Of a DNA stretch of 64,000 nucleotides, positions 1 through 64,000 are shown piece after piece. The notes beneath the pieces are model-generated. The model made no database searches, was not told where the DNA came from, and saw nothing but the letters and a program-made list of their open reading frames with translations. A program made the position numbers and the translations under genes. How positions within the stretch are numbered: the first letter of the stretch is position 1; every line of letters starts with the position of its first letter. The DNA is from Escherichia coli O127:H6 str. E2348/69 (GTDB lineage: Bacteria > Pseudomonadota > Gammaproteobacteria > Enterobacterales > Enterobacteriaceae). The stretch lies in the NCBI RefSeq assembly GCF_000026545.1, contig NC_011601.1; one strand, written 5' to 3'.

Positions 1-1901
<1,901 letters not shown>

Positions 1902-2102
1902 TTATTTCGCATCCTCTTCGCAAACACAGTGCTGACAATTCAGCAGCCTGATATTAGGCACTCAACTAATACGCTGCTGACGCTGTCCTCAACACCAGAT
2001 ATTTTCCCTAACCCGATAGTGTATGAGAAAAGATTTAACGCTGATAAACTAATCCTTTATGGTTAGGAGAAAAAATAATGTGATTATTCTGGGCTCTTAA
2101 CA

Positions 2103-2116
2103 TTGATCGTTATCAA
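2103..2116. promoter_or_regulatory. FNR-type box TTGAT-N4-ATCAA upstream of ydhY operon
   Basis: Perfect ttgatcgttatcaa palindrome ~200 bp upstream of ydhY start in an AT-rich leader; ydhY operon is known to be FNR-dependent. Confidence 0.55.
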
Positions 2117-2356
2117 TTAAAATCACAAAGCAAGAAATTATAAGTGAACTGATATTTATTATCATTTGAAATAAATTTAACTTAACCGACAATTATTTGT
2201 GAAGTTCATCGCAGAAAATAAAAATAACTTTATCGCTATAAATTAAAATACACACCGAAATTCATATAATTTCAGCAGTTGTTATTTAGAATGATTAACT
2301 GGACCGCAACTGAACTAACAATATCAGGATGAAGCTTACCGCCTCATCCTGAATGG

Positions 2357-2566
2357 TCATTTTACCAGTGCGTTAATGACTGTCTCCATCGCCTGCTTTT
2401 CCAGCTCACTGCGCTGAATGCGTTTATTGGCTAATGCTGTACGTAATACGCCTGCGATAACAATATGCTTTGGTTCCTGCCCCAGATCGCGCATTTCCAG
2501 CACAACTTTACCGACAACTCTGCACATTTCTCGGTACAGTTCATCCTCTTTTGTCCGGTTTCCCAT
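2357..2566 (-). CDS. fumD: Small protein YdhZ/FumD (69 aa)
   Basis: 69-aa ORF at the K-12 position between ydhY and pykF. Confidence 0.65.
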   Translation of the reverse strand: MGNRTKEDELYREMCRVVGKVVLEMRDLGQEPKHIVIAGVLRTALANKRIQRSELEKQAMETVINALVK

Positions 2567-3122
2567 TCTTTATACCTATTTATCATGCCAACTATCAGCA
2601 TATATCAATCTAACCAATTAAACAAAAATCAAACAAAATCAGACAAATAACGTGATAAATTATTTTAACTGTAGCAATTGAGCGATGATGTATTTATACA
2701 CCGGATGAACTTTCACTTATCCTCACACTGACAACCCCGGCACCAGACGTTGCGCAAACAACGAAGTTTTTGCGTAACCTTTTCCCTGGAACGCTGAATC
2801 TTTGATAACAATTTATTGTCTTACAAGTTGTATATTTTTTGAAACGCTGTTTTTGTTTTCCTTTTGGATTAATTTCAGCGTATAATGCGCGCCAATTGAC
2901 TCTTGAATGGTTTCAGCACTTTGGACTGTAGAACTCAACGACTCAAAAACAGGCACTCACGTTGGGCTGAGACACAAGCACACATTCCTCTGCACGCTTT
3001 TTCGATGTCACCTATCCTTAGAGCGAGGCACAACCACTTTCGTAATACCGGATTCGCTTTCCGGCAGTGCGCCCAGAAAGCAAGTTTCTCCCATCCTTCT
3101 CAACTTAAAGACTAAGACTGTC

Positions 3123-4535
3123 ATGAAAAAGACCAAAATTGTTTGCACCATCGGACCGAAAACCGAATCTGAAGAGATGTTAGCTAAAATGCTGGACGCT
3201 GGCATGAACGTTATGCGTCTGAACTTCTCTCATGGTGACTATGCAGAACACGGTCAGCGCATTCAGAATCTGCGCAACGTGATGAGCAAAACTGGTAAAA
3301 CCGCCGCTATCCTGCTTGATACCAAAGGTCCCGAAATCCGCACCATGAAACTGGAAGGCGGTAACGACGTTTCTCTGAAAGCGGGTCAGACCTTTACTTT
3401 CACTACTGATAAATCTGTTATCGGCAACAGCGAAATGGTTGCGGTAACGTATGAAGGTTTCACTACTGACCTGTCTGTTGGCAACACCGTACTGGTTGAC
3501 GACGGTCTGATCGGTATGGAAGTTACCGCCATTGAAGGTAACAAAGTTATCTGTAAAGTGCTGAACAACGGCGACCTGGGCGAAAACAAAGGTGTGAACC
3601 TGCCTGGCGTTTCCATTGCCCTGCCAGCACTGGCTGAAAAAGACAAACAGGACCTGATCTTTGGTTGCGAACAAGGCGTAGACTTTGTTGCTGCTTCCTT
3701 TATTCGTAAGCGTTCTGACGTTATCGAAATCCGTGAGCACCTGAAAGCGCACGGCGGCGAAAACATCCACATCATCTCCAAAATCGAAAACCAGGAAGGC
3801 CTCAACAACTTCGACGAAATCCTCGAAGCCTCTGACGGCATCATGGTTGCGCGTGGCGACCTGGGTGTAGAAATCCCGGTAGAAGAAGTTATCTTCGCCC
3901 AGAAGATGATGATCGAAAAATGTATCCGTGCACGTAAAGTCGTTATCACTGCGACCCAGATGCTGGATTCCATGATCAAAAACCCACGCCCGACTCGCGC
4001 AGAAGCCGGTGACGTTGCAAACGCCATCCTCGACGGTACTGACGCAGTGATGCTGTCTGGTGAATCCGCAAAAGGTAAATACCCGCTGGAAGCGGTTTCT
4101 ATCATGGCGACCATCTGCGAACGTACCGACCGCGTGATGAACAGCCGTCTCGAGTTCAACAATGACAACCGTAAACTGCGTATTACCGAAGCGGTATGCC
4201 GTGGTGCCGTTGAAACTGCTGAAAAACTGGATGCTCCACTGATCGTGGTTGCTACTCAGGGCGGTAAATCTGCTCGCGCAGTACGTAAATACTTCCCGGA
4301 TGCCACCATCCTGGCACTGACCACCAACGAAAAAACGGCTCACCAGTTAGTACTGAGCAAAGGTGTTGTGCCGCAGCTGGTTAAAGAGATCACTTCTACT
4401 GATGACTTCTACCGTCTGGGTAAAGAACTGGCTCTGCAGAGCGGTCTGGCACACAAAGGTGATGTCGTAGTTATGGTTTCTGGTGCACTGGTACCGAGCG
4501 GCACTACTAACACCGCATCTGTTCACGTCCTGTAA
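3123..4535 (+). CDS. pykF: Pyruvate kinase I
   Basis: 470-aa product starting [20 protein letters not shown]; ORF-track ORF begins earlier but the in-frame ATG at 3123 gives canonical length. Confidence 0.95.
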
Positions 4536-4566
4536 TATTGCTTTTGTGAATTAATTTGTATATCGA

Positions 4567-4590
4567 AGCGCCTTGATGGGCGCTTTTTTT
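4567..4590 (+). terminator. Rho-independent terminator after pykF
   Basis: GC hairpin agcgcc-ttgatg-ggcgct followed by T7 run. Confidence 0.7.
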
Positions 4591-4833
4591 ATTTAATCGA
4601 TAACCAGAAGCAATAAAAAATCAAATCGGATTTCACTATATAATCTCACTTTATCTAAGATGAATCCGATGGAAGCATCCTGTTTTCTCTCAATTTTTTT
4701 ATCTAAAACCCAGCGTTCGATGCTTCTTTGAGCGAACGATCAAAAATAAGTGCCTTCCCATCAAAAAAATATTCTCAACATAAAAAACTTTGTGTAATAC
4801 TTGTAACGCTACATGGAGATTAACTCAATCTAG

Positions 4834-5082
<249 letters not shown>

Positions 5083-5100
5083 TAGTACCTGTGAAGTGAA

Positions 5101-5129
5101 AAATGGCGCACATTGTGCGCCATTTTTTT
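5101..5129. terminator. Bidirectional terminator between lpp and ldtE
   Basis: Hairpin aaatggcgcac-attg-tgcgccattt flanked by A-run and T-run. Confidence 0.7.
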
Positions 5130-5144
5130 GCCTGCTATTTACCG

Positions 5145-6149
5145 CTACTGCGTCGCGCGTAACATATTCCCTTGCTCTGGTTCCCCATTCTGCGCTGACT
5201 CTACTGAAGGCGCATTGCTGGCTGCGGGAGTTGCTCCACTGCTCACCGCAACCGGATACCCTGCCCGACGATACAACGCTTTATCGACTAACTTCTGATC
5301 TACAGCCTTATTGTCTTTAAATTGCGTAAAGCCTGCTGGCAGCGTGTACGGCATTGTCTGAACGTTCTGCTGTTCTTCTGCCGATAGTGGTCGATGTACT
5401 TCAACATAACGCATCCCGTTAGGTTCCACGGAATATTTCACCGGTTCGTTGATCACTTTCACCGGCGTTCCCGTCCGCACGCTGGAGAATAAAGCTTTAA
5501 TATCCGGTGCATTCATGCGAATACAGCCCGAACTGACGCGCAAACCGACGCTGTCCGGCGCACTGGTGCCATGAATGAGGTATTCGCCATTACCATGCGC
5601 GAGGCGCAGTGCGTAACGTCCTAGTGGGTTATTGGGCCCGGCAGGAACGACTGGTGGTAATTTAATGCCACGCTCCAGCGAACGTTGACGAATGCCCGCC
5701 GTAGGCGTCCAGGTTGGGTTAGGGATTTTCTGCCCCACACGCGTTTCCATCACCGGCGTTTCCAGCCCCTGCAAACCAATACCTATCGGATAAACCTGCA
5801 CGATATTTTCTCCCGGCGGATAATAATAAAGGCGCAGCTCTGCAAGGTTTACAATAATCCCCTGACGCGGCGCATCAGGTAATAATAGTTGTGAAGGAAT
5901 AGTTATCGTCGTACCGGGTTTTGGCAGCGGGGCGATAGTGTTATTGGCTTCAAGGATCAACATTGCCGCAGTATCAAAACGTCGGGCGATGGCCTGAAGG
6001 TTTTTATCCCCTTCTTGCACCGTATACGTTTGATTTTGCCCAACCAGTCGACTGCCGGTTGGTGGTAGCGGATAATCAACCGCCCAGGCAGCCTGGATGG
6101 CGCTAAAAGCGCCGATAAGCGTGAGTGTAAGCAAAGACGCGCGTTTCAT
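5145..6149 (-). CDS. ldtE: L,D-transpeptidase (LysM + YkuD domains)
   Basis: 334-aa ORF with signal peptide and catalytic SSGCIRM motif; synteny next to lpp/sufE. Confidence 0.85.
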
Positions 6150-6297
6150 TGTAAACCTCCTGTATTTGCCGGAGACTCACGCTGAAACGTCGGATGGCGC
6201 TTATGTTCACCTGAAACCAAAACACTCCTGTGCAGGCCAGTGTAAACATTGACCACCCGGCAATGTGAGCCAACCGGATGAAAGCTGTCCCTTTAGT

Positions 6298-6714
6298 TTA
6301 GCTAAGTGCAGCGGCTTTGGCGCGAATTGCGCGAATCATCGCTTCCAGACCTTGTGAGCGTGATGGGGTGAGATGTTGGGTGAGCGCCATTTTTTCAAAC
6401 CACGGGCGCACATCGAAATTGACAATATCCTGCGGCGTCATTTGATCGTAAAGAATAAAGACGACCGCAATAAGCCCTTTTACAATGGCCGCATCGCTGT
6501 CGCCCTGTAATTCAATAATTCCCTGCGCATTTTGACGCATCACAATCCACACCTGACTCTGGCAGCCCTGGATGCTATTTTGCGGGCTTTTGTCTTCGTC
6601 ACGTAATTCTGGCAGACGCTGACCCAACTCAATAATGTAGAGATATTTCTCTTCCCAGTTGGCGCAGCGTAAAAAATTACGCAGCAATTTTTCTTTATCC
6701 GGCAATAAAGCCAT
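6298..6714 (-). CDS. sufE: Cysteine desulfuration protein SufE
   Basis: 138-aa ORF; position downstream of sufS. Confidence 0.9.
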
Positions 6715-6726
6715 AGTGCCTCCCTG

Positions 6727-7947
6727 TTATCCCAGTAGACGGTGAATACGTTGCAGGCCGGTCACCAGACGATCCACTTCTTCATGGGTGTTATACATGG
6801 CCAGCGATGCCCGACACATCGCAGGGACGTTGTAATAGGCCATTAATGGCATTGCGCAGTGATGTCCGGTACGCACAGCAATGCCGTAATTATCGAGAAA
6901 ACTGCCAACATCATAGGCGTGGTGTTTACCGAGATTAAAAGCAATAACGCCAAGTCTGTCCGGCGGACCATAGAGCGTAAGATCCGGCACCGCTGCCAAC
7001 TGCGACAATGCGTAATGCATCAGATTTTGTTCATACTCGGCAATGTTGTTAAGCCCCAGCGCCGAAACATACTCCAGCGCCGCGCCAAGGCCAATAATAC
7101 CTCCGGTATTGGGCGTACCGGCTTCAAACCGCCACGGCGCTTTGGTCCAGGTAGTGCCTTCACTCAGGCTAACGGTGGCAATCATAGAACCGCCCCCTTC
7201 CCACGGCGGCATCTCCTGCAACAAGGCTTCTTTGACATAAAGAATGCCAATTCCGGTAGGGCCATACAGTTTATGCCCGGAGAACACGTAAAAATCGCAA
7301 TCCAGCGCCTGAACATCCACCGGATGATGCATCACCGCCTGAGCGCCATCCACCAGCACTTTTGCGCCATGTTGATGCGCAAGTGTGATCATCTCCGCCA
7401 GCGGATTTTCTGTCCCAAGCACGTTGGAGACATGAGTAATTGCCAGCAGGCGAGTTTTCTCATCAAACAGCGTAGGCAGCGTCTCCAGTTGCAGAGTACC
7501 GTCGGGGTTGAGCGGGATCACACGCAGCTCTGCGCCAACGCGTGCACAAAGCATCTGCCAGGGGACAATGTTAGCGTGGTGCTCCATCTGACTGATGATG
7601 ATGTTATCGCCCGCCCGCACATTGCTGTTGCCCCAGCTATTGGCGACCAGATTGATCCCTTCCGTCGTACCGCGGACGAACACCAGCTCTTCCGCCGAAC
7701 GGGCATTAATAAACAGCGATGCCCGCTTGCGCACGTTCTCCATTTTCTCGGTCGCCTGGGCGCTTAAGGTATGAATACCGCGATGCACCGCCGCGTAGCC
7801 GTGACGATAAAACTCAGCCTCGGCGTCAATCACCTGGCTTGGTTTCTGCGCACTGGCGGCACTGTCGAGATAAGCCAGCGGCAAACCGTTTACCTCACGA
7901 GAAAGCACCGGAAAGTCGGCCCGCACTTTGTCGACGGAAAAAGTCAT
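6727..7947 (-). CDS. sufS: Cysteine desulfurase SufS (PLP-dependent)
   Basis: 406-aa class-V aminotransferase-like ORF in the suf operon. Confidence 0.9.
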
Positions 7948-9215
7948 CTTGCACCTCCTGGCAGTCGTTGACCGATTCGGGCCAGCACCTGCTGTTTAAG
8001 CCCCTCATCACGCAGTGCTTCCGTCAGTTCGGCAGCAAAGGCGTAAATGATCATCTGCTGGGCATCTTGCTGATTGATCCCGCGCGAGCGCAGATAAAAC
8101 ATCTGTTCGTTATCAATACGCCCCACCGTCGCGCCGTGGCTGCATTTCACATCATCTGCATAGATTTCCAGCTGCGGTTTCGTATCCACTTCCGCCAGTT
8201 TGCCCATCAGCAGATTATTGTTGGTCATCTGACCATCCGTTTTGATGGCGTGCTGCGCGACGTTGATCAAACCGTTAAATACCGCGCGGCCTTTGTCGCT
8301 GACGATAGTTTTGTGCAACTGTCGGCTGTTACAAAAACCTTTATTGTGTTCCAACCAGGTACGAGTATCACACACCTCGTTTTTCACCGGCATCGCCAGG
8401 CTATTGATCCGCACCGTGCTGTTTTCGCCATTGAGTTGCGTACTGGTGTTGTGTCGTAACACTGCGCCACCCAGCAGGAAACTGTGGCTAAATGCGGTGG
8501 CATCGTCAGCCAGCAACAAATCGTTATGAGCAAAGTGGTGACTGAGCGGGTTTTCAAACGCCAGCTTGATATGCTGCAAATGGGCGTTCGCTGCGACGTT
8601 GATAGTGAACCGTGCGCCGGTGAAGTGACGAGCATCATTAAGGCTGACAAAATGTTCGATCACCGTTGCTTCGGCACCTTCCGCCAGATCCAGATGATGC
8701 CGGTAATGGGCAGTATTCACCTCTTCACCTGCCACGCCCTGGGTGATATGCATTAACAGCAATGGCTTTGCCGGCCGTTGACCGCGCTTCACGGCGATAT
8801 GCGTCACGCTTTGTGCCAGGCTTTCCGTCAAATGCAGAAACACTTCCGCCTGAATAGCGTCGGGTAACCCCTGACGGTCGTCGTTAATGCTCACTTCATA
8901 TCCGCTGCCTTCAGTTGCATCGCTCAGTGCGGGCACGTAACGTCCATCGACAAACACCAGCCGCACGGCGTCTAATGTTAACGCTAAGGCATCACGCTGC
9001 TGTGGGGATATCTCCCCCGCAATGCTGACAAACTGGCTATTGGTCAGCCCGTCCAGCGGCGTATATTTCCAGTTTTCATGTTTACGTGTCGGCAGTCCGG
9101 TACGCAGCAATTGTTGTAAATGCTGCTGTGCTTGCGGGGAGCGTTTCGCCCCTTCAGCTTCAAACAAATGATTCCACTGTTGCAGTGCGTTACTGCTGTT
9201 CGGTAAGCCAGCCAT
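7944..9215 (-). CDS. sufD: Fe-S cluster assembly protein SufD
   Basis: 423-aa ORF, 4-nt overlap with sufS. Confidence 0.9.
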
Positions 9216-9936
9216 AACCCTGCTCCTCCAGTTGTTTGACCAACGTGAAATCGCTGGATTTCACAATTCGTCCCTGATACAGCACATGGACGTAATCAGG
9301 CTTGATGTAGTCGAGAATGCGTTGGTAGTGCGTAACAATGATGAATGAACGCTTGCCGTCACGCAGCGAGTTCACGCCATCGGCAACCACTTTTAATGCG
9401 TCAATATCCAGCCCGGAGTCTGACTCATCAAGAATGCATAACTCCGGTTCCAGCACCGCCATTTGCAAAATATCGTTGCGCTTTTTCTCGCCGCCGGAAA
9501 AACCAACGTTTACCGAACGGGTTAATAAATCTTCCGGCATCTTCAGGAGAGCGATTTTCTCTTCCATCAAATCCTGAAAATCAAAGCGGTCGAGCGTTTC
9601 CTGGCCGCGATAGCTGCGCACCGCATTAAGTGCCGTTTGCAGGAAAAACTGGTTACTGACGCCGGGAATTTCCACCGGATACTGGAAGGCCATAAAGATG
9701 CCTTCACCTGCACGATCTTCCGGCGACAGCGCAAGCAAATCTTTGCCTTTAAACTCAACCGTGCCGCTCGTCACTTCATAATCTTCTCGCCCGGCAAGCG
9801 TTGCCGATAAGGTACTTTTGCCCGAACCATTGGGCCCCATAATGGCGTGAACTTCGCCGGGACGAACGTCGAGGCTTAATCCACGCAGGATAGCTTTATC
9901 TTCCACGCTGACGTGTAACTCTTTAATACTTAACAT
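9190..9936 (-). CDS. sufC: Fe-S cluster assembly ATPase SufC
   Basis: 248-aa ABC-type ATPase ORF (GPNGSGKST Walker A). Confidence 0.92.
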   Translation of the reverse strand: MLSIKELHVSVEDKAILRGLSLDVRPGEVHAIMGPNGSGKSTLSATLAGREDYEVTSGTVEFKGKDLLALSPEDRAGEGIFMAFQYPVEIPGVSNQFFLQTALNAVRSYRGQETLDRFDFQDLMEEKIALLKMPEDLLTRSVNVGFSGGEKKRNDILQMAVLEPELCILDESDSGLDIDALKVVADGVNSLRDGKRSFIIVTHYQRILDYIKPDYVHVLYQGRIVKSSDFTLVKQLEEQGYGWLTEQQ

Positions 9937-9945
9937 ATTTATTCC

Positions 9946-11433
9946 TTATCCGACGCTGTGTTCAAGACTGATGGCGAGGAGTTTTTGTGCTTCAACGGCA
10001 AATTCCAGCGGCAGTTCCGAGAACACGTCTTTGCAAAAACCGTTAACAATCATCGAGATGGCATCTTCTTCGCTGATCCCGCGTTGCAGGCAGTAAAACA
10101 GTTGATCTTCACCAATACGTGATGTCGTTGCCTCGTGCTCCAGCTGAGCGCTGTTATTGCGACATTCGACATACGGGAAGGTATGCGCCCCACAATTAGC
10201 GCCAATCAGCATTGAGTCGCACTGAGTGAAATTGCGCGCATTGGTTGCCGTCGGCATGATTTTCACTAAGCCGCGATAACTGTTCTGACTATGTCCGGCA
10301 GAGATCCCTTTCGAGATAATGGTCGATTTGGTGTTTTTACCGATGTGGATCATCTTGGTGCCGGTATCCGCTTGCTGATGACCGCTGGTCAGCGCCACTG
10401 AGTAAAACTCACCAATGGAGTTATCGCCGCGCAAAATGCAGCTGGGATATTTCCACGTAATCGCTGAGCCGGTTTCTGATTGCGTCCATGACATTTTGCT
10501 GTTTTCGCCTTCGCACAAAGCACGCTTAGTGACGAAGTTGAGAATACCGCCGGTGTTGTTATCGCCAGGGAACCAGTTTTGTACCGTGGAATATTTCACC
10601 TCGGCGTTTTTATGGATGATGACTTCCACCACCGCCGCGTGTAACTGATAGCTGTCACGCACCGGAGCGGAACAGCCTTCAATGTAGCTAACGTAGCTGT
10701 CTTCGTCGGCCACCAGAATGGTGCGCTCAAACTGCCCGGTTTTTTCCGCGTTAATACGAAAATAGGTGGAAAGTTCCATCGGGCAACGCACGCCTTTAGG
10801 CACATAAATAAACGTACCGTCAGAGGCTACCGCCGCATTAAGTGCGGCAAAGAAGTTGTCATTCCCCGGCACCACGGTGCCGAGATATTTACGCACCAGT
10901 TCCGGGTGATCGTGGATCGCCTCGCCAAAGGAACAAAAAATAATTCCCTGCTCCGCCAGTTTTTCGCGATAAGTAGTGGCAACCGAAACAGAGTCGAAAA
11001 TGGCATCCACTGCCACCTCTTTGCCTTCCCGCACGGGAACGCCCAACTGCTCAAACGCCGCCTCCACCTCTTTACTTAAAAAGGCGTTCGCGCCAGTTTG
11101 CTGCACCGCGCCGGGTTCAGACGCGCAGTTGTCGTCACAATGACCGCACGATGGTGCCGAGTAGTAGCTGTAATCCTGATAATTCAGCTTGTCGTAGTGC
11201 GCTTTCAACCAGTGTGGTTCTTCCATCTCCAGCCATGCGTGATAGGCATTGAGACGAAACTCCAGCATCCACTCCGGCTCATTACGCTTCGCCGAAATTG
11301 CGCGCACCACCTCTTCGTTTATCCCCTTTGCCAGCTCATCGGTGGCTAACTGGGTGAAGAATCCTTCTTTATAATTCAGCGGGCCGCCGGTCCAGGTTTT
11401 GACATCGTCAGTTGCTTCAGTATTACGAGACAT
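9946..11433 (-). CDS. sufB: Fe-S cluster assembly scaffold SufB
   Basis: ORF-track ORF is 508 aa; start set at internal Met ([10 protein letters not shown]...) giving 495 aa. Confidence 0.9.
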
Positions 11434-11441
11434 AGTACCGC

Positions 11442-11810
11442 CTATACCCCAAAGCTTTCGCCACAGCCACATTCATTCTGGGCTTTAGGGTTGTGAAATT
11501 TGAATATCTGATTAAGTCCTTCACGAACGAAATCGACTTCCGTGCCATCAATAAAAGGCATCGCTTGCAGCGGGACAAACAGCTTCGCGCCGTCGTGTTC
11601 AAACAGCAGATCGTCTTTGTCCGGCTCGCTAACACTGTCGAGCACATAGCCAAAGCCCGCGCAGCCCGTTTGCTTCACGCCTAAGCGCACGCCGATCATA
11701 CCAGGCTGCTTTGCCACCAGTTCGCGGATGTGTATCGCCGCTGCGGGTGTCAGCGTTAAGCCTTGCCAGGCGAAATCCTGTGGATTAAAGGTTCCTGAAT
11801 GCATGTCCAT
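11442..11810 (-). CDS. sufA: Fe-S cluster A-type carrier SufA
   Basis: 122-aa ORF ending ...CGCGESFGV. Confidence 0.92.
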
Positions 11811-11854
11811 CGATTTACCTCACTTCATCGCTTTCAGCGTATAACAGCATGTTA

Positions 11855-11871
11855 GTGATAATGATTATCAG
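11855..11871. promoter_or_regulatory. Fur-box-like site in suf promoter (gataatgattatc)
   Basis: Close match to the GATAATGATAATCATTATC Fur consensus ~50 bp upstream of sufA start; a second similar AT palindrome (tagataatgattattatcta) at ~11988-12007. Confidence 0.5.
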
Positions 11872-12089
11872 TTCAACCCAGCAAACGCAGGGGCTTTAGC
11901 GTAAAACATGCTTTTTACCTGCTTTTAATAAGCATAGACCCTGATTTGTGGGTTAACAGGCACGCTAAGAATTAGGTATCTCATTGTTAGATAATGATTA
12001 TTATCTAAGGAGCATTAAGGCTGTGATGAAAAAGAAAAAGTTGTATTGAAAATGACTATTTAAGGGATAGGTAAAAAAGTGCAGCGTTC

Positions 12090-12175
12090 AGAAATAAGAA
12101 AACCCTTAAGTCTGTGCGACACAGGCTTAAGGGTTTCTACCCCATCCGGCGCTTATCTCCGGCACTCACAGTGGC
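12090..12175 (-). ncRNA. Candidate small RNA (position expected for rydB): two stem-loops, the second followed by a U-rich tract on the minus strand
   Basis: Long perfect inverted repeat aacccttaag...cttaagggtt plus a second ccgg hairpin in the sufA–ydiH intergenic region; identity to RydB not confirmed. Confidence 0.35.
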
Positions 12176-12358
12176 TTAGCTCTTGAAGGGGCAATAAGGA
12201 TAATCTCATAAAGCTAACCCACTGTTTTAACACAAACTGCGATTTGTATTATTTTTGAACGTTATCAGTCGGGTAGATAGGCAGTATTAAGAAGGCCCTC
12301 GAACCTGGACGAAGATTAATCCAGGCCGATTTGGCGAACTCGCGACATTAAATCAGGA

Positions 12359-12547
12359 TCAATGCACGCCCAGACGCCAGGCGAAGTAGATTTCTTCTTT
12401 TAATTCAGCAGAAGAGAGAGTAAGCAGGTCAGCAAATTCAAGTTCTAATTGTTTCAGACGCTTGAGATATTGGGCAGGTGAAAGATTGCTTTGGTCACGG
12501 CGTAAAAATTCAATGGCCAGTTGGGTGGGATCAAGTTGAGTAGACAT
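12359..12547 (-). CDS. ydiH: Small protein YdiH
   Basis: 62-aa product from internal Met of the 72-aa ORF; synteny. Confidence 0.6.
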   Translation of the reverse strand: MSTQLDPTQLAIEFLRRDQSNLSPAQYLKRLKQLELEFADLLTLSSAELKEEIYFAWRLGVH

Positions 12548-12646
12548 AGCATCCTCGCTTTTAGACAAGACCTGCACAGTATACCACCGTTTACTGTGCA
12601 GATAACAACCAAAAGCAATATGCGTCTCACTTTTCTGGTTACAACG

Positions 12647-13057
12647 TCACAAAATGGCGGTCGTCAATCGTGAAGAACAGCACAAACGCCCTTTCTCATC
12701 GAAGATTTCAATCTGCCAGACCTGGTGACGCGAACCGAGATGCAACGGTTTGCATACGCCGCGCACCCGCCCTTCTCGTGCCGAGCGGACGTGGTTAGCA
12801 TTGATTTCCAGACCAACCACTTTTTGCTCACCTTCGGTACATAAATAACCGGCAACGGAACCGATACTTTCGGCCAGTACCACGGATGCACCTCCATGCA
12901 GCAACCCGAAAGGCTGCTTTGTCCGCGAGTCTACTGGCATTGTCGCTTCAAGGGTGTCATCACCAATATGTTCAAAGCGAATATCCAGCAACCCCACCAT
13001 GTTTCCTTCACCCATGGCATTCAGTGCTTCCAGGGTGATTTTTCGTTTCCATATCAT
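12647..13057 (-). CDS. menI: Hotdog-fold thioesterase (1,4-dihydroxy-2-naphthoyl-CoA hydrolase type)
   Basis: 136-aa ORF with LHGGAS motif; synteny (ydiI). Confidence 0.85.
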   Translation of the reverse strand: MIWKRKITLEALNAMGEGNMVGLLDIRFEHIGDDTLEATMPVDSRTKQPFGLLHGGASVVLAESIGSVAGYLCTEGEQKVVGLEINANHVRSAREGRVRGVCKPLHLGSRHQVWQIEIFDEKGRLCCSSRLTTAIL

Positions 13058-16000
13058 TTAATAATCTCCAGTAAAGCCTGCACAGGATGGCGTACCCCTG
13101 TGCCTTCAACCCGTTTTACCTGACTACGGCAGGAATATCCGGTCGCCAGACAGCGGTTACGCGGCAGTCGCTGCATAGCCTGATGCCAGGATAATTCATA
13201 GATCCCGAGCGAATTTTTATGGTTTTTCGCTTCATGTCCGTAAGTCCCTGCCATGCCGCAGCACCCCACGCTGACATTTTCCAGTTTCGCGCCAAAACGG
13301 GCAAATATTGCCGCCCATTGTGCTGGCGCGCCTGGCAAGGCGGTAACTTCGGTACAGTGACCAAAGAAATACCATGATTCACCGCTGACTGTAGCCACTG
13401 GCTGTGACTCAAGTGCGCTTGCCAGCCATTCATTTGCCAGTAAGACGTTAAACTCGCCACGCTCCTCGCCCAGAGCCAGTTTATATTCATCGCGATAACA
13501 AAGTACCAGCGCCGGGTCGACGCCTACCATTGGCATACCCAGCTTCGCCATACGGTTGAGGAAATCCGCCGTCTTTTTCGCCGTCTTCGCAAAACGATTA
13601 AGAAAACCTTTGATATGCTGGGCTTTTCCATTTGGCGAAAATGGCAGTAACACGGGCTGGAAACCTAATTTTTCGACCAGACGGACAAAATCCGCCACCA
13701 CTTGAGCATCGTAATAGCTGGTAAAGGGGTCCTGCACCACCAGCACCGTGCGCGCTTTCTGCTCTGCATTGAGAGCTTCAAGCTGTTCCAGCGTCATGTT
13801 TGCCGAGCGATGCCCCACCATTTGTTGTTGTAGCGAGGGGACCGACAGCAGCGGCAAATCAACCATGCCGATATGTTTTTCCGAGAGTTTGCGCACCAGC
13901 GGCTGGTTAATGAAGAAGTTAAAGGTTTTCGGCGCGCGTGCCATCAGCGGTGCGTAACTCTCAACCGTAGCGACGAGGTGGTCGCGCAGCGGGCGTAAAT
14001 AACGGGTGTGATAGAGTTGCAGGAAACGAGAGCGAAACTCCGGCACATCAATTTTGATGGGGCACTGAGTCGAACAAGCTTTACAGGCCAGACAGCCCGA
14101 CATCGCCTCTTTGACTTCGTGTGAGAAGTCATATTCGCCTTTATTCGCATGCCAACTATTGCGCGTGCGGGCAATTAACGTCCGCAAACTGACGCCGGAT
14201 TCAGGCAGTTCTTGTTCCAGTTTGAGTGGGTCAACGCCGCGATCCGCCAACAAACGCAGCCATTCACGTACCAGCGTTGCGCGCCCTTTCGGTGAATGAA
14301 TCCGGTTCTGGGTGATCTTCATCGACGGGCACATCGGACTACGAGCATCAAAGTTGAAGCATAAACCGTTGCCGTTACACTCCATTGCACCACGCCACTG
14401 CTGGCGTACCGCAATGGGGATCTGTCGATCGAATGTACCGCGCTTCACCGCGTCCACTTTCATCATCGGCGCATCGAGACATTCTGGCGGGCAAATCTTC
14501 CCAGGGTTGAGTCGGTTATGCGGGTCAAATACCGCTTTCACTTTACGCAGTTCTGCAAAAAGTTCCTCACCGAAAAACGCCGGGCTGTATTCGGCGCGAA
14601 AACCTTTGCCGTGTTCGCCCCACAACAAACCACCGTATTTCGCGGTAAGCGCCACTACATCATCAGAGATTTGCTTCATCAAAATCTCTTGTTGCGGATC
14701 GCACATATCCAGTGCAGGACGGACGTGCAAGACACCTGCGTCGACGTGACCGAACATACCGTAGCTTAAGCCGTGGCTGTCGAGCAGCGCGCGAAATTCA
14801 GCAATATAATCCGCCAGGTGTTCCGGCGGTACGCAGGTATCCTCAGCAAACGGAATTGGCTTAGCAGCACCTTTGGCATTGCCAAGCAGACCAACGGCTT
14901 TTTTGCGCATCGCATAGATACGTTCAACACCCGCCAGCTCGCGGCACACCTGCCAGCCGATCACTCCTGCCTGTTGGCTGGCAATCAGCTCATCAAGCCG
15001 CACACAGAGTGCATTAACTCGCTCGTCAATCAGTGCCTCATCATCACCAGCAAATTCCACAATGTTCAGCCCGAGCATCTCTTTATCAGGCACATCGGTA
15101 ATCAACTCGCTGACGGAATGCCAGACAATATCTTCCCGCGCCAGATTCAGCACTTTTGAGTCCACCGTCTCTACCGAAAGCGCCCGCGCCTCAACCATAA
15201 ACGGCGCGTTACGCAGCGCGGAGTCAAAAGAGTCATATTTGACGTTCACCAGACGGCGTACTTTAGGCAAGCGCGTAATATCCAGTCGCGCTTCGGTAAT
15301 AAAGGCCAGCGTCCCTTCTGAACCCGTCAGAATGCGCGTCAGATCGAACTCGGTCATCTCATCGTTAAAGACATGACGCAGATCGTAACCGGTAAGAAAG
15401 CGGTTAAGCTTGGGGAAGTTGTCGATGATTAACTGGCGTTGCTGACGGCAACGTTGATAAACCGTGTTATAAATTCGCCCGATTGTGGTATTGGATTTAC
15501 CCAGCGTTTCCGCCAGTTCGACGGGTAAAGGTTGCGTATCGAGAATATCGCCCCCCAACAACACCGCGCGTACGCCAAGTACGTGATCTGACGTTTTGCC
15601 ATAGACCAGCGATCCCTGACCGGATGCATCGGTATTGATCATCCCGCCGAGCGTTGCCCGGTTGCTGGTCGAAAGTTCTGGCGCAAAAAAGTAGCCAAAG
15701 GGTTTCAGGTACTGATTGAGTTGGTCTTTAATCACCCCGGCCTCAACGCGCACCCAGCCCTCTTCAGGGTTAATTTCGATGATGCGGTTCATATGGCGGG
15801 ACATATCAACAATAATCCCCTGGTTGAGCGCCTGACCGTTAGTGCCGGTGCCGCCGCCGCGGGGGGTAAAGATCAACGATGAATAGCGTTCCTGCGCGGC
15901 AAGACGGGCGATCAGCGCCACATCTGCGGTTGAACGCGGAAATACCACCGCATCGGGGAGAAGTTGATAAATACTGTTGTCAGTCGACATTGTCAGACGA

Positions 16001-16110
16001 TCGGCATAACTTGTCGCCGTATCGCCGGTAAAACCCTGTTGCTCCAGCTCTTGCAAAAAATTAAGCACCAGTTGAACGACGCCGGGTGCCTGGGAAATCT
16101 GTGGAATCAT
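13054..16110 (-). CDS. ydiJ: FAD-linked oxidoreductase with C-terminal Fe-S domain, YdiJ
   Basis: ORF-track ORF is 1042 aa; start at internal Met (MIPQISQAPG...) gives ~1018 aa. Confidence 0.85.
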   Translation of the reverse strand: MIPQISQAPGVVQLVLNFLQELEQQGFTGDTATSYADRLTMSTDNSIYQLLPDAVVFPRSTADVALIARLAAQERYSSLIFTPRGGGTGTNGQALNQGIIVDMSRHMNRIIEINPEEGWVRVEAGVIKDQLNQYLKPFGYFFAPELSTSNRATLGGMINTDASGQGSLVYGKTSDHVLGVRAVLLGGDILDTQPLPVELAETLGKSNTTIGRIYNTVYQRCRQQRQLIIDNFPKLNRFLTGYDLRHVFNDEMTEFDLTRILTGSEGTLAFITEARLDITRLPKVRRLVNVKYDSFDSALRNAPFMVEARALSVETVDSKVLNLAREDIVWHSVSELITDVPDKEMLGLNIVEFAGDDEALIDERVNALCVRLDELIASQQAGVIGWQVCRELAGVERIYAMRKKAVGLLGNAKGAAKPIPFAEDTCVPPEHLADYIAEFRALLDSHGLSYGMFGHVDAGVLHVRPALDMCDPQQEILMKQISDDVVALTAKYGGLLWGEHGKGFRAEYSPAFFGEELFAELRKVKAVFDPHNRLNPGKICPPECLDAPMMKVDAVKRGTFDRQIPIAVRQQWRGAMECNGNGLCFNFDARSPMCPSMKITQNRIHSPKGRATLVREWLRLLADRGVDPLKLEQELPESGVSLRTLIARTRNSWHANKGEYDFSHEVKEAMSGCLACKACSTQCPIKIDVPEFRSRFLQLYHTRYLRPLRDHLVATVESYAPLMARAPKTFNFFINQPLVRKLSEKHIGMVDLPLLSVPSLQQQMVGHRSANMTLEQLEALNAEQKARTVLVVQDPFTSYYDAQVVADFVRLVEKLGFQPVLLPFSPNGKAQHIKGFLNRFAKTAKKTADFLNRMAKLGMPMVGVDPALVLCYRDEYKLALGEERGEFNVLLANEWLASALESQPVATVSGESWYFFGHCTEVTALPGAPAQWAAIFARFGAKLENVSVGCCGMAGTYGHEAKNHKNSLGIYELSWHQAMQRLPRNRCLATGYSCRSQVKRVEGTGVRHPVQALLEIIK

Positions 16111-16194
16111 TATATTGACCCTTTCCTGCGGTCTGTGATGTAGGTCGATACATTGTTCTTTCAGGCTGCTGCAATAGCGCACTGAAAGGTGATG

Positions 16195-16330
16195 TTTGTT
16201 TACTCTATGGATTTCGAGTTGCAGGAAGGCGGCAAGCGAGTGAACTCCAGGAGCTTACAAAAGTAAGTGACTGGGGTGAGCGAACGTAGCCGCAGCATAT
16301 GCAACTTGAAATACAACGAGTAAATCGTTT
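16195..16330. repeat. ERIC / intergenic repeat unit element
   Basis: Contains aagtaagtgactggggtgagcg (ERIC2 primer sequence) and the partner arm gtgaactccaggagcttaca in imperfect-palindrome arrangement, between ydiJ and ydiK. Confidence 0.8.
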
Positions 16331-16498
16331 GCGTGTTGCCTGAGTTGTTGTACCACATTTTTTTCTTACACGCCCATCAGAATTAAGGGCAGAATCGACC
16401 TGTTAAAAACCGCTGAAATTGCTCATCATTATGCAGGTGAGTTTCGCGTGTTCACGTCGCGTCGACGATTTGACGCACAAAAAAGGTGAAAAGTAGTT

Positions 16499-17611
16499 AT
16501 GGTAAATGTTCGTCAGCCCAAGGATGTCGCACAAATTCTGCTTTCGGTGCTGTTTTTAGCCATCATGATTGTGGCATGTCTGTGGATTGTACAACCCTTT
16601 ATTCTCGGCTTTGCATGGGCCGGTACAGTGGTTATCGCCACCTGGCCGGTATTGTTACGTTTGCAAAAGATCATGTTTGGTCGCCGCTCTCTCGCCGTTC
16701 TGGTGATGACGCTGTTATTAGTGATGGTGTTTATCATCCCTATTGCTTTGCTGGTTAACAGTATCGTCGACGGCAGCGGCCCGCTAATTAAAGCCATTTC
16801 CAGTGGTGACATGACATTACCCGATCTGGCGTGGCTTAAAACCATTCCGGTGATTGGCACGAAGCTATATGCAGGCTGGCACAATTTGCTGGATATGGGG
16901 GGGACGGCGATCATGGCGAAAGTCCGTCCTTATATTGGCACCACCACCACCTGGTTCGTTGGGCAGGCGGCGCATATCGGGCGCTTTATGGTGCATTGTG
17001 CGCTGATGCTTCTCTTCAGCGCCCTGCTGTACTGGCGCGGTGAACAGGTGGCACAAGGCATTCGCCATTTTGCAACCCGTCTGGCAGGCGTTCGCGGAGA
17101 TGCCGCCGTGCTGCTGGCGGCACAGGCTATCCGCGCGGTGGCGCTGGGTGTGGTGGTGACGGCGTTAGTACAGGCAGTGCTTGGCGGTATCGGCCTCGCC
17201 GTATCCGGCGTACCTTATGCAACTTTGCTAACGGTGTTAATGATCCTCTCCTGCCTTGTCCAGCTTGGACCGTTGCCGGTACTGATTCCGGCGATTATCT
17301 GGCTCTACTGGACTGGCGATACCACCTGGGGAACGGTATTGTTAGTTTGGAGCGGTGTGGTTGGCACGCTCGATAACGTCATCCGCCCAATGTTAATTCG
17401 CATGGGTGCCGATTTACCGCTGATCCTGATCCTCTCTGGCGTTATTGGTGGTTTGATTGCTTTCGGGATGATCGGTCTGTTTATTGGTCCGGTTCTGTTA
17501 GCCGTTTCCTGGCGTCTGTTTGCCGCGTGGGTGGAAGAAGTCCCACCACCGACGGACCAACCGGAAGAAATTCTCGAAGAACTTGGCGAAATCGAGAAAC
17601 CGAATAAGTAA
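16499..17611 (+). CDS. ydiK: AI-2E family transporter YdiK
   Basis: 370-aa polytopic membrane ORF. Confidence 0.85.
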   Translation: MVNVRQPKDVAQILLSVLFLAIMIVACLWIVQPFILGFAWAGTVVIATWPVLLRLQKIMFGRRSLAVLVMTLLLVMVFIIPIALLVNSIVDGSGPLIKAISSGDMTLPDLAWLKTIPVIGTKLYAGWHNLLDMGGTAIMAKVRPYIGTTTTWFVGQAAHIGRFMVHCALMLLFSALLYWRGEQVAQGIRHFATRLAGVRGDAAVLLAAQAIRAVALGVVVTALVQAVLGGIGLAVSGVPYATLLTVLMILSCLVQLGPLPVLIPAIIWLYWTGDTTWGTVLLVWSGVVGTLDNVIRPMLIRMGADLPLILILSGVIGGLIAFGMIGLFIGPVLLAVSWRLFAAWVEEVPPPTDQPEEILEELGEIEKPNK

Positions 17612-17796
17612 TTTCTCATCAGGCGGCTCTGCCGCCTGATTGTTAACCCTGGCTAATTGATATTTGCTTGCTCTTCCCCATATTTTCCTGCTTACCGCTA
17701 TTCAGCTGGTAGTACCTGTCGCAAATTCTTTACAGTTTTTAAACTAATGAGACGAATCTGATCGACGCAAAAAGTCCGTATGCCTACTATTAGCTC

Positions 17797-17901
17797 ACGG
17801 TTATAAATCAACATATTGATTTATAAGCATGGAAATCCCCTGAGTGAAACAACGAATTGCTGTGTGTAGTCTTTGCCCATCTCCCACGATGGGCTTTTTT
17901 T
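17797..17901 (+). ncRNA. rprA: RprA small regulatory RNA
   Basis: Sequence acggttataaatcaacatattgatttataagcatggaaatcccctgagtgaaacaacgaattgctgtgtgtagtctttgcccatctcccacgatgggcttttttt matches remembered RprA, ending in hairpin + T-run. Confidence 0.85.
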
Positions 17902-18039
17902 TAACATTTTTCCGCTTCGCTACCTCGCCCCTCACTCTTTCCAATAATGTTGCACAAGATACTGTGACTCTCTTCAAGCCGTCAGCAGGCTGATAATGTT
18001 ATTTATATTTTATTGTTTATTTCATGCAGCCATTACACG

Positions 18040-18396
18040 ATGAACGCTTATGAACTCCAGGCACTTCGCCATATTTTTGCCATGACTATTGATGAATGCG
18101 CGACCTGGATTGCCCAGACCGGTGACAGTGAAAGCTGGCGTCAGTGGGAAAATGGCAAATGCGCCATTCCTGATTGTGTAGTAGAGCAACTGTTGGCTAT
18201 GCGTCAGCAACGAAAAAAACATCTTCATGCCATCATAGAGAAAATAAATAACCGCATCGGCAACAACACCATGCGTTTTTTCCCCGACTTAACCGCGTTT
18301 CAACAAGTCTACCCTGATGGCAATTTTATTGACTGGAAGATCTATCAATCGGTAGCCGCTGAATTATATGCACACGATCTGGAGCGGCTTTGTTAA
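18040..18396 (+). CDS. ydiL: Uncharacterized protein YdiL
   Basis: 118-aa product from internal Met (MNAYELQALRH...). Confidence 0.7.
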   Translation: MNAYELQALRHIFAMTIDECATWIAQTGDSESWRQWENGKCAIPDCVVEQLLAMRQQRKKHLHAIIEKINNRIGNNTMRFFPDLTAFQQVYPDGNFIDWKIYQSVAAELYAHDLERLC

Positions 18397-18495
18397 TTTC
18401 TCCACAGAAAGGAATTGTCGTTGTTACAACAATAATGAACGGATACTGACACAACATCGCTACACTTTTTAAAGCACCTTTGCTAAGTAGAACCT

Positions 18496-19710
18496 ATGAA
18501 AAATCCCTATTACCCTACCGCACTTGGGTTGTATTTTAATTACCTGGTGCATGGTATGGGCGTCATTTTGATGAGCCTGAATATGGCCTCGCTGGAGACG
18601 CTTTGGCAGACTAATGCCGCGGGCGTCTCGATAGTTATCTCATCACTGGGCATTGGTCGATTAAGTGTCTTGCTTTTTGCAGGATTATTATCCGATCGCT
18701 TTGGTCGCCGCCCTTTTATCATGCTCGGGATGTGCTGCTATATGGCCTTCTTTTTTGGCATCCTGCACACCAATAACATCATTATCGCTTATGTTTTTGG
18801 CTTTCTGGCGGGAATGGCAAACAGTTTTCTCGATGCAGGCACCTATCCCAGTTTGATGGAAGCTTTTCCACGCTCACCGGGTACAGCCAATATTTTAATT
18901 AAAGCATTTGTTTCCAGTGGACAATTTTTATTACCGCTAATCATCAGCCTGCTAGTGTGGGCTGAACTGTGGTTCGGTTGGTCCTTTATGATTGCCGCAG
19001 GCATTATGTTTATTAACGCTCTGTTTTTATACCGTTGTACGTTCCCACCCCATCCGGGTCGTCGCTTACCTGTCATAAAGAAAACCACCAGCTCTACGGA
19101 ACATCGCTGTTCAATTATCGATTTAGCCAGTTATACCTTATATGGCTATATCTCAATGGCAACGTTTTATCTGGTTAGCCAGTGGCTGGCACAGTACGGA
19201 CAATTTGTTGCAGGCATGTCATACACTATGTCGATCAAACTACTTAGTATCTACACCGTGGGTTCGCTGCTTTGTGTATTTATTACCGCTCCACTCATTC
19301 GTAATACCGTTCGCCCAACAACATTACTGATGCTGTACACCTTTATCTCATTTACTGCTCTGTTTACCGTCTGTCTGCATCCCACATTTTATGTGGTGAT
19401 AATATTTGCTTTCGTCATCGGTTTTACCTCCGCAGGCGGTGTTGTACAAATTGGCCTGACGTTAATGGCGGAACGTTTTCCCTACGCTAAAGGAAAAGCA
19501 ACGGGGATCTATTACAGTGCGGGCAGCATTGCAACATTTACCATTCCGTTGATTACGGCTCATCTTTCGCAAAGAAGTATTGCCGATATTATGTGGTTCG
19601 ATACCGCCATCGCTGCTATCGGCTTTATACTGGCACTGTTTATTGGCTTACGCAGTCGCAAAGAAACGCGGCATCACACGCTAAAGGAAAATATCGCTCC
19701 GGGTGGGTAA
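18496..19710 (+). CDS. ydiM: MFS transporter YdiM
   Basis: 404-aa 12-TM-like ORF. Confidence 0.8.
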   Translation: MKNPYYPTALGLYFNYLVHGMGVILMSLNMASLETLWQTNAAGVSIVISSLGIGRLSVLLFAGLLSDRFGRRPFIMLGMCCYMAFFFGILHTNNIIIAYVFGFLAGMANSFLDAGTYPSLMEAFPRSPGTANILIKAFVSSGQFLLPLIISLLVWAELWFGWSFMIAAGIMFINALFLYRCTFPPHPGRRLPVIKKTTSSTEHRCSIIDLASYTLYGYISMATFYLVSQWLAQYGQFVAGMSYTMSIKLLSIYTVGSLLCVFITAPLIRNTVRPTTLLMLYTFISFTALFTVCLHPTFYVVIIFAFVIGFTSAGGVVQIGLTLMAERFPYAKGKATGIYYSAGSIATFTIPLITAHLSQRSIADIMWFDTAIAAIGFILALFIGLRSRKETRHHTLKENIAPGG

Positions 19711-19936
19711 TGCAATATTCTTTTCAGGTTATGCAAGATCTTACGGATAAATAACTCTTTCTGCGCTAACTAAGGAAAATCGCGATCAAAAACAAACTAT
19801 GACATGCAATATTCCTGGAAACATAAACTTTATGCCATGTACCCAGGGAAAATCATCTTCAGTATAGTAATTATGTAAACCGTCGGAGAACAATACGTAC
19901 GGTAACGAAATTATCTTTCAGCAAGGAGCTGTGAAA

Positions 19937-21202
19937 ATGTCTCAAAATAAGGCTTTCAGCACGCCATTTATCCTGGCTGTTCTTTGTATTTACTTCAGCT
20001 ATTTCCTGCACGGCATTAGTGTTATTACGCTTGCCCAAAACATGACATCTTTGGCAGAAAAGTTTTCCACTGACAACGCGGGCATTGCCTATTTAATTTC
20101 CGGTATCGGATTGGGGCGATTGATCAGTATTTTATTCTTCGGAGTGATCTCCGATAAGTTTGGTCGTCGGGCGGTGATATTAATGGCAGTAATAATGTAT
20201 CTGCTATTCTTCTTTGGTATTCCTGCTTGCCCGAATTTAACTCTCGCCTACTGTCTGGCAGTGTGCGTAGGTATCGCTAACTCAGCGCTGGATACGGGTG
20301 GCTACCCCGCGCTCATGGAATGCTTTCCGAAAGCCTCTGGTTCGGCGGTCATACTGGTTAAAGCGATGGTGTCATTTGGGCAAATGTTCTACCCAATGCT
20401 GGTGAGCTATATGTTGCTCAATAACATCTGGTACGGCTATGGGCTGATTATTCCGGGTATTCTGTTTGTACTGATCACGCTGATGCTGTTGAAAAGCAAA
20501 TTCCCCAGCCAGTTGGTGGACGCCAGCGTAGCTAATGAATTACCGCAAATGAACAGCAAACCGTTAGTCTGGCTGGAAGGTGTTTCATCAGTACTGTTCG
20601 GTGTAGCCGCATTCTCGACCTTTTATGTGATTGTGGTGTGGATGCCCAAATATGCGATGGCTTTTGCTGGTATGTCAGAAGCTGAGGCATTAAAAACCAT
20701 CTCTTATTACAGTATGGGTTCGCTGGTCTGTGTCTTTATTTTTGCCGCACTGCTGAAAAAAATGGTCCGGCCCATCTGGGCTAATGTATTTAACTCTGCA
20801 CTGGCAACAATAACAGCTGCCATTATCTACCTGTACCCTTCTCCATTGGTGTGTAATGCCGGAGCCTTTGTTATCGGTTTCTCAGCAGCTGGCGGCATTT
20901 TACAGCTCGGCGTTTCGGTCATGTCAGAGTTTTTCCCAAAAAGCAAAGCCAAAGTCACCAGTATATATATGATGATGGGTGGACTGGCTAACTTTATTAT
21001 TCCGCTGATTACCGGTTATCTGTCGAACATCGGCCTGCAATATATCATTGTTCTCGATTTTACTTTCGCGCTGCTGGCCCTGATTACCGCAATTATTGTT
21101 TTTATCCGCTATTACCGCGTTTTCATTATTCCTGAAAATGATGTGCGGTTTGGCGAGCATAAATTTAGCACCCAGTTAAACACAATTAAGCATAGAGGTT
21201 AA
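19937..21202 (+). CDS. ydiN: MFS transporter YdiN
   Basis: ~421-aa membrane ORF, paralogous in sequence to ydiM. Confidence 0.8.
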
Positions 21203-21213
21203 AGGAGTTAATT

Positions 21214-22080
21214 ATGGATGTTACCGCAAAATACGAATTGATTGGGTTGATGGCCTATCCCATCCGCCACAGTTTATCGCCCGAAATGCAGAATAAAGCC
21301 TTAGAAAAAGCGGGATTGCCATTTACCTATATGGCCTTTGAAGTGGATAACGATAGTTTTCCCGCAGCAATTGAAGGATTAAAAGCCCTCAAAATGCGCG
21401 GAACTGGTGTATCAATGCCGAACAAACAACTGGCGTGTGAATATGTTGATGAATTAACGCCAGCAGCCAAACTGGTGGGTGCCATCAACACCATCGTAAA
21501 TGATGATGGCTATCTGCGTGGCTATAACACCGACGGCACGGGCCATATTCGCGCCATTAAAGAGAGCGGTTTTGATATCAAAGGCAAAACGATGGTGCTG
21601 TTAGGGGCCGGAGGTGCCTCAACGGCAATTGGCGCGCAGGGGGCAATTGAAGGTTTAAAAGAAATTAAACTCTTTAACCGTCGGGATGAGTTCTTCGATA
21701 AAGCCCTCGCCTTCGCGCAGCGGGTTAACGAAAACACCGATTGCGTCGTGACAGTCACCGATCTCGCCGATCAGCAAGCCTTTGCTGAAGCCCTGGCTTC
21801 CGCCGACATTTTAACCAATGGCACCAAAGTGGGTATGAAACCCCTTGAGAATGAATCATTGGTTAATGATATCAGTCTGTTACATCCGGGACTTCTGGTC
21901 ACTGAATGCGTGTATAACCCGCATATGACGAAGTTATTGCAGCAGGCGCAACAAGCGGGTTGCAAAACGATTGATGGATACGGCATGTTGTTGTGGCAAG
22001 GGGCTGAACAGTTCACGTTATGGACTGGCAAAGATTTCCCTCTGGAATATGTTAAACAGGTCATGGGGTTCGGTGCCTGA
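21214..22080 (+). CDS. ydiB: Quinate/shikimate dehydrogenase
   Basis: 288-aa ORF with GAGGAS NAD(P)-binding motif. Confidence 0.9.
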
Positions 22081-22110
22081 CAGGCTGACCGCGTGCAGAA
22101 AGGGTAAAAA

Positions 22111-22869
22111 ATGAAAACCGTAACTGTAAAAGATCTCGTCATTGGTACGGGCGCACCTAAAATCATCGTCTCGCTGATGGCGAAAGATATCGCCAGCGTG
22201 AAATCCGAAGCTCTCGCCTATCGTGAAGCGGACTTTGATATTCTGGAATGGCGTGTGGACCACTATGCCGATCTCTCCAATGTGGAGTCTGTCATAGCGG
22301 CAGCAAAAATTCTCCGTGAAACCATGCCAGAAAAACCGCTGCTGTTTACCTTCCGCAGTGCCAAAGAAGGCGGCGAGCAGGCGATTTCCACCGAGGCTTA
22401 TATTGCACTCAATCGTGCAGCCATCGACAGTGGCCTGGTTGATATGATCGATCTGGAGTTATTTACCGGCGATGATCAGGTTAAAGAAACCGTCGCCTAC
22501 GCCCACGCGCATGATGTGAAAGTTGTCATGTCCAACCATGACTTCCATAAAACGCCGGAAGCCGAAGAAATCATTGCCCGTCTGCGCAAAATGCAGTCCT
22601 TCGACGCCGATATTCCTAAGATTGCGCTGATGCCGCAAAGTACCAGCGATGTGCTGACGTTGCTTGCCGCGACCCTGGAGATGCAGGAGCAGTATGCCGA
22701 TCGTCCAATCATCACGATGTCGATGGCAAAAACTGGCGTAATTTCTCGTCTGGCTGGTGAAGTATTTGGGTCGGCGGCAACTTTTGGTGCGGTAAAAAAA
22801 GCCTCTGCGCCAGGGCAAATCTCGGTAAATGATTTGCGTACGGTATTAACTATTTTACATCAGGCATAA
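22111..22869 (+). CDS. aroD: 3-dehydroquinate dehydratase, type I
   Basis: 252-aa [29 protein letters not shown]... Confidence 0.95.
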
Positions 22870-23013
22870 GCAATAATATTTCGGCGGGAATACCCTCCCC
22901 CGCCGAACTAAAAAAGTATTTTTAACCGTATTTAATAAAAATATTTCGTGAGTCTCTGTGCGCTAATTCTCCATCTGGCGTAGGGAAAATCACACCTGAA
23001 TCAGGAATTAACA

Positions 23014-24609
23014 ATGAAACCTGTAAAACCACCTCGTATTAATGGACGAGTGCCGGTCCTGTCGGCACAGGAAGCGGTGAATTATATTCCCGACGAAGCA
23101 ACACTTTGTGTGTTAGGCGCTGGCGGCGGTATTCTGGAAGCCACCACGTTAATTACTGCTCTTGCTGATAAATATAAACAGACTCAAACGCCACGTAATT
23201 TATCGATTATAAGTCCAACAGGGCTTGGCGATCGCGCCGACCGTGGTATTAGTCCGCTGGCGCAAGAAGGTCTGGTGAAATGGGCATTATGCGGTCACTG
23301 GGGACAATCGCCGCGTATTTCTGATCTCGCAGAACAAAATAAAATTATTGCTTATAACTATCCACAAGGTGTACTTACACAAACCTTACGCGCCGCCGCA
23401 GCCCACCAGCCTGGTATTATTAGTGATATTGGCATCGGAACATTTGTCGATCCACGCCAGCAAGGCGGCAAACTGAATGAAGTCACTAAAGAAGACCTGA
23501 TTAAACTGGTCGAGTTTGATAACAAAGAATATCTCTATTACAAAGCGATTGCGCCAGATATCGCCTTCATTCGCGCTACCACCTGCGACAGCGAAGGCTA
23601 CGCCACTTTTGAAGATGAGGTGATGTATCTCGACGCATTGGTTATTGCCCAGGCGGTGCACAATAACGGCGGTATTGTGATGATGCAGGTGCAGAAAATG
23701 GTTAAGAAAGCCACGCTGCATCCTAAATCTGTCCGTATTCCGGGTTATCTGGTGGATATTGTGGTGGTCGATCCGGATCAAACCCAACTGTATGGCGGTG
23801 CGCCGGTTAACCGCTTTATTTCTGGTGACTTCACTCTTGATGACAGCACCAAACTTAGCCTGCCCCTAAACCAACGTAAATTAGTTGCACGGCGTGCATT
23901 ATTCGAAATGCGCAAAGGCGCAGTGGGGAATGTCGGCGTCGGTATTGCTGACGGCATTGGCCTGGTCGCCCGGGAAGAAGGTTGTGATGATGACTTTATT
24001 CTGACGGTAGAAACAGGTCCGATTGGCGGTATTACTTCACAGGGGATCGCCTTTGGCGCGAACGTGAATACCCGCGCCATTCTGGATATGACGTCCCAGT
24101 TTGATTTTTATCACGGCGGTGGTCTGGATGTTTGTTATTTGAGTTTTGCTGAAGTCGACCAGCACGGTAACGTCGGCGTGCATAAATTCAATGGTAAAAT
24201 CATGGGCACCGGTGGATTTATTGATATCAGTGCCACTTCGAAGAAAATCGTGTTCTGCGGCACATTAACTGCGGGCAGTTTAAAAACAGAAATTACCGAC
24301 GGCAAATTAAATATCGTCCAGGAAGGACGGGTGAAGAAATTTATTCGGGAACTACCGGAAATAACTTTCAGCGGAAAAATCGCTCTCGAGCGAGGGCTGG
24401 ATGTTCGTTATATCACTGAGCGCGCCGTATTCACGTTAAAAGAAGACGGCCTGCATTTAATCGAAATCGCTCCTGGCGTCGATTTACAAAAAGATATTCT
24501 CGACAAAATGGATTTCACCCCAGTGATTTCGCCAGAACTCAAACTGATGGACGAAAGATTATTTATCGATGCGGCGATGGGTTTTGTCCTGCCTGAAGCG
24601 GCTCATTAA
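23014..24609 (+). CDS. ydiF: Acyl-CoA:acetate CoA-transferase family protein YdiF
   Basis: 531-aa ORF; synteny. Confidence 0.85.
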   Translation: MKPVKPPRINGRVPVLSAQEAVNYIPDEATLCVLGAGGGILEATTLITALADKYKQTQTPRNLSIISPTGLGDRADRGISPLAQEGLVKWALCGHWGQSPRISDLAEQNKIIAYNYPQGVLTQTLRAAAAHQPGIISDIGIGTFVDPRQQGGKLNEVTKEDLIKLVEFDNKEYLYYKAIAPDIAFIRATTCDSEGYATFEDEVMYLDALVIAQAVHNNGGIVMMQVQKMVKKATLHPKSVRIPGYLVDIVVVDPDQTQLYGGAPVNRFISGDFTLDDSTKLSLPLNQRKLVARRALFEMRKGAVGNVGVGIADGIGLVAREEGCDDDFILTVETGPIGGITSQGIAFGANVNTRAILDMTSQFDFYHGGGLDVCYLSFAEVDQHGNVGVHKFNGKIMGTGGFIDISATSKKIVFCGTLTAGSLKTEITDGKLNIVQEGRVKKFIRELPEITFSGKIALERGLDVRYITERAVFTLKEDGLHLIEIAPGVDLQKDILDKMDFTPVISPELKLMDERLFIDAAMGFVLPEAAH

Positions 24610-24622
24610 CAGGAGTATAATG

Positions 24623-25774
24623 ATGGATTTTTCTTTAACTGAAGAACAAGAACTGCTGCTGGCCAGTATTCGCGAACTGATTACGACTAACTTTCCGGAA
24701 GAGTATTTCCGCACCTGCGATCAAAACGGGACATACCCGCGTGAGTTTATGCGGGCACTGGCGGATAACGGTATTTCCATGCTTGGCGTGCCGGAAGAAT
24801 TTGGTGGTATCCCTGCGGATTACGTCACCCAAATGCTGGCGCTGATGGAAGTGTCAAAATGCGGTGCTCCGGCATTTTTGATTACCAACGGTCAATGTAT
24901 TCACAGTATGCGCCGTTTCGGTTCTGCAGAGCAGCTACGTAAAACGGCAGAGAGCACCCTAGAAACGGGTGATCCCGCCTATGCCCTGGCATTGACGGAG
25001 CCAGGCGCAGGCTCAGACAACAACAGTGCCACTACCACTTACACGCGTAAAAACGGCAAGGTTTACATCAACGGACAGAAAACCTTTATTACCGGTGCGA
25101 AAGAGTATCCATATATGCTGGTGTTGGCGCGCGATCCGCAACCGAAAGATCCGAAAAAGGCCTTTACTCTGTGGTGGGTCGACTCCAGTAAGCCCGGCAT
25201 TAAAATCAATCCACTGCATAAAATCGGCTGGCATATGCTCAGCACCTGCGAAGTCTATCTCGACAACGTGGAAGTTGAAGAGAGCGACATGGTGGGCGAA
25301 GAAGGAATGGGTTTCCTCAATGTGATGTACAACTTTGAGATGGAGCGCCTGATCAACGCCGCGCGCAGCACCGGCTTTGCCGAATGCGCATTCGAAGATG
25401 CCGCCCGCTATGCCAACCAGCGTATCGCTTTTGGTAAGCCCATTGGTCATAACCAGATGATACAGGAAAAACTTGCGCTGATGGCGATTAAGATCGACAA
25501 CATGCGCAACATGGTGTTGAAAGTGGCATGGCAAGCCGATCAGCATCAGTCACTGCGCACCAGCGCGGCGCTGGCAAAACTGTACTGCGCACGTACCGCA
25601 ATGGAAGTCATTGATGATGCGATTCAAATCATGGGCGGTCTGGGCTATACCGATGAGGCGCGCGTCTCCCGCTTCTGGCGTGATGTCCGTTGTGAACGTA
25701 TCGGCGGCGGTACAGACGAAATTATGATTTACGTAGCAGGTCGGCAGATCCTGAAAGATTATCAGAACAAATAA
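24623..25774 (+). CDS. ydiO: Acyl-CoA dehydrogenase family protein YdiO
   Basis: 383-aa product from MDFSLTEEQELL; ORF-track ORF starts 18 codons earlier. Confidence 0.85.
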   Translation: MDFSLTEEQELLLASIRELITTNFPEEYFRTCDQNGTYPREFMRALADNGISMLGVPEEFGGIPADYVTQMLALMEVSKCGAPAFLITNGQCIHSMRRFGSAEQLRKTAESTLETGDPAYALALTEPGAGSDNNSATTTYTRKNGKVYINGQKTFITGAKEYPYMLVLARDPQPKDPKKAFTLWWVDSSKPGIKINPLHKIGWHMLSTCEVYLDNVEVEESDMVGEEGMGFLNVMYNFEMERLINAARSTGFAECAFEDAARYANQRIAFGKPIGHNQMIQEKLALMAIKIDNMRNMVLKVAWQADQHQSLRTSAALAKLYCARTAMEVIDDAIQIMGGLGYTDEARVSRFWRDVRCERIGGGTDEIMIYVAGRQILKDYQNK

Positions 25775-25816
25775 TCTGCAGGCGGCGCAGCTTCTTAACA
25801 AACTGCGCCGCCAGAT

Positions 25817-26728
25817 TTATCCGGCAAGACTTACCGGTTGAGGAAATTCAGATAGGATTTCTTGTTCCGCAAAACAGTTTTTAAATTGCCTGCGGTAATC
25901 GCTGGGCGAACAGCCGACATGGCGCAAAAACAGTTTGGCAAAGTGATCGACATTTTCATAACCCACACGCCAGGAGATCTCTGCCTGTGATAATTCAGTA
26001 TTAGTGAGTGACCATTTCGCTTCCGTCATACGCCGTTGAATAACATAGTTAATAGGGGAAATACGATACTCTTTGGTAAATTCATGGCAGATATAACTGA
26101 CGCTGGCACGAAATTTTTTCGATAACTGCTCTAAAGTGATTTTTTCGCGATAGTTATTATTCAGATAGAAAAGAATATCTTTTATCAGAACATCTTTTTT
26201 AATATACCCCTGCTCCGAACGATAAGCATTTTTAAAGTTTTCGTAGTAAAGAATTGCTAACGTATAGGCAAATGCGTCCCATAACGAAGATGTTTGGCTA
26301 TTTTTACTTTGCGGCAAAATCACACTTAGCTCATTAAATAAGGTTTTAATGACTTCTTTTCCCTGCCCTGCGGCAATTACCGGGCAAGAATGCGGTTGCA
26401 GTAGCTGATTTTCCTCAGCCCCCTGAAACTGAAAGCCGTACAGCGCACAGGTACACGTCGTTGCCGGATCGTTAACGTCAGAGGCCACCGCATGCAGCCT
26501 GCCACGTTCTATCACCACAATGTCATCGGCATGCGCGACATATAACGAAGAATCGATGGTAAACCTTGCTACCCCTTTCTTGACGTAAATCAGCTCGGTT
26601 TCATTGTCATGAACGTGATGTCCAGACTCCCATTTTGGATCATCGCTAAATGCGAAACGTGAAAGCCGTGGCGTTTTACCGGCGACAAACAGCGTTTCAC
26701 TGGCATTATCAAAACAGCGTTGATACAT
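25817..26728 (-). CDS. ydiP: AraC-family transcriptional regulator YdiP
   Basis: 303-aa ORF with cupin-like N-terminus and C-terminal AraC HTH. Confidence 0.8.
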   Translation of the reverse strand: MYQRCFDNASETLFVAGKTPRLSRFAFSDDPKWESGHHVHDNETELIYVKKGVARFTIDSSLYVAHADDIVVIERGRLHAVASDVNDPATTCTCALYGFQFQGAEENQLLQPHSCPVIAAGQGKEVIKTLFNELSVILPQSKNSQTSSLWDAFAYTLAILYYENFKNAYRSEQGYIKKDVLIKDILFYLNNNYREKITLEQLSKKFRASVSYICHEFTKEYRISPINYVIQRRMTEAKWSLTNTELSQAEISWRVGYENVDHFAKLFLRHVGCSPSDYRRQFKNCFAEQEILSEFPQPVSLAG

Positions 26729-27043
26729 GACAACCTCCCTATTCCATGAGCAAACAAAAACAATATATGCCGGATAAAATACGGCGTGTATTGCGGTTAT
26801 ACAACCGCGTTTAGCGAGAGCTAAACAAGATTATTTACACTGAATGCAAGATTGCACGGTCATGGAATAACTATATTGCCGCAAATTGCACTTTTGTTTT
26901 AGCGATCGCATTTTTTTTGCAAGATTGTTGGCAAGGAAAACAGCTTGCTCCGTCGAAAACCCCGCACCGCTATCGCACACTATTTTCAGGCCATTTTTAC
27001 CTTCCATCGGAGATGGTTCCGTATGCGACTCACAGGAGAAATC

Positions 27044-27808
27044 ATGAAAATAATAACCTGCTTTAAGCTGGTGCCTGAAGAACAGGACATTGTTGTCACT
27101 CCAGAATACACCCTGAATTTCGACAATGCCGACGCCAAAATCAGCCAGTTCGATCTCAATGCCATTGAAGCTGCAAGCCAGCTTGCAACAGATGACGATG
27201 AGATAGCCGCGTTGACCGTCGGCGGCTCTTTGTTGCAGAACTCGAAAGTGCGCAAAGACGTGCTATCCCGCGGGCCGCACAGCCTGTATATGGTGCAGAA
27301 TGCACAACTTGAGCATGCACTGCCTCTCGATACCGCAAAGGCGCTGGCGACAGCAGTTGAAAAGATCGGCTTCGATTTACTGATCTTTGGTGAAGGTTCC
27401 GGCGACCTTTATGCCCAGCAGGTTGGCTTGCTGGTCGGAGAAATTCTGCAACTTCCGGTGATTAATGCAGTGAGTGCCATTCAGCGTCAGGGCAATACAC
27501 TGGTGATTGAACGCACGCTTGAAGATGATGTTGAAGTTATTGAACTCTCTGTTCCAGCCGTGCTCTGCGTCACCTCCGATATTAACGTACCACGTATTCC
27601 TTCGATGAAAGCCATCCTCGGCGCGGGTAAAAAACCGGTAAATCAGTGGCAGGCAAGTGATATTGGCTGGAGCCAGAGCGCACCACTTGCTGAACTGACC
27701 GGTATTCGCGTACCGCCGCAAACAGAACGTAAGCACATCATTCTCGATAACGATTCGCCGGAGGCCATTGCCGAGCTGGCGGAACATCTGAAAAAAGCCC
27801 TGAACTGA
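27044..27808 (+). CDS. ydiQ: Electron-transfer flavoprotein beta-subunit-like YdiQ
   Basis: 254-aa product from MKIITCFKLVPEEQD. Confidence 0.85.
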   Translation: MKIITCFKLVPEEQDIVVTPEYTLNFDNADAKISQFDLNAIEAASQLATDDDEIAALTVGGSLLQNSKVRKDVLSRGPHSLYMVQNAQLEHALPLDTAKALATAVEKIGFDLLIFGEGSGDLYAQQVGLLVGEILQLPVINAVSAIQRQGNTLVIERTLEDDVEVIELSVPAVLCVTSDINVPRIPSMKAILGAGKKPVNQWQASDIGWSQSAPLAELTGIRVPPQTERKHIILDNDSPEAIAELAEHLKKALN

Positions 27809-27827
27809 AGCCTACGGAGAAGAAACG

Positions 27828-28766
27828 ATGAGTCAATTAAACAGCGTCTGGGTCTTTAGCGATAATCCTGAACGTTATGCTGAACTGTTTGGCGGCGCTC
27901 AGCAATGGGGCCAACAGGTGTATGCCATTGTACAAAATACCGACCAGGCGCAGACAGTTATGCCTTATGGGCCAAAATGCATTTATGTTCTTGAGCAAAA
28001 CGACGCGCTGCAACGTACTGAAAATTACGCCGAAAGCATTGCTGCCCTGCTGAAAGATAAACACCCCGCTATGTTGCTATTGGCCGCGACGAAACGTGGT
28101 AAAGCTCTGGCAGCACGGTTAAGTGTGCAACTGAATGCGGCGCTGGTGAACGATGCCACGGCGGTGGATATTGTCGATGGTCACATTTGCGCCGAACACC
28201 GGATGTATGGCGGGTTAGCGTTCGCTCAGGAAAAGATCAACAGCCCGCTGGCGATCATTGCCCTTGCGCCCGGTGTTCAGGAACCGTGCACCCGTGATAT
28301 CTCTCATCAGTGCCCGACAGAAACGGTACCTTATGTTGCCCCGCGTCATGAAATTCTCTGTCGCGAACGCCGTGCGAAAGCGGCAAGCAGCGTGGACCTG
28401 AGCAAAGCAAAACGTGTGGTTGGCGTCGGTCGTGGTCTGGCGGCGCAGGATGACCTGAAAATGGTCCACGAACTGGCGGCAGTGCTGAATGCTGAAGTTG
28501 GCTGTTCACGTCCAATTGCCGAAGGCGAGAACTGGATGGAGCGTGAACGTTATATCGGTGTCTCCGGTGTGTTGCTGAAATCCGATCTCTACCTGACGCT
28601 GGGGATCTCCGGGCAGATCCAGCATATGGTTGGCGGCAACGGCGCAAAAGTGATTGTCGCCATTAATAAAGATAAAAATGCGCCAATCTTCAACTATGCC
28701 GACTACGGTCTGGTGGGCGATATCTACAAAGTCGTCCCTGCCCTGATTAGCCAGTTGAGTCGCTAA
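27828..28766 (+). CDS. ydiR: Electron-transfer flavoprotein alpha-subunit-like YdiR
   Basis: 312-aa ORF. Confidence 0.85.
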   Translation: MSQLNSVWVFSDNPERYAELFGGAQQWGQQVYAIVQNTDQAQTVMPYGPKCIYVLEQNDALQRTENYAESIAALLKDKHPAMLLLAATKRGKALAARLSVQLNAALVNDATAVDIVDGHICAEHRMYGGLAFAQEKINSPLAIIALAPGVQEPCTRDISHQCPTETVPYVAPRHEILCRERRAKAASSVDLSKAKRVVGVGRGLAAQDDLKMVHELAAVLNAEVGCSRPIAEGENWMERERYIGVSGVLLKSDLYLTLGISGQIQHMVGGNGAKVIVAINKDKNAPIFNYADYGLVGDIYKVVPALISQLSR

Positions 28767-28820
28767 TTCCCTTTCAACCACATCTCCCGCTGTAAACGCA
28801 GCGGGAAGGGAGCATAACGC

Positions 28821-30110
28821 ATGTCGGATGACAAATTTGATGCCATTGTGGTCGGTGCGGGCGTTGCCGGTAGCGTTGCCGCACTGGTCATGGCGCGAGC
28901 CGGGCTGGATGTCCTGGTGATAGAACGCGGCGACAGTGCCGGATGTAAAAACATGACCGGCGGGCGTCTTTATGCCCACACACTCGAAGCAATTATTCCA
29001 GGCTTTGCAGCATCAGCGCCGATAGAACGCAAGGTCACACGCGAGAAAATCTCCTTCTTAACCGAAGAAAGCGCCGTTACCCTCGATTTTCACCGCGAGC
29101 AACCAGATGTTCCGCAACACGCGTCTTATACCGTATTGCGTAATCGTCTGGACCCGTGGTTGATGGAACAAGCCGAGCAGGCGGGCGCGCAGTTTATCCC
29201 GGGCGTACGCGTCGATGCACTGGTTCGTGAAGGAAACAAGGTCACTGGCGTCCAGGCCGGGGATGATATTCTCGAAGCGAATGTGGTGATTCTGGCTGAT
29301 GGCGTTAACTCGATGCTTGGCCGCTCGCTGGGAATGGTTTCCGCTTCCGATCCGCATCATTACGCTGTTGGTGTTAAAGAGGTTATAGGCCTGACACCAG
29401 AACAGATCAACGATCGCTTTAATGTTACGGGCGAGGAAGGTGCCGCCTGGCTGTTTGCCGGTTCCCCTTCTGACGGCCTGATGGGCGGCGGATTCCTCTA
29501 TACCAACAAGGATTCCGTATCGTTGGGGCTGGTTTGTGGATTGGGTGATATCGCCCATGCGCAAAAAAGCGTGCCGCAAATGCTGGAAGATTTTAAACAA
29601 CACCCCGCCATTCGCCCGCTGATTAGCGGCGGCAAACTGCTTGAATATTCCGCGCATATGGTGCCGGAGGGCGGTCTGGCAATGGTGCCGCAGCTGGTTA
29701 ACGATGGCGTGATGATCGTTGGTGACGCCGCAGGCTTCTGCCTGAATTTGGGTTTTACAGTTCGCGGCATGGATTTAGCCATTGCATCAGCTCAGGCTGC
29801 CGCCACAACGGTGATCGCCGCCAAAGAACGCGCGGATTTCTCCGCCAGCAGTCTGGCGCAATACAAACGTGAGCTGGAACAAAGTTGTGTTATGCGCGAT
29901 ATGCAGCATTTCCGCAAGATCCCGGCGCTGATGGAAAACCCGCGCCTGTTTAGCCAATACCCACGAATGGTCGCCGACATCATGAACGATATGTTCACCA
30001 TTGACGGCAAACCAAACCAGCCGGTACGCAAAATGATCATGGGACACGCGAAGAAAATTGGGCTGATCAACTTGCTGAAAGATGGCATTAAGGGAGCAAC
30101 CGCGCTATGA
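28821..30110 (+). CDS. ydiS: FAD-dependent oxidoreductase (FixC/ETF-QO-like) YdiS
   Basis: 429-aa ORF with N-terminal GAGVAG dinucleotide-binding motif. Confidence 0.85.
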   Translation: MSDDKFDAIVVGAGVAGSVAALVMARAGLDVLVIERGDSAGCKNMTGGRLYAHTLEAIIPGFAASAPIERKVTREKISFLTEESAVTLDFHREQPDVPQHASYTVLRNRLDPWLMEQAEQAGAQFIPGVRVDALVREGNKVTGVQAGDDILEANVVILADGVNSMLGRSLGMVSASDPHHYAVGVKEVIGLTPEQINDRFNVTGEEGAAWLFAGSPSDGLMGGGFLYTNKDSVSLGLVCGLGDIAHAQKSVPQMLEDFKQHPAIRPLISGGKLLEYSAHMVPEGGLAMVPQLVNDGVMIVGDAAGFCLNLGFTVRGMDLAIASAQAAATTVIAAKERADFSASSLAQYKRELEQSCVMRDMQHFRKIPALMENPRLFSQYPRMVADIMNDMFTIDGKPNQPVRKMIMGHAKKIGLINLLKDGIKGATAL

Positions 30111-30400
30111 GCCAGAACGCTACGGTTAACGTCGACATCAAATTAGGCGTCAATAAATTCCATGTTGATGAGGGCCACCCGCATATCATTTTGGCGGCAA
30201 ATCCCGATATCAATGAATTCCGTAAATTAATGAAAGCTTGCCCTGCCGGACTTTATAAGCAGGATGACGCAGGAAACATTCATTTCGATTCCGCCGGTTG
30301 TCTGGAGTGCGGCACCTGTCGGGTGCTGTGCGGCAACACTATTCTCGAACAGTGGCAATATCCCGCAGGCACCTTCGGTATTGAATTTCGCTACGGCTAA
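30107..30400 (+). CDS. ydiT: Ferredoxin-like protein (FixX-like) YdiT
   Basis: 97-aa ORF with CxxCxxC motif, overlaps ydiS stop. Confidence 0.85.
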   Translation: MSQNATVNVDIKLGVNKFHVDEGHPHIILAANPDINEFRKLMKACPAGLYKQDDAGNIHFDSAGCLECGTCRVLCGNTILEQWQYPAGTFGIEFRYG

Positions 30401-30456
30401 TCATGCATCCCACAGGCCCGCATCTCGGGCCTGATGTTCTGTTTCGAGAGTCCAAA

Positions 30457-32103
30457 ATGAAAGTGACATTAACGTTCAACGAACAACGTCGTGCGGCGTA
30501 TCGTCAGCAAGGGTTATGGGGCGATGCTTCGCTGGCCGATTACTGGCAGCAGACCGCTCGTGCGATGCCAGACAAAATTGCCGTGGTCGATAATCATGGT
30601 GCAACGTACACCTATAGCGCGCTCGATCACGCCGCGAGCTGTCTGGCAAACTGGATGTTAGCGAAGGGTATTGAATCAGGCGATCGCATCGCATTTCAAC
30701 TGCCAGGCTGGTGTGAATTTACCGTTATCTATCTTGCCTGCCTGAAAACCGGTGCGGTTTCCGTGCCGCTGTTACCTTCCTGGCGGGAAGCAGAACTGGT
30801 GTGGGTGCTCAATAAGTGTCAGGCAAAAATGTTCTTTGCACCGACGTTGTTTAAACAAACGCGTCCAGTAGATTTAATCCTGCCGCTGCAAAATCAGCTT
30901 CCACAACTACAACAAATTGTCGGCGTGGACAAACTGTCTCCCGCCACCTCTTCCCTCTCATTAAGTCAGATTCTCGCCGACAATACCCCTCTGACCACGG
31001 CGATAACGACCCACGGCGATGAATTAGCCGCTGTGCTATTTACCTCCGGAACCGAGGGTCTGCCAAAGGGCGTGATGCTAACGCATAACAATATTCTCGC
31101 CAGTGAGCGGGCTTATTGCGCGCGGCTAAATCTGACCTGGCAGGATGTCTTTATGATGCCTGCGCCACTTGGTCACGCAACGGGCTTTCTGCATGGCGTA
31201 ACAGCACCTTTTTTGATTGGTGCTCGCAGCGTGTTGTTAGATATTTTCACTCCTGATGCGTGTCTCGCGCTGCTTGAGCAGCAGCGTTGCACCTGTATGC
31301 TCGGCGCAACGCCGTTTGTCTATGATCTTTTGAATTTACTAGAGAAACAACCCGCAGACCTTTCAGCGCTGCGCTTCTTTCTTTGCGGAGGTACCACAAT
31401 CCCCAAAAAAGTGGCGCGAGAATGCCAGCAGCGCGGCATTAAATTATTAAGTGTTTATGGTTCCACAGAAAGTTCGCCGCATGCGGTGGTGAATCTCGAC
31501 GATCCTTTGCCGCGCTTTATGCACACCGACGGTTACGCTGCCGCAGGTGTAGAGATTAAAGTGGTCGATGACGCACGCAAGACTTTACCGCCAGGTTGCG
31601 AAGGTGAAGAAGCCTCGCGTGGCCCCAATGTGTTTATGGGGTATTTTGATGAACCTGAATTAACCGCCCGTGCGCTGGATGAAGAAGGCTGGTATTACAG
31701 CGGCGATCTCTGCCGCATGGATGAGGCTGGCTATATAAAAATAACCGGGCGCAAGAAAGATATTATTGTCCGCGGCGGCGAAAATATTAGCAGCCGTGAA
31801 GTAGAAGATATTTTATTGCAGCATCCTAAAATTCACGATGCCTGTGTGGTTGCGATGCCCGATGAACGTTTAGGTGAACGTTCATGCGCTTATGTCGTGC
31901 TGAAAGCGCCGCATCATTCATTATCGCTGGAAGAGGTGGTGGCTTTTTTTAGCCGTAAACGGGTCGCAAAATATAAATATCCTGAACATATCGTGGTAAT
32001 CGAAAAACTACCGCGCACTGTCTCAGGTAAAATACAAAAGTTTTTGTTAAGGAAAGATATTATGCGGCGATTAACTCAGGATGTCTGTGAAGAGATTGAA
32101 TAA
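30457..32103 (+). CDS. fadK: Short-chain acyl-CoA synthetase
   Basis: 548-aa AMP-binding enzyme from MKVTLTFNEQRR; ORF-track ORF starts upstream. Confidence 0.85.
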   Translation: MKVTLTFNEQRRAAYRQQGLWGDASLADYWQQTARAMPDKIAVVDNHGATYTYSALDHAASCLANWMLAKGIESGDRIAFQLPGWCEFTVIYLACLKTGAVSVPLLPSWREAELVWVLNKCQAKMFFAPTLFKQTRPVDLILPLQNQLPQLQQIVGVDKLSPATSSLSLSQILADNTPLTTAITTHGDELAAVLFTSGTEGLPKGVMLTHNNILASERAYCARLNLTWQDVFMMPAPLGHATGFLHGVTAPFLIGARSVLLDIFTPDACLALLEQQRCTCMLGATPFVYDLLNLLEKQPADLSALRFFLCGGTTIPKKVARECQQRGIKLLSVYGSTESSPHAVVNLDDPLPRFMHTDGYAAAGVEIKVVDDARKTLPPGCEGEEASRGPNVFMGYFDEPELTARALDEEGWYYSGDLCRMDEAGYIKITGRKKDIIVRGGENISSREVEDILLQHPKIHDACVVAMPDERLGERSCAYVVLKAPHHSLSLEEVVAFFSRKRVAKYKYPEHIVVIEKLPRTVSGKIQKFLLRKDIMRRLTQDVCEEIE

Positions 32104-32127
32104 GTTTCATCTTCGGGGATCACATAA

Positions 32128-32165
32128 ACCCGGCGACAAAACGCCGCCGGGTATTTATTTTATTT
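32128..32165. terminator. Terminator hairpin between convergent fadK and ppsA
   Basis: acccggcg-N8-cgccgggt stem followed by T-rich tract. Confidence 0.6.
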
Positions 32166-34538
32166 CTTCAGTTCAGCCAGGCTTAACCAGGTTTGCACCA
32201 CGGTGTCCGGGTTCAGAGACAGGCTATCGATCCCCTCTTCCATCAACCATGCAGCAAAGTCTTCGTGGTCGGATGGACCCTGACCGCAAATCCCGACATA
32301 TTTGCCCTGTTTCTTCGCGGCACGAATCGCCATCGACAGCAGTGCTTTCACCGCATCGTTGCGCTCATCGAACAGTTCAGACACCACGCCGGAGTCACGA
32401 TCCAGACCGAGCGCCAGCTGCGTCATGTCGTTTGAGCCAATTGAGAAGCCGTCGAAATATTCCAGGAACTGCTCTGCCAGCAAGGCGTTGGACGGAATTT
32501 CACACATCATGATGATTTTCAGCCCGTTCTCGCCACGTTTCAGCCCCTGACGCGCCAGTTCCTCAACCACCGCTTTCGCCTGATCAACGGTACGCACGAA
32601 CGGGATCATGATCTCAACGTTAGTCAGCCCCATGTCGTTGCGCACACGTTTCACTGCTTCACACTCCAGCGCGAAGCAGTCGCGGAAGCTGTCGGAAACA
32701 TAGCGGCCCGCGCCACGGAAGCCGAGCATCGGGTTCTCTTCATCTGGCTCGTAACGCTCACCACCGACCAGATTGGCATATTCGTTCGATTTAAAATCAG
32801 AGAGACGGACAATGACGCGCTTCGGATAAAACGCGGCACCCAGCGTCGCGATCCCTTCAGTCAAACGCCCAACGTAAAATTCACGCGGAGAATCAAAACC
32901 TTTCATCATCTCGCGGATTTCGTTTTGCAACTGCGGTTCCTGATCGTCAAACTCAAGCAGTGCGCGTGGGTGGACGCCAATCATACGGTTGATGATAAAT
33001 TCCAGACGCGCAAGGCCCACGCCTTCGTTCGGCAGGCAGGCGAAGTCGAAAGCACGGTCCGGATTACCGACGTTCATCATCACCTTCAACGGCAGGTCCG
33101 GCATCGTTTCTACGCTGGAGCTTTTCACGCTAAATTCCAGCAACTCCGCATAGACGTAACCGGTATCACCTTCGGCACAAGAAACAGTGACGTTCTCGCC
33201 GTCTTTCATCCGTTCTGTTGCATCACCACAGCCCACTACCGCCGGAATGCCGAGTTCACGAGCGATGATCGCCGCGTGACAGGTACGACCGCCACGATTG
33301 GTGACGATGGCAGATGCTTTCTTCATGATCGGTTCCCAGTCCGGGTCGGTCATGTCAGTAACCAGCACGTCGCCAGGTTCGATGCGGTTCATTTCGCTGA
33401 TGTCATGGATGACTTTCACCGGACCCGCGCCGATGCGATGACCGATAGCACGGCCTTCGGCGATAATCTTACCCTGTGAATGCAGCGTATAACGCTCCAT
33501 GACCTGACCGCGTGAGCGCACGGTTTCCGGACGCGCCTGCACAATGAACAGTTTGCCGGTGTGGCCATCTTTCGCCCACTCAATATCCATCGGGCGACCG
33601 TAGTGTTTCTCAATTTGTACGGCCTGTTTTGCCAGTTCCTGCACTTCTTCGTTGGTCAGCGAGAAGATGTCACGCTGTTCCTGCGGTACGTCTTCGATTT
33701 TAACCTGCTTGCCGTGCTCCTGGGTCGGCGCGTAAACCATGCGGATTTTTTTCGACCCCATGGTGCGGCGCACGATAGCCGGGCGATTCGCCGCAAGTGT
33801 CGGTTTATGCACATAAAACTCATCCGGGTTAACCGCACCCTGCACGACCATTTCACCAAGGCCCCATGCGGAAGTGATAAACACCACCTGGTCAAAGCCG
33901 GATTCGGTATCAATGGAGAACATCACGCCAGAAGATGCGAGGTCGGAGCGCACCATCCGCTGAACACCGGCGGAGAGCGCTACGCCACGATGGTCGTAAC
34001 CCTGGTGCACACGATAAGAGATGGCGCGATCGTTAAACAGAGAAGCAAATACATGCTTCACTGCCACGAGAACGGCGTCAAAACCCTGAACGTTGAGGAA
34101 AGTTTCCTGCTGACCGGCAAAAGAAGCGTCCGGCATATCTTCTGCAGTAGCGGAGGAACGCACCGCAAACGAAGCGTTTTCGTCATCGGCGGAAAGCTGT
34201 GCATAGGCTTCGCGGATGGCGTTTTCCAGCTCAGGCTGGAAGGGAGTGTCGATAATCCACTGGCGGATTTGCGCGCCCGCTTTCGCAAGCTGGGTAACAT
34301 CGTCAATATCCGTTTTATCCAGCAGTTCATAAATGCGCTGGTTTACGCCGCTTTGGTCCAGAAACTGGTTAAACGCGTCGGCGGTTGTGGCGAAACCATT
34401 CGGAACGGAAACACCCATTCCGGAAAGGTTAGTAATCATTTCACCCAGGGAGGCATTTTTGCCCCCAACCCTGTCTACATCATTCATGCCGAGTTGGTTA
34501 TACCAAAGCACCAGCGGTGACGAGCCATTGTTGGACAT
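32160..34538 (-). CDS. ppsA: Phosphoenolpyruvate synthase
   Basis: 792-aa ORF with PEP-utilizing and pyruvate phosphate dikinase-like domains. Confidence 0.95.
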
Positions 34539-34624
34539 CGAACAATCCTTTTGTGATAAATGAACGGTTTGAGAAACACATTTCTGCGCATTTATCTTTG
34601 CATATTTAACCGGATGAAAAAAAC

Positions 34625-34640
34625 GGTGAATCGTTCAAGC
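34625..34640. promoter_or_regulatory. Cra (FruR)-like site in ppsA promoter
   Basis: ggtgaatcgttcaagc resembles Cra consensus, ~90 bp upstream of ppsA start; ppsA is a known Cra-activated gene. Confidence 0.45.
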
Positions 34641-34870
34641 AAATATATTTTTTTACTTTTTAAGACTGATCCCAGCGTTGCGCAAATCTGCTCTCTTCGA
34701 CAATTTCCACATAAACCATCGGTATAAACGAAACCATAAAAATGAAATACTGTTTTCATAAAAAATAAAATTTAAGTTTCATTTTATAAACCAGACATAA
34801 CGTTCTACGCTTCTGTGCGTTTTTAATTTATGCTTTCATAGAATTATGTCTGCATCACGGGAAGAACAAA

Positions 34871-35704
34871 ATGGATAATGCTGTTGATCGCCACGTTTTT
34901 TATATTTCTGATGGTACGGCAATAACTGCGGAGGTATTAGGACACGCAGTAATGTCACAATTTCCCGTCACTATCAGCAGCATTACGCTGCCGTTTGTCG
35001 AAAATGAGAGCCGTGCACGGGCAGTGAAGGATCAGATTGACGCAATTTATCACCAGACAGGTGTGCGCCCGCTGGTCTTCTACTCCATCGTGTTGCCGGA
35101 GATTCGCGCTATCATCTTGCAAAGTGAAGGCTTTTGCCAGGATATCGTTCAGGCGCTGGTTGCCCCGCTACAACAAGAGATGAAACTGGATCCAACGCCG
35201 ATTGCTCATCGTACCCATGGCCTTAACCCTAATAATCTCAATAAATATGATGCGCGCATTGCGGCGATTGATTACACCCTTGCCCACGATGACGGTATTT
35301 CGTTGCGCAATCTGGACCAGGCTCAGGTGATCCTGCTCGGTGTTTCTCGCTGTGGTAAAACCCCCACCAGTCTGTATCTGGCAATGCAATTTGGTATCCG
35401 CGCGGCAAATTACCCCTTTATTGCCGACGATATGGATAATCTGGTGCTACCCGCGTCGCTCAAACCGCTTCAGCACAAATTGTTCGGCCTGACTATCGAC
35501 CCGGAACGTCTGGCGGCGATTCGCGAGGAACGTCGGGAGAACAGTCGCTATGCCTCGCTTCGTCAGTGCAGGATGGAAGTCGCGGAAGTGGAAGCGTTGT
35601 ACCGTAAAAATCAGATCCCGTGGATTAACAGTACCAATTATTCGGTAGAAGAGATTGCCACCAAGATCCTCGATATCATGGGCCTTAGCCGCCGAATGTA
35701 CTAG
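34871..35704 (+). CDS. ppsR: PEP synthase regulatory protein (kinase/pyrophosphorylase)
   Basis: 277-aa ORF with GVSRCGKT P-loop; divergent from ppsA. Confidence 0.9.
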
Positions 35705-35717
35705 AGAACTAGTGCAT
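35698..35717. promoter_or_regulatory. TrpR operator of aroH
   Basis: gtactagagaactagtgcat matches Trp-repressor operator half-sites (GTACTAG..CTAGT) immediately upstream of aroH promoter. Confidence 0.6.
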
Positions 35718-35860
35718 TGGCTTGTTTTTTTGTTATCATGCTAACCACCCGGCGAGGTGTGACACACCTCGCACTTGAAATCAGCTGCGATTGGTTTATC
35801 GTGATGCGCATCACTTCCCGGTAGTCCTGCCGTAGAAGCAACAAATTTCTGAGACTTGTA

Positions 35861-36907
35861 ATGAACAGAACTGACGAACTCCGTACTGCGCGTATTGAGA
35901 GCCTGGTAACGCCCGCCGAACTCGCGCTACGGTATCCCGTAACGCCTGGCGTCGCCCCCCATGTCACCGACTCCCGCCGTAGAATTGAAAAAATACTGAA
36001 TGGTGAAGATAAGCGACTGTTGGTCATTATTGGCCCCTGCTCGATCCACGATCTCACCGCTGCGATGGAGTACGCCACCCGTCTGCAGTCGCTACGCAAC
36101 CAGTACCAGCCACGGCTGGAAATCGTAATGCGCACCTATTTTGAAAAACCACGAACGGTTGTCGGCTGGAAAGGACTCATCTCCGATCCAGATTTAAACG
36201 GTAGCTATCGGGTAAATCACGGTCTGGAGCTGGCGCGCAAATTACTTTTACAGGTAAATGAGCTGGGCGTCCCTACCGCGACTGAGTTCCTCGATATGGT
36301 GACCGGTCAGTTTATTGCTGATTTAATCAGTTGGGGCGCGATTGGCGCACGTACTACCGAAAGTCAGATCCACCGCGAAATGGCTTCGGCACTCTCCTGT
36401 CCGGTGGGTTTTAAAAATGGTACCGATGGCAACACGCGGATTGCCGTGGATGCTATCCGCGCAGCCCGCGCCAGCCATATGTTCCTCTCGCCAGACAAAA
36501 ATGGTCAGATGACCATCTATCAGACCAGCGGCAACCCGTATGGCCACATTATTATGCGTGGTGGCAAAAAACCGAATTATCATGCCGATGATATCGCCGC
36601 AGCCTGCGATACGCTGCACGAGTTTGATTTACCTGAACATCTGGTGGTGGATTTCAGCCACGGTAACTGCCAGAAGCAGCACCGTCGCCAGTTAGAAGTT
36701 TGTGAGGATATTTGTCAGCAAATCCGCAATGGTTCTACGGCGATTGCTGGAATTATGGCGGAAAGTTTCCTGCGCGAAGGAACGCAAAAAATCGTCGGCG
36801 GTCAGCCGCTCACTTACGGTCAATCCATTACCGACCCGTGTCTGGGCTGGGAAGATACCGAACGCCTGGTCGAAAAACTCGCCTCTGCGGTAGATACTCG
36901 CTTCTGA
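35861..36907 (+). CDS. aroH: DAHP synthase, Trp-sensitive
   Basis: 348-aa ORF MNRTDELRTARIESLVTPAEL... Confidence 0.95.
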   Translation: MNRTDELRTARIESLVTPAELALRYPVTPGVAPHVTDSRRRIEKILNGEDKRLLVIIGPCSIHDLTAAMEYATRLQSLRNQYQPRLEIVMRTYFEKPRTVVGWKGLISDPDLNGSYRVNHGLELARKLLLQVNELGVPTATEFLDMVTGQFIADLISWGAIGARTTESQIHREMASALSCPVGFKNGTDGNTRIAVDAIRAARASHMFLSPDKNGQMTIYQTSGNPYGHIIMRGGKKPNYHADDIAAACDTLHEFDLPEHLVVDFSHGNCQKQHRRQLEVCEDICQQIRNGSTAIAGIMAESFLREGTQKIVGGQPLTYGQSITDPCLGWEDTERLVEKLASAVDTRF

Positions 36908-37038
36908 ATGCGTGCCCATTCCTGACGGGATGGGCATTTCTGCGCAACTTGTTGTCTTCTCAACAAATTACTACTTGCTCTGGCTCGCCATAATATTGAT
37001 AATAAGAATCATTGTTATATAAATTATTATTAATTTTT

Positions 37039-37230
37039 ATGCGTTATACGGATAGCAGAAAACTCACGCCTGAAACGGATGCCAATCACAAGACCGCTTC
37101 CCCGCAGCCCATCCGGCGAATTACCAGCCAGACACTGTTAGGTCCGGATGGCAAACTGATTATCGATCATGACGGGCAAGAATATCTGCTCCGTAAAACT
37201 CAGGCTGGCAAGCTGCTGTTGACCAAGTAG
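37039..37230 (+). CDS. ydiE: HemP-like small protein YdiE
   Basis: 63-aa product from internal Met of 72-aa ORF. Confidence 0.65.
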
Positions 37231-37233
37231 CCT

Positions 37234-38709
<1,476 letters not shown>

Positions 38710-38732
38710 CTAAACACCAGCAAACAGGAGGG

Positions 38733-39446
38733 TTATCGCTGAACTAACGTCGTTATCTGATTTATAGGAACCGCAGGCCACAGGCATCCCTGGAGAGCAT
38801 GGAAATCAAAGGGGATAATCTGTGCCAATATTTCTGGCGTATCAATGCCCCCCGCGATGATGCAATTGCAACAAGGGGAAATTTGCGCCTGGATCGCACG
38901 AATAAACGGTTCGAAGGAACGATGCGTGATTTGTTGCTGAATAAAACTTTTATCCAGCATGACGCGGGTGAAAAGACCATCAAAAACCGCTTTCATTGTG
39001 CTATTACCTGCTCCCAAATTACCTAACACAAGGGGATACATTTGCGATAAGGATAAAAGATCGCGATTATCTTTTCCTTCATTGAAATGCGGGTAATTCT
39101 CATTAATCAACAGTTCAATAAACGGATATTTTAATAGTTCGCCTGCGAAATTATCCCTGTCTAATAATAATGTAGCCACGTGTGGCGTTAAATTAAGCCA
39201 GGCAAAGAGTTTATGTTGAATAAAAAAGTGTTGGCATGATTTTAGTAATTCCAACTGCTCTGAAAATAATTGCCAATGTTGCTCCTCGGTAAGTTGCGCT
39301 ATAACCCGACTCGTCGGGATACGAACCGTACCATCTTCACTGGAGAAATGGGTAATTAACTCAACGCCGACAAGGTCTTGCTGGTTATCTCTTATCGGCA
39401 GGAAATAGCAATCAGAATGATAAAGATTCTCCAAAAAAATCTTCAT
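38733..39446 (-). CDS. ydiV: EAL-like anti-FlhDC factor YdiV
   Basis: 237-aa ORF. Confidence 0.85.
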   Translation of the reverse strand: MKIFLENLYHSDCYFLPIRDNQQDLVGVELITHFSSEDGTVRIPTSRVIAQLTEEQHWQLFSEQLELLKSCQHFFIQHKLFAWLNLTPHVATLLLDRDNFAGELLKYPFIELLINENYPHFNEGKDNRDLLSLSQMYPLVLGNLGAGNSTMKAVFDGLFTRVMLDKSFIQQQITHRSFEPFIRAIQAQISPCCNCIIAGGIDTPEILAQIIPFDFHALQGCLWPAVPINQITTLVQR

Positions 39447-39692
39447 GGTAACCGTCCCTCTCGAAGGATGTTTTTCAGTATCCGGCTAAAAGGGATGAGG
39501 CCATAAGACATAACAATTACAGAAGGAGTAACTTTCATTTGTTCCATGTTAACCACTTTTTCAGGGGTCCTTTTTTTAGATTATCCTGATTATAAACGAA
39601 GAATCCATTTACGGAATTTTTGTCTGCAAAATACTACTGTATTCAGGAGTAAATGGACGGCGATGTATCATCGCCGTCCATTTTTCGACATA

Positions 39693-40157
39693 CTAGATTC
39701 GTCTCGCCTGCCAGAAATTTTTCTGCCAATAGACATTATCAAGTGAGGAACGCATCACTCCCTTGCTGGTAGAGGCGTGGATAAATTGGTTGTTGGTATC
39801 GTAAATACCTACATGCAAACCATTTTGTCCGGAACCCGTTTTGAAAAAGACCAGGTCACCTGGCAGCAACTCGTCTTTATCAATTTGCGTGCCAATAGCG
39901 GCTTGTTGTTTGGTTTCACGGGGCAGCTGCAAATCGAAACGATCACGCATCGTCACAACCACAAATCCCGAACAGTCCACACCGCGCCGCGTCATGCCAC
40001 CATAACGATACGGCGTGCCATGCCAGCTTTGTAGCTGGTCGTTCAAACCGGCAATAACGGTGATCGAATCAGAAAGTCTGGCATTTGGCGGCGGTGCTTT
40101 ATGGTGGCTACACCCGGCCAGAAACAGTGCTGTGATCAAAATAAGGCAGAAACGCAT
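39693..40157 (-). CDS. nlpC: NlpC/P60 lipoprotein endopeptidase
   Basis: 154-aa ORF with lipobox LAGCS and Cys-His NlpC/P60 core. Confidence 0.85.
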   Translation of the reverse strand: MRFCLILITALFLAGCSHHKAPPPNARLSDSITVIAGLNDQLQSWHGTPYRYGGMTRRGVDCSGFVVVTMRDRFDLQLPRETKQQAAIGTQIDKDELLPGDLVFFKTGSGQNGLHVGIYDTNNQFIHASTSKGVMRSSLDNVYWQKNFWQARRI

Positions 40158-40234
40158 TCCGTACGGTTCCTCTGTTTTTTATTCTTGCATTAATTTAGCG
40201 TCGTAATTACCCGATTTTCAAGATACTAATGAAA

Positions 40235-40984
40235 TCAGATGGTCGAAATCAGCATTCTGTGACCTTCGATATCCAGACGGCGAAAATTCATCCCATAGGC
40301 CTGCGCCAGATTTGCCGGCGTGAGCACCTCTTCTCTGCGTCCACTGGCCAGCATTTTTCCACCTTTTAGCAACCACGCCCGATGCGCATGACGCAATGTG
40401 TGGTTGAGATCGTGACTGCTCATCACAATCGCCAGTCCTTGCTGACACAGCGCGCTCAGAATTTTGTCTAAGGCGCTTTGTTGCGCAACATCAAGACTGT
40501 TCATCGGCTCATCAAGAAGCAGCAATTGGCCTGCGGGATTGGCTTGTGGTGTGATTTGCAGCACCACCGCAGCAAGACGTACGCGTTGCCATTCACCGCC
40601 GGAAAGTTGATTGGTGCTACGTCCGAGTTTGTCATCAAGAGCCAGCGCCCCTGCGACATCATTCAGTAGTTCGGTACGCGTTTTATCGTGCTGATGCAGT
40701 GTCAGGTAGTGCCAGACCGGCATTGCAAACGGCGGCGTCTGCTGTTGTGAAAGATAGGCGCGATGCAGCGCGAGCTTTGTTGCAGACCATGCTTCCAGTG
40801 GTTGCCCCGCGAACTGAATGCTTCCCTTACCGCTGGTCATTCCGGCCATTCGCGCCAGTAAGGTACTCTTACCCGCGCCATTCGGCCCCACCAGGTGCAG
40901 GATCTCCCCAGCCCGAACCTCGCCAGAAAGCGGCCCCAGGCGGGTAGATTCCGCAACATCCTGTAACTGCATCACAATAGACAT
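40235..40984 (-). CDS. btuD: Vitamin B12 ABC transporter ATPase
   Basis: 249-aa ABC ATPase (GPNGAGKST). Confidence 0.9.
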
Positions 40985-41535
40985 TATTTTGCCAACGCCA
41001 GTTTAATGCTTTCCATCACAATGGGATCTTCCGGCGTCATATCCGGGGAAAAACGCTGGATGACCTTTCCGTCCCTGCCAACTAAAAATTTCTCAAAATT
41101 CCATAAAATATCATCAGGGTACAGCGGTGCACGACCTTTGCTGACCATTCGGGCATAGAATCCGCTCTCTTCCGGCGCGACTGCAGTCGGCGCTGCGGCA
41201 ATCAATTTTTGATACAGCGGATGACGTCCTTCGCCATTAACTTCAATCTTACTGAACATCGGGAACGTCACCCCCCATGTGGTGGTGCAATAAGTTTTAA
41301 TCTCTTCATCGCTACCCGGTTCTTGCTCCAGAAACTGGTTACACGGGAATCCCAGCACCACAAAACCACGATCAGCCCAAGCTTTCTGAATATTCTCCAA
41401 CTGCTCATATTGCGGCGTTAAGCCACACTTTGAGGCGACATTGACAATCAACAGCACATTACCGGCGTACTTCTCTAGCGTGGTCACTTCACCGTCGATA
41501 TCTTTCACTACGGTCGTCAGAATGGAATCTTGCAT
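40984..41535 (-). CDS. btuE: Glutathione peroxidase-family protein BtuE
   Basis: 183-aa ORF. Confidence 0.9.
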
Positions 41536-41596
41536 CGTTTCTCCTGGGTGTGGTCAGTAAAAATCTTAGCTTTTAATCATAGACCGTCTTTTGCGG

Positions 41597-42577
41597 CTAA
41601 CGTCCTGCTTTTAACAATAACCAGATAAACACCGGCGCACCCAACGTTGCGGTGACCACGCCAATTGGCAGCTCTGCGGCAGCTAATGCCAGGCGCGCTA
41701 CAATATCGGCCAGCAGCAATGCGCTCGCCCCTGCCAGCGCGCAGCCGGGAAGTAATACGCGATGATCGGTTAAACCACACAGCCGGAGAATATGTGGGAT
41801 CACCAGACCAATAAAGCCGATAGCACCCGCCAGCGCCACACTGACGCCAACCATCCAGCCGGTCGCTGCCACCAGCACATTGCGCCAGAACCACAGGGGT
41901 AAACCCAGTTGCCGCGCCGAGATCTCGCCAAGTGCTAATATATTCATCGGCCTGGACTGACAACAGATCCACAACAACACGGGGATCAATGCCAGCATCA
42001 GCCAGCTTTGCCGCCAGTCTACGCCGCCAAAACCGCCCATCATCCAGTACATCAGCTGACGTAAATCAACAGAGGTGGAAAAGTAGATAGCCCACGTCAT
42101 TAGTGCGCTACAGATAATCCCTAATGCAACGCCAGCCAGCAATAACCGACTGGTCGAAAGATGACGACGGGCGAAACGTAAGAGTATTAAAGTGATGATA
42201 AGTGCGCCTGCAATCGCACACAGCCCTAGCGCCCAGTTGGGGAGTTGCCCTTGCCCAAGCAATACCGCGGCGATAAGCCCCACGCCTGCGCCGTTAGAGA
42301 CGCCAAGTAGTCCAGGTTCTGCCAGAGGATTTTCAAACAACGCCTGCATTACAGCGCCGGATATAGCCAGCGCCGCACCAACCAGCAATACAGCCAGCGT
42401 ACGTGGCAGGCGAATTTGCCAGACGAACAGTTCGCCACGAGGAGAAAACCAGTCACCTGGCAAAATCCATAGTTCACCGGCGCAAAGGCTTAAGAGAAGC
42501 GCCAGTAGCATCAAAACTGACAAGCATAATAACCAGCGAATATTTTGTCGCTGTTGTTGGCGGGCAAGTGTCAGCAT
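41597..42577 (-). CDS. btuC: Vitamin B12 ABC transporter permease
   Basis: 326-aa polytopic membrane ORF. Confidence 0.9.
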
Positions 42578-42766
42578 GGTATCCGTTCTGCTGAAGTGTC
42601 ATGGCGTTGATTTTACGGTGACTCTTCGACAGTGAAAAGAAAAAAGGCCGCAGAGCGGCCATAAACACAAACAAAAATCAATAAGTTAGATAATTATCAA
42701 AGACTTACAGACACACAAAAACACAGCCAACCACAACAAATAACAGGGATGTGGTCACTTTGTGGA

Positions 42767-43183
42767 TCATTCGCTCCCCTCTTTTTCCTTATTTCGTTGA
42801 ACGCCAATTGCGACACACGTACTAAGCAAATCTTTACATTTCTCTACATCTTCAGACTTACGCAATTTGATGCTTTTTACAGACTGCGGGCTACTGTCCG
42901 TAGCACGATACATCGTTATTTCAATATCATTTCGGTCTAAGAGTCCCATAATGGCTTTTGCAACCTCCACACCCTTCTTCGCGAAATCAAAGAACAGAGC
43001 AAGTTTATATGGATTTTCGACGGAAAAAACTTCAATTTTGCTAAAACCAACATCGTGTAGAGAAAAATATTGCTCAACCTCATCTCGAAGTTCTGGATCG
43101 CATACAATGTCTATTCTCCAGTACTGACCTAAATGCAAATCGCTATTAACTGTTTTTTCCACAACATCCTCCTTACCCAGCAA
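42767..43183 (-). CDS. Hypothetical protein (138 aa), AT-rich, immediately downstream of and overlapping the int stop
   Basis: Complete ORF with acidic/lysine-rich composition; no family recognised. Confidence 0.45.
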   Translation of the reverse strand: MLGKEDVVEKTVNSDLHLGQYWRIDIVCDPELRDEVEQYFSLHDVGFSKIEVFSVENPYKLALFFDFAKKGVEVAKAIMGLLDRNDIEITMYRATDSSPQSVKSIKLRKSEDVEKCKDLLSTCVAIGVQRNKEKEGSE

Positions 43184-44147
43184 TAGGATTAAATCTCACC
43201 GCATCCTGCAAGTAATCCGGCGCAAGATGGGCATAAATCATCGTTGTCTGAATCTTTGCGTGCCCCAGAATTTTCTGGAGCGTCAGAATATTGCCGCCGT
43301 TCATCATGAAATGACTGGCGAAGGTGTGGCGCAGCGCATGAACAGCCTGGCCGTCAGGAACATCAGGTGCGACCGTTTTGATGACATCGCGAACCAATGG
43401 ATAATCCAGCGTCGGAAACACCAGTTTCCCGCCCCGTTTTTTGATCTTTTCAAACAGGCTTTCAGAAATAGGAACGGTACGGTTTTTGCTGTTCTTCGTT
43501 TTTGAAAAAGTGATTCGACAATGAAGAACACGGCGCTGCTCCAGTGCCGCTACCTCGCCCCATCGCGCCCCGGTCGACAGAAGGATTTCGACAGCCAGCC
43601 GTTCATCGGGATTTTCAGCCAGTGCATCCAGCAACTGAACACATTCAGACTTACTCAGATATCCCATTTCGCGCTCGTTAACCTTCATTCCTTTAAGGCC
43701 TTGAACGGGGTTATCGTTAAGAAAATGGCCGGATGAGATGAGTGCGGTAAACATCGCGCTTAACGCCCCAATCTCTCGATTAATGGTGCTGGGCTGTATC
43801 CCCTGCTCTATCCTGGACACACGTAGCTCGGTGAGCATCGTTGTATTAAGTTTATGCACACACGGGTCATCCATTGCCTCACTCAAGCGCAGCAATTTAA
43901 GGCGCGTGTTATGCCCTGACTTCATTAGCTGGCCGTGGTATTTCCACCACAAGTCAATAAGCACCGACAGCGGACGGCGATCAATGGAGTTTCCTTTCCA
44001 CTCATTGTTATGCTGTTGCGCCAGCACCCACCGCTCATATAAAACTGCATCCGATTTCGTTTTAAATTTTTTGCGAATGCGTTTGCCTTTACGCCCCTCA
44101 GGGCGCATGTCAAGAAGATACCCTCCCGGAATTGATTTTATGCTCAT
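43173..44147 (-). CDS. int: Tyrosine integrase (P2 Int-like)
   Basis: Strong similarity to P2 integrase (…EGRKGKRIRKKF…, …LSTGARWGE…, …HALRHTFASHFMMNGGNILTLQKILGH…MIYAH…); start taken at internal Met (MSIKSIPGGY) of the 374-aa ORF. Confidence 0.9.
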   Translation of the reverse strand: MSIKSIPGGYLLDMRPEGRKGKRIRKKFKTKSDAVLYERWVLAQQHNNEWKGNSIDRRPLSVLIDLWWKYHGQLMKSGHNTRLKLLRLSEAMDDPCVHKLNTTMLTELRVSRIEQGIQPSTINREIGALSAMFTALISSGHFLNDNPVQGLKGMKVNEREMGYLSKSECVQLLDALAENPDERLAVEILLSTGARWGEVAALEQRRVLHCRITFSKTKNSKNRTVPISESLFEKIKKRGGKLVFPTLDYPLVRDVIKTVAPDVPDGQAVHALRHTFASHFMMNGGNILTLQKILGHAKIQTTMIYAHLAPDYLQDAVRFNPIAG

Positions 44148-44196
44148 TCGTGAAACCCCAGCGTTACAAGACCACCATGCCCCCAGCGTTCCATGA

Positions 44197-44505
44197 TTAA
44201 CCGGGCTGTGTACCAGTCTTGCGGGATTTTTGAGAAGACGATGTGTTTTCTGGCCCATCAGGGGAGAGAGAGGGACTGATCTGCCCAGCAGCCTCATTTG
44301 TTTTTCCCGTCATAAGCCAATTCATGTACTTAAAAAAGCGAGGGTGATTAACAATCTTGATAAGCACTTCGCCCCCTATGTTTTCAATCCGCCCCGTTTC
44401 ATAACGACGCAAAGTGCCGATAGGCACATCAATCAGGCCGCAAAATTCTTCGCGCGTTAAATCCTCTGATTCACGAATCACTCTAATTTTTTCACCGATA
44501 AGCAT
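44197..44505 (-). CDS. C: Immunity repressor (P2 C-like, HTH)
   Basis: 102-aa ORF divergent from cox, HTH at N-terminus, resembles P2-family C repressors. Confidence 0.75.
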   Translation of the reverse strand: MLIGEKIRVIRESEDLTREEFCGLIDVPIGTLRRYETGRIENIGGEVLIKIVNHPRFFKYMNWLMTGKTNEAAGQISPSLSPDGPENTSSSQKSRKTGTQPG

Positions 44506-44515
44506 TGACAGTGTT

Positions 44516-44563
44516 CCTATAAGTACACTAAGCTTGCGCGCAAGGTGTACTTATAAGTACACC
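44516..44563. promoter_or_regulatory. Candidate operator in the C/cox divergent promoter region
   Basis: tataagtacac half-site followed 16 nt later by the 18-bp perfect palindrome gtgtacttataagtacac. Confidence 0.5.
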
Positions 44564-44601
44564 AAGTCACAAACAACCACAGATAGCGCAGGTTATCACA
44601 C

Positions 44602-44880
44602 ATGGCAAAAGTCCTGAACACACACGAACAGGCAGACTTTGAGCGTTTAGCAGCGTTCTATCCCTACCGCGATGAGCATGGGTTACCAGTACTTGAAGAA
44701 AGCCTGAAAGATTACGCAAAGCGTACCAACCAAGCTGTTAACACAGTGAAAAGACAGGCTGACAGAGGTTCAATTCCCATCAACCAGGATGAAAAGAACT
44801 CAAGACGCACAGTAAATCTCTTCGCTCTTTTCCTGAAAACAATCAGGAGCGCAGAAAAATACGTGCAGATGACAAAATAA
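44602..44880 (+). CDS. cox: Cox/Apl-like excision-directionality and early-promoter regulator (positional call)
   Basis: 92-aa first gene of rightward early operon; weak sequence support. Confidence 0.45.
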   Translation: MAKVLNTHEQADFERLAAFYPYRDEHGLPVLEESLKDYAKRTNQAVNTVKRQADRGSIPINQDEKNSRRTVNLFALFLKTIRSAEKYVQMTK

Positions 44881-44894
44881 CGAGGTGTCATTTT

Positions 44895-45233
44895 ATGCTG
44901 AAGCAACGCCGTAATTTTCGTACCGGAACAGAACGCCACGCTAACCGTTTCACTACTAGTGCATCACGCAGCAACATCCGCTACAGCCTGAGTGATACAC
45001 ACGCAACGCCGGATGGCTACCCAGTAAAACAAATCGGCGAGCACGCCTGGCTGATTGAGAAAGCTGGAATCGTGATCCACAAATGCCCACGCAATCCGTT
45101 TACCGGAAACCGCATTTTTGCATTGAGCTGTGGTGACAATCAGTTCGGGCAGGATTTCACATTATACGAAGCACTTCGCACGGTTGATCGTCTGCTTCGC
45201 GGGCAAAGTTTTATTAAACAGGCTGATTTATAA
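44895..45233 (+). CDS. Hypothetical early protein (112 aa)
   Basis: ORF with upstream GAGG RBS. Confidence 0.4.
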   Translation: MLKQRRNFRTGTERHANRFTTSASRSNIRYSLSDTHATPDGYPVKQIGEHAWLIEKAGIVIHKCPRNPFTGNRIFALSCGDNQFGQDFTLYEALRTVDRLLRGQSFIKQADL

Positions 45234-45243
45234 CAGGTGCTTT

Positions 45244-45531
45244 ATGACCAAAGACCATGCACAAGGTGTATTTATCCGTTTTATTGATTTTCGCGGTGAA
45301 CTGTTATTACGTGCATCCGCTATTGACGGAGTGACTCCGGCGGGTAAAAACGGAGCCGACGAAGCCACTTACGTTTATCTGAACGGCACGCGACTGCTTG
45401 CGGAACTTCCGTACCAGACCGTACGAGAAATCATTAGCGAAGCTGAAAAGGCACGCCAGGTTAATGGCGATGAACCCTATATCGAAATTATTTGTATGGA
45501 TTCAGAAGCTGAAATACAGAAAGCAGATTAA
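45244..45531 (+). CDS. Hypothetical early protein (95 aa)
   Basis: Internal-Met start of ORF 45130..45531. Confidence 0.4.
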   Translation: MTKDHAQGVFIRFIDFRGELLLRASAIDGVTPAGKNGADEATYVYLNGTRLLAELPYQTVREIISEAEKARQVNGDEPYIEIICMDSEAEIQKAD

Positions 45532-45539
45532 AGGGCGTT

Positions 45540-45785
45540 GTGATGGGCAAAGAATATAAAACTCTCATTAACAAAGCACTTGAGCGTTTTTATTTTCGCT
45601 TAAGTGCATCTGGCGCTCATGCTGAACGTGCGGCCCGTGACTCATTGACCAGAGCAATCCGAAGTCTGTATGACGTGGCTTTTTACGCTGATGATCTGGA
45701 TGCACTTAACGAACTTTCCGAGCTGATCTGTGCCGCAGAATGCGGGGAACATATTGAACCGTATAAGCTGGGAAATATCGCATGA
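45540..45785 (+). CDS. Hypothetical early protein (81 aa)
   Basis: Complete ORF, overlaps next gene by ATGA. Confidence 0.4.
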   Translation: MMGKEYKTLINKALERFYFRLSASGAHAERAARDSLTRAIRSLYDVAFYADDLDALNELSELICAAECGEHIEPYKLGNIA

Positions 45786-45895
45786 GTATATTTATCTCAT
45801 GGCTTGTTCTGATTATTTCGGTGGTCTGCGCCATTGGGATTATGCGAATTATTAATTCAGTAAAAAAGATTGAACGCTTTTTCACTGAAGAATAA
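45782..45895 (+). CDS. Small hydrophobic peptide (37 aa, single predicted TM helix)
   Basis: MSIFISWLVLIISVVCAIGIMRIINSVKKIERFFTEE; below ORF-track size cutoff. Confidence 0.35.
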   Translation: MSIFISWLVLIISVVCAIGIMRIINSVKKIERFFTEE

Positions 45896-45981
45896 CCGCG
45901 CAAATAAGCCCCCAGGTTAAATAAGAAAATGTGAAAACAATCCGCATTCGCGGAGGTATTCGCACACGCCAAGGAGGCGTA

Positions 45982-46185
45982 ATGGCAATTAAGCATTTTC
46001 CTGTCGTTCGTTTCACCTCCAGAGGACGTGAATACGAAGTTGACGAACGCCTGATTACCACAATCGACAAACACCGTTCAGAAAAGGATGCACATCACAT
46101 CTATCTCACTGACGGCACTTACTTCTGCGCCACCAACGTGGTGCAGGTGAATCTTATCAGACAGGTACAGGAGTCACGCAGATGA
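45982..46185 (+). CDS. Hypothetical early protein (67 aa)
   Basis: AGGAGG RBS 7 nt upstream of ATG. Confidence 0.45.
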   Translation: MAIKHFPVVRFTSRGREYEVDERLITTIDKHRSEKDAHHIYLTDGTYFCATNVVQVNLIRQVQESRR

Positions 46186-46427
46186 CCATTCTGGACTACA
46201 TCGCTGCCAATCCGGGTTGTAGCGGTGGAGAAATCGCCGCAGCACTGAATACACCAACCACAACCATTAATGCGGAGCTACGCCGTCTCTGGCGCAGCGG
46301 TTCAGTCATAAGAAAAGAGCGCAAAACAGGCGGTCGCTTTTCTTATCAGGTAAACCCGATGCCGTTTGGGTGTAGCAACCCACTAACCCAGATGTTCAAC
46401 CAGCTACTGAGGGAAATCAGAGCATGA
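46182..46427 (+). CDS. Small winged-helix-like DNA-binding protein (81 aa)
   Basis: Pattern GEIAAALNTPTTTINAELRRLWRSGSV resembles MarR/wHTH recognition helix; inference only. Confidence 0.4.
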   Translation: MTILDYIAANPGCSGGEIAAALNTPTTTINAELRRLWRSGSVIRKERKTGGRFSYQVNPMPFGCSNPLTQMFNQLLREIRA

Positions 46428-46568
46428 GCACCTCCAACTGCCGGAAACCACGTCGGGCTTCAGCAGCTCATCCGGCAGCAAAACAAACTCCATTAATTCC
46501 TGTTCCGGGCCTTTCCTGCACCTTGTGGCGGGAGGCCTTCGCACATCTGTAACAAGAGGATTGCCGCA

Positions 46569-46934
46569 ATGATTCTCGCCAACGACTTTCTTGAATACCT
46601 GCTCAACACAGAGCGTGATCTTGCCGTTCGCGTGCGTGAACGTTATGACATGTACCTGAAATCCCTGCCTGTACCGCAGCTCGCTGACGGAAAGATTGTT
46701 ATTGATGGTCGCTACATGATTGACAGCCACGAGGGAAATTACAGGCTTTACCGCATTGAAGGTGGCACCCCGTCCGTTATTGGCATTTACCAGCGCCCAT
46801 CCTCTGCAATCGTCGATGTGATTGCCGACAGCATCCGCATCACACATCGCCATGCCGACACAGAAGACACCGTGCTGGAAATTCAGCGGCTGGCTACAGT
46901 CTGCCGCGACACCCTGAATGGCATGACGAAGTAA
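46569..46934 (+). CDS. Hypothetical early protein (121 aa)
   Basis: Complete ORF directly upstream of gene A. Confidence 0.4.
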   Translation: MILANDFLEYLLNTERDLAVRVRERYDMYLKSLPVPQLADGKIVIDGRYMIDSHEGNYRLYRIEGGTPSVIGIYQRPSSAIVDVIADSIRITHRHADTEDTVLEIQRLATVCRDTLNGMTK

Positions 46935-46940
46935 ATCACT

Positions 46941-49763
46941 ATGACGGCAGAGTACATCAGGGACTGGCAACAACCGCGCCACGCAGTGGGGCGTGAAGGA
47001 ACGGGGATCCCCGCTCCTGAATCCGCGCTTTCCTCCTGGCTGGATGCCTACCGGGCAGAGAACGAGCACCGCCAGGAAATGGCTGATGCGGCGTTCTCCG
47101 CCACGCCGCTGGGCAACCTGATTAATAAAAGCCTGGACGCACAGGAAAAACAGGACAAAACCATCACACTGGCAGGAGACGCCAGAAAACAGGCACGCGG
47201 CGCGGTGGATGAAGCCATGGCCTCGCTGCGCCTGCTGCCGTCCTATCTGCGCGATCCGCTTATTCGCCACCTCTCCTTCCTGCGCAAAAAACAGGAAGCC
47301 GATCGTCAGAAAGGAAAAAACGCCAGGCAGGCAGAACGCTATGCGCGTGGGACCCTGCGCAAAATATTCGAACGTCTGGAGCGCACCGATCACCGCTGGC
47401 TGACACCGGGTTATCGCTCCCTTGCCGGACGCGAACGCCTGGACGATTTGCTTTACCTGCCGCAGCTCAACAAACACCAGATAAAGACGCTGGCAACCAT
47501 GACGGCGGCGATGTTCAGCAGCACCTTCGAAAAACTCTGCGATGGCTTTGGCGCGACCGATGGCGAGCTGACCATGGATGTAACCCTGAAGGCGTATCAG
47601 ATGCTGGCCCGCATGGCGTTACACCTGCACGCCATGCCTCCACATTATGACGCACTGACAACAGACAAAGACCGGAGGAACGAACCGGACACGGAGCTGC
47701 TGCCGGGCGCAATCCTTCGCCTGACCTGTGCGGAATGGTGGAAACGCAAACTGTGGCTGTTACGTTGCGAGTGGAGAGAAGAACAACTCCGCGCCGCCTG
47801 TCTGGTTTCCAGAAAAACATCGCCCTATCTGAGCCAGGACGCGTTAAGCGAGTTTCGCGCACAGCGCGAGAAAACACGCGATTTCCTGAAAAGTTTCATG
47901 CTGGAAAACGAAGACGGGTTCACGATTGATCTCGAGACAGTGTATTACGCGGGAGTAAGTAACCCGGTTCACCGTAAGGCAGAAATGATGGCCACCATGA
48001 AGGGACTGGAACTTCTGGCCGAAGCCCGTGGCGACAGAGCGGTGTTTCTGACTGTCACCTGCCCGTCAAAATACCACGCAACAACGGAGAACGGTCATCC
48101 GAACCCCAAATGGAACGGGGCCACCATGCGCGACTCCAGCGATTACCTGGTTAACACGTTTTTTGCGGCGGTCCGCAAAAAACTGAACCGCGACGGCCTG
48201 CGCTGGTATGGCATCCGCACGGTGGAGCCTCACCATGACGGCACCGTGCACTGGCATATGATGGTCTTTGCTCATCCGGAAGAAATCGACAGCATCGTGA
48301 CCATCACCCGCGATATTGCCATTCAGGAAGACCGCCACGAGCTGGGCAATGATATTACTCCGCGCTTTAAGGTGGAGTACGTCGACGGCACCAAAGGCAC
48401 GCCAACCAGCTACATCGCCACCTACATCGGAAAAAACCTGGACAGCCGCGCCGTGGATGGCATCGACCCGAAAACGGGCAAACCACGCGTTGACCACGAA
48501 ACCGGAAAATCAATGGCCGAGAGCGTGGAGCGCGCCATCGGTTGGGCACGCCTTCACCGGGTCCGCCAGTTCCAGTTCTTTGGCATCCCCTCCCGTCAGG
48601 TGTGGCGTGAACTCCGCCGCCTTGCCAGCCAGATGGCACGCAACCCGGAAGGCCCGCAACGGCTGAAGGATGACGCAATGGATGCGGTACTCGCTGCCGC
48701 TGATGCCGGATGTTTTGCCACCTACATAGAGAAACAGGGCGGTGTACTTGTTCCACGCAAAGACTACCTGATTCGCACCGCCTACGACCTCGCCGATGAG
48801 CTGAACGATTACGGCGAACAGAGTGTACAGATTTACGGGATCTGGTCACCACTCATCGGGGAATCCTCCCGTGTGTGCACGCACCCGGATAACTGGAAGC
48901 TGGTAAGACGTAAACCGGAACAGGAAGGCAGCGCCCACGAAAATGGTTTTGACCTTCAGGGCGGCCCTGCCGCCCCTTGGACTCGTGGCAATAACTGTCC
49001 CCGTGTACAGGAAACGGACAACAACGGGACAGAACAGCCGGAAGAACGGCCAGCACCGTGGCCGCAGCTCCCTGACGGCGTTGAAGTGAACGAATGGGTG
49101 CGCTCACTGAAACGGCACGAACGCCGGGCGCTGATGCGTTCGCTTCGTGACAAACAGGCAAAAAACAGCAGTGATGAAATGCAGAGCTGGACACAGAGCC
49201 GCAAACAGCAGCGGCCTTTGCCTGATAACCACGAATTACTCGCTAAAGAATGGCGGGAGTCTGCTGAATCTCTCGGCCTGCATATCGGTGAACAGCAGAT
49301 GCAGCACCTGTTACGGGGCGGCAGCCTGTACGTTGACGGCAGCATCATTGCACCGCAGGGATATGAAATTGTACGTAAACCGGATACCCGCCCGGACAGC
49401 CGAATCACGCAGCTCTGGCAACGCCTGAGCCGTAACCACGGCGTAAGCAGCACGGAGATCCGCCATAACCCGGTCGCCAGCTATCTGGAACAACTAGGGG
49501 CATCAGACCCTGAAGCCGCCGCACGCCTGGCATCCACACTTCAGCAAGACCAGAACACCATGAAAACACCCGTTACCGTACTTTCTGACATGCTGCGCGC
49601 CATCCGCGACGCAGAGCACGAACAGAGAATCAGTGAAACAACTGAACGCGCCCGCCGCAAAGCAGACCTGCTGCGGGGTGGCCTGACCAGTGGAAACAAA
49701 AAACAGACAAAAACGGGATTCACAAATCCCGTAAATGAGCAAAAAACGCGCCGCGATATATGA
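46941..49763 (+). CDS. A: Rolling-circle replication initiator (P2 gpA-like HUH endonuclease), 940 aa
   Basis: HUH motif (GTVHWHMMVF) and Y-x3-Y active-site pair (YIATYIGKN) as in P2 A. Confidence 0.85.
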   Translation: MTAEYIRDWQQPRHAVGREGTGIPAPESALSSWLDAYRAENEHRQEMADAAFSATPLGNLINKSLDAQEKQDKTITLAGDARKQARGAVDEAMASLRLLPSYLRDPLIRHLSFLRKKQEADRQKGKNARQAERYARGTLRKIFERLERTDHRWLTPGYRSLAGRERLDDLLYLPQLNKHQIKTLATMTAAMFSSTFEKLCDGFGATDGELTMDVTLKAYQMLARMALHLHAMPPHYDALTTDKDRRNEPDTELLPGAILRLTCAEWWKRKLWLLRCEWREEQLRAACLVSRKTSPYLSQDALSEFRAQREKTRDFLKSFMLENEDGFTIDLETVYYAGVSNPVHRKAEMMATMKGLELLAEARGDRAVFLTVTCPSKYHATTENGHPNPKWNGATMRDSSDYLVNTFFAAVRKKLNRDGLRWYGIRTVEPHHDGTVHWHMMVFAHPEEIDSIVTITRDIAIQEDRHELGNDITPRFKVEYVDGTKGTPTSYIATYIGKNLDSRAVDGIDPKTGKPRVDHETGKSMAESVERAIGWARLHRVRQFQFFGIPSRQVWRELRRLASQMARNPEGPQRLKDDAMDAVLAAADAGCFATYIEKQGGVLVPRKDYLIRTAYDLADELNDYGEQSVQIYGIWSPLIGESSRVCTHPDNWKLVRRKPEQEGSAHENGFDLQGGPAAPWTRGNNCPRVQETDNNGTEQPEERPAPWPQLPDGVEVNEWVRSLKRHERRALMRSLRDKQAKNSSDEMQSWTQSRKQQRPLPDNHELLAKEWRESAESLGLHIGEQQMQHLLRGGSLYVDGSIIAPQGYEIVRKPDTRPDSRITQLWQRLSRNHGVSSTEIRHNPVASYLEQLGASDPEAAARLASTLQQDQNTMKTPVTVLSDMLRAIRDAEHEQRISETTERARRKADLLRGGLTSGNKKQTKTGFTNPVNEQKTRRDI

Positions 49764-49808
49764 AGCGCGCACAAAACAGGCGAAAACGGGATTTAAAAAT
49801 CCTGTAAC
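49710..49808. repeat. Two ~27-bp near-identical interrupted palindromes (aaaacgggattNANAAATCCNGTAA), candidate parC-like centromere or ori element
   Basis: Copy 1 at ~49710-49736 (inside the 3' end of A), copy 2 at ~49782-49808 (32 bp upstream of parM start). Confidence 0.45.
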
Positions 49809-49839
49809 CGATTAATTAATCAACATAAGGAAAAGCGAC

Positions 49840-50799
49840 ATGAAAATTTGTATCGACGACGGCTCCACCAACATCAAGCTGGCATGGACTGAGAACGGCG
49901 AACACCGCAACGCCATCAGCCCGAACAGCTTCAAGTCGGAATGGTCTGCGCCGTTCGGTGGCACGCAGCCCGCGAACTACATGCTTGATGGCGTGCGCTA
50001 TGGTTTTGATCCGGTCAGCGATCGCTTTGTCCAGACGACCGACACGCAATACCAGTACAGCGATGTGAATGTCATTGCCATTCATCATGCGCTGGTCAAA
50101 TCAGGCATCACGCCACAGGAGGTGGATGTGGTTGTCACCCTGCCACTGAGCGAGTATTTCGACACAAACGCACAGCCGGACATGGCCAACATCAACCGCA
50201 AAAAAGCGAACGTTATGCGCCCGGTGGAGTACCAAAACGGCGAGGCATTCACTATCCGTAACGTGCGGGTTATGCCTGAATCCATTCCGGCTGGCTTTAA
50301 AGCACTGGCTGACATGAGTCCGTTTGAATCCCTGCTGATTGTGGATTTGGGCGGAACCACGCTGGATGTGGCAAAGGTTCAGGGGCAACTGGCAGGTATC
50401 AGCCAGGTGTTTTGCGATCCACACGTAGGCGTTTCTCTGATGGCCGATGCCGTGCTGTCGGTGATGGCCACCAACGGTATGCGCACCAGTCACCACATCG
50501 CCAATACCATTATCGAACATCGCCACGATGAAGCCTGGCTGCGCCAGCACATCCACAATGACGCGCATTACGCCAGCCTGATGGCAGTTATTCGTGAAAA
50601 GGAGGAAACACTGAAACAACGCGTGATCCGCGCGCTGGCGGTTTTTTCGGGTTACGGGCGGGTGATGGTTGTCGGTGGAGGGGCGGAGATTGTGGCACCC
50701 GCTATCCGCGAAGCCTGCGGAGTTAATGCGACTTTCATCGCGGACGGGGTGCCACAGTTTGCTCTGGTTAATGGGCTGTACGCAATGGACAAGGAGTAA
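49840..50799 (+). CDS. parM: ParM/StbA-like actin-type partition ATPase
   Basis: IDDGSTNIKL...ISPNSFK...YSDVNVIAIHHAL...RKKANV...VMPESIPAG...DLGGTTLD...VVGGGAE closely parallels plasmid R1 ParM. Confidence 0.85.
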   Translation: MKICIDDGSTNIKLAWTENGEHRNAISPNSFKSEWSAPFGGTQPANYMLDGVRYGFDPVSDRFVQTTDTQYQYSDVNVIAIHHALVKSGITPQEVDVVVTLPLSEYFDTNAQPDMANINRKKANVMRPVEYQNGEAFTIRNVRVMPESIPAGFKALADMSPFESLLIVDLGGTTLDVAKVQGQLAGISQVFCDPHVGVSLMADAVLSVMATNGMRTSHHIANTIIEHRHDEAWLRQHIHNDAHYASLMAVIREKEETLKQRVIRALAVFSGYGRVMVVGGGAEIVAPAIREACGVNATFIADGVPQFALVNGLYAMDKE

Positions 50800-50803
50800 A
50801 CCA

Positions 50804-51115
50804 ATGACGACTCCAACCAGACGGATAAGTTTCTATCTGAAGCCCACCGCCGTCAAGAACGAAGGAGAAGCATGCGCCTGGCTGGACAGCCTTACACCAG
50901 AAGCCCGCAAAAGCGGCCAACGCGTGGCTTTTCTGGCCGGGCTGGCACTTCTGAAAATGAATCCGGCAGAGGCTTACCGACTGGCTGCATGGGCTGATGA
51001 TGAGGTGTTATCAGTGACACAAACCAAGACAGAACGCCCCGCGTCACAGCCAGTATCAACCGCACAGATAACCAGTCAGATGGCCGGAAATATCCGGGCG
51101 TTATTTCCTGAATAA
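50804..51115 (+). CDS. parR: ParR-like centromere-binding adaptor
   Basis: RRISFYLKP...WLDSLTPEARKSGQRVAFLAGLAL...RALFPE parallels R1 ParR (RTIAFKLNP...TLDSIP..RS..RAALTAGLAL...SLFPKE); internal-Met start. Confidence 0.7.
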   Translation: MTTPTRRISFYLKPTAVKNEGEACAWLDSLTPEARKSGQRVAFLAGLALLKMNPAEAYRLAAWADDEVLSVTQTKTERPASQPVSTAQITSQMAGNIRALFPE

Positions 51116-51493
51116 CATCAGGGCGTATTCGCCCTGCCACCAATCCCATAACATAAAGAACGGGGTGCAAATCACTATACACCCCGTTCCAATACAAACC
51201 ATCAGAAGATCTACACATCTTTCTCAAATGGCCAAGTAATCGAGCTGGTTCAGGAATAAGCATGCTGCCAACACAAGTGAAGGAGATAAAACTGTAGAAC
51301 TGATCAATCGTTGGAAACAAGTATTGACAGTATGTTCGAGTAACCCAACTGGATAGATTTTATGCTGATTATCCATACAGTAAAAAAGTAAGGATACTCT
51401 TTGAATTACGCCAGCAAGAGTGGTAACATTAGTCAATGATTTTCATTAATGTAGTTACCAGCTTACACAAGCTGATGTTTTATTGGGGGTTTT

Positions 51494-52576
51494 ATGGTAA
51501 ACGTGAGGGAGGATGAACTTTTCAAACTCATCGAGCAAGGCATCAAAGGCAACGCAAATGCATTTACACTCCTATGCAGAAAGATGATTAACAACATCCG
51601 TAAAAATGATGAGGCTTTAGCTTCTAAGCTGGCTTCGTTAGTTGCTGAGGGAACAGTATTACGTGGGGCATCTAGTAAGGCTCCTATGCCTGTGGATGGA
51701 GACTCCAGACGAAACCTTTTGCAGGAAACATCTGTCAACGCAATTGTTGAAGAACCTGTATGGAATACGGATATCTCAAAGAAGCTGGAGTCAATTGTTA
51801 ACGAAAGAGAGAATGCGGTTTCTTTGTTCAAAGCTGGTCTTGAACCTGTGAAGACGGTTTTACTTTCTGGCCCGCCAGGCGTAGGCAAAACAATGTCCGC
51901 ACATTGGCTTGCTGCAAAGTTAAATTTACCTCTTTTAACATTGGATCTCTCATCTGTAATGAGTTCTCTTTTGGGAAAAACAGGTAATAATATTAAATCC
52001 GTTATGGATTATGCCAAAGAGAAACCATGTGTCCTTTTGCTTGATGAATTTGATGCTGTTGCAAAAAGACGTGATGATGACAGGGACGTTGGAGAATTAA
52101 AACGTTTAGTTACTGTACTCCTACAGACCATAGATGAGTGGCCAGCGACCTCGCTTCTTGTTGCTGCGACTAATCACCCTGATATCTTAGATCCGGCTGT
52201 TTGGCGTCGATTTGAGCACATCCTTAAATTTAATATGCCATCAGTAGAACTGATAGATAGATATTTAGTCAATCATAATATTGAACCTGAACTATCTAAA
52301 AAACTTGCACCATTATTAGATGGCATGTCCTTTGCCATCATTAACCGTATTTTGAATTTCTCCAAAAAGAATGAGGTACTTAGAAATATTCCATTTGAAA
52401 GCTCATTAATAGAAGCCGTAATTACGGAGAGGGTTTCATTGGATGAGTTTAGCGATAATGATCTCAATATAATTAAATATCATTTTGACGGTTTTTCAAA
52501 TAGGAAGATAGCTGAATTAGTTGGTGTTTCACATCCAACAATCGCGAATAAATTACAAAAGTGGGGGATTAAATGA
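51494..52576 (+). CDS. Classic-clade AAA+ ATPase with C-terminal LuxR/GerE-like HTH (360 aa); candidate defence component
   Basis: Walker A GPPGVGKT (aa 126-133), Walker B LLLDEFD (aa 181-187), sensor-1 ATN, second-region-of-homology-like DILDPAVWRRFEH; C-terminal NRKIAELVGVSHPTIANKLQKWGI HTH. Confidence 0.85.
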   Translation: MVNVREDELFKLIEQGIKGNANAFTLLCRKMINNIRKNDEALASKLASLVAEGTVLRGASSKAPMPVDGDSRRNLLQETSVNAIVEEPVWNTDISKKLESIVNERENAVSLFKAGLEPVKTVLLSGPPGVGKTMSAHWLAAKLNLPLLTLDLSSVMSSLLGKTGNNIKSVMDYAKEKPCVLLLDEFDAVAKRRDDDRDVGELKRLVTVLLQTIDEWPATSLLVAATNHPDILDPAVWRRFEHILKFNMPSVELIDRYLVNHNIEPELSKKLAPLLDGMSFAIINRILNFSKKNEVLRNIPFESSLIEAVITERVSLDEFSDNDLNIIKYHFDGFSNRKIAELVGVSHPTIANKLQKWGIK

Positions 52577-54777
52577 TGGAAAGGAACTTACTTTTAGGTA
52601 ACGGTCATGTTCTGACAAAAAAGGAACCTTTGCCTAAAGGAAGGGATGGTAAGCGCTATCCCTATACTCTTGAAGAAGTAAGGGAGCATTTAAACCCAGA
52701 GATTGATACTTTACTCTCACGCTTTCGCAGTTTGGATGATGCGGCTAAGCCAAGGGGGGAGAGTGTATTCAATTTAACTTTACACCCAGCGTTTTTGGGT
52801 AAAAGCTACTTTCCGGAAGGATTGCTTAGAGCGACAGGTTTACGGGATGTCGGCAGCCGTCAGGTAATCATTCGCCCACGGAAAGCGGCACGTCAGTGCG
52901 ATCAGAATAAGGACTTAGTAACGGCGCAACTGTTTGTTAGCGGTGATGATGATGCCGTTATAAGATTTAAGGAAATTTTAAATTCCCCTACAGCTCCGAA
53001 GGGCGTACAAAAGGATTTGATCGAAATTGAAAGTGTTAGCTTTTTTGAAGGAAAAGAGAGAGCACGCAATTTTGAGCATGCGAAAAGTGATTTGATAAAA
53101 TTTGAAGTGGTTCTTCATGCTGGGGTTGAAGACGATGATATCGTTAAAGCCTATATTAGCTATGCGGCACAATATGATGTCTCTGTTGATTACAAAAGTA
53201 GAATCCAAGTTGGTGGGCTGACTTTCATCGTTGCACACGCGCGACCTGAAGATATGAAAAAAACACTCGATTTTTCATTAATCCGCGTTGTGCGGCCGAT
53301 GCCGTCTCTCAGGTGTACTCAGCCGAACATTGTCAGAAAGTTATCTAATATAGTTACACCGGAGCTCCCTAATTCTAAAGCTGTTCTTGAATCCGAACGT
53401 ATTGCCATTTTTGATGGTGGCTTGGGGACAGCTGACTTGAGTAATTGGGTTACGGAATACGTGTATCCAGACACCAAAGAAACAAGCGGATTATTATTGC
53501 AGCACGGTAATGAAGTGACATCCACTTTCTTATTCGGACGTGTCGAGGAAAATGCACCTTCTTTTAAAAGACCGTTTATGAATGTAGATCATTATAGAGT
53601 TCTTTCACCGACATCAGGTGACAATGGCAATTGGGATTTATTTGATGTCCTTAAGAAAATACAGTCCGTTCTTGATAGTGGTGACTATAAGTTCGCTAAT
53701 CTAAGTATTGGTCCTCATCTTCCAATTGGTGATGATGAGGTTCATGTATGGACTGCTGTTTTAGACCAAATCTGTGCTAAGCATGGGATATTACTTACTG
53801 TTGCTGTTGGGAATGATGGCAATGAGGACGGTGATGCAGCGAGAATACAACCTCCTTCCGATATGGTAAACGCGCTAGCGATTGGTGCTGCTGATCGTAG
53901 CGGTGAAAAATGGGGGCGGGCACCATATAGCTGTATTGGGCCAGGCAGAAGCCCCGGATTCGTTAAACCTGATGGTGTTATTTTTGGTGGAAGCGACGAC
54001 GAGCCTTTTTACACTTACAACCCTCTGCTTGGTTCTATAGTTGGAGTTCAAGGAACCAGTTATGCCTCTCCATTAGCATTGAGAACGGCCGCTGGAGTTG
54101 CGGCTCTATCAGGAACTCCATTGAACACCATTGCATTGAAAGCGTTGCTTGTTCATCATGCTGAAACATCAAGAAAATATTCGCGTGAACATATCGGTTG
54201 GGGACGGTTTAGTGAGGATCCTAACGTTTTAATCGATTGTCCAAATGATACTGCTACAGTAATTTACTATGGTTCATTAGCAAAAAATAAATATTTAAGG
54301 GCACCGATCCCATTCCCTGATGTTCCCTTTGACGAAGCATTTGAGCTTACCGCTACTTTATGCATTCAAACCCCAGTAGATCCTGAACATTCAGTAAACT
54401 ATACAAGGGCCGGTATGCAGGTAACTTTCCGCCCAAGATTCGGCCTTGACGATACCGATACAGATGATTTCTTTGGTCAAAAAAGCCAGTATAAGACTGA
54501 AAGGGAGTGTAGGAGTGAAGGTCATAAGTGGGAAACTTGTTTGCACAGAAGCAAAAAGTTCAGTGCTGATACATTATTAAGCGATCCAGTTTTTGATATA
54601 CGGTATCATGCCCGAGATTCTTCGCGCCATGTTAAGGGAGTTTCAGCCCCTGATATGCAATATGCGATGGTAATAAGCGTAAGGGTAAAAGACTTTGATT
54701 TATATAATGTTATTCGCCAGCGATATACAATTCTGAATCCTATTCAACTGCGCACACAAATTTCTCTCGACACGTAA
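52573..54777 (+). CDS. Subtilisin-like (S8) serine peptidase, 734 aa, no signal peptide; candidate defence effector
   Basis: Catalytic order D-H-N-S: IAIFDGG (D281), HGNEVTS (H311), VAVGNDG (N414), GTSYASPLA (S496); ~270-aa N-terminal and ~230-aa C-terminal regions unassigned; start overlaps ATPase stop (ATGA). Confidence 0.85.
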   Translation: MMERNLLLGNGHVLTKKEPLPKGRDGKRYPYTLEEVREHLNPEIDTLLSRFRSLDDAAKPRGESVFNLTLHPAFLGKSYFPEGLLRATGLRDVGSRQVIIRPRKAARQCDQNKDLVTAQLFVSGDDDAVIRFKEILNSPTAPKGVQKDLIEIESVSFFEGKERARNFEHAKSDLIKFEVVLHAGVEDDDIVKAYISYAAQYDVSVDYKSRIQVGGLTFIVAHARPEDMKKTLDFSLIRVVRPMPSLRCTQPNIVRKLSNIVTPELPNSKAVLESERIAIFDGGLGTADLSNWVTEYVYPDTKETSGLLLQHGNEVTSTFLFGRVEENAPSFKRPFMNVDHYRVLSPTSGDNGNWDLFDVLKKIQSVLDSGDYKFANLSIGPHLPIGDDEVHVWTAVLDQICAKHGILLTVAVGNDGNEDGDAARIQPPSDMVNALAIGAADRSGEKWGRAPYSCIGPGRSPGFVKPDGVIFGGSDDEPFYTYNPLLGSIVGVQGTSYASPLALRTAAGVAALSGTPLNTIALKALLVHHAETSRKYSREHIGWGRFSEDPNVLIDCPNDTATVIYYGSLAKNKYLRAPIPFPDVPFDEAFELTATLCIQTPVDPEHSVNYTRAGMQVTFRPRFGLDDTDTDDFFGQKSQYKTERECRSEGHKWETCLHRSKKFSADTLLSDPVFDIRYHARDSSRHVKGVSAPDMQYAMVISVRVKDFDLYNVIRQRYTILNPIQLRTQISLDT

Positions 54778-54784
54778 TTTTTAT

Positions 54785-54806
54785 GGCCGCGAAAGCGGCC
54801 TTTTTT
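54785..54806 (+). terminator. Rho-independent terminator after the peptidase gene
   Basis: ggccgc-gaaa-gcggcc hairpin followed by T6. Confidence 0.65.
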
Positions 54807-54953
54807 CTGTAATTTTTTTATGAATTTACATGCACGATAGTGCACAAATTTGCACAATTTTTTTGAACGAATTTTTGCCCTTCTGGCCCGCGTGGCGGCT
54901 GGATCCGTCAGGGATCCGTGCGTGCACAAAAAAACGCGCTTTTTCTGCGCGCA

Positions 54954-54972
54954 GGTGACGGGGGAACAGCCC
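54954..54972. other. Candidate cos (cohesive-end) site
   Basis: ggtgacgggggaacagc resembles the P2/186 cos core GGCG(A/T)GGCGGGGAAAGCA(C/T) and lies at the expected place upstream of the Q 3' end. Confidence 0.3.
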
Positions 54973-55281
54973 GCGTTTCAGGGGGTAAATAGCATCCCCT
55001 GAACGATGTCGCAGCGACACAACAGAATGGCTGTATTTCTCACGCTGAGCGTGAAAAAGACGTGAGGGCTTTTGATTTGATGGGGTGACAGATAAGGCCG
55101 TCAAAATCGCACTGAGGCGGCGAGAACATGCAGTCAACGCGGTGGGATTGCGTAAGAGCCTGACCGTCGATGATGGCGATAAGCTGGAAGACGTCGTGAA
55201 ATTATCTGATTGATACAGGAGCTGGAGAGTCGGGGCATAAATTTTTTATGCCCCGACGAAGCAGCAGACAAGCGAAGCGCG

Positions 55282-56328
55282 TCAGGATGTGGGCTGGGTG
55301 TCTAACAGTGCGTAAGGGTTAAAGCGGATCACCTCTTCGCCAAGCCAGTCATTGATGTGCTTCATAGCCTCCATAACGGGCATCAGCTCGTTAATTGCAT
55401 AAACCCGCGCGGCCTTCTCCACATCACCAAACGCACTTTTTTCGCCCGGCATCGCCCCCATCAGTTGCGGCGGAACGCGGTGCGCAGCCAGTACATCATC
55501 ACGGGATGCCGCCTTAACATTCATGAACTCATCCTTTGCGGTGATCTGCTGGAACGGCAAAATTTGCACCCCCTCTTTGCCCCCGTTGGGCGCATGAATG
55601 AGCACGTTTTTAAATGCACCACCACCACGCGCACCCTGTAACGTTTCTTTCAGGGAGTCCATGCTTTCGCGGTTTACCTGCGCTGCACCGATGTAGATGA
55701 TGCACCCGGCGTGGGATCCGTTGTCGTAGTACAGTTTTCTGAACATGTCCGCCGAATGAGAAAGGCTGGCCGAGAGTAATGCGCCAAGATATTCCGGCAT
55801 GCCGTAGATTTCCTGGTTAATATCCGGATTCATCAGGTGGCATACTTTGCCAGGGCGAAACTGAAACGCGTCCTTACCATCCTGCACATACCACCATGAT
55901 TCAAGATCGCTTCCGCGTCGCATGTATTTCGCCAGGGCGTGCCGTAATTTAAGCGGTTCGCCGAGCATATTGCTTCGAAGCTCAAGGAATGCATTACCGA
56001 ACACAAACCAGTCCAGCGCCAGCGCCGAGAAATCCTGCCGGGAAAGCAGCGGGTGCGGGATGTAGCAACCGAGTAATACATTGCGCTTAAAGTAAAGCGC
56101 AGACTGATGCCAGGACGTTTGCCGGGCTGCTCTTGCCAGACCGTACCAGTCCACCGGGGTTTCATACCACCGCCCGTTATCAGCACAGTACATATTGTCC
56201 AGCAGGTCATGCCCGGTCAGGCGATAAGGACCATCAAATGTGAATGCACTGAGCGATGATTCTTTCCTGAGCGCATCAGCGAGATCAATGCGTGAACTCA
56301 TGCGCACTTTTTTGTTTTTTCTGCTCAT
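55282..56328 (-). CDS. Q: Portal protein (P2 gpQ-like)
   Basis: 348-aa ORF, size and position as P2 Q, paired with P on minus strand. Confidence 0.88.
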   Translation of the reverse strand: MSRKNKKVRMSSRIDLADALRKESSLSAFTFDGPYRLTGHDLLDNMYCADNGRWYETPVDWYGLARAARQTSWHQSALYFKRNVLLGCYIPHPLLSRQDFSALALDWFVFGNAFLELRSNMLGEPLKLRHALAKYMRRGSDLESWWYVQDGKDAFQFRPGKVCHLMNPDINQEIYGMPEYLGALLSASLSHSADMFRKLYYDNGSHAGCIIYIGAAQVNRESMDSLKETLQGARGGGAFKNVLIHAPNGGKEGVQILPFQQITAKDEFMNVKAASRDDVLAAHRVPPQLMGAMPGEKSAFGDVEKAARVYAINELMPVMEAMKHINDWLGEEVIRFNPYALLDTQPTS

Positions 56329-58079
56329 CAGAACTCCATAACCGTGAAACGCTCGTTTTCTCCTTCGCCGCCAATCGGTTCGTTAATGACAGCAAGCATG
56401 GTTGCCCACGCAAGGTCGCCGTGGCTGATCCCCCTCGCGCGGTCCGTTTCGTAAGTGATAAAGCCGCCCGGTGTTTTCACCTTACGCACGGCGTTAAAGG
56501 CCGCGACCAGCTCGCGTTCGGCGCGATCGTATTCCCACCGCCCGGCACGCATTATGTGCAGCATTTTCAGTACCAGCGACCGTTTTGATGACAGCGTGAA
56601 GGTGTACGGAATAGCAGCAGGGAAAAACCGTTTCACTATCTGATAAACAGCCTCCCCGTTCCCGCCCGTCACATCAATGCCGATGTGTTCCACGTTGTAG
56701 CGATACGTGAACTCTTCAATGACTCTGGCCTGTTCTTCAAACTCCAGCCCTTGAACGCGTCGCGTCTCCACCGTTCGAAAACGGCCACCAGGAACAGCCG
56801 GAGGAACCACCACGGACACAGCGCCGCTGTCGCCGTTGCCACTACTGCCGTTTGCGTCATACCCAATCCATACCGGACGATTCCCCATCGGGCGGGGAGC
56901 AAAAGGTTTCCAGTCTTTCCAGTCGTCGTATCCGTCAACACCGCAGCCAATCAGGATATTCAGGTTAAATGCCGATTCCCCTTCGCGGACAAACTCACAC
57001 ATATAGAGATTGAGGAACTCGTCTTCGGTGTTTTCATCACGAATTTCGTCGATATCAGTGTGTTTCCAGCCGTGATTAACCACATCTTCCAGCGTGACAA
57101 TTTGCCGCCACGTCCGGTCAGGGCAGATAAGCCCGTTATGCAGCGTTTTCCAGTCCACAGAAAAACGCTGGCGTTTATGCGAGGCCTTTTTCTCATTCCA
57201 GCGGTCGCCGTTCCAGTAGGCGTATGCCTCGTGCGTTTCGGTGGATGGCGTGGAGAAGTAGGTGCGCCGCAGTCCGCTGAGGGTTGCCATAGCGCCAGCC
57301 ACCTTGCGCAGTTCAGCAAAGCGACTGACCCAGAAAAATTCATCAAAATAAAAATTGCCCGTATAGGACTGTGCCGACGCAGCAGAAGTGCCGAGAAAAT
57401 GCAGCTCTGCGCCGTTGGAGAGGATGATTTTATCGCCCCCTTTCAGCTCCACATCAACTTCAGCCGCGGCCTTCTGAATAATGCTTTTAAACTGGAACGC
57501 CTGACGACGCGACGCAGACAAAAAAATCTGGTTACGCTGGTAAGGTTGCGCCACATCGTCACGCAGCGCCATCAGCAGTGCTTCCTGTGCAAAATACCAG
57601 GTCGCCCCAATCTGTCGGGATTTCAGGATCATCCTGTTACGTATCCCGGCTTCCCTGCAAAGGGTCAGGGAGTCAAACCAGCCCCGCTGATGCCACTCCA
57701 GCCTGCTGATGATTTTTTCCCGCAGTGCGGCAATCTGTTCCGGCGTGAAATGATTTTTGAGTTTTTTCGCCCGGCCTTTCTTTCCTGCGGCCGTCGCATC
57801 CGGCTGGCCATCATGCAGCTTTTTAAGCTGCCGGGTCAGCAGGTCTATTTCCTTAAAGTCACCGCCTGTTTTATTCTGTTTTTCAGTAAGCTGGATGAGA
57901 CGCGCATCGATGGACTGCGTGACACGCTGCACGGGTGGCGTTTCATCCCACTGGTCACGTTTTTTCCACGCATAAATCGTGTTCGGGTTTATTCCCATCA
58001 GACGTGATATTTCTGCGGGCGGATAACCCTGCCAGTAAAGTTGCCGCGCACGCTGGCGCACAAAAGCGTCCTGAATCAT
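56328..58079 (-). CDS. P: Terminase large (ATPase) subunit (P2 gpP-like)
   Basis: 583-aa ORF; Q/P divergent from O N M L as in P2. Confidence 0.88.
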   Translation of the reverse strand: MIQDAFVRQRARQLYWQGYPPAEISRLMGINPNTIYAWKKRDQWDETPPVQRVTQSIDARLIQLTEKQNKTGGDFKEIDLLTRQLKKLHDGQPDATAAGKKGRAKKLKNHFTPEQIAALREKIISRLEWHQRGWFDSLTLCREAGIRNRMILKSRQIGATWYFAQEALLMALRDDVAQPYQRNQIFLSASRRQAFQFKSIIQKAAAEVDVELKGGDKIILSNGAELHFLGTSAASAQSYTGNFYFDEFFWVSRFAELRKVAGAMATLSGLRRTYFSTPSTETHEAYAYWNGDRWNEKKASHKRQRFSVDWKTLHNGLICPDRTWRQIVTLEDVVNHGWKHTDIDEIRDENTEDEFLNLYMCEFVREGESAFNLNILIGCGVDGYDDWKDWKPFAPRPMGNRPVWIGYDANGSSGNGDSGAVSVVVPPAVPGGRFRTVETRRVQGLEFEEQARVIEEFTYRYNVEHIGIDVTGGNGEAVYQIVKRFFPAAIPYTFTLSSKRSLVLKMLHIMRAGRWEYDRAERELVAAFNAVRKVKTPGGFITYETDRARGISHGDLAWATMLAVINEPIGGEGENERFTVMEF

Positions 58080-58233
58080 TGCTCCCCCTGAGTAATTACA
58101 GGAAGATTACCCGCGCGCGAAACTGTTCTCCTTAACCCCCTGTTCTGGCCGTTTTCTTACAACAAAAGCCCTTTGTATCAGCCTGTTACGCTTTGCCATC
58201 ATGACTGAAGAACCAGTCAGAGGGGCAAAAACT

Positions 58234-59070
58234 ATGGCTAATGAAAAAAAGACATCCCGCAAAAAGTTTCGCGTGGCTGTCTCCGGATCAACTGTTGATG
58301 GCCGTGAAATCAGTCCGGTGCATCTGCGTGAAGCCGCCGAGAACTTCAACCCGGATGTTTACGCTGCCCGCGTGAACGTTGAGCACTATCTCTCGCCATG
58401 CCCGTCAAGCGAATTTTCCGCAATGGGCGATGTCACCGCACTGAGTACGGAAGACATTACGGAAGGTCCGCTGGCCGGACGTACTGCGCTGTATGCAGAA
58501 ATCGAACCGACCGAGCGCATGAAGCAGCTTGTCGCGGACGGCAAGAAAATCTATTCCAGTATCGAACTGCACCCGCAGTTCTCCGTTAACGGGCGCGCCT
58601 ATCTGGTCGGGCTGGCGATGACCGACACCCCGGCAAGCCTGGGCACTGAGCGCCTGAAATTCACGGCACAGCAACGTCAGGCGGTGATGACGTTCAACAG
58701 TATCCAGGGTGAAGCGCCGCTTATCTCCGAAGCCATCGAGTCTGAAATCATCGAAATGGCAGAACAACGCCAGGAAGAAGGCACCCAGTGGTTTAACCGC
58801 GTAATGGGGATTATTGGCCGTGGCCGCAAAGCGGATGACGCCAGTTTTTCCCGTATTCAGGAAGCGGTGGAAGGCGTCGCAACGTCACAGGCCGACATTA
58901 TCGACCGTTTTAATGTGCTGGAAACCCGCCATCAGCAGGACCGCCAGAAAATTACGTCACTGACCACAGAGCTGGCAGCACTGAAGGAAAAACTGCGCAC
59001 GCAGGACGGCGATCCGCAGAACCGGTTCACCGCAACAGGTGCAGCCTCCGACCAGCTGGCTGACTTCTGA
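58234..59070 (+). CDS. O: Capsid scaffolding protein (P2 gpO-like)
   Basis: Similarity to P2 O (…YLVGLAMTDTPASLGTE…); start at internal Met MANEKK. Confidence 0.85.
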   Translation: MANEKKTSRKKFRVAVSGSTVDGREISPVHLREAAENFNPDVYAARVNVEHYLSPCPSSEFSAMGDVTALSTEDITEGPLAGRTALYAEIEPTERMKQLVADGKKIYSSIELHPQFSVNGRAYLVGLAMTDTPASLGTERLKFTAQQRQAVMTFNSIQGEAPLISEAIESEIIEMAEQRQEEGTQWFNRVMGIIGRGRKADDASFSRIQEAVEGVATSQADIIDRFNVLETRHQQDRQKITSLTTELAALKEKLRTQDGDPQNRFTATGAASDQLADF

Positions 59071-59093
59071 TAAGACAAAGGAGCAAATTTTTT

Positions 59094-60146
59094 ATGAATC
59101 TGGTGATGTCAGATATTACCCGCAACAAGCTGGGTTGCTATATGGCGCAGCAGGCGTCGCTTAATAATATTCCGGTTTCCGCACTGGTATCGCGATTTAC
59201 CGTGGAACCCTCGGTGCAGCAGCGTTTTGAAAACGCCTCAAAGGAAAGCACCGAATTTACAAAAAGAATTAACGTGATCGGCGTGACCGACCAGAAAGGC
59301 GAAAAAATCCTCCTGGACACCACCGGGCCAATTGCACGCACGAATACCGGTTATGACGGCACAAAACGCCGTAACCCGAATAACGTGGTTGATCTGAAAA
59401 ACCGCAAATACCAGTGCGAACAGGTGAACTACGACACGTTTATTTCATATCCGCAGCTTGATGCCTGGGCGGCACATCCTGATTTTCAGTCCCGCATCAG
59501 CGCACAGATTGCCCGGCAGGTGGCGCTTGACCGCATCATGATCGGTTTCAACGGCACGTCTCACGCGGATGAGTCCAACTTCAGCACCAACAAGCTGCTT
59601 CAGGACGTTAACGTGGGATGGCTGGAGCACATCAGAACCGACGCCAGCGAACGCGTTATGAATGACGTGACGCTGACCTCCCGCAACATGGACAACACCG
59701 TGGCGCACGCGGGTAAGTATGCGAACGCTGATGCACTGGTACAGGACGCGCGTTCATCCCTGCTGGATGAATGGCACAAGGAAGCTGACGACCTTGTGGT
59801 GATTATGGGGCGCAACCTGTTTAACTCGCTGCGTCTGCCCGTGCTGAACAGCATCAGCGGCCAGAATCCCAATGCGGAATTACTTGCCGGGCAGCTCATC
59901 CTGTCATCGCGCACCATTGGCGGGCTGGGCGTGTTCCTTGCACCGTTCTTCCCGGATGCAACGATGCTGATCACCTCGTTCAACAACCTGTCGATTTACT
60001 GGCAGAAAGGTTCAATGCGTCGCCTGATGAAAGACGAGCCGGAATACAACCGCATCGCCACCTACCAGTCCATCAATGACGCTTATGTCGTTGAAGACTA
60101 TGGCAAGTGCGCGATGGTTACTGGCCTGAAGTTCGCCGACAGCTAA
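59094..60146 (+). CDS. N: Major capsid protein (P2 gpN-like)
   Basis: 350-aa ORF after scaffold gene. Confidence 0.88.
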   Translation: MNLVMSDITRNKLGCYMAQQASLNNIPVSALVSRFTVEPSVQQRFENASKESTEFTKRINVIGVTDQKGEKILLDTTGPIARTNTGYDGTKRRNPNNVVDLKNRKYQCEQVNYDTFISYPQLDAWAAHPDFQSRISAQIARQVALDRIMIGFNGTSHADESNFSTNKLLQDVNVGWLEHIRTDASERVMNDVTLTSRNMDNTVAHAGKYANADALVQDARSSLLDEWHKEADDLVVIMGRNLFNSLRLPVLNSISGQNPNAELLAGQLILSSRTIGGLGVFLAPFFPDATMLITSFNNLSIYWQKGSMRRLMKDEPEYNRIATYQSINDAYVVEDYGKCAMVTGLKFADS

Positions 60147-60191
60147 TCAACTCACGGCGGGCATCATGCCCGCCTGTAACGGAGAGAAAAA

Positions 60192-60992
60192 ATGATTACT
60201 CCTGCACAGCAACACTGGCAGAACGTGATGGCACAGCGCGCAGGCCGGGCGAATGAAGGCGTGGACCACGCCGCGCGTACCGCGCATGAAGAGGTGCTGT
60301 ATCGTCTGCGTCTGGCACAGGCCCGGCTTAAGGGCGTACAGGCCAGAAGCGCGAAAGCCGCCATCAAAAAAGAGTTGTTGCCGGATTTTTCCGGCTGGAT
60401 TGAGGGAACGCTGGAGGCTGACGGCGGGCAGCAGGATGAAGTGATTGCCACGCTGATGGTGTGGGCGATTGACTGTGGCGATCTTCCGCTGGCGTTGCGT
60501 ATTGGTGCGTATGTGGTCCGTCACAACCTCATCATGCCGGATAACTTTGGCCGTACTGCTGCCACGGTACTGACCGAAGAAATCTGTAATCCGGTACTGA
60601 CGCAGGCCGGGACGGATGCCGACGCGGATTTGTCCGCCTTTATCGAACCACTGGACACCCTCCGGGAGATTGTCACCGACCAGGACATGCCGGACGAAGT
60701 GCGCGCCAAATTATGCAAAGCGTGCGCCTTTGCCCGCCGTGGCCTGAGTGATGCGGACAGCATGGCCCTGTCACTGAAGCTGCTGCGCGAAGCAATGCAC
60801 CTGAACCCGAACGCAGGTGTGAAACGCGAGATTGCAACCCTTTCCCGCGCCCTGAAAAAAGCCGATTCCGCAGCCGCACCAGAAGATGCCAGCACACCGC
60901 AGGCGCAGGACGAAAGCAGCAAAAGTAAAAAGACAACGCGGAAGCCTGCAACACGAAAAACCACCGCGACGCAGAAGGCGAAGCGCGGTTAA
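60192..60992 (+). CDS. M: Terminase small/endonuclease subunit (P2 gpM-like)
   Basis: Contains MPDEVRAKL motif shared with P2 M. Confidence 0.85.
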   Translation: MITPAQQHWQNVMAQRAGRANEGVDHAARTAHEEVLYRLRLAQARLKGVQARSAKAAIKKELLPDFSGWIEGTLEADGGQQDEVIATLMVWAIDCGDLPLALRIGAYVVRHNLIMPDNFGRTAATVLTEEICNPVLTQAGTDADADLSAFIEPLDTLREIVTDQDMPDEVRAKLCKACAFARRGLSDADSMALSLKLLREAMHLNPNAGVKREIATLSRALKKADSAAAPEDASTPQAQDESSKSKKTTRKPATRKTTATQKAKRG

Positions 60993-61084
60993 CGACTGAC
61001 CCCGTCAGCGGGCGGCGTGCGCGGTGTTCCGGTTTGACTCCGTGACCGCTTACACCGCGCACCCACCGCCCGATTTTTTCAGGA

Positions 61085-61588
61085 GTGAACCCCATGAGTA
61101 TGGTTGCCAGAACCAACCCCGGACCCGCAGAGGACGACATCACCGATACCGATGATGGCGATACCCGCATTTCAGCGGGTGCATTCTGGCCGGATATTGT
61201 GCTGCGCGAGCTGCGTCTGGCGGTACGACTGCCGGGGCGCGTGACCACCTCCCGCCTGCTGCATACTGCCACCGGGGCTGTGGCACACGTTACCCGCGAG
61301 CTGGAAGCATGGCAGCAGGAACAGCAGGCAGCTGGCCATCAGACGCTGGCCGATGTTCCGGCACCCGTAATTAACGGAGAAAGCGTCAATCTCTGGCACT
61401 GGCGCAATGCTGTTTATACCGCCACGCGCGCCCTGATTCTGGAGCGTTATCGTGATGCAGACACTACGGACAAGGGCGACCGCCGGGCGGACGCTCTGGA
61501 TATACAGACATCGGATTTGTGGCGTGATGTGAGCTGGGCCATCTCTGACATTCTGTGCCGCCCGCGAATCTTTGCGGAGTTGTGCTGA
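61085..61588 (+). CDS. L: Head completion/stabilisation protein (P2 gpL-like)
   Basis: 167-aa ORF, position. Confidence 0.8.
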   Translation: MNPMSMVARTNPGPAEDDITDTDDGDTRISAGAFWPDIVLRELRLAVRLPGRVTTSRLLHTATGAVAHVTRELEAWQQEQQAAGHQTLADVPAPVINGESVNLWHWRNAVYTATRALILERYRDADTTDKGDRRADALDIQTSDLWRDVSWAISDILCRPRIFAELC

Positions 61589-61788
61589 TGAAAGTGAAGG
61601 CACTGGAAGGCGACACCGTGGATTCGCTCTGTTTCCGGTACTACGGCACGACGCAGGGCGTCACCGAAAAGGTGCTGGATGCCAACCCCGGACTCTGTCA
61701 GCAGGTATTTCTGGACGCCGGGCAGGAAGTGGAGATGCCGGAGCCGGAGAAGAAGAAACGAGAAATGATTCAGTTGTGGGGGGAGTAG
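61588..61788 (+). CDS. X: Tail protein X (LysM-like)
   Basis: MKVKALEGDTVDSLCFRYYGTTQGV...LWGE parallels P2 gpX; TGATG overlap with L. Confidence 0.75.
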   Translation: MKVKALEGDTVDSLCFRYYGTTQGVTEKVLDANPGLCQQVFLDAGQEVEMPEPEKKKREMIQLWGE

Positions 61789-61790
61789 CA

Positions 61791-62114
61791 GTGAGCACCA
61801 TTCAAACAGGGATCACAGAGCAGGTTATTGCGTGGCTCTTTGACCACCTGCCAACGGTGTATGCAGTAGGCGCGGCGGTCAGCATTTCCGCGCTGATGAG
61901 CCTTTATGACGGACGAACACTGGTTCAGACCGTAACGGGATCGCTGGCGTGCGGCGTTCTTGCCATGGCCGTGGCCGGGTCGTTGCGCTTCTTCGGGTTT
62001 CCTGAAGATGCCGTGACGTTTATCGGCGCATCAATCGGTTTTATGGGTGCAGAGAAAGCACGCGACAAGGTTATTGCGGCCTTTAATCGCAGGGTGAAGG
62101 AGAAGGACGAATGA
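61791..62114 (+). CDS. Y: Holin (P2 gpY-like), GTG start assumed
   Basis: Hydrophobic ~107-aa product with two or three predicted TM segments directly upstream of endolysin. Confidence 0.55.
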   Translation: MSTIQTGITEQVIAWLFDHLPTVYAVGAAVSISALMSLYDGRTLVQTVTGSLACGVLAMAVAGSLRFFGFPEDAVTFIGASIGFMGAEKARDKVIAAFNRRVKEKDE

Positions 62115-62503
62115 GCAACACATTTAAATTCAGCAGCCGGAGCGAAAAGAATTTGCAGGGCGTAAATCCTGATCTGGTGAAAGTGACCCGACGGGCACTG
62201 GAAATCTCGGAAGTGGATTTTGGTATCACCGAAGGGTTGCGCAGCCGTTACCGCCAGAAGCAACTGGTGGCCACGGGTAAGAGCCAGACCATGAACAGCC
62301 GCCACCTTACGGGGCATGCCGTGGATGTTGTGGCTTATATCGGCAGCCAGGTGTCATGGGAATGGCCGCTGTACGAAAAAATCGCAGCAGCATTCAGACA
62401 GGCCAGCCGGGAACTGAATATTCCGGTGGAATGGGGCGGCGACTGGAAGACCCTGAAAGACGGACCGCATTTTCAGTTACCACACGGAGCCTATCCGGCA
62501 TGA
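62111..62503 (+). CDS. Endolysin, peptidase M15 family (L-alanyl-D-glutamate endopeptidase type)
   Basis: 130-aa ORF resembling T5-type endolysin (MS..FKF...SEKNL..V.P.L..V.RRALE....DF.I.EG.R....Q......G.S....SRH.TG.A.D...Y). Confidence 0.8.
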   Translation: MSNTFKFSSRSEKNLQGVNPDLVKVTRRALEISEVDFGITEGLRSRYRQKQLVATGKSQTMNSRHLTGHAVDVVAYIGSQVSWEWPLYEKIAAAFRQASRELNIPVEWGGDWKTLKDGPHFQLPHGAYPA

Positions 62504-62907
62504 AGCTCTGGCCCACGCTTGGCGTCGCTTTCCTTCTGACTGCCGGATGGGGAACATCCATGCGTCTGTCGTGGTCGCTGGGCCGGGAGAACGCCAGAAA
62601 CGAAGCGCAGGCCAGCACCCTGAAAAGTACCGCCGACACCCTGAATATCATCAGCGCCGGGGTACAGGATATGCAGCAGGTGCTGGCGCAACTCCGCGTG
62701 GAAAATCAGCAACGCAATCAGGACGGAGAGGTAAGACGTGAACAGCTACGCAACGATATTGCAAAAGATGAATGCGCCCACGCTTTGCCTGACGCTCGTT
62801 TTACTGACAGGCTGCGCAGGCACGCAGAACGCGCCACTGCCAGCGCCGTCAGTCCGGCTTATACCGCAGACGCTGACCATACCGGTAACGCCTCCCCCCT
62901 TCCCTGA
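62500..62907 (+). CDS. lysB: i-spanin (LysB/Rz-like)
   Basis: N-terminal TM segment MKLWPTLGVAFLLTAGWG then coiled-coil-like periplasmic part; start overlaps endolysin stop. Confidence 0.6.
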   Translation: MKLWPTLGVAFLLTAGWGTSMRLSWSLGRENARNEAQASTLKSTADTLNIISAGVQDMQQVLAQLRVENQQRNQDGEVRREQLRNDIAKDECAHALPDARFTDRLRRHAERATASAVSPAYTADADHTGNASPLP

Positions 62908-63058
62908 CACTCCCACATGGGGAAAACTCGGTATATGGGGCGACCACCTTCTGGATGCACTGGAAACCTGTAACGCGGATAAACGGGCCATTGAATTACT
63001 GGAACAGCGCAGGCTGCAACGACTGAACAACGAGGATAACAACCATGCTGAAAACTGA
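62768..63058 (+). CDS. lysC: o-spanin lipoprotein (LysC/Rz1-like), starts inside lysB in another frame
   Basis: Signal peptide with lipobox LTGC and Pro-rich mature region. Confidence 0.55.
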   Translation: MNAPTLCLTLVLLTGCAGTQNAPLPAPSVRLIPQTLTIPVTPPPFPDTPTWGKLGIWGDHLLDALETCNADKRAIELLEQRRLQRLNNEDNNHAEN

Positions 63059-63512
63059 TTCCCTGCGTGAAGCCATGACCCGTTCATGCCGATGGTGTCA
63101 GGCCAACCCGGAAAAATTCACCATTTTCGTGGAGAGCGGCAACATTGAAACGACCGGAGAAACTCCCTCGTTTGTTTACCGCTATCAGATGGTGATGTTT
63201 GTCATGGATTACGCCGGAGAGCTGGACGACCTCACGCTGCCGCTGCTGGCCTGGTTATCCGAAAATCAGCCACAGTTGTTGCTCAATCCGGAGCGTAATC
63301 AGGACATCAAATTTTCTGCCGTTATCAATGACGATGACAGCGCCGATCTCCTGTTTACGCTCCCCCTGCGGGAACGCGTTCGCATCACGCGCAGCAGTCA
63401 GGGTACACCGCAGGCAGAACACCTGCCGGAGCCAAAACCCCGCCTGCCCTCTTCCGAAGGCGAATGGTCGCATGTATTCCAGGATGTGACGTGGGGTGAA
63501 AGCGATGGATAA
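63045..63512 (+). CDS. R: Tail completion protein (P2 gpR-like)
   Basis: 155-aa ORF, size/position as P2 R. Confidence 0.7.
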   Translation: MLKTDSLREAMTRSCRWCQANPEKFTIFVESGNIETTGETPSFVYRYQMVMFVMDYAGELDDLTLPLLAWLSENQPQLLLNPERNQDIKFSAVINDDDSADLLFTLPLRERVRITRSSQGTPQAEHLPEPKPRLPSSEGEWSHVFQDVTWGESDG

Positions 63513-64000
63513 GGCATTCATCCGCGTGGATGAAACCCTTGAGGCCATCCGCGACAGCCTGAATCAGCAGGCCATCAATAACATCGCCAGAAAGCTGGCA
63601 CAGGATTTACGCCGCGCCCAGCAGGCGCGCATCCGGTCACAGAAAGCGCCGGACGGGACCGCGTGGACACCACGCAGACGCCGCGTAACCCGGATACAGG
63701 AGCGCATTCGCTTTATCTGGAATAACGAAGCACGCACGCTGAAAAACTGGCATCACGACACGGGGAAATACGGGCGAACCATTACCGGGTGGGATGAGGA
63801 TAAAAACAATATCCGCACGTTTTACCGGGATGACATCGACCGTTTTCTGGAAATACGCACCCGGCGCATCAACCAGGACAGTACAAAGCGCGTCCCCATG
63901 TTCGTAAAACTGCGCACCGCCCGCTACCTGAAAGCCCGTGCAGATGCTTCCGGTGTGACGGTGGGTTACAGCGGCGTGGCCGCACGTATTGCACGCGTTC
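63505..64000 (+). CDS. S: Tail completion protein (P2 gpS-like), 3' end beyond window
   Basis: Open frame from ATG ~63505 (MDKAFIRVDETLEAIRDSLN...) to window end. Confidence 0.7.
   Translation, partial: MDKAFIRVDETLEAIRDSLNQQAINNIARKLAQDLRRAQQARIRSQKAPDGTAWTPRRRRVTRIQERIRFIWNNEARTLKNWHHDTGKYGRTITGWDEDKNNIRTFYRDDIDRFLEIRTRRINQDSTKRVPMFVKLRTARYLKARADASGVTVGYSGVAARIARV

Follow-up and report, generated by a model that had tools for sequence, protein, structure and literature searches.

The closest described counterparts of the locus analysed here are the ParMRC (StbA/StbB) partition systems of plasmids R1 and R100 and of IncF, IncI and IncK plasmids. The R1-type centromere parC is built from about ten direct 11-bp iterons, which lie 5' of parM and flank its promoter. 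Type II-like precedents also exist in integrating elements: the srpMRC locus of the SXT/R391 ICEs is expressed only upon induction and modestly stabilises the excised ICE (PMC4489591), while AlpAC of the CGP3 prophage from Corynebacterium glutamicum comes on early in induction, and the excised phage depends on it to replicate efficiently (PMC4446434, PMC5539076). P2-like plasmid prophages are known as well, namely Burkholderia phage KS14 (PMC3091744) and Arsenophonus paPv10, which combine P2-type structural genes with partition functions. Rousset et al. reported in 2022 that about a quarter of P2-like phages carry ParMR, and their supplement lists the same gene arrangement as found here (PMC9122126), so that the occurrence of the module in P2-like phages is already catalogued in print. 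A full-text literature search aimed at the module returned no experiment on phage ParMR, and searches for Fels-2 and Xuanwuvirus yielded nothing relevant. For a plasmid segregation motor kept by an integrating rolling-circle phage, the module is very common (roughly one complete E. coli genome in four) and strongly conserved.

We analysed a window of 64,000 nt from the chromosome of Escherichia coli O127:H6 str. E2348/69, in which a parMR pair lies inside a P2-like prophage adjoining btuC (Table 1). The RefSeq annotation of this prophage lists an integrase, a C-type repressor, a replication endonuclease, ParM and a 'plasmid partitioning/stability family protein', together with P2-type portal, terminase, capsid and tail genes. 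The window matches the E2348/69 chromosome with 100% identity. This annotation and the chromosomal match confirm an integrated, integrase-bearing P2-like element, as the preliminary description of this DNA had stated. The parMR pair follows gene A directly on the same strand and is itself followed by an IetAS defence system.

Table 1. Features of the parMR region, in window coordinates
Feature	Coordinates	Strand	Basis
gene A (940-aa replication endonuclease)	46941..49763	+	PHROG 91 'nicking at origin of replication' 5.9e-277; RefSeq 'replication endonuclease'
Candidate parC unit 1, 38-nt repeat	49697..49734		within last codons of gene A; direct repeat family D1, inverted repeat I19
Candidate parC unit 2, 38-nt repeat	49770..49807		in 76-bp A-parM spacer
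parM, 319-aa actin-like segregation ATPase	49840..50799	+	ORF, Pfam, structure matches
parR, 103-aa ribbon-helix-helix adaptor, short allele of StbB/ParR family	50804..51115	+	ORF, Pfam, PHROG, profile
Short G+C-rich hairpin	51119..51136		terminator-like scan; just 3' of parR stop codon

In gene order and gene sizes the module resembles the plasmid ParMRC systems, and its ATPase is a full-length homologue. parM starts with ATG, preceded by AAGGA at a distance of 9 nt. Its product matches the Pfam families StbA_N (PF06406, 3.7e-82) and ParM C-terminal domain (PF21523, 9.8e-69), and the R1 ParM structures 1MWK, 5AEY and 4A62 match residues 2–316 with a best E-value of 8.6e-93. Identity to R1 ParM is 46.7% over the full length, and no plasmid ParM exceeds 52%, prophages captured by plasmids aside. 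An alignment with plasmid ParMs shows the nucleotide-binding motifs to be invariant, comprising D6-D7-G-S-T-N (phosphate-1), the catalytic glutamate E147, which corresponds to E148 of R1, D169-x-G-G-T-T (phosphate-2) and G279-G-G-A (adenosine). Judged by this homology, the protein is ParM, the actin-like ATPase of type II partition, which bears out the R1 ParM-like assignment made from the ORF in the preliminary description, including the profile search suggested there.

The assignment of the second ORF as ParR held up equally. The parR ATG lies within a longer ORF started by TTG, 4 nt past the parM stop codon and with GGAG upstream. Its product matches Plasmid_stab_B (PF10784, 8.5e-24) and PHROG 2515 'partition protein', and a profile built from phage and plasmid ParRs reaches pB171 ParR (2JD3) with an E-value of 6.7e-16. 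Across 11 ParRs from phages, plasmids and ICEs, R6, F10, P14, R35, R40, G46, A48 and the C-terminal stretch N96..F101 are invariant, and the phage protein shares with the R1-type and pB171 adaptors a strand R-x3-F-Y-L near the N-terminus and a motif N-x4-F in the C-terminal part. By analogy with R1 and pB171, we take the conserved N-terminal strand to bind DNA and the C-terminal tail to bind ParM. On these matches, the protein is the ParR/StbB adaptor.

In contrast to R1-type ParMRC, the phage module resides in an integrase-bearing chromosomal prophage behind a rolling-circle replication gene, its ParM belongs to a separate clade and its ParR is short and highly allelic. ParR is unusually variable among phages that are otherwise near-identical, with a dN/dS of 0.06–0.43 within an allele and 0.29–0.52 between alleles, and a sharp recombination boundary inside parR, at about window position 50858, places anciently diverged ParR alleles beside nearly identical ParMs. 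We considered escape from partition incompatibility as a source of this hypervariability and rejected it. We found the allele of the window at 748 places, spread over 665 genomes with up to three in one genome, and since prophages of the same allele share a genome, an incompatibility-driven diversification of ParR is unsupported.

The upstream region departs from the R1 pattern most clearly. Neither a repeat finder nor a k-mer/shuffle test with plasmid controls found a classical iteron parC upstream of parM; the k-mer test returned four weak A-tract repeats within the range of the shuffles there and seven iterons at 11-bp spacing in a plasmid control. Many short iterons flanking a promoter being absent, we rejected the R1-type parC class for this region. 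Instead, it holds two 38-nt units with 20-bp palindromes, 84% identical and 73 bp apart, with the palindrome of unit 1 reading ACGGGATT-N4-AATCCCGT. The 24-nt pattern common to both has only these two sites in 64 kb, where none is expected. In ten P88-like loci the arms are conserved and variation falls mostly in the 4-nt centre; in Serratia and Enterobacter prophages, parM is preceded by a CAAAAACGGGA motif of related type along with inverted repeats, and in a Hafnia prophage by CGGGTTCATTAAATCCCAG. We infer from this pattern that the two palindrome-containing repeats are a candidate parC that ParR would bind, and they are termed a candidate only, because the R1-type iteron array is missing.

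Promoter and terminator signals around the pair were assessed by scanning. In the 76-bp spacer between A and parM, no promoter-like site and no terminator-like site on the + strand were detected, and gene A and parMR, as read from this arrangement, probably share one early transcript. The consensus scan gave no sigma-70 promoter belonging to parM itself. A conserved ATTAATCAA about 20 nt 5' of the parM ATG in three lineages amounts at most to a weak −10 candidate, and an own parM promoter, active in lysogens, may lie beyond the reach of such a scan. In P2, lysogens keep the early operon with gene A repressed, and late genes are activated through this operon. A position at the end of this operon, with neither promoter nor terminator detected in between, is compatible with partition that depends on induction. 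At the other end of the pair, the hairpin approximately marks the end of similarity to other P88-like phages and the start of a variable cargo region, with Megablast matches to relatives stopping at about 51115–51160 of the window. No known RNA elements were found in the 42–56 kb part of the window at Rfam gathering thresholds.

The preliminary description regarded active partition as anomalous for an integrase-bearing P2-type phage, which does not agree with the distribution of the module. Among 5426 complete E. coli genomes, 1307 (24%) harbour it, EPEC E2348/69 as well as O157:H7 and ST131 strains included, and 1453 of the 1455 copies are located on the chromosome. Phage P88 and its relatives, including Xuanwuvirus members and Citrobacter phage PhiSM, have the same module in the same place behind gene A, at 94–97% nucleotide identity, and differ in which ParR allele they encode and which cargo comes next. 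P88 and a prophage carrying sopE both keep the order A – parM – parR – variable cargo – portal. A single-protein search of genome contigs returned three close loci only, and more distant relatives were found via the protein database and contig look-ups. These are P2-like prophages of Hafnia, Plesiomonas, Serratia and Enterobacter, in which the module again stands behind gene A and ahead of the portal gene, so that the suggested comparison with related prophages places it at one site in P88-like phages and four further genera. Compared with the others, these distant prophages show identities of 52–62% for ParM, 29–55% for gpA and 30–49% for the portal protein. In a neighbour-joining tree the phage-borne ParMs form a single clade separate from plasmid and ICE ParMs, and with the best plasmid ParM at no more than 52% identity, we rejected a recent capture from a plasmid. 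The comparison indicates that parMR is a conserved backbone element of the P88/Xuanwuvirus lineage and of its relatives in other Enterobacterales and Plesiomonas, with the variable region beginning after or within parR. Genome annotators should accordingly treat it as P88-type backbone and take it neither for a sign of a plasmid nor for hotspot cargo.

This reading differs from that of Rousset et al., who class the module among hotspot 'systems' (PMC9122126). The segment between genes A and Q is the P2 diversity hotspot and is rich in defence systems (PMC9122126), IetAS adjoins the module and ParR varies among near-identical phages, all of which would fit cargo with a role other than partition, be it anti-phage or anti-plasmid interference, for instance by making competitors incompatible in partition, or simple hitch-hiking, as the preliminary description had suggested among other options. 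However, neither ParM nor ParR matches a PADLOC defence model, on which ground we rejected a defence function for parMR, and prophages of the same allele co-reside, as described above. Presence, order and position of the module are constant, and only the cargo 3' of parR changes (IetAS, HicAB, a KAP NTPase, DUF3800 or small ORFs). Conservation across genera, the phage-specific ParM clade and purifying selection further argue against passengers of the hotspot, and we consider a cargo role of this kind quite improbable.

Selection also bears on whether the module is still active. Among relatives, the dN/dS of parM is 0.02–0.16, indicating strong purifying selection. If plasmid and phage once fused and parMR were an inactive remnant of that event, this could account for the missing iteron array, for a ParR allele shorter than the plasmid ParRs and for the minority of copies that are truncated or fused; yet every catalytic motif of ParM is intact, ParR has kept its invariant residues, the two genes are still arranged for translational coupling, and the module persists in lineages with core genes down to 30–50% identity, which renders a relic very improbable indeed. 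About 16% of the database sequences in the phage ParM clade are truncated or fused, and loss of the module is therefore tolerated in some, often degraded, prophages.

We propose, with a probability of roughly one half, that parMR of this prophage is a functional type II (ParMRC-type) module that segregates or positions the non-integrated circular phage genome. In such a model, ParR dimers would bind the two palindrome-containing repeats 5' of parM, the C-terminal N-x4-F motif of ParR would capture the ends of ParM filaments, and ATP-driven polymerisation of ParM would push paired circular phage genomes apart. The pair would be expressed together with the early/replication operon, at whose end it sits behind gene A, and because of this position it is expected to be off while the prophage is integrated and repressed, and to act on the free circle only. 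This circle would be present after infection, prior to integration, and again after excision, during rolling-circle replication driven by gene A. The likely benefit would consist in distributing copies, so that they are not lost or clumped during a transient plasmid-like phase, comparable to srpMRC of the SXT/R391 ICEs. By this analogy, stabilisation of a transient episomal form, one of the roles considered in the preliminary description, is plausible.

The likeness to srpMRC lies in a type II-like locus on a normally integrated element, whose excised circle replicates by a rolling-circle-type enzyme (PMC4489591). The two differ in that SrpM is distant from ParM and SrpR has no recognisable domain, whereas the phage proteins are close, recognisable homologues, and in that the induced state of the phage normally ends in lysis. 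Since lysis kills the cell, a partition benefit during the lytic cycle is not obvious. Most P2-like phages live without the module, which also counts against segregation.

A role resembling that of AlpAC would not turn on inheritance by daughter cells, with ParM and ParR positioning or separating replicating circles for efficient gene A-driven replication and for packaging from monomeric circles. The module is linked directly to gene A in every lineage examined, co-transcription with A is probable, and ParM is better conserved than gpA and portal protein between distant phages, as expected of a direct component of the phage cycle. In CGP3, an actin-like protein and its adaptor are induced early and required for efficient replication of excised phage DNA (PMC4446434), and they share with parMR an integrated prophage, an actin-like filament former and a DNA-binding adaptor with sites 5' of its own operon (PMC4446434, PMC5539076). 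On the other hand, AlpC belongs to a distant actin-like family of a Gram-positive host, the adaptor gene comes first there, and no sequence similarity of the phage ParM/ParR module to AlpA/AlpC was detected. In E. coli, about three quarters of the P2-like phages manage both replication and packaging with no such module (PMC9122126). The mechanism overlaps with that of segregation, the selected benefit being the main difference, and we regard a role in lytic development as somewhat unlikely.

Returning to segregation of the free circle, a more specific version can be put forward tentatively: parMR may be a phage-specific ParMRC, integral to the life cycle in about one in four P2-like phages from E. 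coli and not a plasmid relic, whose filaments would separate monomeric circles derived from rolling-circle replication or carry the unintegrated genome through division, thereby raising lysogenisation or yield, with the ParR alleles reflecting diversification of the adaptor. We see this version as possible, and as open to considerable doubt. If the module acts on the transient free circle, the findings on srpMRC and AlpAC would extend to a major enterobacterial phage family, and such action would bear on how prophages escape loss during establishment and excision.

From transient stabilisation, a stable plasmid lifestyle has to be distinguished. Persistence as a plasmid, as an alternative to integration, was the idea on which Rousset et al. 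speculated (PMC9122126), and it could draw on a complete partition pair, on the known P2-like plasmid prophages and on a circular PLSDB record of 34,461 bp (NZ_CP148288.1), in which a whole P88-like genome was deposited as a plasmid and to which a stretch integrated in another strain is identical. However, because circular, phage-sized P2-like records also exist without ParMR, the single circle is not specific. The plasmid records matching at 99% or more comprise, besides this one phage-sized circle, a captured chromosomal segment with the prophage, very large mis-assigned replicons and a linear fragment; the remaining 'plasmid' matches are captured chromosomal segments or mis-assignments. The repression of the early operon with gene A in P2 lysogens likewise counts against persistence as a plasmid. 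With nearly all copies in complete E. coli genomes being chromosomal and a plasmid-type initiator lacking, we rejected the stable plasmid prophage as a class; the phage is probably not turned into a stable plasmid by the module, and a phage-plasmid lifestyle appears improbable. The comparison with KS14 and paPv10-type elements points in the same direction: these are extrachromosomal and encode a plasmid Rep initiator (RepB/RepA) and a ParA-type (type I) ATPase, the two examined having no tyrosine integrase, whereas the chromosomal element of E2348/69 combines an integrase with ParM/ParR and has the gene A endonuclease as its sole annotated replication protein.

The window matches the E. coli E2348/69 chromosome at 100% identity, where RefSeq places btuC, a small hypothetical gene, phage integrase and a C-type repressor, in this order, at the prophage start. 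Gene A, encoding the replication endonuclease, is followed by ParM, a 'plasmid partitioning/stability family protein', an AAA ATPase and an S8 peptidase, while portal, terminase and then P2-type capsid, lysis and tail genes lie on the minus strand. This gene order bears out the earlier assignment of the parM–parR pair (parMR) to an integrated, integrase-bearing P2-like prophage, in which it occupies the A-to-Q interval, a diversity hotspot of P2.

Positions of features in the prophage region of the window
Feature	Position	Strand	Description	Source
Hypothetical gene	42767-43162	minus	131 aa; between btuC and integrase, extreme prophage edge	RefSeq
Phage integrase	43173-44147	minus		RefSeq
Gene A	46941-49763	plus	940-aa replication endonuclease; last gene of early operon	RefSeq
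Candidate parC repeats	49697-49734, 49770-49807		38 nt, direct, 73 bp apart	Repeat search
parM	49840-50799	plus	319-aa ORF	ORF listing
parR	50804-51115	plus	103-aa ORF, ATG start, nested within longer TTG-started ORF	ORF listing
IetA-like AAA ATPase, IetS-like S8 peptidase	51494-54777		360 aa, 734 aa; directly after parR	

The two ORFs proposed in the preliminary description are present exactly where it had put them, adjacent and on the plus strand, with parR starting 4 nt past the parM stop and preceded by GGAG, and their identification as an R1-type ParM/ParR pair proved correct. Profile and structure searches, suggested there as a check of the ParM fold, matched the larger protein to the Pfam families StbA_N (3.7e-82) and ParM C-terminal domain (9.8e-69) and aligned it full-length to crystallised plasmid R1 ParM (1MWK and others; E 8.6e-93), with which it shares 46.7% identity. 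The nucleotide-binding motifs of the actin fold (DDGSTN 6-11, E147, DLGGTT 169-174, GGGA 279-282) are intact and invariant in the alignment with plasmid ParMs. ParR matched Plasmid_stab_B, the StbB/ParR family, at 8.5e-24; as a single query against solved structures it gave no match, and a profile of phage, plasmid and ICE ParRs matched the pB171 ParR structure 2JD3 at 6.7e-16. All residues invariant in that alignment are present in the window ParR, which carries an N-terminal R-x3-F-Y-L strand and a C-terminal N-x4-F motif, the latter common to plasmid ParRs. In R1 and pB171, ParR contacts ParM through this C-terminal tail. Both proteins are named partition proteins by PHROGs and PGAP.

ParM/ParR in P2-like phages is already known and annotated (Rousset et al. 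2022, PMC9122126). By megablast, the same module, 94-97% identical and adjoining the replication gene, was found in phages P88 (genus Xuanwuvirus), P884B11, 520873, 503458, Chuche, PhiR44_2 and Citrobacter phage Shae_phiSM, most of whose records already carry a ParM or partition protein annotation. It is present in 1307 of 5426 complete E. coli genomes, at 1453 chromosomal places and 2 on plasmids. A ParM protein search returned a tight cluster at 92-99% identity, followed by relatives at 54-62% which contig look-ups located in Hafnia, Plesiomonas, Serratia and Enterobacter; in all of these the parM–parR pair is flanked by Phage_GPA and a portal gene in a P2-like prophage. Of the relatives at or below 50% identity, those checked were located on an integrated plasmid and on an ICE, and the closest true plasmid ParMs in PLSDB reach at most 52%. 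When 108 ParMs were compared in a neighbour-joining tree, calculated without bootstrap or support values, all phage-borne ParMs form one clade separate from plasmid and ICE ParMs. Given this frequency, the phage-specific clade and the distant P2-like prophages, there is no support for regarding the module as an anomaly in a phage of this type.

Between distant phages, leaving out a closely related Serratia/Enterobacter pair, ParM is 52-62% identical, compared to 29-55% for gpA, the gene A product, 30-49% for the portal and 35-53% for the large terminase. While the site of parMR stays constant, the cargo 3' of parR varies by locus (IetAS in the window, HicAB, a KAP NTPase, a DUF3800 protein or small ORFs), and dN/dS of parM among P88-like loci is 0.02-0.16. 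Jointly, distant synteny, the protein identities, the phage ParM clade, the varying downstream cargo and the parM dN/dS rule out recent capture from a plasmid as well as hitch-hiking, which had been offered as one option. At the level of sequence, these comparisons show parMR to be a selected component that has long been kept in the P2-like phage lineage.

Truncated or fused forms account for about 16% of the database sequences in this ParM clade, and degraded P88-like prophages are common. In E. coli O157 180-PT54 an IS3 remnant and tail-fibre fragments replace the region after parR, with parM and parR intact, and in other prophages the 5' part of parM either breaks off at residue 188 or 224 or continues into unrelated downstream genes as a fusion. 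Database clusters of considerable size, with 555 and 649 member sequences, represent these truncated forms.

Although ParM hardly differs between P88-like prophages (99% conserved), at least three ParR alleles, mutually about 53% identical, occur (in about 665, 661 and 45 complete E. coli genomes), and ParR variants form a continuum in the database. For the same genome pairs, dS is 0.7-1.4 for parR against 0.04-0.1 for parM. Nucleotide similarity breaks sharply at about position 50858, 18 codons into parR; 5' of it, P88-like prophages share the gene A 3' end and parM at 97-99% identity. In ParR, 17 residues at the start and 8 at the end, which hold the N-terminal strand and C-terminal motif, are conserved across alleles. 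The break looks like a recombination boundary between backbone and variable region, together with a ParR linker under little constraint. Avoidance of partition incompatibility between co-resident prophages fails to explain the alleles, since the window-type allele occupies 748 places in 665 genomes, with up to three per genome.

The best candidate for parC, the ParR-bound centromere, is a pair of repeats spanning the final gene A codons and the 76-bp A–parM spacer, to which ParR would bind. Each contains a 20-bp palindrome, ACGGGATT-N4-AATCCCGT, whose pattern occurs only at these two sites in 64 kb, where none is expected by chance. The arms are kept in ten P88-like loci, most variation falling in the 4-nt centre, and distant phages carry related motifs and inverted repeats upstream of parM. 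A k-mer/shuffle test, which recovered seven iterons at 11-bp spacing in a control plasmid, found no significant R1-type iteron array upstream of parM. The sequence coding for the gene A C-terminal tail overlaps the first repeat, which is therefore under coding as well as possible binding-site constraint. Scans for consensus matches revealed neither a promoter-like nor a plus-strand terminator-like site between gene A and parM, so that read-through from the early operon is the simplest reading of parMR expression.

A stable plasmid lifestyle of parMR-bearing phages could be suspected from near-identical 'plasmid' matches in PLSDB. These few matches are of four kinds: an IncHI2 plasmid with a captured chromosomal segment bearing a sopE-carrying prophage, very large doubtful replicons, a linear fragment, and NZ_CP148288.1, a circular 34,461-bp record from a cat E. 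coli isolate. The latter comprises an entire P88-like genome, with int, C, cox, A, parM, parR and structural genes; over a 4-kb stretch around parMR it is 100% identical to a copy that is integrated in a human isolate of the same project. However, phage-sized circular P2-like records lacking ParMR also exist, e.g. the integrase-bearing pENTAS02 of Enterobacter soli, so this lone circle is not specific support for a ParMR plasmid state. An apparent P2-type phage-plasmid is the circular 33.8-kb paPv10 of Arsenophonus nasoniae (NZ_CP123514.1), with a full P2-type structural set, Cox and gene A; it has no integrase, and the place taken by int in P2-like phages is occupied by genes for a plasmid 'replication initiator protein A' and for an AAA (ParA-like) ATPase. 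Several similar Arsenophonus records measure 33-36 kb, and the published make-up of the P2-like phage-plasmid Burkholderia phage KS14 matches this element (PMC3091744). With copies overwhelmingly chromosomal, an integrase and no plasmid-type initiator in the prophage, and the P2 early operon with gene A being repressed in lysogens, a stable plasmid lifestyle is unlikely.

We instead propose a model in which the proteins, by homology, would work like the R1 system: site-bound ParR would cap and stabilise ParM filaments, which would push paired DNA molecules apart. The placement of parMR behind gene A suggests that it is not expressed while the prophage is repressed, and the DNA it acts upon would be the free circle present after infection or excision. 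This free-circle role is supported by precedents in integrating elements, namely srpMRC of SXT/R391 ICEs, expressed only upon induction and stabilising the excised, rolling-circle-replicating form (PMC4489591), and AlpAC of the integrated CGP3 prophage, induced early and without which the excised phage does not replicate efficiently (PMC4446434). Keeping a transient episome through division may be ranked slightly higher as the benefit than positioning or separating replicating circles, since both proteins are closely homologous to those of a true segregation system. A literature search found no functional study of this actin-type segregation module, which is very widespread and strongly conserved in integrating phages. 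Newly added here are evidence for parMR as lineage backbone within a phage-specific ParM clade, the palindromic repeats as candidate for parC, the allele boundary within parR, and negative evidence on plasmid lifestyle and partition incompatibility.

The ATPase/peptidase pair after parR is, by sequence similarity, an IetAS-type anti-phage system carried as hotspot cargo; its PADLOC matches (IetA 3.6e-89, IetS 6.6e-41) both score under the NCBIfam equivalog cut-offs, and its G+C is 0.40-0.43 compared to about 0.55 for parMR and phage backbone. The low-G+C 380-bp parR–ietA spacer contains a strong hairpin with a 13-bp stem, GGAACGGGGTG...CACCCCGTTCT (51157-51190), which a terminator scan marked as terminator-like on the minus strand only. 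The hypothetical gene beside btuC may be cargo at the attachment-site end. The gene A product has the same length, 940 aa, in the window and all P88-like phages, whereas it measures 785-907 aa in those distant relatives with ParMR that were examined.

Follow-up and report, generated by a model that had tools for sequence, protein, structure and literature searches.

An IetAS-type cassette in the gpA-gpQ hotspot of a P88-like prophage of Escherichia coli E2348/69

Within a 64,000-nucleotide stretch of Escherichia coli O127:H6 str. E2348/69 (contig NC_011601.1; hereafter the window), a prophage carries two genes that RefSeq labels merely 'AAA family ATPase' and 'S8 family peptidase', and whose PHROG families (3757 and 3964) bear the label 'unknown function'. 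Are these ancestral phage genes or were they acquired separately, and what might they do? A first-pass annotation of the DNA had favoured separate acquisition, on the grounds of an AT-rich block with its own leader and terminator. We find the block to be an IetAS-type cassette, an identity absent from that annotation, lodged in the P2 gpA-gpQ hotspot already described. The genes concerned and their neighbours are:

49840-50799, plus strand: parM, partition gene (Pfam StbA_N/ParM, 2.7e-82)
50804-51115, plus strand: parR/StbB-like partition gene (Pfam Plasmid_stab_B, 6.7e-24)
51494-52576, plus strand: ietA, AAA+ ATPase of the classical clade, 360 aa, bearing a helix-turn-helix at its C-terminus (PADLOC, Pfam)
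52573-54777, plus strand: ietS, intracellular S8 subtilase of 734 aa; N-terminal region prodomain-like, C-terminal domain beta-rich
54785-54806, plus strand: intrinsic terminator ending the cassette (stem GGCCGC/GCGGCC at 54785-54800, T-run at 54801-54806)
55282-56328, minus strand: portal gene Q, GC-rich anchor gene flanking the hotspot on the right (Pfam Phage_portal, 4.4e-18)

Composition and limits of the block

The GC content of 51116-54810 is 0.414, compared with 0.536 for the prophage minus the block, and this is the lowest value of all 3,695-bp segments across the 64 kb (others: mean 0.504, s.d. 0.031, minimum 0.436). All parts contribute (leader 0.397, ietA 0.390, ietS 0.427), while the backbone neighbours have values of 0.576 (gpA), 0.555 (parM), 0.542 (parR) and 0.532 (Q). 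GC at third codon positions is 0.330 and 0.337 for ietA and ietS, with backbone genes at 0.52-0.76. Synonymous codon usage of the block likewise departs from that of the backbone (summed chi2 537, df 41, p ~1e-87), the control comparison of A plus parMR with the other backbone genes giving a summed chi2 of 61. The AT-rich block is therefore real, GC content and codon usage both being clearly different from those of the rest of the prophage. AT-richness relative to the flanks was also seen for the cassette in 8 of 9 ietAS loci.

The limits of the block required some revision. The right end, originally placed at 54810, is off by only ~15-20 bp; the left end at 51116 corresponds to the edge of a variable zone as opposed to the start of the cassette, which begins at 51233, with the minimal conserved unit starting at 51351. 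Similarly, the leader between the parR stop (51113-51115) and the ietA ATG at 51494 is exactly 378 bp long and AT-rich, as had been claimed, but is not a single unit. It consists of three parts of different origins: a backbone remnant with hairpins, a frameshifted gpA fragment and the real control region. The segments flanking the cassette are:

51116-51232, plus strand: ragged left hotspot edge, P88-lineage sequence 3' of parR (homology loss in relatives)
51235-51356, plus strand: frameshifted 3' remnant of a foreign (Novemvirus/Senquatrovirus-type) gene A (tblastn)
54824-54975, no strand assigned: right hotspot edge, a conserved backbone segment with TGCAC repeats common to P88-like and Novemvirus-like phages

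Two strong hairpins in the first of these (51119-51136 and 51157-51190; fold -30.6 kcal/mol, z = -7.35) look like terminators for parMR. The proposed hairpin and T-run at the far end of the cassette were confirmed as a terminator (-13.7 kcal/mol, z = -3.1 against shuffles), and the hairpin is retained in a lambdoid copy of the cassette whose homology stops at 54800. A scan of 50700-55400 with Rfam gave a sole match, to 'Histone3 stem-loop', opposite the terminator hairpin on the minus strand; at 32 bits it falls below the gathering threshold of 34 and is best taken as a chance resemblance of a GC hairpin. Only two ORFs of meaningful size are present in the cassette. Minus-strand ORFs in the leader (e.g. 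51224-51436) are broken by a 7-bp indel in phiT5282H and were treated as spurious.

Cassette exchange at the gpA-gpQ hotspot

The host element is a P88-like (Xuanwuvirus, P2-family) prophage, with gene A (Pfam Phage_GPA) at 46941-49763 and P2-type capsid, terminase and tail genes downstream of the hotspot. The gpA-gpQ interval has been described as a variable defence hotspot of P2-like phages, about a quarter of which carry a putative partition system (Rousset 2022, PMC9122126). The parMR genes are the GC-rich left neighbour of the cassette and at the same time accessory cargo of the gpA-gpQ region. Five close relatives (P88, PhiR44_2, Chuche, Shae_phiSM and an ST131 P88-like phage) have flanks that are ~95-97% identical, with unrelated cargo between 51115-51233 and 54824-54831. 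On the left, homology stops at 51115 in Chuche, 51136 in PhiR44_2, 51165 in P88 and 51233 in Shae_phiSM; on the right, P88-like homology returns at 54824-54831. Among 5,426 complete E. coli genomes, 1,437 have the flanks but only 30 the ietAS cargo arrangement.

The cassette itself is found in a range of other backbones. It lies directly after gpA in Novemvirus phiT5282H, L015 and E. coli AMR2684, after int and C in L008, and between gpA and gpQ in P2-like prophages of Yersinia and Limnobaculum. In the lambdoid L016/L020 it is located in the lysis region between endolysin and spanin, where it is 76% identical and homology is limited to 51351-54800. One phage carries a cassette 95.8% identical to that of E2348/69 alongside a portal gene that is just 70% identical. 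Judged from these alignments, the relatives contradict vertical inheritance of ietAS congruent with the backbone. The occurrence of other cargo in sister phages and of the same cassette in other phage backbones bears out the separate acquisition suggested by the first-pass annotation, an acquisition that is nevertheless ordinary: a unit swap into a known variable hotspot.

The junctions indicate how such a swap may have occurred. Using tblastn, the C-terminus of phiT5282H gpA matches 51235-51356 in two frames (16/19 and 19/23 identical residues, E 5e-14), separated by a 7-bp deletion. The gpA of SEN5 has the same kind of tail, but different cargo downstream. This remnant is a recombination scar brought in with the cassette, and the presence of foreign gpA at the left end suggests import by recombination from a P2-like phage having ietAS directly after gpA. 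The scar physically documents how such swaps occur. On the right, homology to phiT5282H and L015 continues to 54975-54987, whereas their portal genes are just ~70% identical, and segment 54824-54975 is the probable right-hand homology anchor for cassette exchange.

Two other origins were considered. The AT-richness could reflect functional or selective constraint on ancestral phage genes, as ietAS is AT-rich in very different hosts, including a Chromobacterium locus with 0.56-GC flanks; part of the bias could thus be upheld over time and not simply inherited from a donor. However, ancestral genes would not be expected to be missing from sister phages with near-identical flanks and other cargo, to be bordered by a foreign gpA fragment, or to be shared at 95.8% identity with a phage whose portal has diverged to 70%. 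The comparative data have already refuted this explanation, and we give it next to no weight. Alternatively, the sharp boundaries that recur in several contexts (51233-51237 on the left, 54800 or 54824-54831 on the right) could be those of a transposon- or integron-like element that encodes its own means of movement. Yet the cassette encodes no transposase or integrase of its own, neither terminal inverted nor flanking direct repeats were detected in 51000-55300, and a gpA fragment on the left with a backbone segment on the right is what homologous or illegitimate recombination between phages should leave, making an autonomous element highly improbable. A search for tRNA genes as a possible integration target found none within the 64-kb window. 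Exchange between phages at the hotspot is the preferred account of the origin of the cassette.

The locus resembles the P2 old/tin gpA-gpQ hotspot in its position between A and Q and in the variation of cargo among near-identical phages. The cargo of ~3.7 kb compares with a reported hotspot average of 3.2 kb (PMC9122126), and parMR is present. It differs in holding IetAS instead of Old/Tin, and its adjacency to cos is presumed: the P2 cos 19-mer has no match at ≤3 mismatches in the window. Like phage morons (Hendrix-type), the cassette lies between two conserved phage genes, deviates in GC content, has its own strong terminator and contains a conserved promoter-like element. Unlike these, it is exchanged across phage families together with scraps of neighbouring genes, and its promoter is predicted from TGnTAAnAT conservation.

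IetA, IetS and their proposed role

IetA matches the PADLOC model over residues 7-356 of 360 (3.6e-89) and Pfam AAA (9.6e-31) plus HTH_50. It contains a Walker A motif GPPGVGKT (126-133), a Walker B DE (184-185) and RRF (238-240), with p97/Cdc48/PAN as its best relatives of solved structure. The ietS start overlaps the ietA stop by 4 nt (ATGA), and ietS is translationally coupled to ietA. The IetS product matches PADLOC over residues 22-707 of 734 (6.6e-41) as well as Pfam Peptidase_S8, with active-site residues D281, H311, N414 and S496 intact and the protease residues invariant in 63 homologues. A sequence search of solved structures returned generic AAA+ and subtilisin relatives only and no IetA or IetS structure; literature look-up by the RefSeq protein accessions of the pair gave nothing relevant.

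The nearest known system is IetAS (Gao_Iet), reportedly described as an anti-phage system by Gao et al. in 2020: a two-gene operon in which the gene for an AAA+ ATPase precedes that for an S8 subtilase (~730 aa). Both proteins here are full-length PADLOC matches to it, with ATPase and protease motifs intact. The ietA and ietS genes were originally known as stability genes of the Agrobacterium Ti plasmid. The present cassette differs in its candidate LexA box, its location in a phage hotspot and its scores against the NCBIfam models, which are 253 bits for IetA (IteA_antiphage, cut-off 510) and 115.7 bits for IetS (IteS_antiphage, cut-off 900). As these lie far below the equivalog cut-offs, the present proteins represent, on sequence grounds, a divergent subfamily to which validated IetAS are only distant relatives.

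For distant homologues, the literature establishes a toxic protease, a neutralising ATPase and protection from phage. IetAS has been reported to work by abortive infection, with a phage protein as the trigger (bioRxiv 10.1101/2022.08.27.505566), the protease being the toxin and the ATPase the antitoxin in a mechanism described as unknown (PMC13069673). A co-occurrence study mapping E. coli defence systems to chromosome, plasmid or prophage found ietAS to be sometimes prophage-borne, proposed that residence on an integrated element could account for its mutual exclusion with Zorya II, and observed only limited protection by ietAS of ECOR52 alone (bioRxiv 10.1101/2022.08.21.504612). By homology and from this literature, IetS would be a cytoplasmic protease toxin kept inactive, and the IetA ATPase its partner, acting as antitoxin and sensor. 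Control of IetS by IetA could be upset by a protein that an infecting phage makes, and the freed protease would then cause growth arrest before the phage cycle is completed (abortive infection), protecting the lysogen population.

Two alternative roles can be envisaged. The pair could serve mainly as an addiction module, stabilising the prophage or a plasmid-like form of it by post-segregational killing together with parMR. This would fit with the first account of ietAS, cited in PMC13069673, as a toxin-antitoxin pair that stabilises a plasmid, with its position directly 3' of the ParM/ParR module, and with the suggestion that parMR may allow plasmid-like persistence of P2-like prophages (PMC9122126). 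Against this, phiT5282H, L015, AMR2684, Yersinia, Limnobaculum and the lambdoid phage have the cassette but not parMR with it, parMR-bearing P88-like phages hold many other cargos, and homologues are experimentally anti-phage. We consider addiction as the main role unlikely, although the addiction and anti-phage roles are not mutually exclusive. It could also be argued that, in this enteropathogenic strain, IetS is a virulence protease secreted as a product of lysogenic conversion with IetA as its chaperone. By inspection, however, IetS has no signal-peptide-like hydrophobic N-terminal stretch; it matches IetS defence models over its full length and is tightly coupled to a cytoplasmic AAA+ ATPase with a helix-turn-helix, while the cassette is also present in environmental and animal isolates and in non-pathogens. 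Secretion is hence scarcely credible. Taken as a whole, the locus is very likely a self-contained, horizontally exchanged IetAS cassette in the gpA-gpQ hotspot, with a role in abortive infection proposed from homology and the literature; the composition break, the boundaries, the differing cargo of sister phages, the copies in other backbones, the gpA leftover and the lack of transposon features are direct observations on it.

These findings mainly confirm known biology, in that P2-family prophages exchange ready-made defence cassettes at a fixed site by the portal gene. They also give names to two E2348/69 genes and define a minimal portable unit (~51351-54806) that could be cloned with its native control region. 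The small details that are new are the candidate LexA box, the conserved extended -10 of the predicted promoter and the prodomain-like module of IetS.

Control region and the prodomain-like module

The following elements were identified upstream of ietA:

51363-51382, no strand assigned: candidate LexA (SOS) box, CTG-N10-CAG palindrome TGCTGATTATCCATACAGTA (LexA matrix, conservation)
51401-51429, plus strand: predicted ietAS promoter, with -35 TTGAAT (51401-51406), a 17-nt spacer and extended -10 TGgTAACAT (51421-51429)
51459-51474, plus strand: 5'-UTR hairpin CAGCTT-ACAC-AAGCTG
51485-51489, plus strand: Shine-Dalgarno sequence GGGGG

With a LexA matrix, no site in the window does better than the candidate LexA box, found 112 nt 5' of the ietA start codon (score 6.79, runner-up 13.4). 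The matrix was built from 17 genuine boxes, and 6.79 is inside the range of their own scores (2.1-11.7); it was attained by 5 of 500 shuffles of the 64 kb and by none of 2000 stretches of 160 nt. The site matches the LexA consensus TACTGTATATATATACAGTA (PMC8072944) at 15 of 20 positions, with the CTG-N10-CAG core intact. Five of six diverged cassettes keep it, at a distance of 111-113 nt from the ATG, and P88-like relatives with other cargo are without it; the candidate box belongs to the cassette and not to the backbone. Our literature search found no relevant link between ietAS and LexA.

Expression of ietAS is probably driven by its own predicted extended -10 promoter, as AGTGGTAAnAT is invariant across six cassettes despite diverged spacers; its score of 8/12 is slightly under the threshold of the promoter scan. 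LexA possibly modulates this expression. The candidate box is ~19 nt upstream of the predicted -35, an unusual place for a repressor site; an alternative -10 (TACAGT, 51376-51381) falls inside the box, its -35 being weak. Two further promoter candidates were rejected. The perfect TTGACA at 51324-51329, considered as a -35 for the cassette, has no usable -10 at 16-18 nt, is inside the gpA remnant, is altered in phiT5282H and is outside the homology of the lambdoid copy; a minus-strand promoter-like site at 51384-51357, overlapping the candidate box, has a -10 that is not conserved in other cassettes. The 5'-UTR hairpin shows one compensatory change in phiT5282H (G-C to A-T), but is of doubtful significance, being lost in the lambdoid copy, with 51437-51500 folding no better than shuffles (z = 0.02).

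The best structural matches to IetS are pro-subtilases that retain their prodomain, and isolated prodomains match its N-terminal region. Pro-subtilisin E, Tk-SP, PCSK9 and the clostridial CspB/CspC are like IetS in this retained prodomain(-like) part, with sequence identities of only 3-20%. Unlike these, IetS has two ferredoxin-like modules and a long helix upstream, would be cytoplasmic and has an AAA+ ATPase as its partner. The prodomain-like module suggests that IetS is a zymogen. We tentatively put forward, while regarding it as fairly unlikely, that IetAS of enterobacterial phages is wired to the SOS response through the conserved candidate LexA box, with a cytoplasmic IetS zymogen whose inhibitory prodomain-like module is governed by an unfoldase-type IetA ATPase. 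If so, a suicidal protease would be made in larger amounts or set free upon DNA damage, prophage induction or a phage trigger, and this would be the first concrete regulatory and mechanistic handle on IetAS; should the candidate box and the prodomain-like module hold up experimentally, they would offer a testable entry into its unsolved mechanism. In the SOS operon of coliphage 186, the LexA-repressed p95 promoter drives tum, to the right of the replication genes. The present locus is similar in having a LexA-box-like site between a replication gene and the presumed cos side in a P2-family phage, and differs in that the candidate box is borne by the cassette and precedes a defence/toxin-antitoxin operon instead of an antirepressor gene.

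Composition and layout of the prophage

The block carrying ietA and ietS (51116-54810) matches E. coli O127:H6 strain E2348/69 at 100% identity and lies within a P2-family prophage integrated adjacent to btuC, for which the closest sequenced phages are P88-like (Xuanwuvirus). The prophage is laid out as follows.

43173-44147, integrase
between integrase and replication gene A, C-type repressor, then early genes
46941-49763, replication gene A (gpA)
49840-51115, parM/parR
51494-52576, plus strand, ietA
52573-54777, plus strand, ietS
55282-56328, minus strand, portal gene Q, beyond the block
past portal gene Q, terminase P, then capsid, lysis and tail genes

The GC content of the block was found to be 0.414, versus 0.536 for the prophage without it, and other 3,695-bp windows across the 64 kb never fell below 0.436 (mean 0.504, sd 0.031). 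The ietA and ietS genes have GC3 values of 0.330 and 0.337, compared with 0.52-0.76 for backbone genes, and a comparison of synonymous codon usage between block and backbone gave a summed chi2 of 537 (df 41), as opposed to 61 for a backbone-versus-backbone control. These values bear out the first-pass annotation, which had described an AT-rich, compositionally distinct block. The clean hairpin/T-run terminator it had placed at 54785-54806 also holds, with an all-GC 6-bp stem and GAAA loop followed by T6 (-13.7 kcal/mol, z = -3.1). An Rfam 'Histone3 stem-loop' match to this hairpin (54760-54805, minus strand) scored 32 bits, under the gathering score of 34, and was rejected as a chance resemblance. 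AT-richness relative to the surroundings recurs at eight of the nine cassette loci examined, with GC of 0.37-0.43 in the cassette and 0.46-0.56 in the flanks.

The chromosomal part of the window has further patches of low GC (0.37-0.44), at 2001-3000, 18001-20000, 26001-27000 and 39001-40000, the last corresponding to ydiV. Between btuC and the integrase, a second AT-rich gene of 132 aa (42767-43162, minus strand; GC 0.394, GC3 0.348) has no Pfam domain and falls in PHROG 14142 (function label 'unknown'); it is possibly further accessory cargo at the prophage end. A perfect hairpin with 13-bp arms (55229-55257; GTCGGGGCATAAA TTT TTTATGCCCCGAC), probably a bidirectional terminator, lies immediately downstream of portal gene Q.

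Exchange of the cassette between phage backbones

Alignment to close relatives placed the boundaries of the cassette. In five P88-like phages the flanks are 95-97% identical, homology ends at 51115-51233 and resumes at 54824-54831, and unrelated genes lie between. The flanks are present in 1,437 of 5,426 complete E. coli genomes, the ietAS arrangement in only 30. The Enterobacter phage phiT5282H (Novemvirus) carries a cassette 95.8% identical over 51233-54975, with a portal gene only 70% identical. In this phage, as in one IMG/VR contig (L015) and E. coli AMR2684, ietAS follows gpA without parMR; in a further IMG/VR contig (L008) the cassette follows integrase and repressor, with the junction at 51237. 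The gpA-gpQ site is likewise occupied by ietAS in P2-like prophages of Yersinia enterocolitica and Limnobaculum (IetS identity 81% and 78%, respectively). A lambdoid prophage copy, found in IMG/VR contig L016 and in L020, a Plesiomonas shigelloides plasmid record, shows 76% nucleotide and 85% IetS identity, with homology confined to 51351-54800. More distant homologues occur in non-phage contexts, near Tn7-like genes, beside CBASS or in an integrase island. Neither terminal repeats nor mobility genes were found in the cassette.

The presence of other cargo in sister phages, and of the cassette in other phage backbones, bears out the earlier reading of the block as a separately acquired module rather than ancestral phage genes, so that both observation and interpretation of the first-pass annotation are correct. 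The locus occupies the same position as the P2 old/tin site, the published gpA-gpQ hotspot, and behaves alike; at this hotspot parMR, too, has been noted in roughly one P2-like phage in four (PMC9122126). The finding, an IetAS cassette in this hotspot, is ordinary.

At 49840-51115 a ParM/ParR plasmid-partition pair sits within the integrated prophage directly upstream of the cassette, and ietAS, a system first described as a plasmid-stability toxin-antitoxin, here neighbours parMR. In E. coli strain A1 (NZ_CP029328.1), an otherwise identical parR-ietAS-Q region is broken by the IS66-family element ISCro1. The lambdoid copies lie inside a lysis cassette, between M15 endolysin and DUF2514 spanin genes (L016 4866-8284, L020 4787-8205), and their called ietA ORF carries 45 extra upstream codons.

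Leader, right edge and candidate control elements

The 378-bp length given for the leader is exact; its treatment as a single unit is not upheld, as three parts can be distinguished. These and the other edge and control features are listed below.

51116-51232, leader part (i), backbone remnant: P88-lineage sequence downstream of parR
51235-51356, leader part (ii), foreign gpA fragment: Novemvirus/Senquatrovirus-type gpA 3' end
51357-51493, leader part (iii), cassette control region; homology with the lambdoid copy sets in at 51351
51363-51382, candidate LexA box, TGCTGATTATCCATACAGTA
51419-51429, predicted extended -10 element, AGTGGTAAnAT
54824-54975, right-edge stretch of backbone holding TGCAC repeats (for 54836-54975: aTGCACgatagTGCACaaattTGCACaattttttt, then cgTGCACaaaaaaa)

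Two strong hairpins lie in the backbone remnant, whose folding energy is -30.6 kcal/mol (z = -7.35), and the point at which homology breaks off within it varies between relatives. In the foreign fragment a 7-bp deletion divides the coding sequence for the last ~42 gpA residues between two frames. Because in phiT5282H gpA is intact and continues through the corresponding sequence, and the gpA of Salmonella phage SEN5 ends in a related tail with other cargo downstream, the fragment is, judged by these alignments, a recombination scar of import from a phage with ietAS directly after gpA. The resident gpA homologue (46941-49763; 940 aa) exceeds those of phiT5282H (790 aa) and SEN5 (796 aa) by ~150 aa; alignment is limited to the central region, at 31% identity, and the termini therefore differ. 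At the right edge, the TGCAC-repeat segment is common to P88-like and Novemvirus-like phages and partly present in the Yersinia P2-like prophage. It could plausibly serve as a homology anchor in recombinational exchange; alternatively, its function may be related to packaging or cos.

In an alignment of six cassette leaders, two blocks were kept amid otherwise diverged sequence: the extended -10 motif, with TTGAAT 17 nt upstream in closer copies, and a LexA-like palindrome. The latter is also conserved at four comparison loci (L001 4138, L016 4871, L023 4785 and L026 3854), and in the close clade it stays 111-113 nt from the ATG. Of the 20 positions of the LexA consensus TACTGTATATATATACAGTA (PMC8072944) it matches 15, and its CTG-N10-CAG core is intact. 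The scoring matrix came from an uncurated set of 17 E. coli SOS boxes, a caveat on all LexA scores here; the candidate scores 6.79, as compared with 2.1-11.7 for those 17 boxes, and is the best LexA-like site of the whole window, the next-best in the 64 kb scoring 13.4; 6.79 was reached in only 5 of 500 window shuffles. The box was not found in P88-like relatives with other cargo and is thus cassette-specific. The main weakness of the candidate SOS box is its position, upstream of the predicted -35 rather than over the promoter. A search of the accessible literature library found no paper linking ietAS to LexA. With the same uncurated matrix, a different, unrelated LexA-like site (score 9.48, the best of that locus) was seen 53 nt before a distant Enterobacter ludwigii ietA of 43% identity. 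A strong LexA-box-like site, TACTGTACATAAAAACAGTG, also lies at the start of a lambdoid phage DNA methylase gene (L016 2250-2269).

IetA, IetS and a proposed mechanism

The first ORF encodes a 360-aa classical-clade AAA+ ATPase with a C-terminal helix-turn-helix, the second a 734-aa S8 subtilase. As the ietS ATG overlaps the ietA stop codon (ATGA), the two genes are probably translationally coupled. Family assignments were as follows.

PADLOC model: IetA 3.6e-89, full length; IetS 6.6e-41, residues 22-707
NCBIfam best match: IetA, IteA_antiphage, 253 bits (cut-off 510); IetS, IteS_antiphage, 116 bits (cut-off 900)
PHROG family: IetA 3757, IetS 3964, both 'unknown function'

NCBIfam scores far below the equivalog cut-offs account for the generic RefSeq names of both genes, and place the E2348/69 IetAS in a subfamily that has diverged from the validated system, belonging to it at the family but not the equivalog level. 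The motifs of IetA (Walker A 126-133, Walker B D184/E185) are intact, as are the catalytic residues of IetS (D281, H311, N414 and S496), which are invariant across 63 homologues. Among solved structures, IetA is closest to the unfoldase-type AAA+ proteins p97, Cdc48 and PAN. For the AlphaFold model of IetS (pLDDT 83.8, pTM 0.87), the best structural matches are subtilase pro-forms, namely Tk-SP ProN, EpiP, unprocessed pro-subtilisin E, PCSK9 and clostridial Csp proteases. The prodomain-like module predicted in IetS is, together with the gpA scar and the predicted SOS box, a modest addition to what is known of such cargo.

The protease of IetAS serves as toxin and its ATPase as antitoxin, and the anti-phage mechanism is still described as unknown (PMC13069673). 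In E. coli, prophages can carry ietAS, and a version that was tested alone gave limited protection (bioRxiv 10.1101/2022.08.21.504612). In Bacillus, a homologue works through abortive infection that one phage protein sets off (bioRxiv 10.1101/2022.08.27.505566). We propose that IetS would be a cytoplasmic, zymogen-like protease, its activity restrained via ATP-dependent action of IetA; a phage trigger would lift this restraint, and proteolysis and arrest of growth would follow.

Follow-up and report, generated by a model that had tools for sequence, protein, structure and literature searches.

Our analysis of a 64,000-nucleotide stretch of Escherichia coli O127:H6 str. E2348/69 (hereafter the window) showed two adjacent and co-oriented genes, encoding an AAA+ ATPase followed by an S8 peptidase, which most probably constitute an intact IetAS system (Gao_Iet in DefenseFinder), that is, a toxin-antitoxin-like abortive-infection module carried as exchangeable gpA-cos-gpQ cargo of a P2-like prophage. 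A resemblance to IetAS-type pairs had been proposed in the preliminary description of this DNA, and it was borne out by the match of both proteins, from end to end, to the IetA and IetS models of PADLOC. The identification itself is not new, since the locus is already present in two independent published tables. Table S1 of Wu et al. (bioRxiv 10.1101/2022.08.21.504612) lists a PADLOC ietAS in GCF_000026545.1 / NC_011601.1 at 1875494-1878777, an interval of 3,284 bp which we matched by its length to 51494-54777 of the window, and Rousset et al. (2022) catalogued this very arrangement of genes, under identical protein accessions, for the P2 A-Q hotspot. With the system type, the hotspot and the locus of this strain in published catalogues, the finding carries little weight as a discovery; what is added here is the divergent HTH clade, the phiT5282H-like module with its gene-A fossil and the zymogen-like appearance of IetS. 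Among the few defence systems annotated in E2348/69, the prototype EPEC strain, is the prophage ietAS. We infer an anti-phage activity of the E2348/69 allele by analogy with its relatives; our literature searches found no experiment on this allele or on its HTH-bearing clade and no name for the P2-like prophage of E2348/69, and Vassallo et al. (2022) make no mention of IetAS, which papers citing Gao et al. (2020) credit to that study.

Table 1. Features of the ietAS region, in positions of the window
Feature	Position	Strand	Description
Gene-A fossil, left edge of mobile module	51233..51363	+	Decayed 3' fragment of phiT5282H-type replication gene A; non-coding here
Candidate sigma-70 promoter	51401..51429	+	TTGAAT, 17-nt spacer, TAACAT; putative, read from the sequence
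Palindrome/hairpin	51459..51474	+	Perfect 6-bp CAGCTT-ACAC-AAGCTG, between candidate promoter and RBS
ietA	51494..52576	+	360 aa, ATG start; classic-clade AAA+ ATPase with C-terminal HTH; presumed antitoxin/regulator
ietS	52573..54777	+	734 aa, ATG start; cytoplasmic S8 (subtilisin-like) serine peptidase; presumed toxin/effector
Intrinsic terminator of ietAS operon	54785..54810	+	GGCCGCGAAAGCGGCC then T run TTTTTTCTGT
Putative cos core of prophage	54954..54972		Putative right-hand landmark, outside ietAS

The two reading frames had been described as coupled through an ATGA sequence, and both were found in the ORF list together with this overlap, in which the ietA stop overlaps the ietS start codon by 4 nt (52573-52576). 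The genes are translationally coupled, with a short leader on the 5' side and their own terminator on the 3' side. Existence of hundreds of full-length homologs for both proteins indicates that ietA and ietS are real genes rather than chance open reading frames. The cassette had also been said to be richer in AT than its flanks, and the GC contents agree with this, being 0.39 for ietA and 0.43 for ietS versus 0.58 for gene A, 0.56 for parM, 0.53 for Q and 0.54 for P. The earlier statement that the cassette has its own leader and terminator was right for the terminator and only partly so for the leader, as the 378-bp non-coding stretch upstream of ietA (51116-51493) includes the gene-A fossil.

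IetA matched the PADLOC IetA model PDLC02196 with an E-value of 3.6e-89 (297.8 bits), with residues 7-356 aligned to positions 5-370 of the 374 of the profile, and it also matched three additional PADLOC IetA models. The Pfam AAA domain was located on residues 122-247 (1.9e-30), with GPPGVGKT as Walker A (K132) and CVLLLDE as Walker B (D184/E185). These three residues, the sensor-1 residue N227 and the arginines R238 and R239 are all present and are invariant in 18 homologs; K132 and the catalytic S496 of IetS lie where the preliminary description had placed them. The C-terminal HTH (residues 335-359) was best matched by HTH_50 (PF18024) at 1.5e-5, and the GerE domain that had been suggested for it was abandoned, its match not being significant (E = 0.44). 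The solved structures closest to IetA are unfoldases of the p97/Cdc48/PAN type. A leucine in the pore loop, at the place of the usual aromatic residue, was considered as an anomaly and discarded, leucine being the norm of the clade.

IetS matched the PADLOC IetS model PDLC02197 at 6.6e-41 (138.4 bits), over positions 24-718 of the 749 of the profile, and five additional PADLOC IetS models. Its serine motif is GTSYA (S496), and the Asp-His-Ser triad and the oxyanion Asn are intact, the triad being invariant in homologs. No signal sequence precedes the protein, in which two ferredoxin-like, propeptide-like N-terminal domains are followed by the catalytic core and a beta-sandwich. With this predicted layout, in which the N-terminal domains resemble propeptides, IetS has the appearance of a cytoplasmic zymogen. 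A search by sequence for structures of IetA and IetS yielded only generic AAA+ and subtilisin matches.

The anti-phage IteA and IteS models were the only specific matches to the pair in NCBIfam. The score of IetA against IteA_antiphage (NF042959) was 253.1 bits, far below the equivalog cut-off of 510 bits, and that of IetS against IteS_antiphage (NF042956) was 115.7 bits, far below the cut-off of 900 bits, and RefSeq therefore names the products only as AAA family ATPase and S8 family peptidase. Going by these scores, the pair falls outside the equivalogs of the NCBI reference clade, and, judged from sequence, the E2348/69 allele is a member of a divergent IetAS clade with an HTH on IetA. Whether the ietAS of ECOR52 (Wu et al.) is the E2348/69 allele was also considered, and this was rejected: the portions of primers FN0414 and FN0415 that anneal to template could not be placed in the window even with 3 mismatches allowed, nor exactly in any compared locus, and the forward primer implies that the ECOR52 IetA starts with MKDGS versus MVNVRE here. 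As the allele is a different one, the ECOR52 results are not directly transferable.

According to the RefSeq annotation and the open reading frames, the pair lies in the P2-like prophage with gene A and then a ParM/ParR-like pair on one side and cos/Q on the other, the putative cos being about 180 bp downstream of ietS. This annotation confirms the location given in the preliminary description, the P2 A-Q cargo slot, which Rousset et al. (2022) defined as a hotspot and which, in their account, is dominated by defence cargo. Our survey of the slot, as had been proposed, found variable cargo: a search for the flanks matched 1,432 E. coli genomes, 31 of which hold the cassette, and the remaining slots contain Ead/Ea22-like, DUF4760, HTH+PIN and other genes. 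Among the 31 complete genomes, which come from unrelated hosts, the cassette is 97.5-100% identical.

Comparison by blastn of positions 51233-54975 of the window with positions 6654-10402 of the Enterobacter phage phiT5282H locus (L004) showed 95.8% identity over 3,751 bp, whereas identity between the portal genes of the two phages is only about 70%. The segment L004 6654-6784 falls within gene A of phiT5282H, and the fossil in the window translates as SNRAGSGISMLPTQVKEIK, to be compared with SSRAGAGIGMLPTQVKEIK at the C-terminus of phiT5282H gpA, with stops and frameshifts thereafter. The difference between module and portal identities, together with the gene-A fossil, shows horizontal exchange, and the module of about 3.6 kb evidently moves between distantly related P2-like phages. 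Two more alleles of the pair occupy the same slot in E. coli STEC384 and in strain 600468, and homologs of both proteins are common outside phages, with plasmid and chromosomal copies in many phyla.

The reading of the pair as a defence module was weighed against three others. The pair could be mainly an addiction module which, by post-segregational killing, stabilises a P2-like element that would possibly be extrachromosomal or plasmid-like with its ParM/ParR-like genes. IetAS is indeed described as having first been recognised on pTiC58, as a toxin-antitoxin pair that stabilises this plasmid (PMC13069673), the related S026/S025 pair promotes maintenance of SGI1 (PMC5006074), ietAS directly follows the ParM/ParR-like pair, and Rousset et al. 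(2022) suggest that P2-like prophages with such partition genes may be able to persist in plasmid form. However, AAA/S8 pairs are found without ParMR in phiT5282H, STEC384 and 600468, which indicates that the two modules are independent, most of the ParMR-bearing relatives have other cargo, and the gene-A fossil shows that ietAS came separately, from a phage without ParMR. The slot, moreover, holds mostly defence cargo and family members restrict phages, so that we consider a role mainly in addiction to be fairly unlikely. Addiction and defence are mutually compatible roles.

That ietA and ietS are merely inactive leftover cargo would fit with the outcome of the consensus promoter scan, in which no strong promoter was found, and with the lack of any published experiment on the allele that we could find, but it is very improbable: both open reading frames are full length with all of their catalytic residues intact, the sequence is conserved in the 31 genomes and at 97-98% in a sequenced phage, and phiT5282H retains both hexamers of the candidate promoter as well as the RBS and terminator. 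It is hardly conceivable that the S8 peptidase is a morphogenetic or lysis protease of the phage with the ATPase as its chaperone. Some phages do encode maturation proteases, and PHROGs families of unknown function exist for both proteins (phrog_3757 and phrog_3964), but the pair is present in only 31 of the approximately 1,430 prophages that share these flanks, the prophage already has the standard P2 set of scaffold, capsid and lysis genes, and the homologs are common outside phages. The absence of a structural or lytic phage role, as claimed beforehand, is supported by the same three points.

For the preferred reading, IetAS as a defence module, the mode of action can be sketched from other IetAS pairs, whose toxin/antitoxin and abortive-infection behaviour has been reported (PMC13069673, PMC5006074, bioRxiv 10.1101/2022.08.27.505566) and some of which restrict phages (PMC13069673, bioRxiv 10.1101/2022.08.27.505566); one study found only limited protection from single IetAS systems. 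By this analogy, IetS would be a toxic protease that is kept harmless by active IetA. A phage product or process would perturb the control by IetA during infection, the freed IetS would cut proteins of the cell, of the phage or of both, and growth of the infected cell would halt before the competing phage finishes its cycle, so that the lysogen population and its prophage would be protected. The predicted folds suggest to us that IetS may be self-inhibited in a zymogen-like manner by its N-terminal propeptide-like domains, that IetA, as a hexameric unfoldase, may act directly on IetS, and that its HTH may serve, in addition, to autoregulate the operon or to sense DNA. A bolder proposal, distinctly unlikely in our estimate, is that the HTH clade forms a mechanistically distinct IetAS subtype, in which a DNA-binding AAA+ unfoldase directly gates a zymogen-like cytoplasmic subtilase with two propeptide-like domains and is switched by infection, through DNA or a phage protein, from holding to release or activation. 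If it were true, IetAS would have its first mechanistic model, and bacterial immunity an example of a protease activated under the control of an unfoldase. The compactness of the 3.6-kb module and its near-identity with that of phiT5282H would make it a convenient model for the control of a cytoplasmic subtilase by an AAA+ protein.

Comparison with IetAS / Gao_Iet of PADLOC-DB showed the same gene order, full-length profile matches, intact ATPase and protease motifs and carriage by a mobile element, whereas the plasmid genes named IteS by PGAP are only about 21-25% identical to IetS, and the C-terminal HTH of the present IetA is absent from some other IetA proteins. The pair at 27874-31374 of the pTiC58 locus (L005) is presumed to be the founding Agrobacterium IetA/IetS pair, having been picked as the only adjacent ATPase and S8 peptidase genes within a 49-kb stretch. 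Its peptidase gene begins 3 bp after the ATPase gene, both genes match PADLOC IetA/IetS models, and the ATPase is 32% identical to IetA (1e-45) across the AAA+ module. It differs by its plasmid rather than prophage location, by an ATPase of 328 aa without HTH and by a peptidase of 836 aa, the best PADLOC model of which is PDLC02198. BLASTP between this peptidase and IetS was not significant (E = 0.33), and the two are linked only by matches to shared PADLOC IetS profiles; function is thus transferred over a large distance.

The ietHAS system (Liu-DS4, NAR 2026) consists of an SNF2 helicase with IetA and IetS; its defence needs the protease activity, and a version with a mutated ietA was not constructible, which according to its authors supports an antitoxin role (PMC13069673). 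It shares the AAA+ ATPase and S8 peptidase core with the present pair and differs by the helicase gene, of which there is none here. In E. coli E24377A, a locus with the ietHAS gene order adjoins a type III RM system; its ATPase is 31% identical to IetA and has no HTH, and its peptidase is 22% identical to IetS in the catalytic domain only. The pairs of STEC384, 600468 and phiT5282H have the same slot and the same architecture, HTH included, and are colinear over their full length. Protein identities with phiT5282H are 97.5% for IetA and 98.5% for IetS, whereas those with STEC384 and 600468 are only 38-47%; all three lack ParMR, and in 600468 the portal gene lies just 39 bp from ietS. The old and tin genes of P2 have the same position and the same presumed role, exclusion of competing phages, but their proteins and mechanisms are unrelated.

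A promoter scan of 51116-51493 found no strong sigma-70 site, and the candidate in Table 1 went unreported because it matches the consensus at only 8 of 12 positions. The hexamers of its phiT5282H counterpart are TTGAAT and TAAGAT, with a different spacer. The palindrome might, at most, be an operator for the HTH of IetA. Its phiT5282H counterpart is CAACTT-ATGT-AAGTTG, with one compensatory change; RNA folding of the palindrome in the window gave no predicted stability beyond that of shuffled sequence (z = 0.59), and no comparable palindrome was found in the leaders of the two other HTH-bearing alleles (STEC384 and 600468). On the other side of the operon, the terminator hairpin (54785-54800) begins 8 nt past the ietS stop, and the terminator is identical in phiT5282H. 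A sub-threshold Rfam match to 'Histone3' at 54760-54805 was dismissed as being this hairpin, and the Rfam search returned nothing else. A search of the window with the P2 cohesive-end sequence gave no match within 3 mismatches; the putative cos core, GGTGACGGGGGAACAGCCC, agrees with it at 13 of 19 positions. This 19-mer is identical across E2348/69, phiT5282H and STEC384, while the sequence around it diverges.

The window was 100% identical to the E2348/69 chromosome, and both open reading frames were recovered on the + strand at exactly the positions that the preliminary description had assigned to them. The two genes form an operon with a translational overlap (ATGA), in which the start codon of ietS lies on the stop codon of ietA. 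The AT richness claimed for the cassette was borne out by GC fractions of 0.39 (ietA) and 0.43 (ietS), compared with 0.53-0.58 in the neighbouring phage genes, and the terminator proposed for it corresponds to a G+C-rich hairpin that begins 8 nt past the ietS stop codon and leads into a T run. This hairpin also gave a match to the Rfam family Histone3 3' UTR stem-loop (32 bits, short of the gathering score, 34). The candidate promoter matched 8 of 12 consensus positions and both of its hexamers are kept in Enterobacter phage phiT5282H; the promoter scan did not report it.

Features of the ietAS region (window positions)
Feature	Position	Strand	Remarks
Gene A (replication endonuclease)	46941-49763		RefSeq
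Partition pair	49840-51115		ParM, 319 aa (phrog_691); ParR-like/Plasmid_stab_B, 103 aa (phrog_2515)
Two terminator-like hairpins	51119-51190	-	one with a 13-bp stem
Gene-A fossil	51233-51363
Candidate promoter	51401-51429	+	TTGAAT, 17-nt spacer, TAACAT; read from sequence
Palindrome in ietA leader	51459-51474
ietA ORF	51494-52576	+	360 aa
ATGA overlap	52573-52576
ietS ORF	52573-54777	+	734 aa
Rfam match	54760-54805	-	below gathering score
Hairpin and T run	54785-54800
Putative cos core (19-mer)	54954-54972

The proposed pairing of an IetAS-type ATPase with an S8 peptidase was upheld by the PADLOC models, which matched the whole length of both IetA (best 3.6e-89) and IetS (best 6.6e-41). The only specific NCBIfam matches were 'anti-phage ATPase IteA' and 'S8 family anti-phage peptidase IteS', and both fell far short of the equivalog cut-offs (253 versus 510 bits and 116 versus 900 bits, respectively), which explains the generic RefSeq names of the two proteins. 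Pfam placed an AAA domain at residues 122-247 of IetA, whose closest solved relatives are unfoldases of the p97/Cdc48/PAN type, and a Peptidase_S8 domain at residues 288-544 of IetS. The helix-turn-helix (HTH) of IetA had been attributed to GerE, a match that was not significant; it is instead a C-terminal HTH_50 (335-359), which is kept throughout the clade to which this IetA belongs and is absent from the ATPases of Agrobacterium pTiC58 and E. coli E24377A. Both enzymes are intact: residues K132, D184, E185, N227, R238 and R239 were invariant in the alignment of ATPase homologs and D281, H311, N414 and S496 in that of peptidase homologs, Lys132 (Walker A) and Ser496 (the GTSYA serine) having been correctly located beforehand. 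An AlphaFold model of IetS, built with 23 homologs as input, was confident (pLDDT 82.9, pTM 0.85) and contained, from N to C, a long helix (33-53), two beta-alpha-beta-beta-alpha-beta units (about 63-157 and 175-242), the subtilase core and a C-terminal beta-sandwich. IetS should be cytoplasmic, since no hydrophobic signal sequence was found at its N-terminus when this was read directly.

According to the RefSeq annotation, a complete P2-like prophage adjoins btuC, with the order integrase, repressor region, gene A, ParM, ParR-like protein, AAA ATPase and S8 peptidase, followed on the opposite strand by portal (Q) and terminase (P); the capsid, lysis and tail genes come next. Such an order agrees with the suggested A-Q cargo slot and is that of the gpA-cos-gpQ region, which in P2-like prophages of E. 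coli was defined as a hotspot for anti-phage cargo (Rousset et al. 2022). The preliminary description was thus right in both observation and interpretation, and the finding itself is ordinary: the defence family and the hotspot are known, and the locus is already labelled in the E2348/69 genome. Table S5A of Rousset et al. holds it under the four accessions annotated in E2348/69, and Wu et al. (bioRxiv 10.1101/2022.08.21.504612) give, in their Table S1, a PADLOC 'ietAS' call on the E2348/69 reference genome NC_011601.1 at 1875494-1878777, an interval of 3,284 bp which we matched to 51494-54777 by length only. The hairpins directly past the stop codon of the ParR-like gene could serve as a terminator in both directions or represent a junction element.

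Comparison with phiT5282H (Peduoviridae) showed that the cassette has been exchanged horizontally. Window positions 51233-54975 were 95.8% identical to this phage over 3,751 bp, with nucleotide identities of 97.4% for ietA, 97.5% for ietS, 86% for the leader and 80% for the trailer; the adjacent portal genes were only about 70% identical. The shared stretch opens with ~131 bp that match the tail end of phiT5282H gene A; in the window these have decayed, translating to SNRAGSGISMLPTQVKEIK where gpA has SSRAGAGIGMLPTQVKEIK, with stops and frameshifts beyond. The leader ascribed to the cassette is a genuine upstream non-coding stretch, part of which is therefore a gene-A fossil of the phiT5282H type. 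This fossil is the trace of a recombination that imported the module from a P2-like phage carrying it directly after gene A. Homology to the backbone of the STEC384 prophage restarts at 54831, so that the module spans approximately 51233-54830. The 19-mer downstream is identical in three phages differing in cargo or backbone and is plausibly the cos core. Gene A of the window encodes 940 aa, compared with 790 aa in phiT5282H, and the two C-termini are unrelated.

IetAS first became known as a toxin-antitoxin system for plasmid stabilisation, in which the toxin is the protease and the antitoxin the ATPase (PMC13069673), and a homologous pair of SGI1 is a functional toxin-antitoxin system (PMC5006074). 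The ietHAS system depends on its protease activity, and no construct carrying a mutated ietA could be obtained (PMC13069673). An ietAS of Bacillus cereus behaved as an abortive-infection system triggered by the SPbeta yosG product (bioRxiv 10.1101/2022.08.27.505566), and one from ECOR52 gave limited protection when present by itself (Wu et al.). The ECOR52 cloning primers had no match in the window at up to 3 mismatches, so ECOR52 carries a different allele and its identity with that of E2348/69 was rejected; we found no experiments on the E2348/69 allele in the literature. The sole adjacent ATPase and S8 peptidase genes in the pTiC58 stretch examined (L005, 27874-31374) were for that reason presumed to be the founding pair. 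Their ATPase was 32% identical to IetA, whereas the peptidase showed no significant pairwise similarity to IetS (E = 0.33) and was linked to it only via the PADLOC profiles.

By analogy with these relatives, IetS would be a toxic protease held back by active IetA; a competing phage that infects the cell would upset this restraint, and the freed proteolysis would arrest the cell in abortive infection. We further suppose that propeptide-like N-terminal domains may hold IetS in a zymogen-like state, that the unfoldase IetA may act directly on IetS, and that its HTH could provide autoregulation, although the palindrome in the ietA leader had no counterpart in the two other HTH-bearing alleles and the RNA fold predicted there was unremarkable.

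A rival reading, in which the main role of ietAS is to stabilise the element, is plausible and compatible with defence. The ParR-like protein is labelled 'plasmid partitioning/stability' by RefSeq and both partition families are called 'partition protein' by PHROGs; Rousset et al. (2022) noted a putative partition system in the gpA-cos-gpQ region of about one quarter of P2-like phages and speculated that such a pair maintains them in a plasmid-like manner. The stabilising role is weakened, however, by the fact that ietAS and parMR are each found without the other. A morphogenetic role for the S8 peptidase is contradicted by the rarity of the pair among syntenic prophages, since the slot flanks were present in 1,432 of 5,426 complete E. 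coli genomes and the E2348/69-type cassette in only 31. The notion of dead cargo is likewise contradicted by the conservation of the catalytic residues and of the cassette, which is 97.5-100% identical across its 31 carriers.

Other cargo between the same flanks in E. coli genomes comprised Ead/Ea22-like, DUF4760, HTH+PIN pair, ClpX-type zinc-finger and hypothetical proteins; these alternatives are small and mostly without annotated function. STEC384 and E. coli 600468 carry other AAA/S8 pairs in this slot, which are colinear with and 38-47% identical to the E2348/69 pair and also match the IetA and IetS models. In the 186-like prophage of 600468, the ietS-like gene stops only 39 bp from the portal gene (L003, 8878-8917) and its ietA-like partner is preceded by a cos-like GGCGTGGCGGGGA (L003, 5402-5414), so this module may be on the opposite side of cos relative to its E2348/69 position. 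Plasmids of Xanthomonas, Rhizobium, Agrobacterium, Streptomyces, Vibrio and Acinetobacter encode full-length IetS relatives with 35-40% identity, and so does PfAC08, a filamentous phage of Pseudomonas, which points to a clade mobile among very different elements; the copy on a Plesiomonas shigelloides plasmid was 85% identical. A fourth and more distant E. coli type lies in E24377A behind an SNF2 gene, in the gene order of ietHAS (PMC13069673). That locus (L006, 4030-14793) runs from the SNF2-related gene through the AAA ATPase and S8 peptidase to a type III RM methylase and a helicase/restriction gene, an arrangement that fits the co-localisation of ietAS with RM III (Wu et al.), and belongs to an island adjoining an integrase and IS elements.

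What the first reader, a model, noticed from the sequence alone, without database searches (positions are those of the whole stretch)
52573..54777. Cytoplasmic subtilase with unassigned N- and C-terminal domains
Subtilisin-fold peptidases are usually secreted with a signal peptide and propeptide. Here the N-terminus (MMERNLLLGNGHVLTKKEPLPKGRDGKRYPYT) has no hydrophobic signal. The catalytic domain (D281, H311, N414, S496) is preceded by ~270 aa and followed by ~230 aa of unrecognised sequence, the latter including a Cys/His-containing stretch (CRSEGHKWETCLH). This fits an intracellular, regulated protease whose flanking domains could act as sensor or auto-inhibitor.
Basis: partly seen in the sequence, partly recalled or inferred. 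Interest (0 to 1): 0.6.

Follow-up and report, generated by a model that had tools for sequence, protein, structure and literature searches.

The report
IetS protease of prophage IetAS defence
The ORF is the protease half (IetS) of a known two-gene ATPase/protease toxin-antitoxin and anti-phage system (IetAS), carried in the defence hotspot of a P2-like prophage of E. coli E2348/69; this locus is already catalogued, but how the system works is still unknown.

The parts
51494..52576 (+). ietA: 360-aa AAA+ ATPase of the classical clade. Walker A is G126PPGVGKT, Walker B is D184E, sensor-1 is N227, and the Arg fingers are R238/R239. The pore-loop-like motif is S-[L/F]-L-G. A C-terminal HTH spans aa 335-359. 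In the family it is the antitoxin/regulator.
   Evidence: PADLOC IetA PDLC02196, E 3.6e-89, residues 7-356. NCBIfam IteA scores 253 bits against a cut-off of 510. Pfam AAA 122-247 and HTH_50 335-359. The motifs are invariant in 4 homologues. Closest solved relatives are p97/Cdc48/PAN/FtsH.
52573..54777 (+). ietS: 734-aa cytoplasmic S8 subtilase. In the family it is the toxin/effector.
52573..52665 (+). IetS aa 1-31: an invariant N-terminal peptide (N5, LLL, G9, G11, E12, L14 ... K27, P30, Y31). It is disordered in the isolated N-domain model but more confidently placed in the full-length model.
   Evidence: Conservation. pLDDT is 33-37 in the isolated model against 74 for aa 1-10 in the full-length model.
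52666..53382 (+). IetS aa 32-270: a long helix, then two beta-alpha-beta-beta-alpha-beta units (about aa 63-157 and 175-242), then a conserved linker (MPxLR247...P251...R255...LP266). Prodomain-like.
53383..54207 (+). IetS aa 271-545: subtilisin-fold catalytic domain with D281, H311, N414 (oxyanion hole) and S496.
54208..54774 (+). IetS aa 546-734: C-terminal beta-sandwich (jelly-roll-like) domain. It carries a conserved but poorly modelled loop, E643..R647..H651-K-W653-E654.
54785..54800 (+). Intrinsic-terminator-like hairpin (GGCCGCGAAAGCGGCC followed by a T-run) 8 nt after the ietS stop codon. This is the likely end of the ietAS transcript.
   Evidence: sequence.
46941..49763 (+). P2-type replication endonuclease (gpA-like): left border of the hotspot.
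   Evidence: RefSeq annotation of the identical E2348/69 sequence. Hotspot definition from PMC9122126.
55282..56328 (-). Phage portal protein (gpQ-like): right border of the hotspot.

Best explanation
The ORF is IetS, the serine-protease component of an IetAS system. IetA is an AAA+ ATPase encoded just upstream and translationally coupled to it. The pair is cargo in the gpA-gpQ defence hotspot of a P2-like prophage of E. coli E2348/69.

Shown here: identity and architecture; an intact catalytic triad and intact ATPase motifs; cytoplasmic location; conserved pairing of the two genes across Proteobacteria; and the fold of the flanking domains.

Taken from the literature on other IetAS members: IetS is toxic; IetA neutralises it and appears to need an intact ATPase site to do so; protease activity is needed for defence; and defence works by abortive infection, set off by a phage protein.

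Inferred mechanism: IetS is made as a zymogen-like intracellular subtilase. Its own prodomain-like N-terminal module, and possibly its invariant N-terminal peptide, limit access to the active site. A hexameric IetA, a Cdc48/PAN-type machine with a preserved pore loop, uses ATP to keep IetS inactive by holding, remodelling or unfolding it. IetA probably also autoregulates the operon through its C-terminal HTH. A phage product, or phage-induced loss or titration of IetA, releases IetS. IetS then cleaves essential cell or phage proteins and stops growth before the phage completes its cycle. The same toxin-antitoxin logic can also stabilise the prophage.
For: Family: PADLOC IetS and IetA match over nearly the full lengths. 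BLASTP against a PGAP-certified IteA/IteS pair is collinear (24% identity over aa 32-663, E 9e-21; 34% over full length, E 9e-62). A published PADLOC table lists ietAS at NC_011601.1:1875494-1878777, which is 3,284 bp, the same as window 51494-54777.

Context: 100% identical to E2348/69 and located between the replication endonuclease and the portal, which is the hotspot defined in PMC9122126. The same cassette occupies the same slot in the isolated Peduoviridae phage phiT5282H at 98.5% aa identity. GC is 41% against 48-57% in the adjacent 2-kb windows.

Conserved pairing: the AAA (~360 aa) -> S8 (~730 aa) order is kept in Pseudomonas, Klebsiella and Alteromonas relatives.

Activity: the triad is invariant and the ATPase motifs and the [L/F]-L-G pore loop are invariant.

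Folds: the full-length model aligns with pro-forms over more residues than the ~220-250 that most catalytic-core-only chains give, and the isolated N-domain's top hits are subtilase prodomains.

Literature: protease as toxin and ATPase as antitoxin; an ietA mutant could not be constructed; protease activity needed for defence; mechanism still unknown (PMC13069673). Abortive infection triggered by a phage protein (10.1101/2022.08.27.505566). The mycoplasma AAA/subtilase pair behaves as a toxin-antitoxin system (PMC8562856).
Against: Nothing was tested experimentally for this clade. It is only about 24% identical to PGAP-type IteS and scores far below the NCBIfam equivalog cut-offs (115.7 against 900 bits; 253 against 510 bits). 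The E. coli variant tested by Wu et al. (from ECOR52) is a different sequence, since its primers do not match the window.

Confidence: 0.65

Rival explanations
1. The main role is addiction (post-segregational killing) that stabilises the P2-like element, not defence against other phages. Cells that lose the prophage lose IetA faster than IetS and die.
For: IetAS was first described as a plasmid-stability toxin-antitoxin system of pTiC58 (cited in PMC13069673, and PMC8562856). Here it lies directly downstream of a ParM-type partition system in the same hotspot. The nearest non-enterobacterial relatives, at 35-40% identity, are mostly on large plasmids.
Against: The locus sits in a hotspot that is rich in defence systems. 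The same cassette occurs without ParM in phage phiT5282H. Other IetAS members do protect against phage. The two roles are not mutually exclusive.
Confidence: 0.2
2. IetA is the activator rather than the brake. On sensing infection, the AAA+ ring pulls the prodomain-like module or the N-terminal peptide off IetS and so switches the zymogen on.
For: IetS has a pro-form-like architecture. It has an invariant, flexible N-terminal peptide suited to engagement by an unfoldase. IetA belongs to the Cdc48/PAN/FtsH clade and keeps a pore-loop motif.
Against: In other IetAS systems, loss or mutation of the ATPase is lethal or cannot be constructed, and the protease alone is toxic. That argues for a restraining role.
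Confidence: 0.12
3. It is an ordinary secreted or morphogenetic subtilase, for example a virion maturation protease or a peptide-processing protease, that merely lies next to an ATPase.
Against: There is no signal peptide or TM segment. No precursor-peptide or biosynthetic genes are nearby. P2-type phages already encode their own scaffold and capsid functions elsewhere. The gene is accessory, present in only 31 of 5,426 E. coli genomes, and is always paired with the ATPase.
Confidence: 0.02

Closest known systems
IetAS/IteAS anti-phage system (Gao et al. 2020; NCBIfam NF042956 IteS and NF042959 IteA; PADLOC IetS/IetA)
   Same: It is a two-gene operon with the AAA+ ATPase upstream of a ~730-750-aa S8 peptidase, and the genes overlap. 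The N-domain / S8 / C-domain layout is collinear. The catalytic and ATPase motifs are intact, and it is carried on mobile elements and defence islands.
   Different: It is only about 24% (IetS) and 34% (IetA) identical to a PGAP-certified pair, and it is far below the NCBIfam equivalog cut-offs. It belongs to a separate, large clade: 482 clusters at 50% identity with E <= 1e-30. Anti-phage activity of this clade was not found tested in the papers held.
IetA/IetS plasmid-stability toxin-antitoxin system of Agrobacterium pTiC58 (Yamamoto et al. 2009, J Bacteriol 191:4656; known here only through citations)
   Same: It has a protease toxin and an AAA-ATPase antitoxin and sits on a mobile element. 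Relatives of the window protein at 36-37% identity are found on Agrobacterium and Rhizobium plasmids.
   Different: Here the host element is a P2-like prophage rather than a plasmid. The pTiC58 sequence itself was not among the plasmid hits and was not compared directly.
Mycoplasma TA132/133 AAA-ATPase/subtilisin-like toxin-antitoxin system (PMC8562856)
   Same: The sizes match (353 aa + 757 aa) and so does the gene order. The protease is toxic in E. coli and is neutralised by the ATPase.
   Different: It is chromosomal in Mollicutes. Sequence similarity to the window protein was not measured.
ietHAS (Liu-DS4; PMC13069673)
   Same: It shares the IetA/IetS core, and protease activity is required for defence.
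   Different: ietHAS has an extra SNF2-family helicase, IetH. No helicase gene lies next to the window pair.
Pro-subtilases with a C-terminal beta-sandwich (KP-43 1wmd, ProN-Tk-SP 3afg, pro-subtilisin E 3whi, fervidolysin 1r6v)
   Different: Those enzymes are secreted with signal peptides and have a single prodomain. IetS is cytoplasmic, has two beta-alpha-beta-beta-alpha-beta units plus an invariant N-terminal peptide, and is controlled by a separate AAA+ protein.

Membership tests
IetAS (PADLOC definition) | IetS-family S8 peptidase matched by the family HMM over most of its length | tested here: met
   PDLC02197, E 6.6e-41, residues 22-707 against profile positions 24-718 of 749. Five further IetS models also match.
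IetAS (PADLOC definition) | IetA-family AAA+ ATPase encoded next to it on the same strand | tested here: met
   PDLC02196, E 3.6e-89, residues 7-356. The genes overlap by 4 nt.
IetAS (PADLOC definition) | An independent published call of this locus as ietAS | tested here: met
   The supplementary table of Wu et al. lists GCF_000026545.1 NC_011601.1 ietAS (padloc) at 1875494-1878777, which is 3,284 bp, the same as window 51494-54777.
IteS / IteA equivalogs (NCBIfam NF042956 / NF042959) | Whole-protein score at or above the curated cut-off | tested here: not met
   IteS scores 115.7 bits against a cut-off of 900, and IteA scores 253.1 against 510. This explains why RefSeq names them only 'S8 family peptidase' and 'AAA family ATPase'.
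IetAS (functional definition) | IetS is toxic and IetA neutralises it | not testable with these tools
   Known only for other members.
IetAS (functional definition) | The system protects against phage and needs the protease active site | not testable with these tools
   Reported for other members. The tested ECOR52 variant is not this sequence.
Subtilase family S8 | Asp-His-Ser triad in subtilisin order, an oxyanion-hole Asn, and the subtilisin fold | tested here: met
Secreted pro-subtilases | N-terminal signal peptide | tested here: not met
   There is no hydrophobic N-terminal segment, and the maximum 19-residue hydropathy mean is 1.45, located internally. No dedicated predictor was run.
Subtilase prodomain / inhibitor I9 fold | A beta-alpha-beta-beta-alpha-beta module packed on the catalytic domain, with its C-terminal tail in the substrate cleft | tested here: inconclusive
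P2-like phage defence hotspot cargo (Rousset et al. 2022) | Located between gpA (replication) and gpQ (portal) of a P2-like phage | tested here: met
   Replication endonuclease at 46941-49763 and portal at 55282-56328 flank the locus. Definition. The same slot is used in phage phiT5282H.

The most novel reading that the evidence does not exclude
IetS is a true intracellular zymogen. Its tandem prodomain-like modules and invariant N-terminal peptide block the active site, and the Cdc48/PAN-type IetA ring gates its maturation by ATP-driven remodelling. This would be an AAA+-controlled zymogen switch for abortive infection, a control logic not described for any bacterial immune protease. The almost invariant but poorly modelled loops (aa 414-429, 453-464, 641-653) would be the surfaces that bind IetA or the trigger.
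Probability: 0.2. Interest if true: 0.6.

Novelty: already known. Interest (0 to 1): 0.3.

Why it matters
The practical value is in annotation. RefSeq labels this pair only as 'S8 family peptidase' and 'AAA family ATPase', although it is an IetAS system in the P2 defence hotspot of the prototype EPEC strain E2348/69. The curated NCBIfam models miss a whole large clade of the family. On the biology, the IetAS mechanism is still open. The fold assignment made here gives concrete hypotheses for how a cytoplasmic subtilase is kept harmless and then released. That assignment is prodomain-like N-terminal modules, a C-terminal beta-sandwich, an invariant N-terminal peptide and three invariant flexible loops. 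None of this changes the classification of the locus.

Tried and rejected
1. A metal-binding Cys/His motif at aa 646-658 was rejected. C646 and C656 are not conserved, and only E643, R647, H651, W653 and E654 are.

2. Sequence-level assignment of the flanks failed. Pfam on the query and on all 43 aligned members gave only Peptidase_S8. A profile of the N-domain against PDB sequences gave nothing at E <= 10. phmmer against PDB matched only the subtilisin core.

4. The idea that the N-terminal module is a sensor domain shared with other effectors was rejected. The top 50 Foldseek AFDB50 hits are IetS-type S8 peptidases or fragments of them.

5. An internal duplication of the two N-terminal units could not be shown. 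hhalign gave probability 1% over 6 aligned columns, leaving only a shared 'LH' motif.

6. I asked whether this exact variant is the E. coli ietAS tested by Wu et al. It is not, because the ECOR52 primers have no match in the window within 3 mismatches.

7. The P2 cos 19-mer, recalled from memory, was not found in the window, so no cos coordinates are claimed.

8. The consensus scan found no sigma-70-like promoter on the + strand upstream of ietA.

9. The founding pTiC58 paper (PMC2704731) is not held. Its claims are cited second-hand.
Full report
Observation. The ORF exists exactly as described. It runs from 52573 to 54777 on the + strand and encodes 734 aa beginning MMERNLLLGNGHVLTKKEPLPKGRDGKRYPYT. 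D281, H311, N414 and S496 sit in canonical subtilase motifs (FDGG, HGNEV, GNDG, GTSYASP). They are invariant in an alignment of 43 homologues and at least 95% conserved in 241 full-length homologues of 33-100% identity. Pfam recognises only Peptidase_S8 at residues 288-544, both in the query and in every aligned member. About 270 N-terminal and 190 C-terminal residues therefore have no Pfam assignment. No hydrophobic N-terminal segment or TM-grade stretch is present, although no dedicated signal-peptide predictor was available. The quoted Cys/His stretch is at aa 646-658, but its two cysteines are not conserved. The conserved residues there are E643, R647, H651, W653 and E654, so it is not a Cys/His metal site.

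What it is. The gene is the second of a tightly coupled pair. A 360-aa AAA+ ORF at 51494-52576 overlaps its start codon by 4 nt (ATGA). Against PADLOC, the protease matches IetS (PDLC02197, E 6.6e-41, residues 22-707 of 734). The ATPase matches IetA (PDLC02196, E 3.6e-89, residues 7-356 of 360). NCBIfam's best hits are IteS_antiphage and IteA_antiphage, but both fall far below the curated equivalog cut-offs (115.7 against 900 bits; 253 against 510 bits). A direct BLASTP against a PGAP-certified IteA/IteS pair from Acidovorax plasmid p1-T1 is collinear. IetS is 24% identical over residues 32-663 (E 9e-21) and IetA is 34% identical over its full length (E 9e-62). The pair is therefore a divergent member of the IetAS family with the same architecture.

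Where it is. The window is 100% identical to E. coli E2348/69 (EPEC O127:H6), and the cassette is present in 31 of 5,426 complete E. coli genomes, always as a pair. Window positions 1 to about 43,000 are core chromosome (ydhV to btuC), followed by a P2-like prophage. The pair lies between the replication endonuclease (46941-49763) and the portal gene (55282-56328, minus strand). Rousset et al. defined that interval as the cos-proximal defence hotspot of P2-like phages (PMC9122126). The cassette has 41% GC against 48-57% in the adjacent 2-kb windows, and a terminator-like hairpin follows the stop codon at 54785-54800. The isolated Peduoviridae phage phiT5282H carries the same cassette (98.5% aa identity) in the same slot. 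The supplementary PADLOC table of Wu et al. (10.1101/2022.08.21.504612) lists 'ietAS' in E2348/69 at NC_011601.1:1875494-1878777. That span is 3,284 bp, exactly the length of window 51494-54777. The locus is thus already catalogued. The E. coli variant those authors tested came from ECOR52 and is a different sequence, because neither cloning primer matches the window.

Family breadth and synteny. A full HMMER scan of 1.84 billion cluster representatives found 1,457 clusters at E <= 1e-3 and 482 at E <= 1e-30. Most of the 150 best-scoring representatives listed are about 720-760 aa and match end to end. The AAA (~360 aa) -> S8 (~730 aa) order, with overlapping or abutting genes, is kept in three relatives. 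These are a Pseudomonas relative beside a Toprim/DUF927 primase island, a Klebsiella relative at the end of an HP1/P2-like prophage, and an Alteromonas relative in a chromosomal islet. Plasmid-borne relatives at 35-40% identity occur in Agrobacterium, Rhizobium, Xanthomonas, Streptomyces and others. Proteins that PGAP labels 'iteS' are only 22-25% identical. The window pair therefore belongs to a large clade that the curated NCBIfam models do not cover.

The flanks are under strong constraint. Conserved residues include Y31, P72, G94, S95, E153, E178, R238 and R241 in the N-terminal part, and T595, Y610, T611, R647, W653 and R681 in the C-terminal part. The first 31 residues form an invariant peptide. 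It is disordered in the isolated N-domain model but better placed in the full-length model (pLDDT 33-37 against 74 for residues 1-10). This suggests that it docks on the catalytic or C-terminal domain.

The partner. IetA has a classical-clade AAA+ module. Its closest solved relatives are p97/Cdc48, PAN and FtsH. Walker A and B, sensor-1, the two Arg fingers and an S-[L/F]-L-G motif at the pore-loop position are invariant in four homologues. It also has a C-terminal helix-turn-helix (Pfam HTH_50, aa 335-359).

Mechanism. Published work on other IetAS members states several things. The protease is the toxin and the ATPase is the antitoxin. A plasmid carrying mutated ietA could not be constructed. 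Protease activity is required for defence. The anti-phage mechanism remains unknown (PMC13069673). A Bacillus cereus IetAS acts by abortive infection and becomes toxic when a single phage protein is expressed (10.1101/2022.08.27.505566). The mycoplasma AAA/subtilase pair behaves as a toxin-antitoxin system (PMC8562856).

Combining this with the anatomy found here, the best-supported model is as follows. IetS is a zymogen-like cytoplasmic subtilase. IetA, probably as a hexamer, spends ATP to keep it inactive and probably autoregulates the operon through its HTH. Infection removes that restraint, through a trigger protein or through loss or titration of IetA, and IetS then cleaves essential proteins and arrests the cell. 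Identity, architecture, intact motifs and folds are shown here. Toxicity, neutralisation and abortive infection are taken from relatives. The zymogen mechanism and the way IetA restrains IetS are inference. The rivals are a primarily addictive role (supported by the adjacent ParM partition genes and the plasmid-borne relatives), IetA acting as an activator, and an ordinary secreted or morphogenetic protease (rejected).

Novelty and verdict. However, this is a known system in a known hotspot, and this very locus is already listed as ietAS. What this analysis adds is the fold-level assignment of the flanks, the identification of invariant flexible elements, and the point that this clade falls below the NCBIfam equivalog thresholds. 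I searched the held library for papers on IetS structure or a zymogen mechanism and found none. Interest is moderate to low (0.3). The remaining value lies in the unsolved mechanism of IetAS.

Noticed in passing
window 49840-51115 (+): A ParM-like segregation ATPase (49840-50799) and a 'plasmid partitioning/stability' gene (50804-51115) share the gpA-gpQ hotspot, directly upstream of ietAS. Rousset et al. report such partition systems in about a quarter of P2-like phages. Phage phiT5282H has ietAS in the same slot without them.
   Followed up: partly
window 52496-52570 (+), IetA aa 335-359: IetA ends in a helix-turn-helix (Pfam HTH_50, E 1.5e-5; NCBIfam HTH_TypR 26.7 bits against a cut-off of 30). 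This suggests that the antitoxin-like ATPase also binds DNA, possibly for autoregulation.
   Followed up: partly
window 53812-53859, 53929-53964 and 54493-54531 (IetS aa 414-429, 453-464, 641-653): Three loops are almost invariant across 241 homologues yet are modelled with pLDDT below 50. They are candidate interaction or regulatory surfaces.
   Followed up: partly
window 52768-52785 and 53101-53118 (IetS aa 66-71 and 177-182): The first strand of each N-terminal beta-alpha-beta-beta-alpha-beta unit ends in the same motif with an invariant His (FNLTLH71 and FEVVLH182). The hhalign comparison between the two units is otherwise not significant.
   Followed up: partly
window 54778-55281: The intergenic region between ietS and the portal gene contains an unannotated 103-aa ORF (54826-55137, minus strand) and a second terminator-like hairpin on the minus strand (54952-54934). 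The P2-type cos site is expected here, but the 19-mer recalled from memory gave no match.
   Followed up: partly
window 51119-51190 (-): Two terminator-like hairpins on the minus strand lie between the partition gene and ietA. The consensus scan found no sigma-70-like promoter on the + strand upstream of ietA.
   Followed up: no
L007 (Acidovorax plasmid p1-T1) 2707-7291: The PGAP-labelled iteA/iteS pair sits next to a Shedu nuclease gene and a site-specific integrase, flanked by IS21 copies. This is a small defence island on a mobilizable plasmid.
   Followed up: no
plasmid NZ_CP077309.1 (Enterobacter hormaechei), hit H64: A homologue of IetS at 38% identity is split into two pieces by an IS3-family element (ISEc52). 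This is consistent with inactivation of a potentially toxic gene.
   Followed up: no
phage records OR818368.1 (Pseudomonas Pf phage PfAC08) and Paenibacillus phages Dash, Callan and Yyerffej: Full-length IetS homologues (37.5% and about 25% identity) are encoded by a filamentous Pf phage and by Paenibacillus larvae siphophages. IetS-type proteases are therefore phage cargo well beyond P2-like phages.
   Followed up: no

Follow-up and report, generated by a model that had tools for sequence, protein, structure and literature searches.

A predicted cos packaging site of a P88-like, P2-family prophage beside the defence-gene hotspot of Escherichia coli E2348/69

Phages of the P2 family carry a variable cargo hotspot between gpA and gpQ, and in the P88-like prophage of Escherichia coli E2348/69 a non-coding gap separates this cargo from the portal gene Q. 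What does this gap contain, and where in it would the phage genome be cut for packaging? We analysed a stretch of 64,000 nucleotides from contig NC_011601.1 (hereafter the window), in which the 504 bases from 54778 to 55281 are 100% identical to the chromosomes of E. coli E2348/69, the host, and of other O127:H6 strains. Of the 5,426 complete E. coli genomes, about 1,130-1,140 have a copy with at least 90% identity, most copies being 95-99% identical, and among phage records the region matches P88 and other Xuanwuvirus (Peduoviridae) genomes with 92-95% identity. The RefSeq annotation of the locus lists, in order, an integrase, a replication endonuclease, ParM, a partition protein, an AAA ATPase and an S8 peptidase, then the gap, and then Q, P, O, N and M; as judged from the list of open reading frames and from RefSeq, the order of cargo, gap, Q and P (both on the minus strand), O, N and M is the same as in P2. 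The portal gene Q (55282-56328, minus strand; 348 aa; phage portal protein in RefSeq) encodes a protein 47% identical to P2 gpQ, the large terminase subunit P (56328-58079, minus strand; 583 aa; the enzyme expected to nick cos) is 44% identical to P2 gpP, and the annotated small terminase subunit gpM (60192-60992, plus strand; 266 aa) is 36% identical to its P2 counterpart.

The stretch from 54810 to 55281, which a first-pass annotation made from the letters alone had flagged as a cos-like packaging region, is non-coding. Its largest open reading frame (55085-55213, 42 aa, a hypothetical protein in NC_049391) is open in 16 of 17 relatives and was rejected as a gene: its variable sites are distributed 10/14/10 with no codon-position bias, and it is probably not one. 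The gap has the variable gpA-to-gpQ hotspot on one side and the 3' end of Q on the other, which is where a cos site of the Peduoviridae is expected, and the same holds in P2, 186 and P4, in which cos also lies between variable cargo and the 3' end of Q with a defence hotspot directly beside it. The P2 hotspot between gpA and gpQ, abutting cos, has been described by Rousset et al. (PMC9122126). The flagged site had been placed upstream of Q; this is incorrect, as Q is read from the minus strand and the site lies beyond its 3' end.

We conclude, with a probability of roughly 80%, that 54831-54990 is the cos packaging site of this P88-like (Xuanwuvirus) prophage of the P2 family. The observations behind this reading are the position of the segment, the pattern of its conservation, the likeness of its architecture to cos sites whose cuts are mapped, and the presence of the module in a satellite-like element. 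Very probably it is the expected P2-family cos in a divergent, Xuanwuvirus-type version with predicted cut positions, the presence of cos beside the P2 hotspot being already established. The identification of the stretch as a packaging site in the first-pass annotation is thus upheld by location, core and flanking architecture, and the motifs it had listed (TGCAC repeats, a tandem GGATCCGT, a GCGCGC palindrome and a core) are all present, but the module is confined to about 54831-54990 within the longer stretch that had been flagged.

The predicted cohesive-end core, GGTGACGGGGGAACAGCCC, occupies 54954-54972 on the plus strand. The motif ggtgacgggggaacagc lies at 54954-54970 and GGTGACGGGGGAACAGC likewise begins at 54954, and the 19-mer AGGTGACGGGGGAACAGCC occurs once in the window. 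Aligned without gaps to the P2 end GGCGAGGCGGGGAAAGCAC, the G-rich core matches at 13 of 19 positions; 54954 is one of 11 positions in the window (128 kb of strand) that score at least 13/19 against the P2 core. Variants at the same site in related loci bridge part of the distance, one of them (GGTGACGGGGGGAAAGCCC) reaching 15/19 against P2 and another (GGCGACGAGGGAAGGGCGC) being also present, and the 3' half of the core is variable between genera. A search of the literature for the core sequence returned unrelated papers only.

To the left of the core, TGCAC starts at 54831, 54841, 54851 and 54923, that is at -123, -113, -103 and -31 relative to the core start at 54954. The first three copies, direct repeats of the form TGCAC(A/G)A, follow one another at intervals of 10 nt and are succeeded by a T-run (54831-54866, plus strand); the block forms the left border of the cos module and closes the cargo slot on the right, and we propose it as the recognition block of the terminase subunit gpM. 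The fourth copy, with its run of seven A (54923-54934, plus strand), is the counterpart of TGCATTAAAA, with which the conserved cos region (55 bp) of P2 and P4 opens; over 90% of 107 unique family sequences keep this repeat and its A-run. Counting both strands, the 64 kb contain TGCACAA 10 times, three of them within 54841-54929. One related locus has the exact offsets -121/-111/-101/-29, and among loci the spacing between the fourth repeat and the core ranges from 29 to 32 nt, so that the nick cannot be assigned to a single nucleotide. On this basis we predict nicks at 54952-54954 in the top strand and near 54972/54973 in the bottom strand, the exact positions (uncertain by about 3 nt) and the length of the overhang being deduced from the sequence.

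P2 and 186 have annotated 19-nt cohesive ends, and P4 has the ends of P2. In these three genomes TGCAT starts at -123 or -124, -111, -101 and -29 from the annotated cut, so the TGCAY architecture of the window agrees with theirs to within 2 nt: three phased repeats stand 100-125 nt left of the cut, and a fourth with an A-run stands about 30 nt left of it, with a short hairpin between. In P2, 55 bp separate the start of the fourth TGCAT from a point 7 nt past the overhang. Both the 19-nt 5' cohesive ends and the 55 bp of cos conserved in P2 and P4 go back to Ziermann and Calendar (1990), as cited in PMC3931495 and PMC9122126. When both strands of the window were scanned for the TGCAY offsets of P2, 186 and P4 with a tolerance of 2 nt, a single match was obtained, anchored at 54952-54954, while any match at all appeared in 1 of 600 shuffled strands, a figure to be read with the proviso that the degenerate Y was picked once both families had been seen. 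The repeats and the core exceed chance.

Several features set the window apart from the mapped sites. Its repeats are all TGCAC(AA), whereas those of P2, 186 and P4 are TGCAT; six of 19 core positions differ from P2; the first and second repeats are 10 nt apart instead of 12-13 nt; GCGCGC lies to the left of the core in the window and to its right in P2, 186 and P4; the distance from the core to the Q stop is about 310 nt, compared with about 170 nt in P2; and the identity of the terminase proteins to their P2 counterparts is only 36-44%. Since the same change, T to C followed by AA, is found in all four repeats, we read it as co-evolution with one DNA-binding protein, and gpM, with only 36% identity to P2 gpM, would be the obvious candidate for the protein that reads them.

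A likeness to the P2 and 186 cos had been claimed for the region, and it holds for the core (13/19, ungapped) and for the layout of the repeats but not at the level of a profile search. An nhmmer profile of the P2, 186 and P4 cos regions found no match at the site at a cut-off of E = 100, and the reverse profile reached the P4 junction only at E = 1.1, against a background that was biased because the junction loci had been selected by the core 14-mer. Homology at the sequence level is therefore not demonstrable by these searches, and the case is built on architecture together with the intermediates. Other divergent cores of the P2 family have likewise been assigned via similarity to P2: the cos of Smp131 was deduced by analogy to P2 (PMC3931495), and the Salmonella phages SEN4 and SEN5 were reported to have sticky ends ggcgaggcgggggaacgag (PMC5261728); these cores have the stretch GGGGGAAC in common with the window core. 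In SEN4, SEN5 and Smp131 the 5' half of the core is of the P2 type, GGCGAGGCGG, and that of the window core is GGTGACGG. A related IMG/VR locus (L126) bearing the core GGTGACGGGGGG has a right flank homologous to the one beside the SEN5 core. The cos of lambda (cosQ-cosN-cosB, with R-sites for gpNu1) follows the same logic, a nicking site beside repeated binding sites for the small subunit, but there is no sequence relationship, its overhang is 12 nt long, and its repeats lie on the side that is packaged first, whereas in the window, P2 and P4 nearly all of the conserved sequence lies on the cargo side, at the right end of the genome. The P2 terminase reportedly acts on monomeric circles.

The pattern of conservation among relatives marks the same elements. 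In P88-like phages with a different cargo, similarity to the window starts exactly at 54831 and everything further left is unrelated; more distant genera retain only about 54831-54990; and Klebsiella phages match 54942-54975 only, the core being the most conserved segment in the Klebsiella and Enterobacter relatives. Compared with the Novemvirus T5282H, identity is 98% in the cargo and 100% in the three-repeat block (54831-54866), falls to 58% in the spacer that holds the GGATCCGT tandem, rises to 92% in the fourth TGCAC with its A-run, drops to 30% in the left arm of the palindrome, recovers to 89% in the core segment (54945-54972), and is 37-39% to the right of 54972 (39% in 54973-54990). 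An earlier scan of IMG/VR with the 14-mer GCAGGTGACGGGGG had returned mostly chance matches and needed filtering by blastn; as loci picked by the 14-mer are biased for judging the conservation of the core, the scan was redone with the repeat block as an independent anchor. Among the 117 IMG/VR loci retrieved by the repeat block alone, with the core unused, 113 have a GGTGAC-type (or GGCGAC) core 113-115 nt downstream of the block, and 109 have the exact 19-mer of the window. This pattern indicates that the repeats and the core are the constrained elements.

The module also fixes one side of the cargo slot. The variable slot extends from about 51116 to 54830, its right edge being the first TGCAC. 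The site had been said to delimit the cargo on the right, which is correct in substance, with the edge itself at 54830/54831, 123 nt to the left of the predicted cut. The present cargo (51494-54777) is an IetAS defence system composed of the AAA ATPase IetA (E = 4e-89) and the S8 protease IetS (E = 7e-41), and it ends in an intrinsic terminator found by a terminator scan (54785-54806, plus strand; GGCCGC-GAAA-GCGGCC followed by a T-run; fold -8.7 kcal/mol, z = -3.5), which is common only to relatives with the same cargo and belongs to the cargo and not to cos. A match to the Rfam family Histone3 on the minus strand of this terminator hairpin (54760-54805) scored 32 bits, below the gathering score of 34 bits, and was dismissed as chance. 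Among P88-like relatives the left breaks fall mostly at 51108-51157, after the ParM and partition genes, and some at 49647-49889, and similarity is rejoined on the right at 54824-54832, except for one locus (L125) at 54804; because the left boundaries differ, the ParM module is itself optional cargo. The same IetAS module is present in the same slot of the Enterobacter phage phiT5282H (Novemvirus) with 98% identity, and high identity stops at about 54866. That the cargo of a Xuanwuvirus and a Novemvirus is 98% identical, with identity falling right after the repeat block, suggests an exchange of cargo between genera, and such exchanges may use the invariant repeats as their homology arm on the right. 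The site thereby sets the right edge of a known defence-gene hotspot in the reference EPEC strain, and the predicted ends of the packaged genome are useful for delimiting cargo, for cos-based transduction tools and for the choice of nucleotide 1 in Xuanwuvirus genomes. This cos type is found in about 1,140 of the 5,426 complete E. coli genomes, so that a recognition and cut site, once defined, would offer a practical way to mark such prophages and any satellites dependent on them.

The remaining motifs of the flagged stretch are of a different kind. Between the repeat block and the fourth repeat lies a variable spacer (54867-54922), which holds an imperfect dyad, GCCCGCGTGGCGGC (54886-54899), and the two copies of the tandem GGATCCGT (54901-54908 and 54912-54919). 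The tandem is kept only within Xuanwuvirus, and other genera and the satellite copy keep the sequence of neither dyad nor tandem; at the equivalent place, 186 and P4 have another dyad. The GC palindrome CGCGC-N7-GCGCG (54935-54952, arms at 54935-39 and 54947-51) is terminator-like when read on the minus strand, and its fold (-6.5 kcal/mol) is unexceptional taken alone, given z = -1.0. P2, 186 and P4 have a hairpin at the equivalent position; the palindrome is nevertheless probably not essential, as its left arm is not kept in T5282H (30%) or in the satellite. Of the repeats, tandem and palindrome that had been listed for the region, the TGCAC repeats correspond to TGCAT in P2, 186 and P4, while tandem and palindrome are lineage-specific and not conserved cos elements. 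A direct repeat, GCCCGCGT, with copies at 54886 and 54969, is not kept in relatives and is probably due to chance.

To the right of the core, the flank GCGTTTCAGGGGGTAAAT (54973-54990, plus strand) is common to the satellite-like element and supplies the left arm of a hairpin at 54977-55003 (fold -8.3 kcal/mol, z = -3.4); this hairpin and another at 55033-55061 are specific to Xuanwuvirus, and 54991-55228 as a whole is spacer sequence specific to the lineage. A perfect inverted repeat of 13 bp (55229-55257; fold -15.1 kcal/mol, z = -8.8) lies 25 nt past the Q stop and is likely to be the counterpart of the P2 tQ terminator of the P-Q operon, tQ being annotated at the analogous place in P2. In several relatives (L030, L091, L104, L117 and phage vB_EcoM-569R5) about 620 bp are inserted between the cos-to-Q spacer and the portal stop (window equivalent 55288-55307), and the portal gene there lies 958 nt from the core as against 335 nt otherwise.

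Further evidence comes from a satellite-like element. It is 12.7 kb long, lies beside hpt in E. coli 600468 (L136, 134-12637), and is 90-94% identical to an entire IMG contig (L089). Its genes encode two integrases (the first P4-type, the second P2-type), an HTH regulator, an Icd-like protein, a primase of 889 aa, a zinc finger resembling ogr/Delta, a protein of 236 aa and a PemK/MazE pair, and it carries a Xuanwuvirus-type cos. It also encodes a P2-family major capsid protein of 423 aa, with 36% identity to gpN of the window; no portal, terminase, sid or psu gene was found in it. The DNA it has in common with the prophage is chiefly 54831-54990 (79.5% identity), and this is the sole homology in non-coding DNA; the satellite copy has the core and each of the four TGCAC repeats intact, and the homology between phage and satellite stops at about 54990. 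The other DNA matches are both genic, one in the integrase (168 nt at 76%; window 43186-43352) and a weak one of 133 nt in the capsid gene. A cos module common to a phage and a satellite-like element recalls P2 and P4, for which cos is the sole homologous region (PMC9122126).

We infer that the element leads the life of a satellite. Its right-hand segment of 2.8 kb, from ogr/Delta to the capsid gene, is present in 57 of the 5,426 complete E. coli genomes, and no description of a capsid-encoding P4-like satellite was found in the literature searched; this element, with the same cos type, is the more interesting by-product of the analysis. As a speculation that we would not bet on, the four TGCAY repeats, changed in concert, might act as an address of the lineage, TGCAT in Peduovirus, Eganvirus and P4 as opposed to TGCACAA in Xuanwuvirus and Novemvirus, which together with the divergent core might define separate groups of packaging specificity; the TGCAC group would then have a so far undescribed satellite of its own, present in 57 of 5,426 genomes, in which a P4-type integrase, a primase and an ogr/Delta-like gene are combined with a P2-family major capsid protein in place of sid and psu.

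If 54831-54990 is the cos, packaging could proceed as follows. The terminase, made of gpM (60192-60992) and gpP (56328-58079), would recognise the TGCAC repeats, three of them helically phased 103-123 nt to the left of the cut and one 31 nt to its left, and would place staggered nicks around GGTGACGGGGGAACAGCCC (54954-54972), leaving 5' overhangs of about 19 nt like those of P2, 186 and P4. Nicks at the core would put the IetAS cargo at the extreme right end of the packaged linear DNA, and Q and P at its left end. The site might, of course, be a genuine cos and yet a silent relic of a defective prophage, never cut in E2348/69, and the window, which covers only part of the prophage, leaves some room for this. 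We consider it unlikely, because P88-like phages that form plaques or have been isolated (P88, vB_EcoM-569R5 and PhiR44_2 among the isolates) have a core region 100% identical to this one, Q, P, O, N and M are intact open reading frames annotated by RefSeq without pseudogene flags, and constraint on the site is visible in about 1,140 E. coli genomes, most of whose copies are 95-99% identical.

Whether the cut falls at the core can also be asked of phage records that might preserve physical ends. No mapping of virion ends for P88-like phages was found in the accessible literature, and the P88 paper makes no mention of cos. Two assemblies, Chuche (PP925824; 7 nt missing) and P88_4B11 (P884B11; 5 nt missing), show multi-nucleotide indels relative to the window only inside 54962-54975, and such a deletion is found in none of 116 prophage-type loci. 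Sister assemblies of the P88_4B11 project behave similarly at the mapped P2 cos: P2_4C9 (LR595883) lacks 10 nt of the cohesive end, and the record of P2_2H1 starts at position 9 of the overhang, directly after an adapter. We take the deletions as indirect evidence, by analogy, for physical DNA ends within the predicted overhang; they could instead be real variation in length, and Chuche and P88_4B11 only appear to be virion-derived. In two further phage records, 503458 and 500465-2, the indels amount to single-nucleotide differences in homopolymers and are uninformative.

The same records bear on another possibility, that the cos module is here but is cut elsewhere, at GCGTGGCGG (54890-54898) or near 54876. 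GCGTGGCGG is a 9-nt exact match to the 186 cohesive end GGCGTGGCGGGG, and the P88_4B11 record (LR595891) starts at the window equivalent of 54876, 78 nt to the left of the core, while sister records of the project start at the P2 cos or at most 20 nt away. Nucleotide 1 of LR595891, however, was chosen by its authors from reference genomes after removal of end repeats, and its sequence is an exact circular permutation that has lost nothing at this point, so that we rejected this start as a physical end. Moreover, the segment with GCGTGGCGG and 54876 is the least conserved part of the module (58% to T5282H) and differs in the satellite, and the TGCAY geometry puts the cut at 54952-54954 and not at 54890-54898 or 54876; we hold a cut there to be about as unlikely as a silent relic. 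An assembly branch point at k = 77 in SPAdes, considered as the source of the offset of 77-78 nt, was discarded, as the assemblies used k up to 127 and nucleotide 1 was author-chosen, and the start of one locus (L093), 4 nt from that of P884B11, proved to be merely a storage-chunk boundary and no contig end.

Least probable of all is that the gap is only a transcriptional boundary, made of the terminators of cargo and Q and of repeats bound by a regulator, with cos elsewhere in the prophage: terminator-like hairpins do stand at 54785-54806, 54934-54952 (minus strand) and 55229-55257, and the old/tin transcript starts of P2 are close to its TGCAT repeats, but the repeats hold their position relative to the mapped cuts of P2, 186 and P4 no matter which way the genes beside them point, an element with other neighbours and without Q and P has kept the module, the geometry is found at no other site in the 64 kb, and a promoter scan of 54600-55400 gave no promoter-like site.

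In the course of the record comparison we noticed that an Illumina Nextera adapter is present in the RefSeq record NC_049386.1 (Peduovirus P22H1; L129 1-31, L132 244-263) and also in NC_049385.1 (P22H4). The adapter sequences stand at the ends of the P22H1 and P22H4 records, GTCGGCAGCGTCAGATGTGTATAAGAGACAG at one end and CTGTCTCTTATACACATCTGAC at the other, and an annotated CDS begins inside the adapter.
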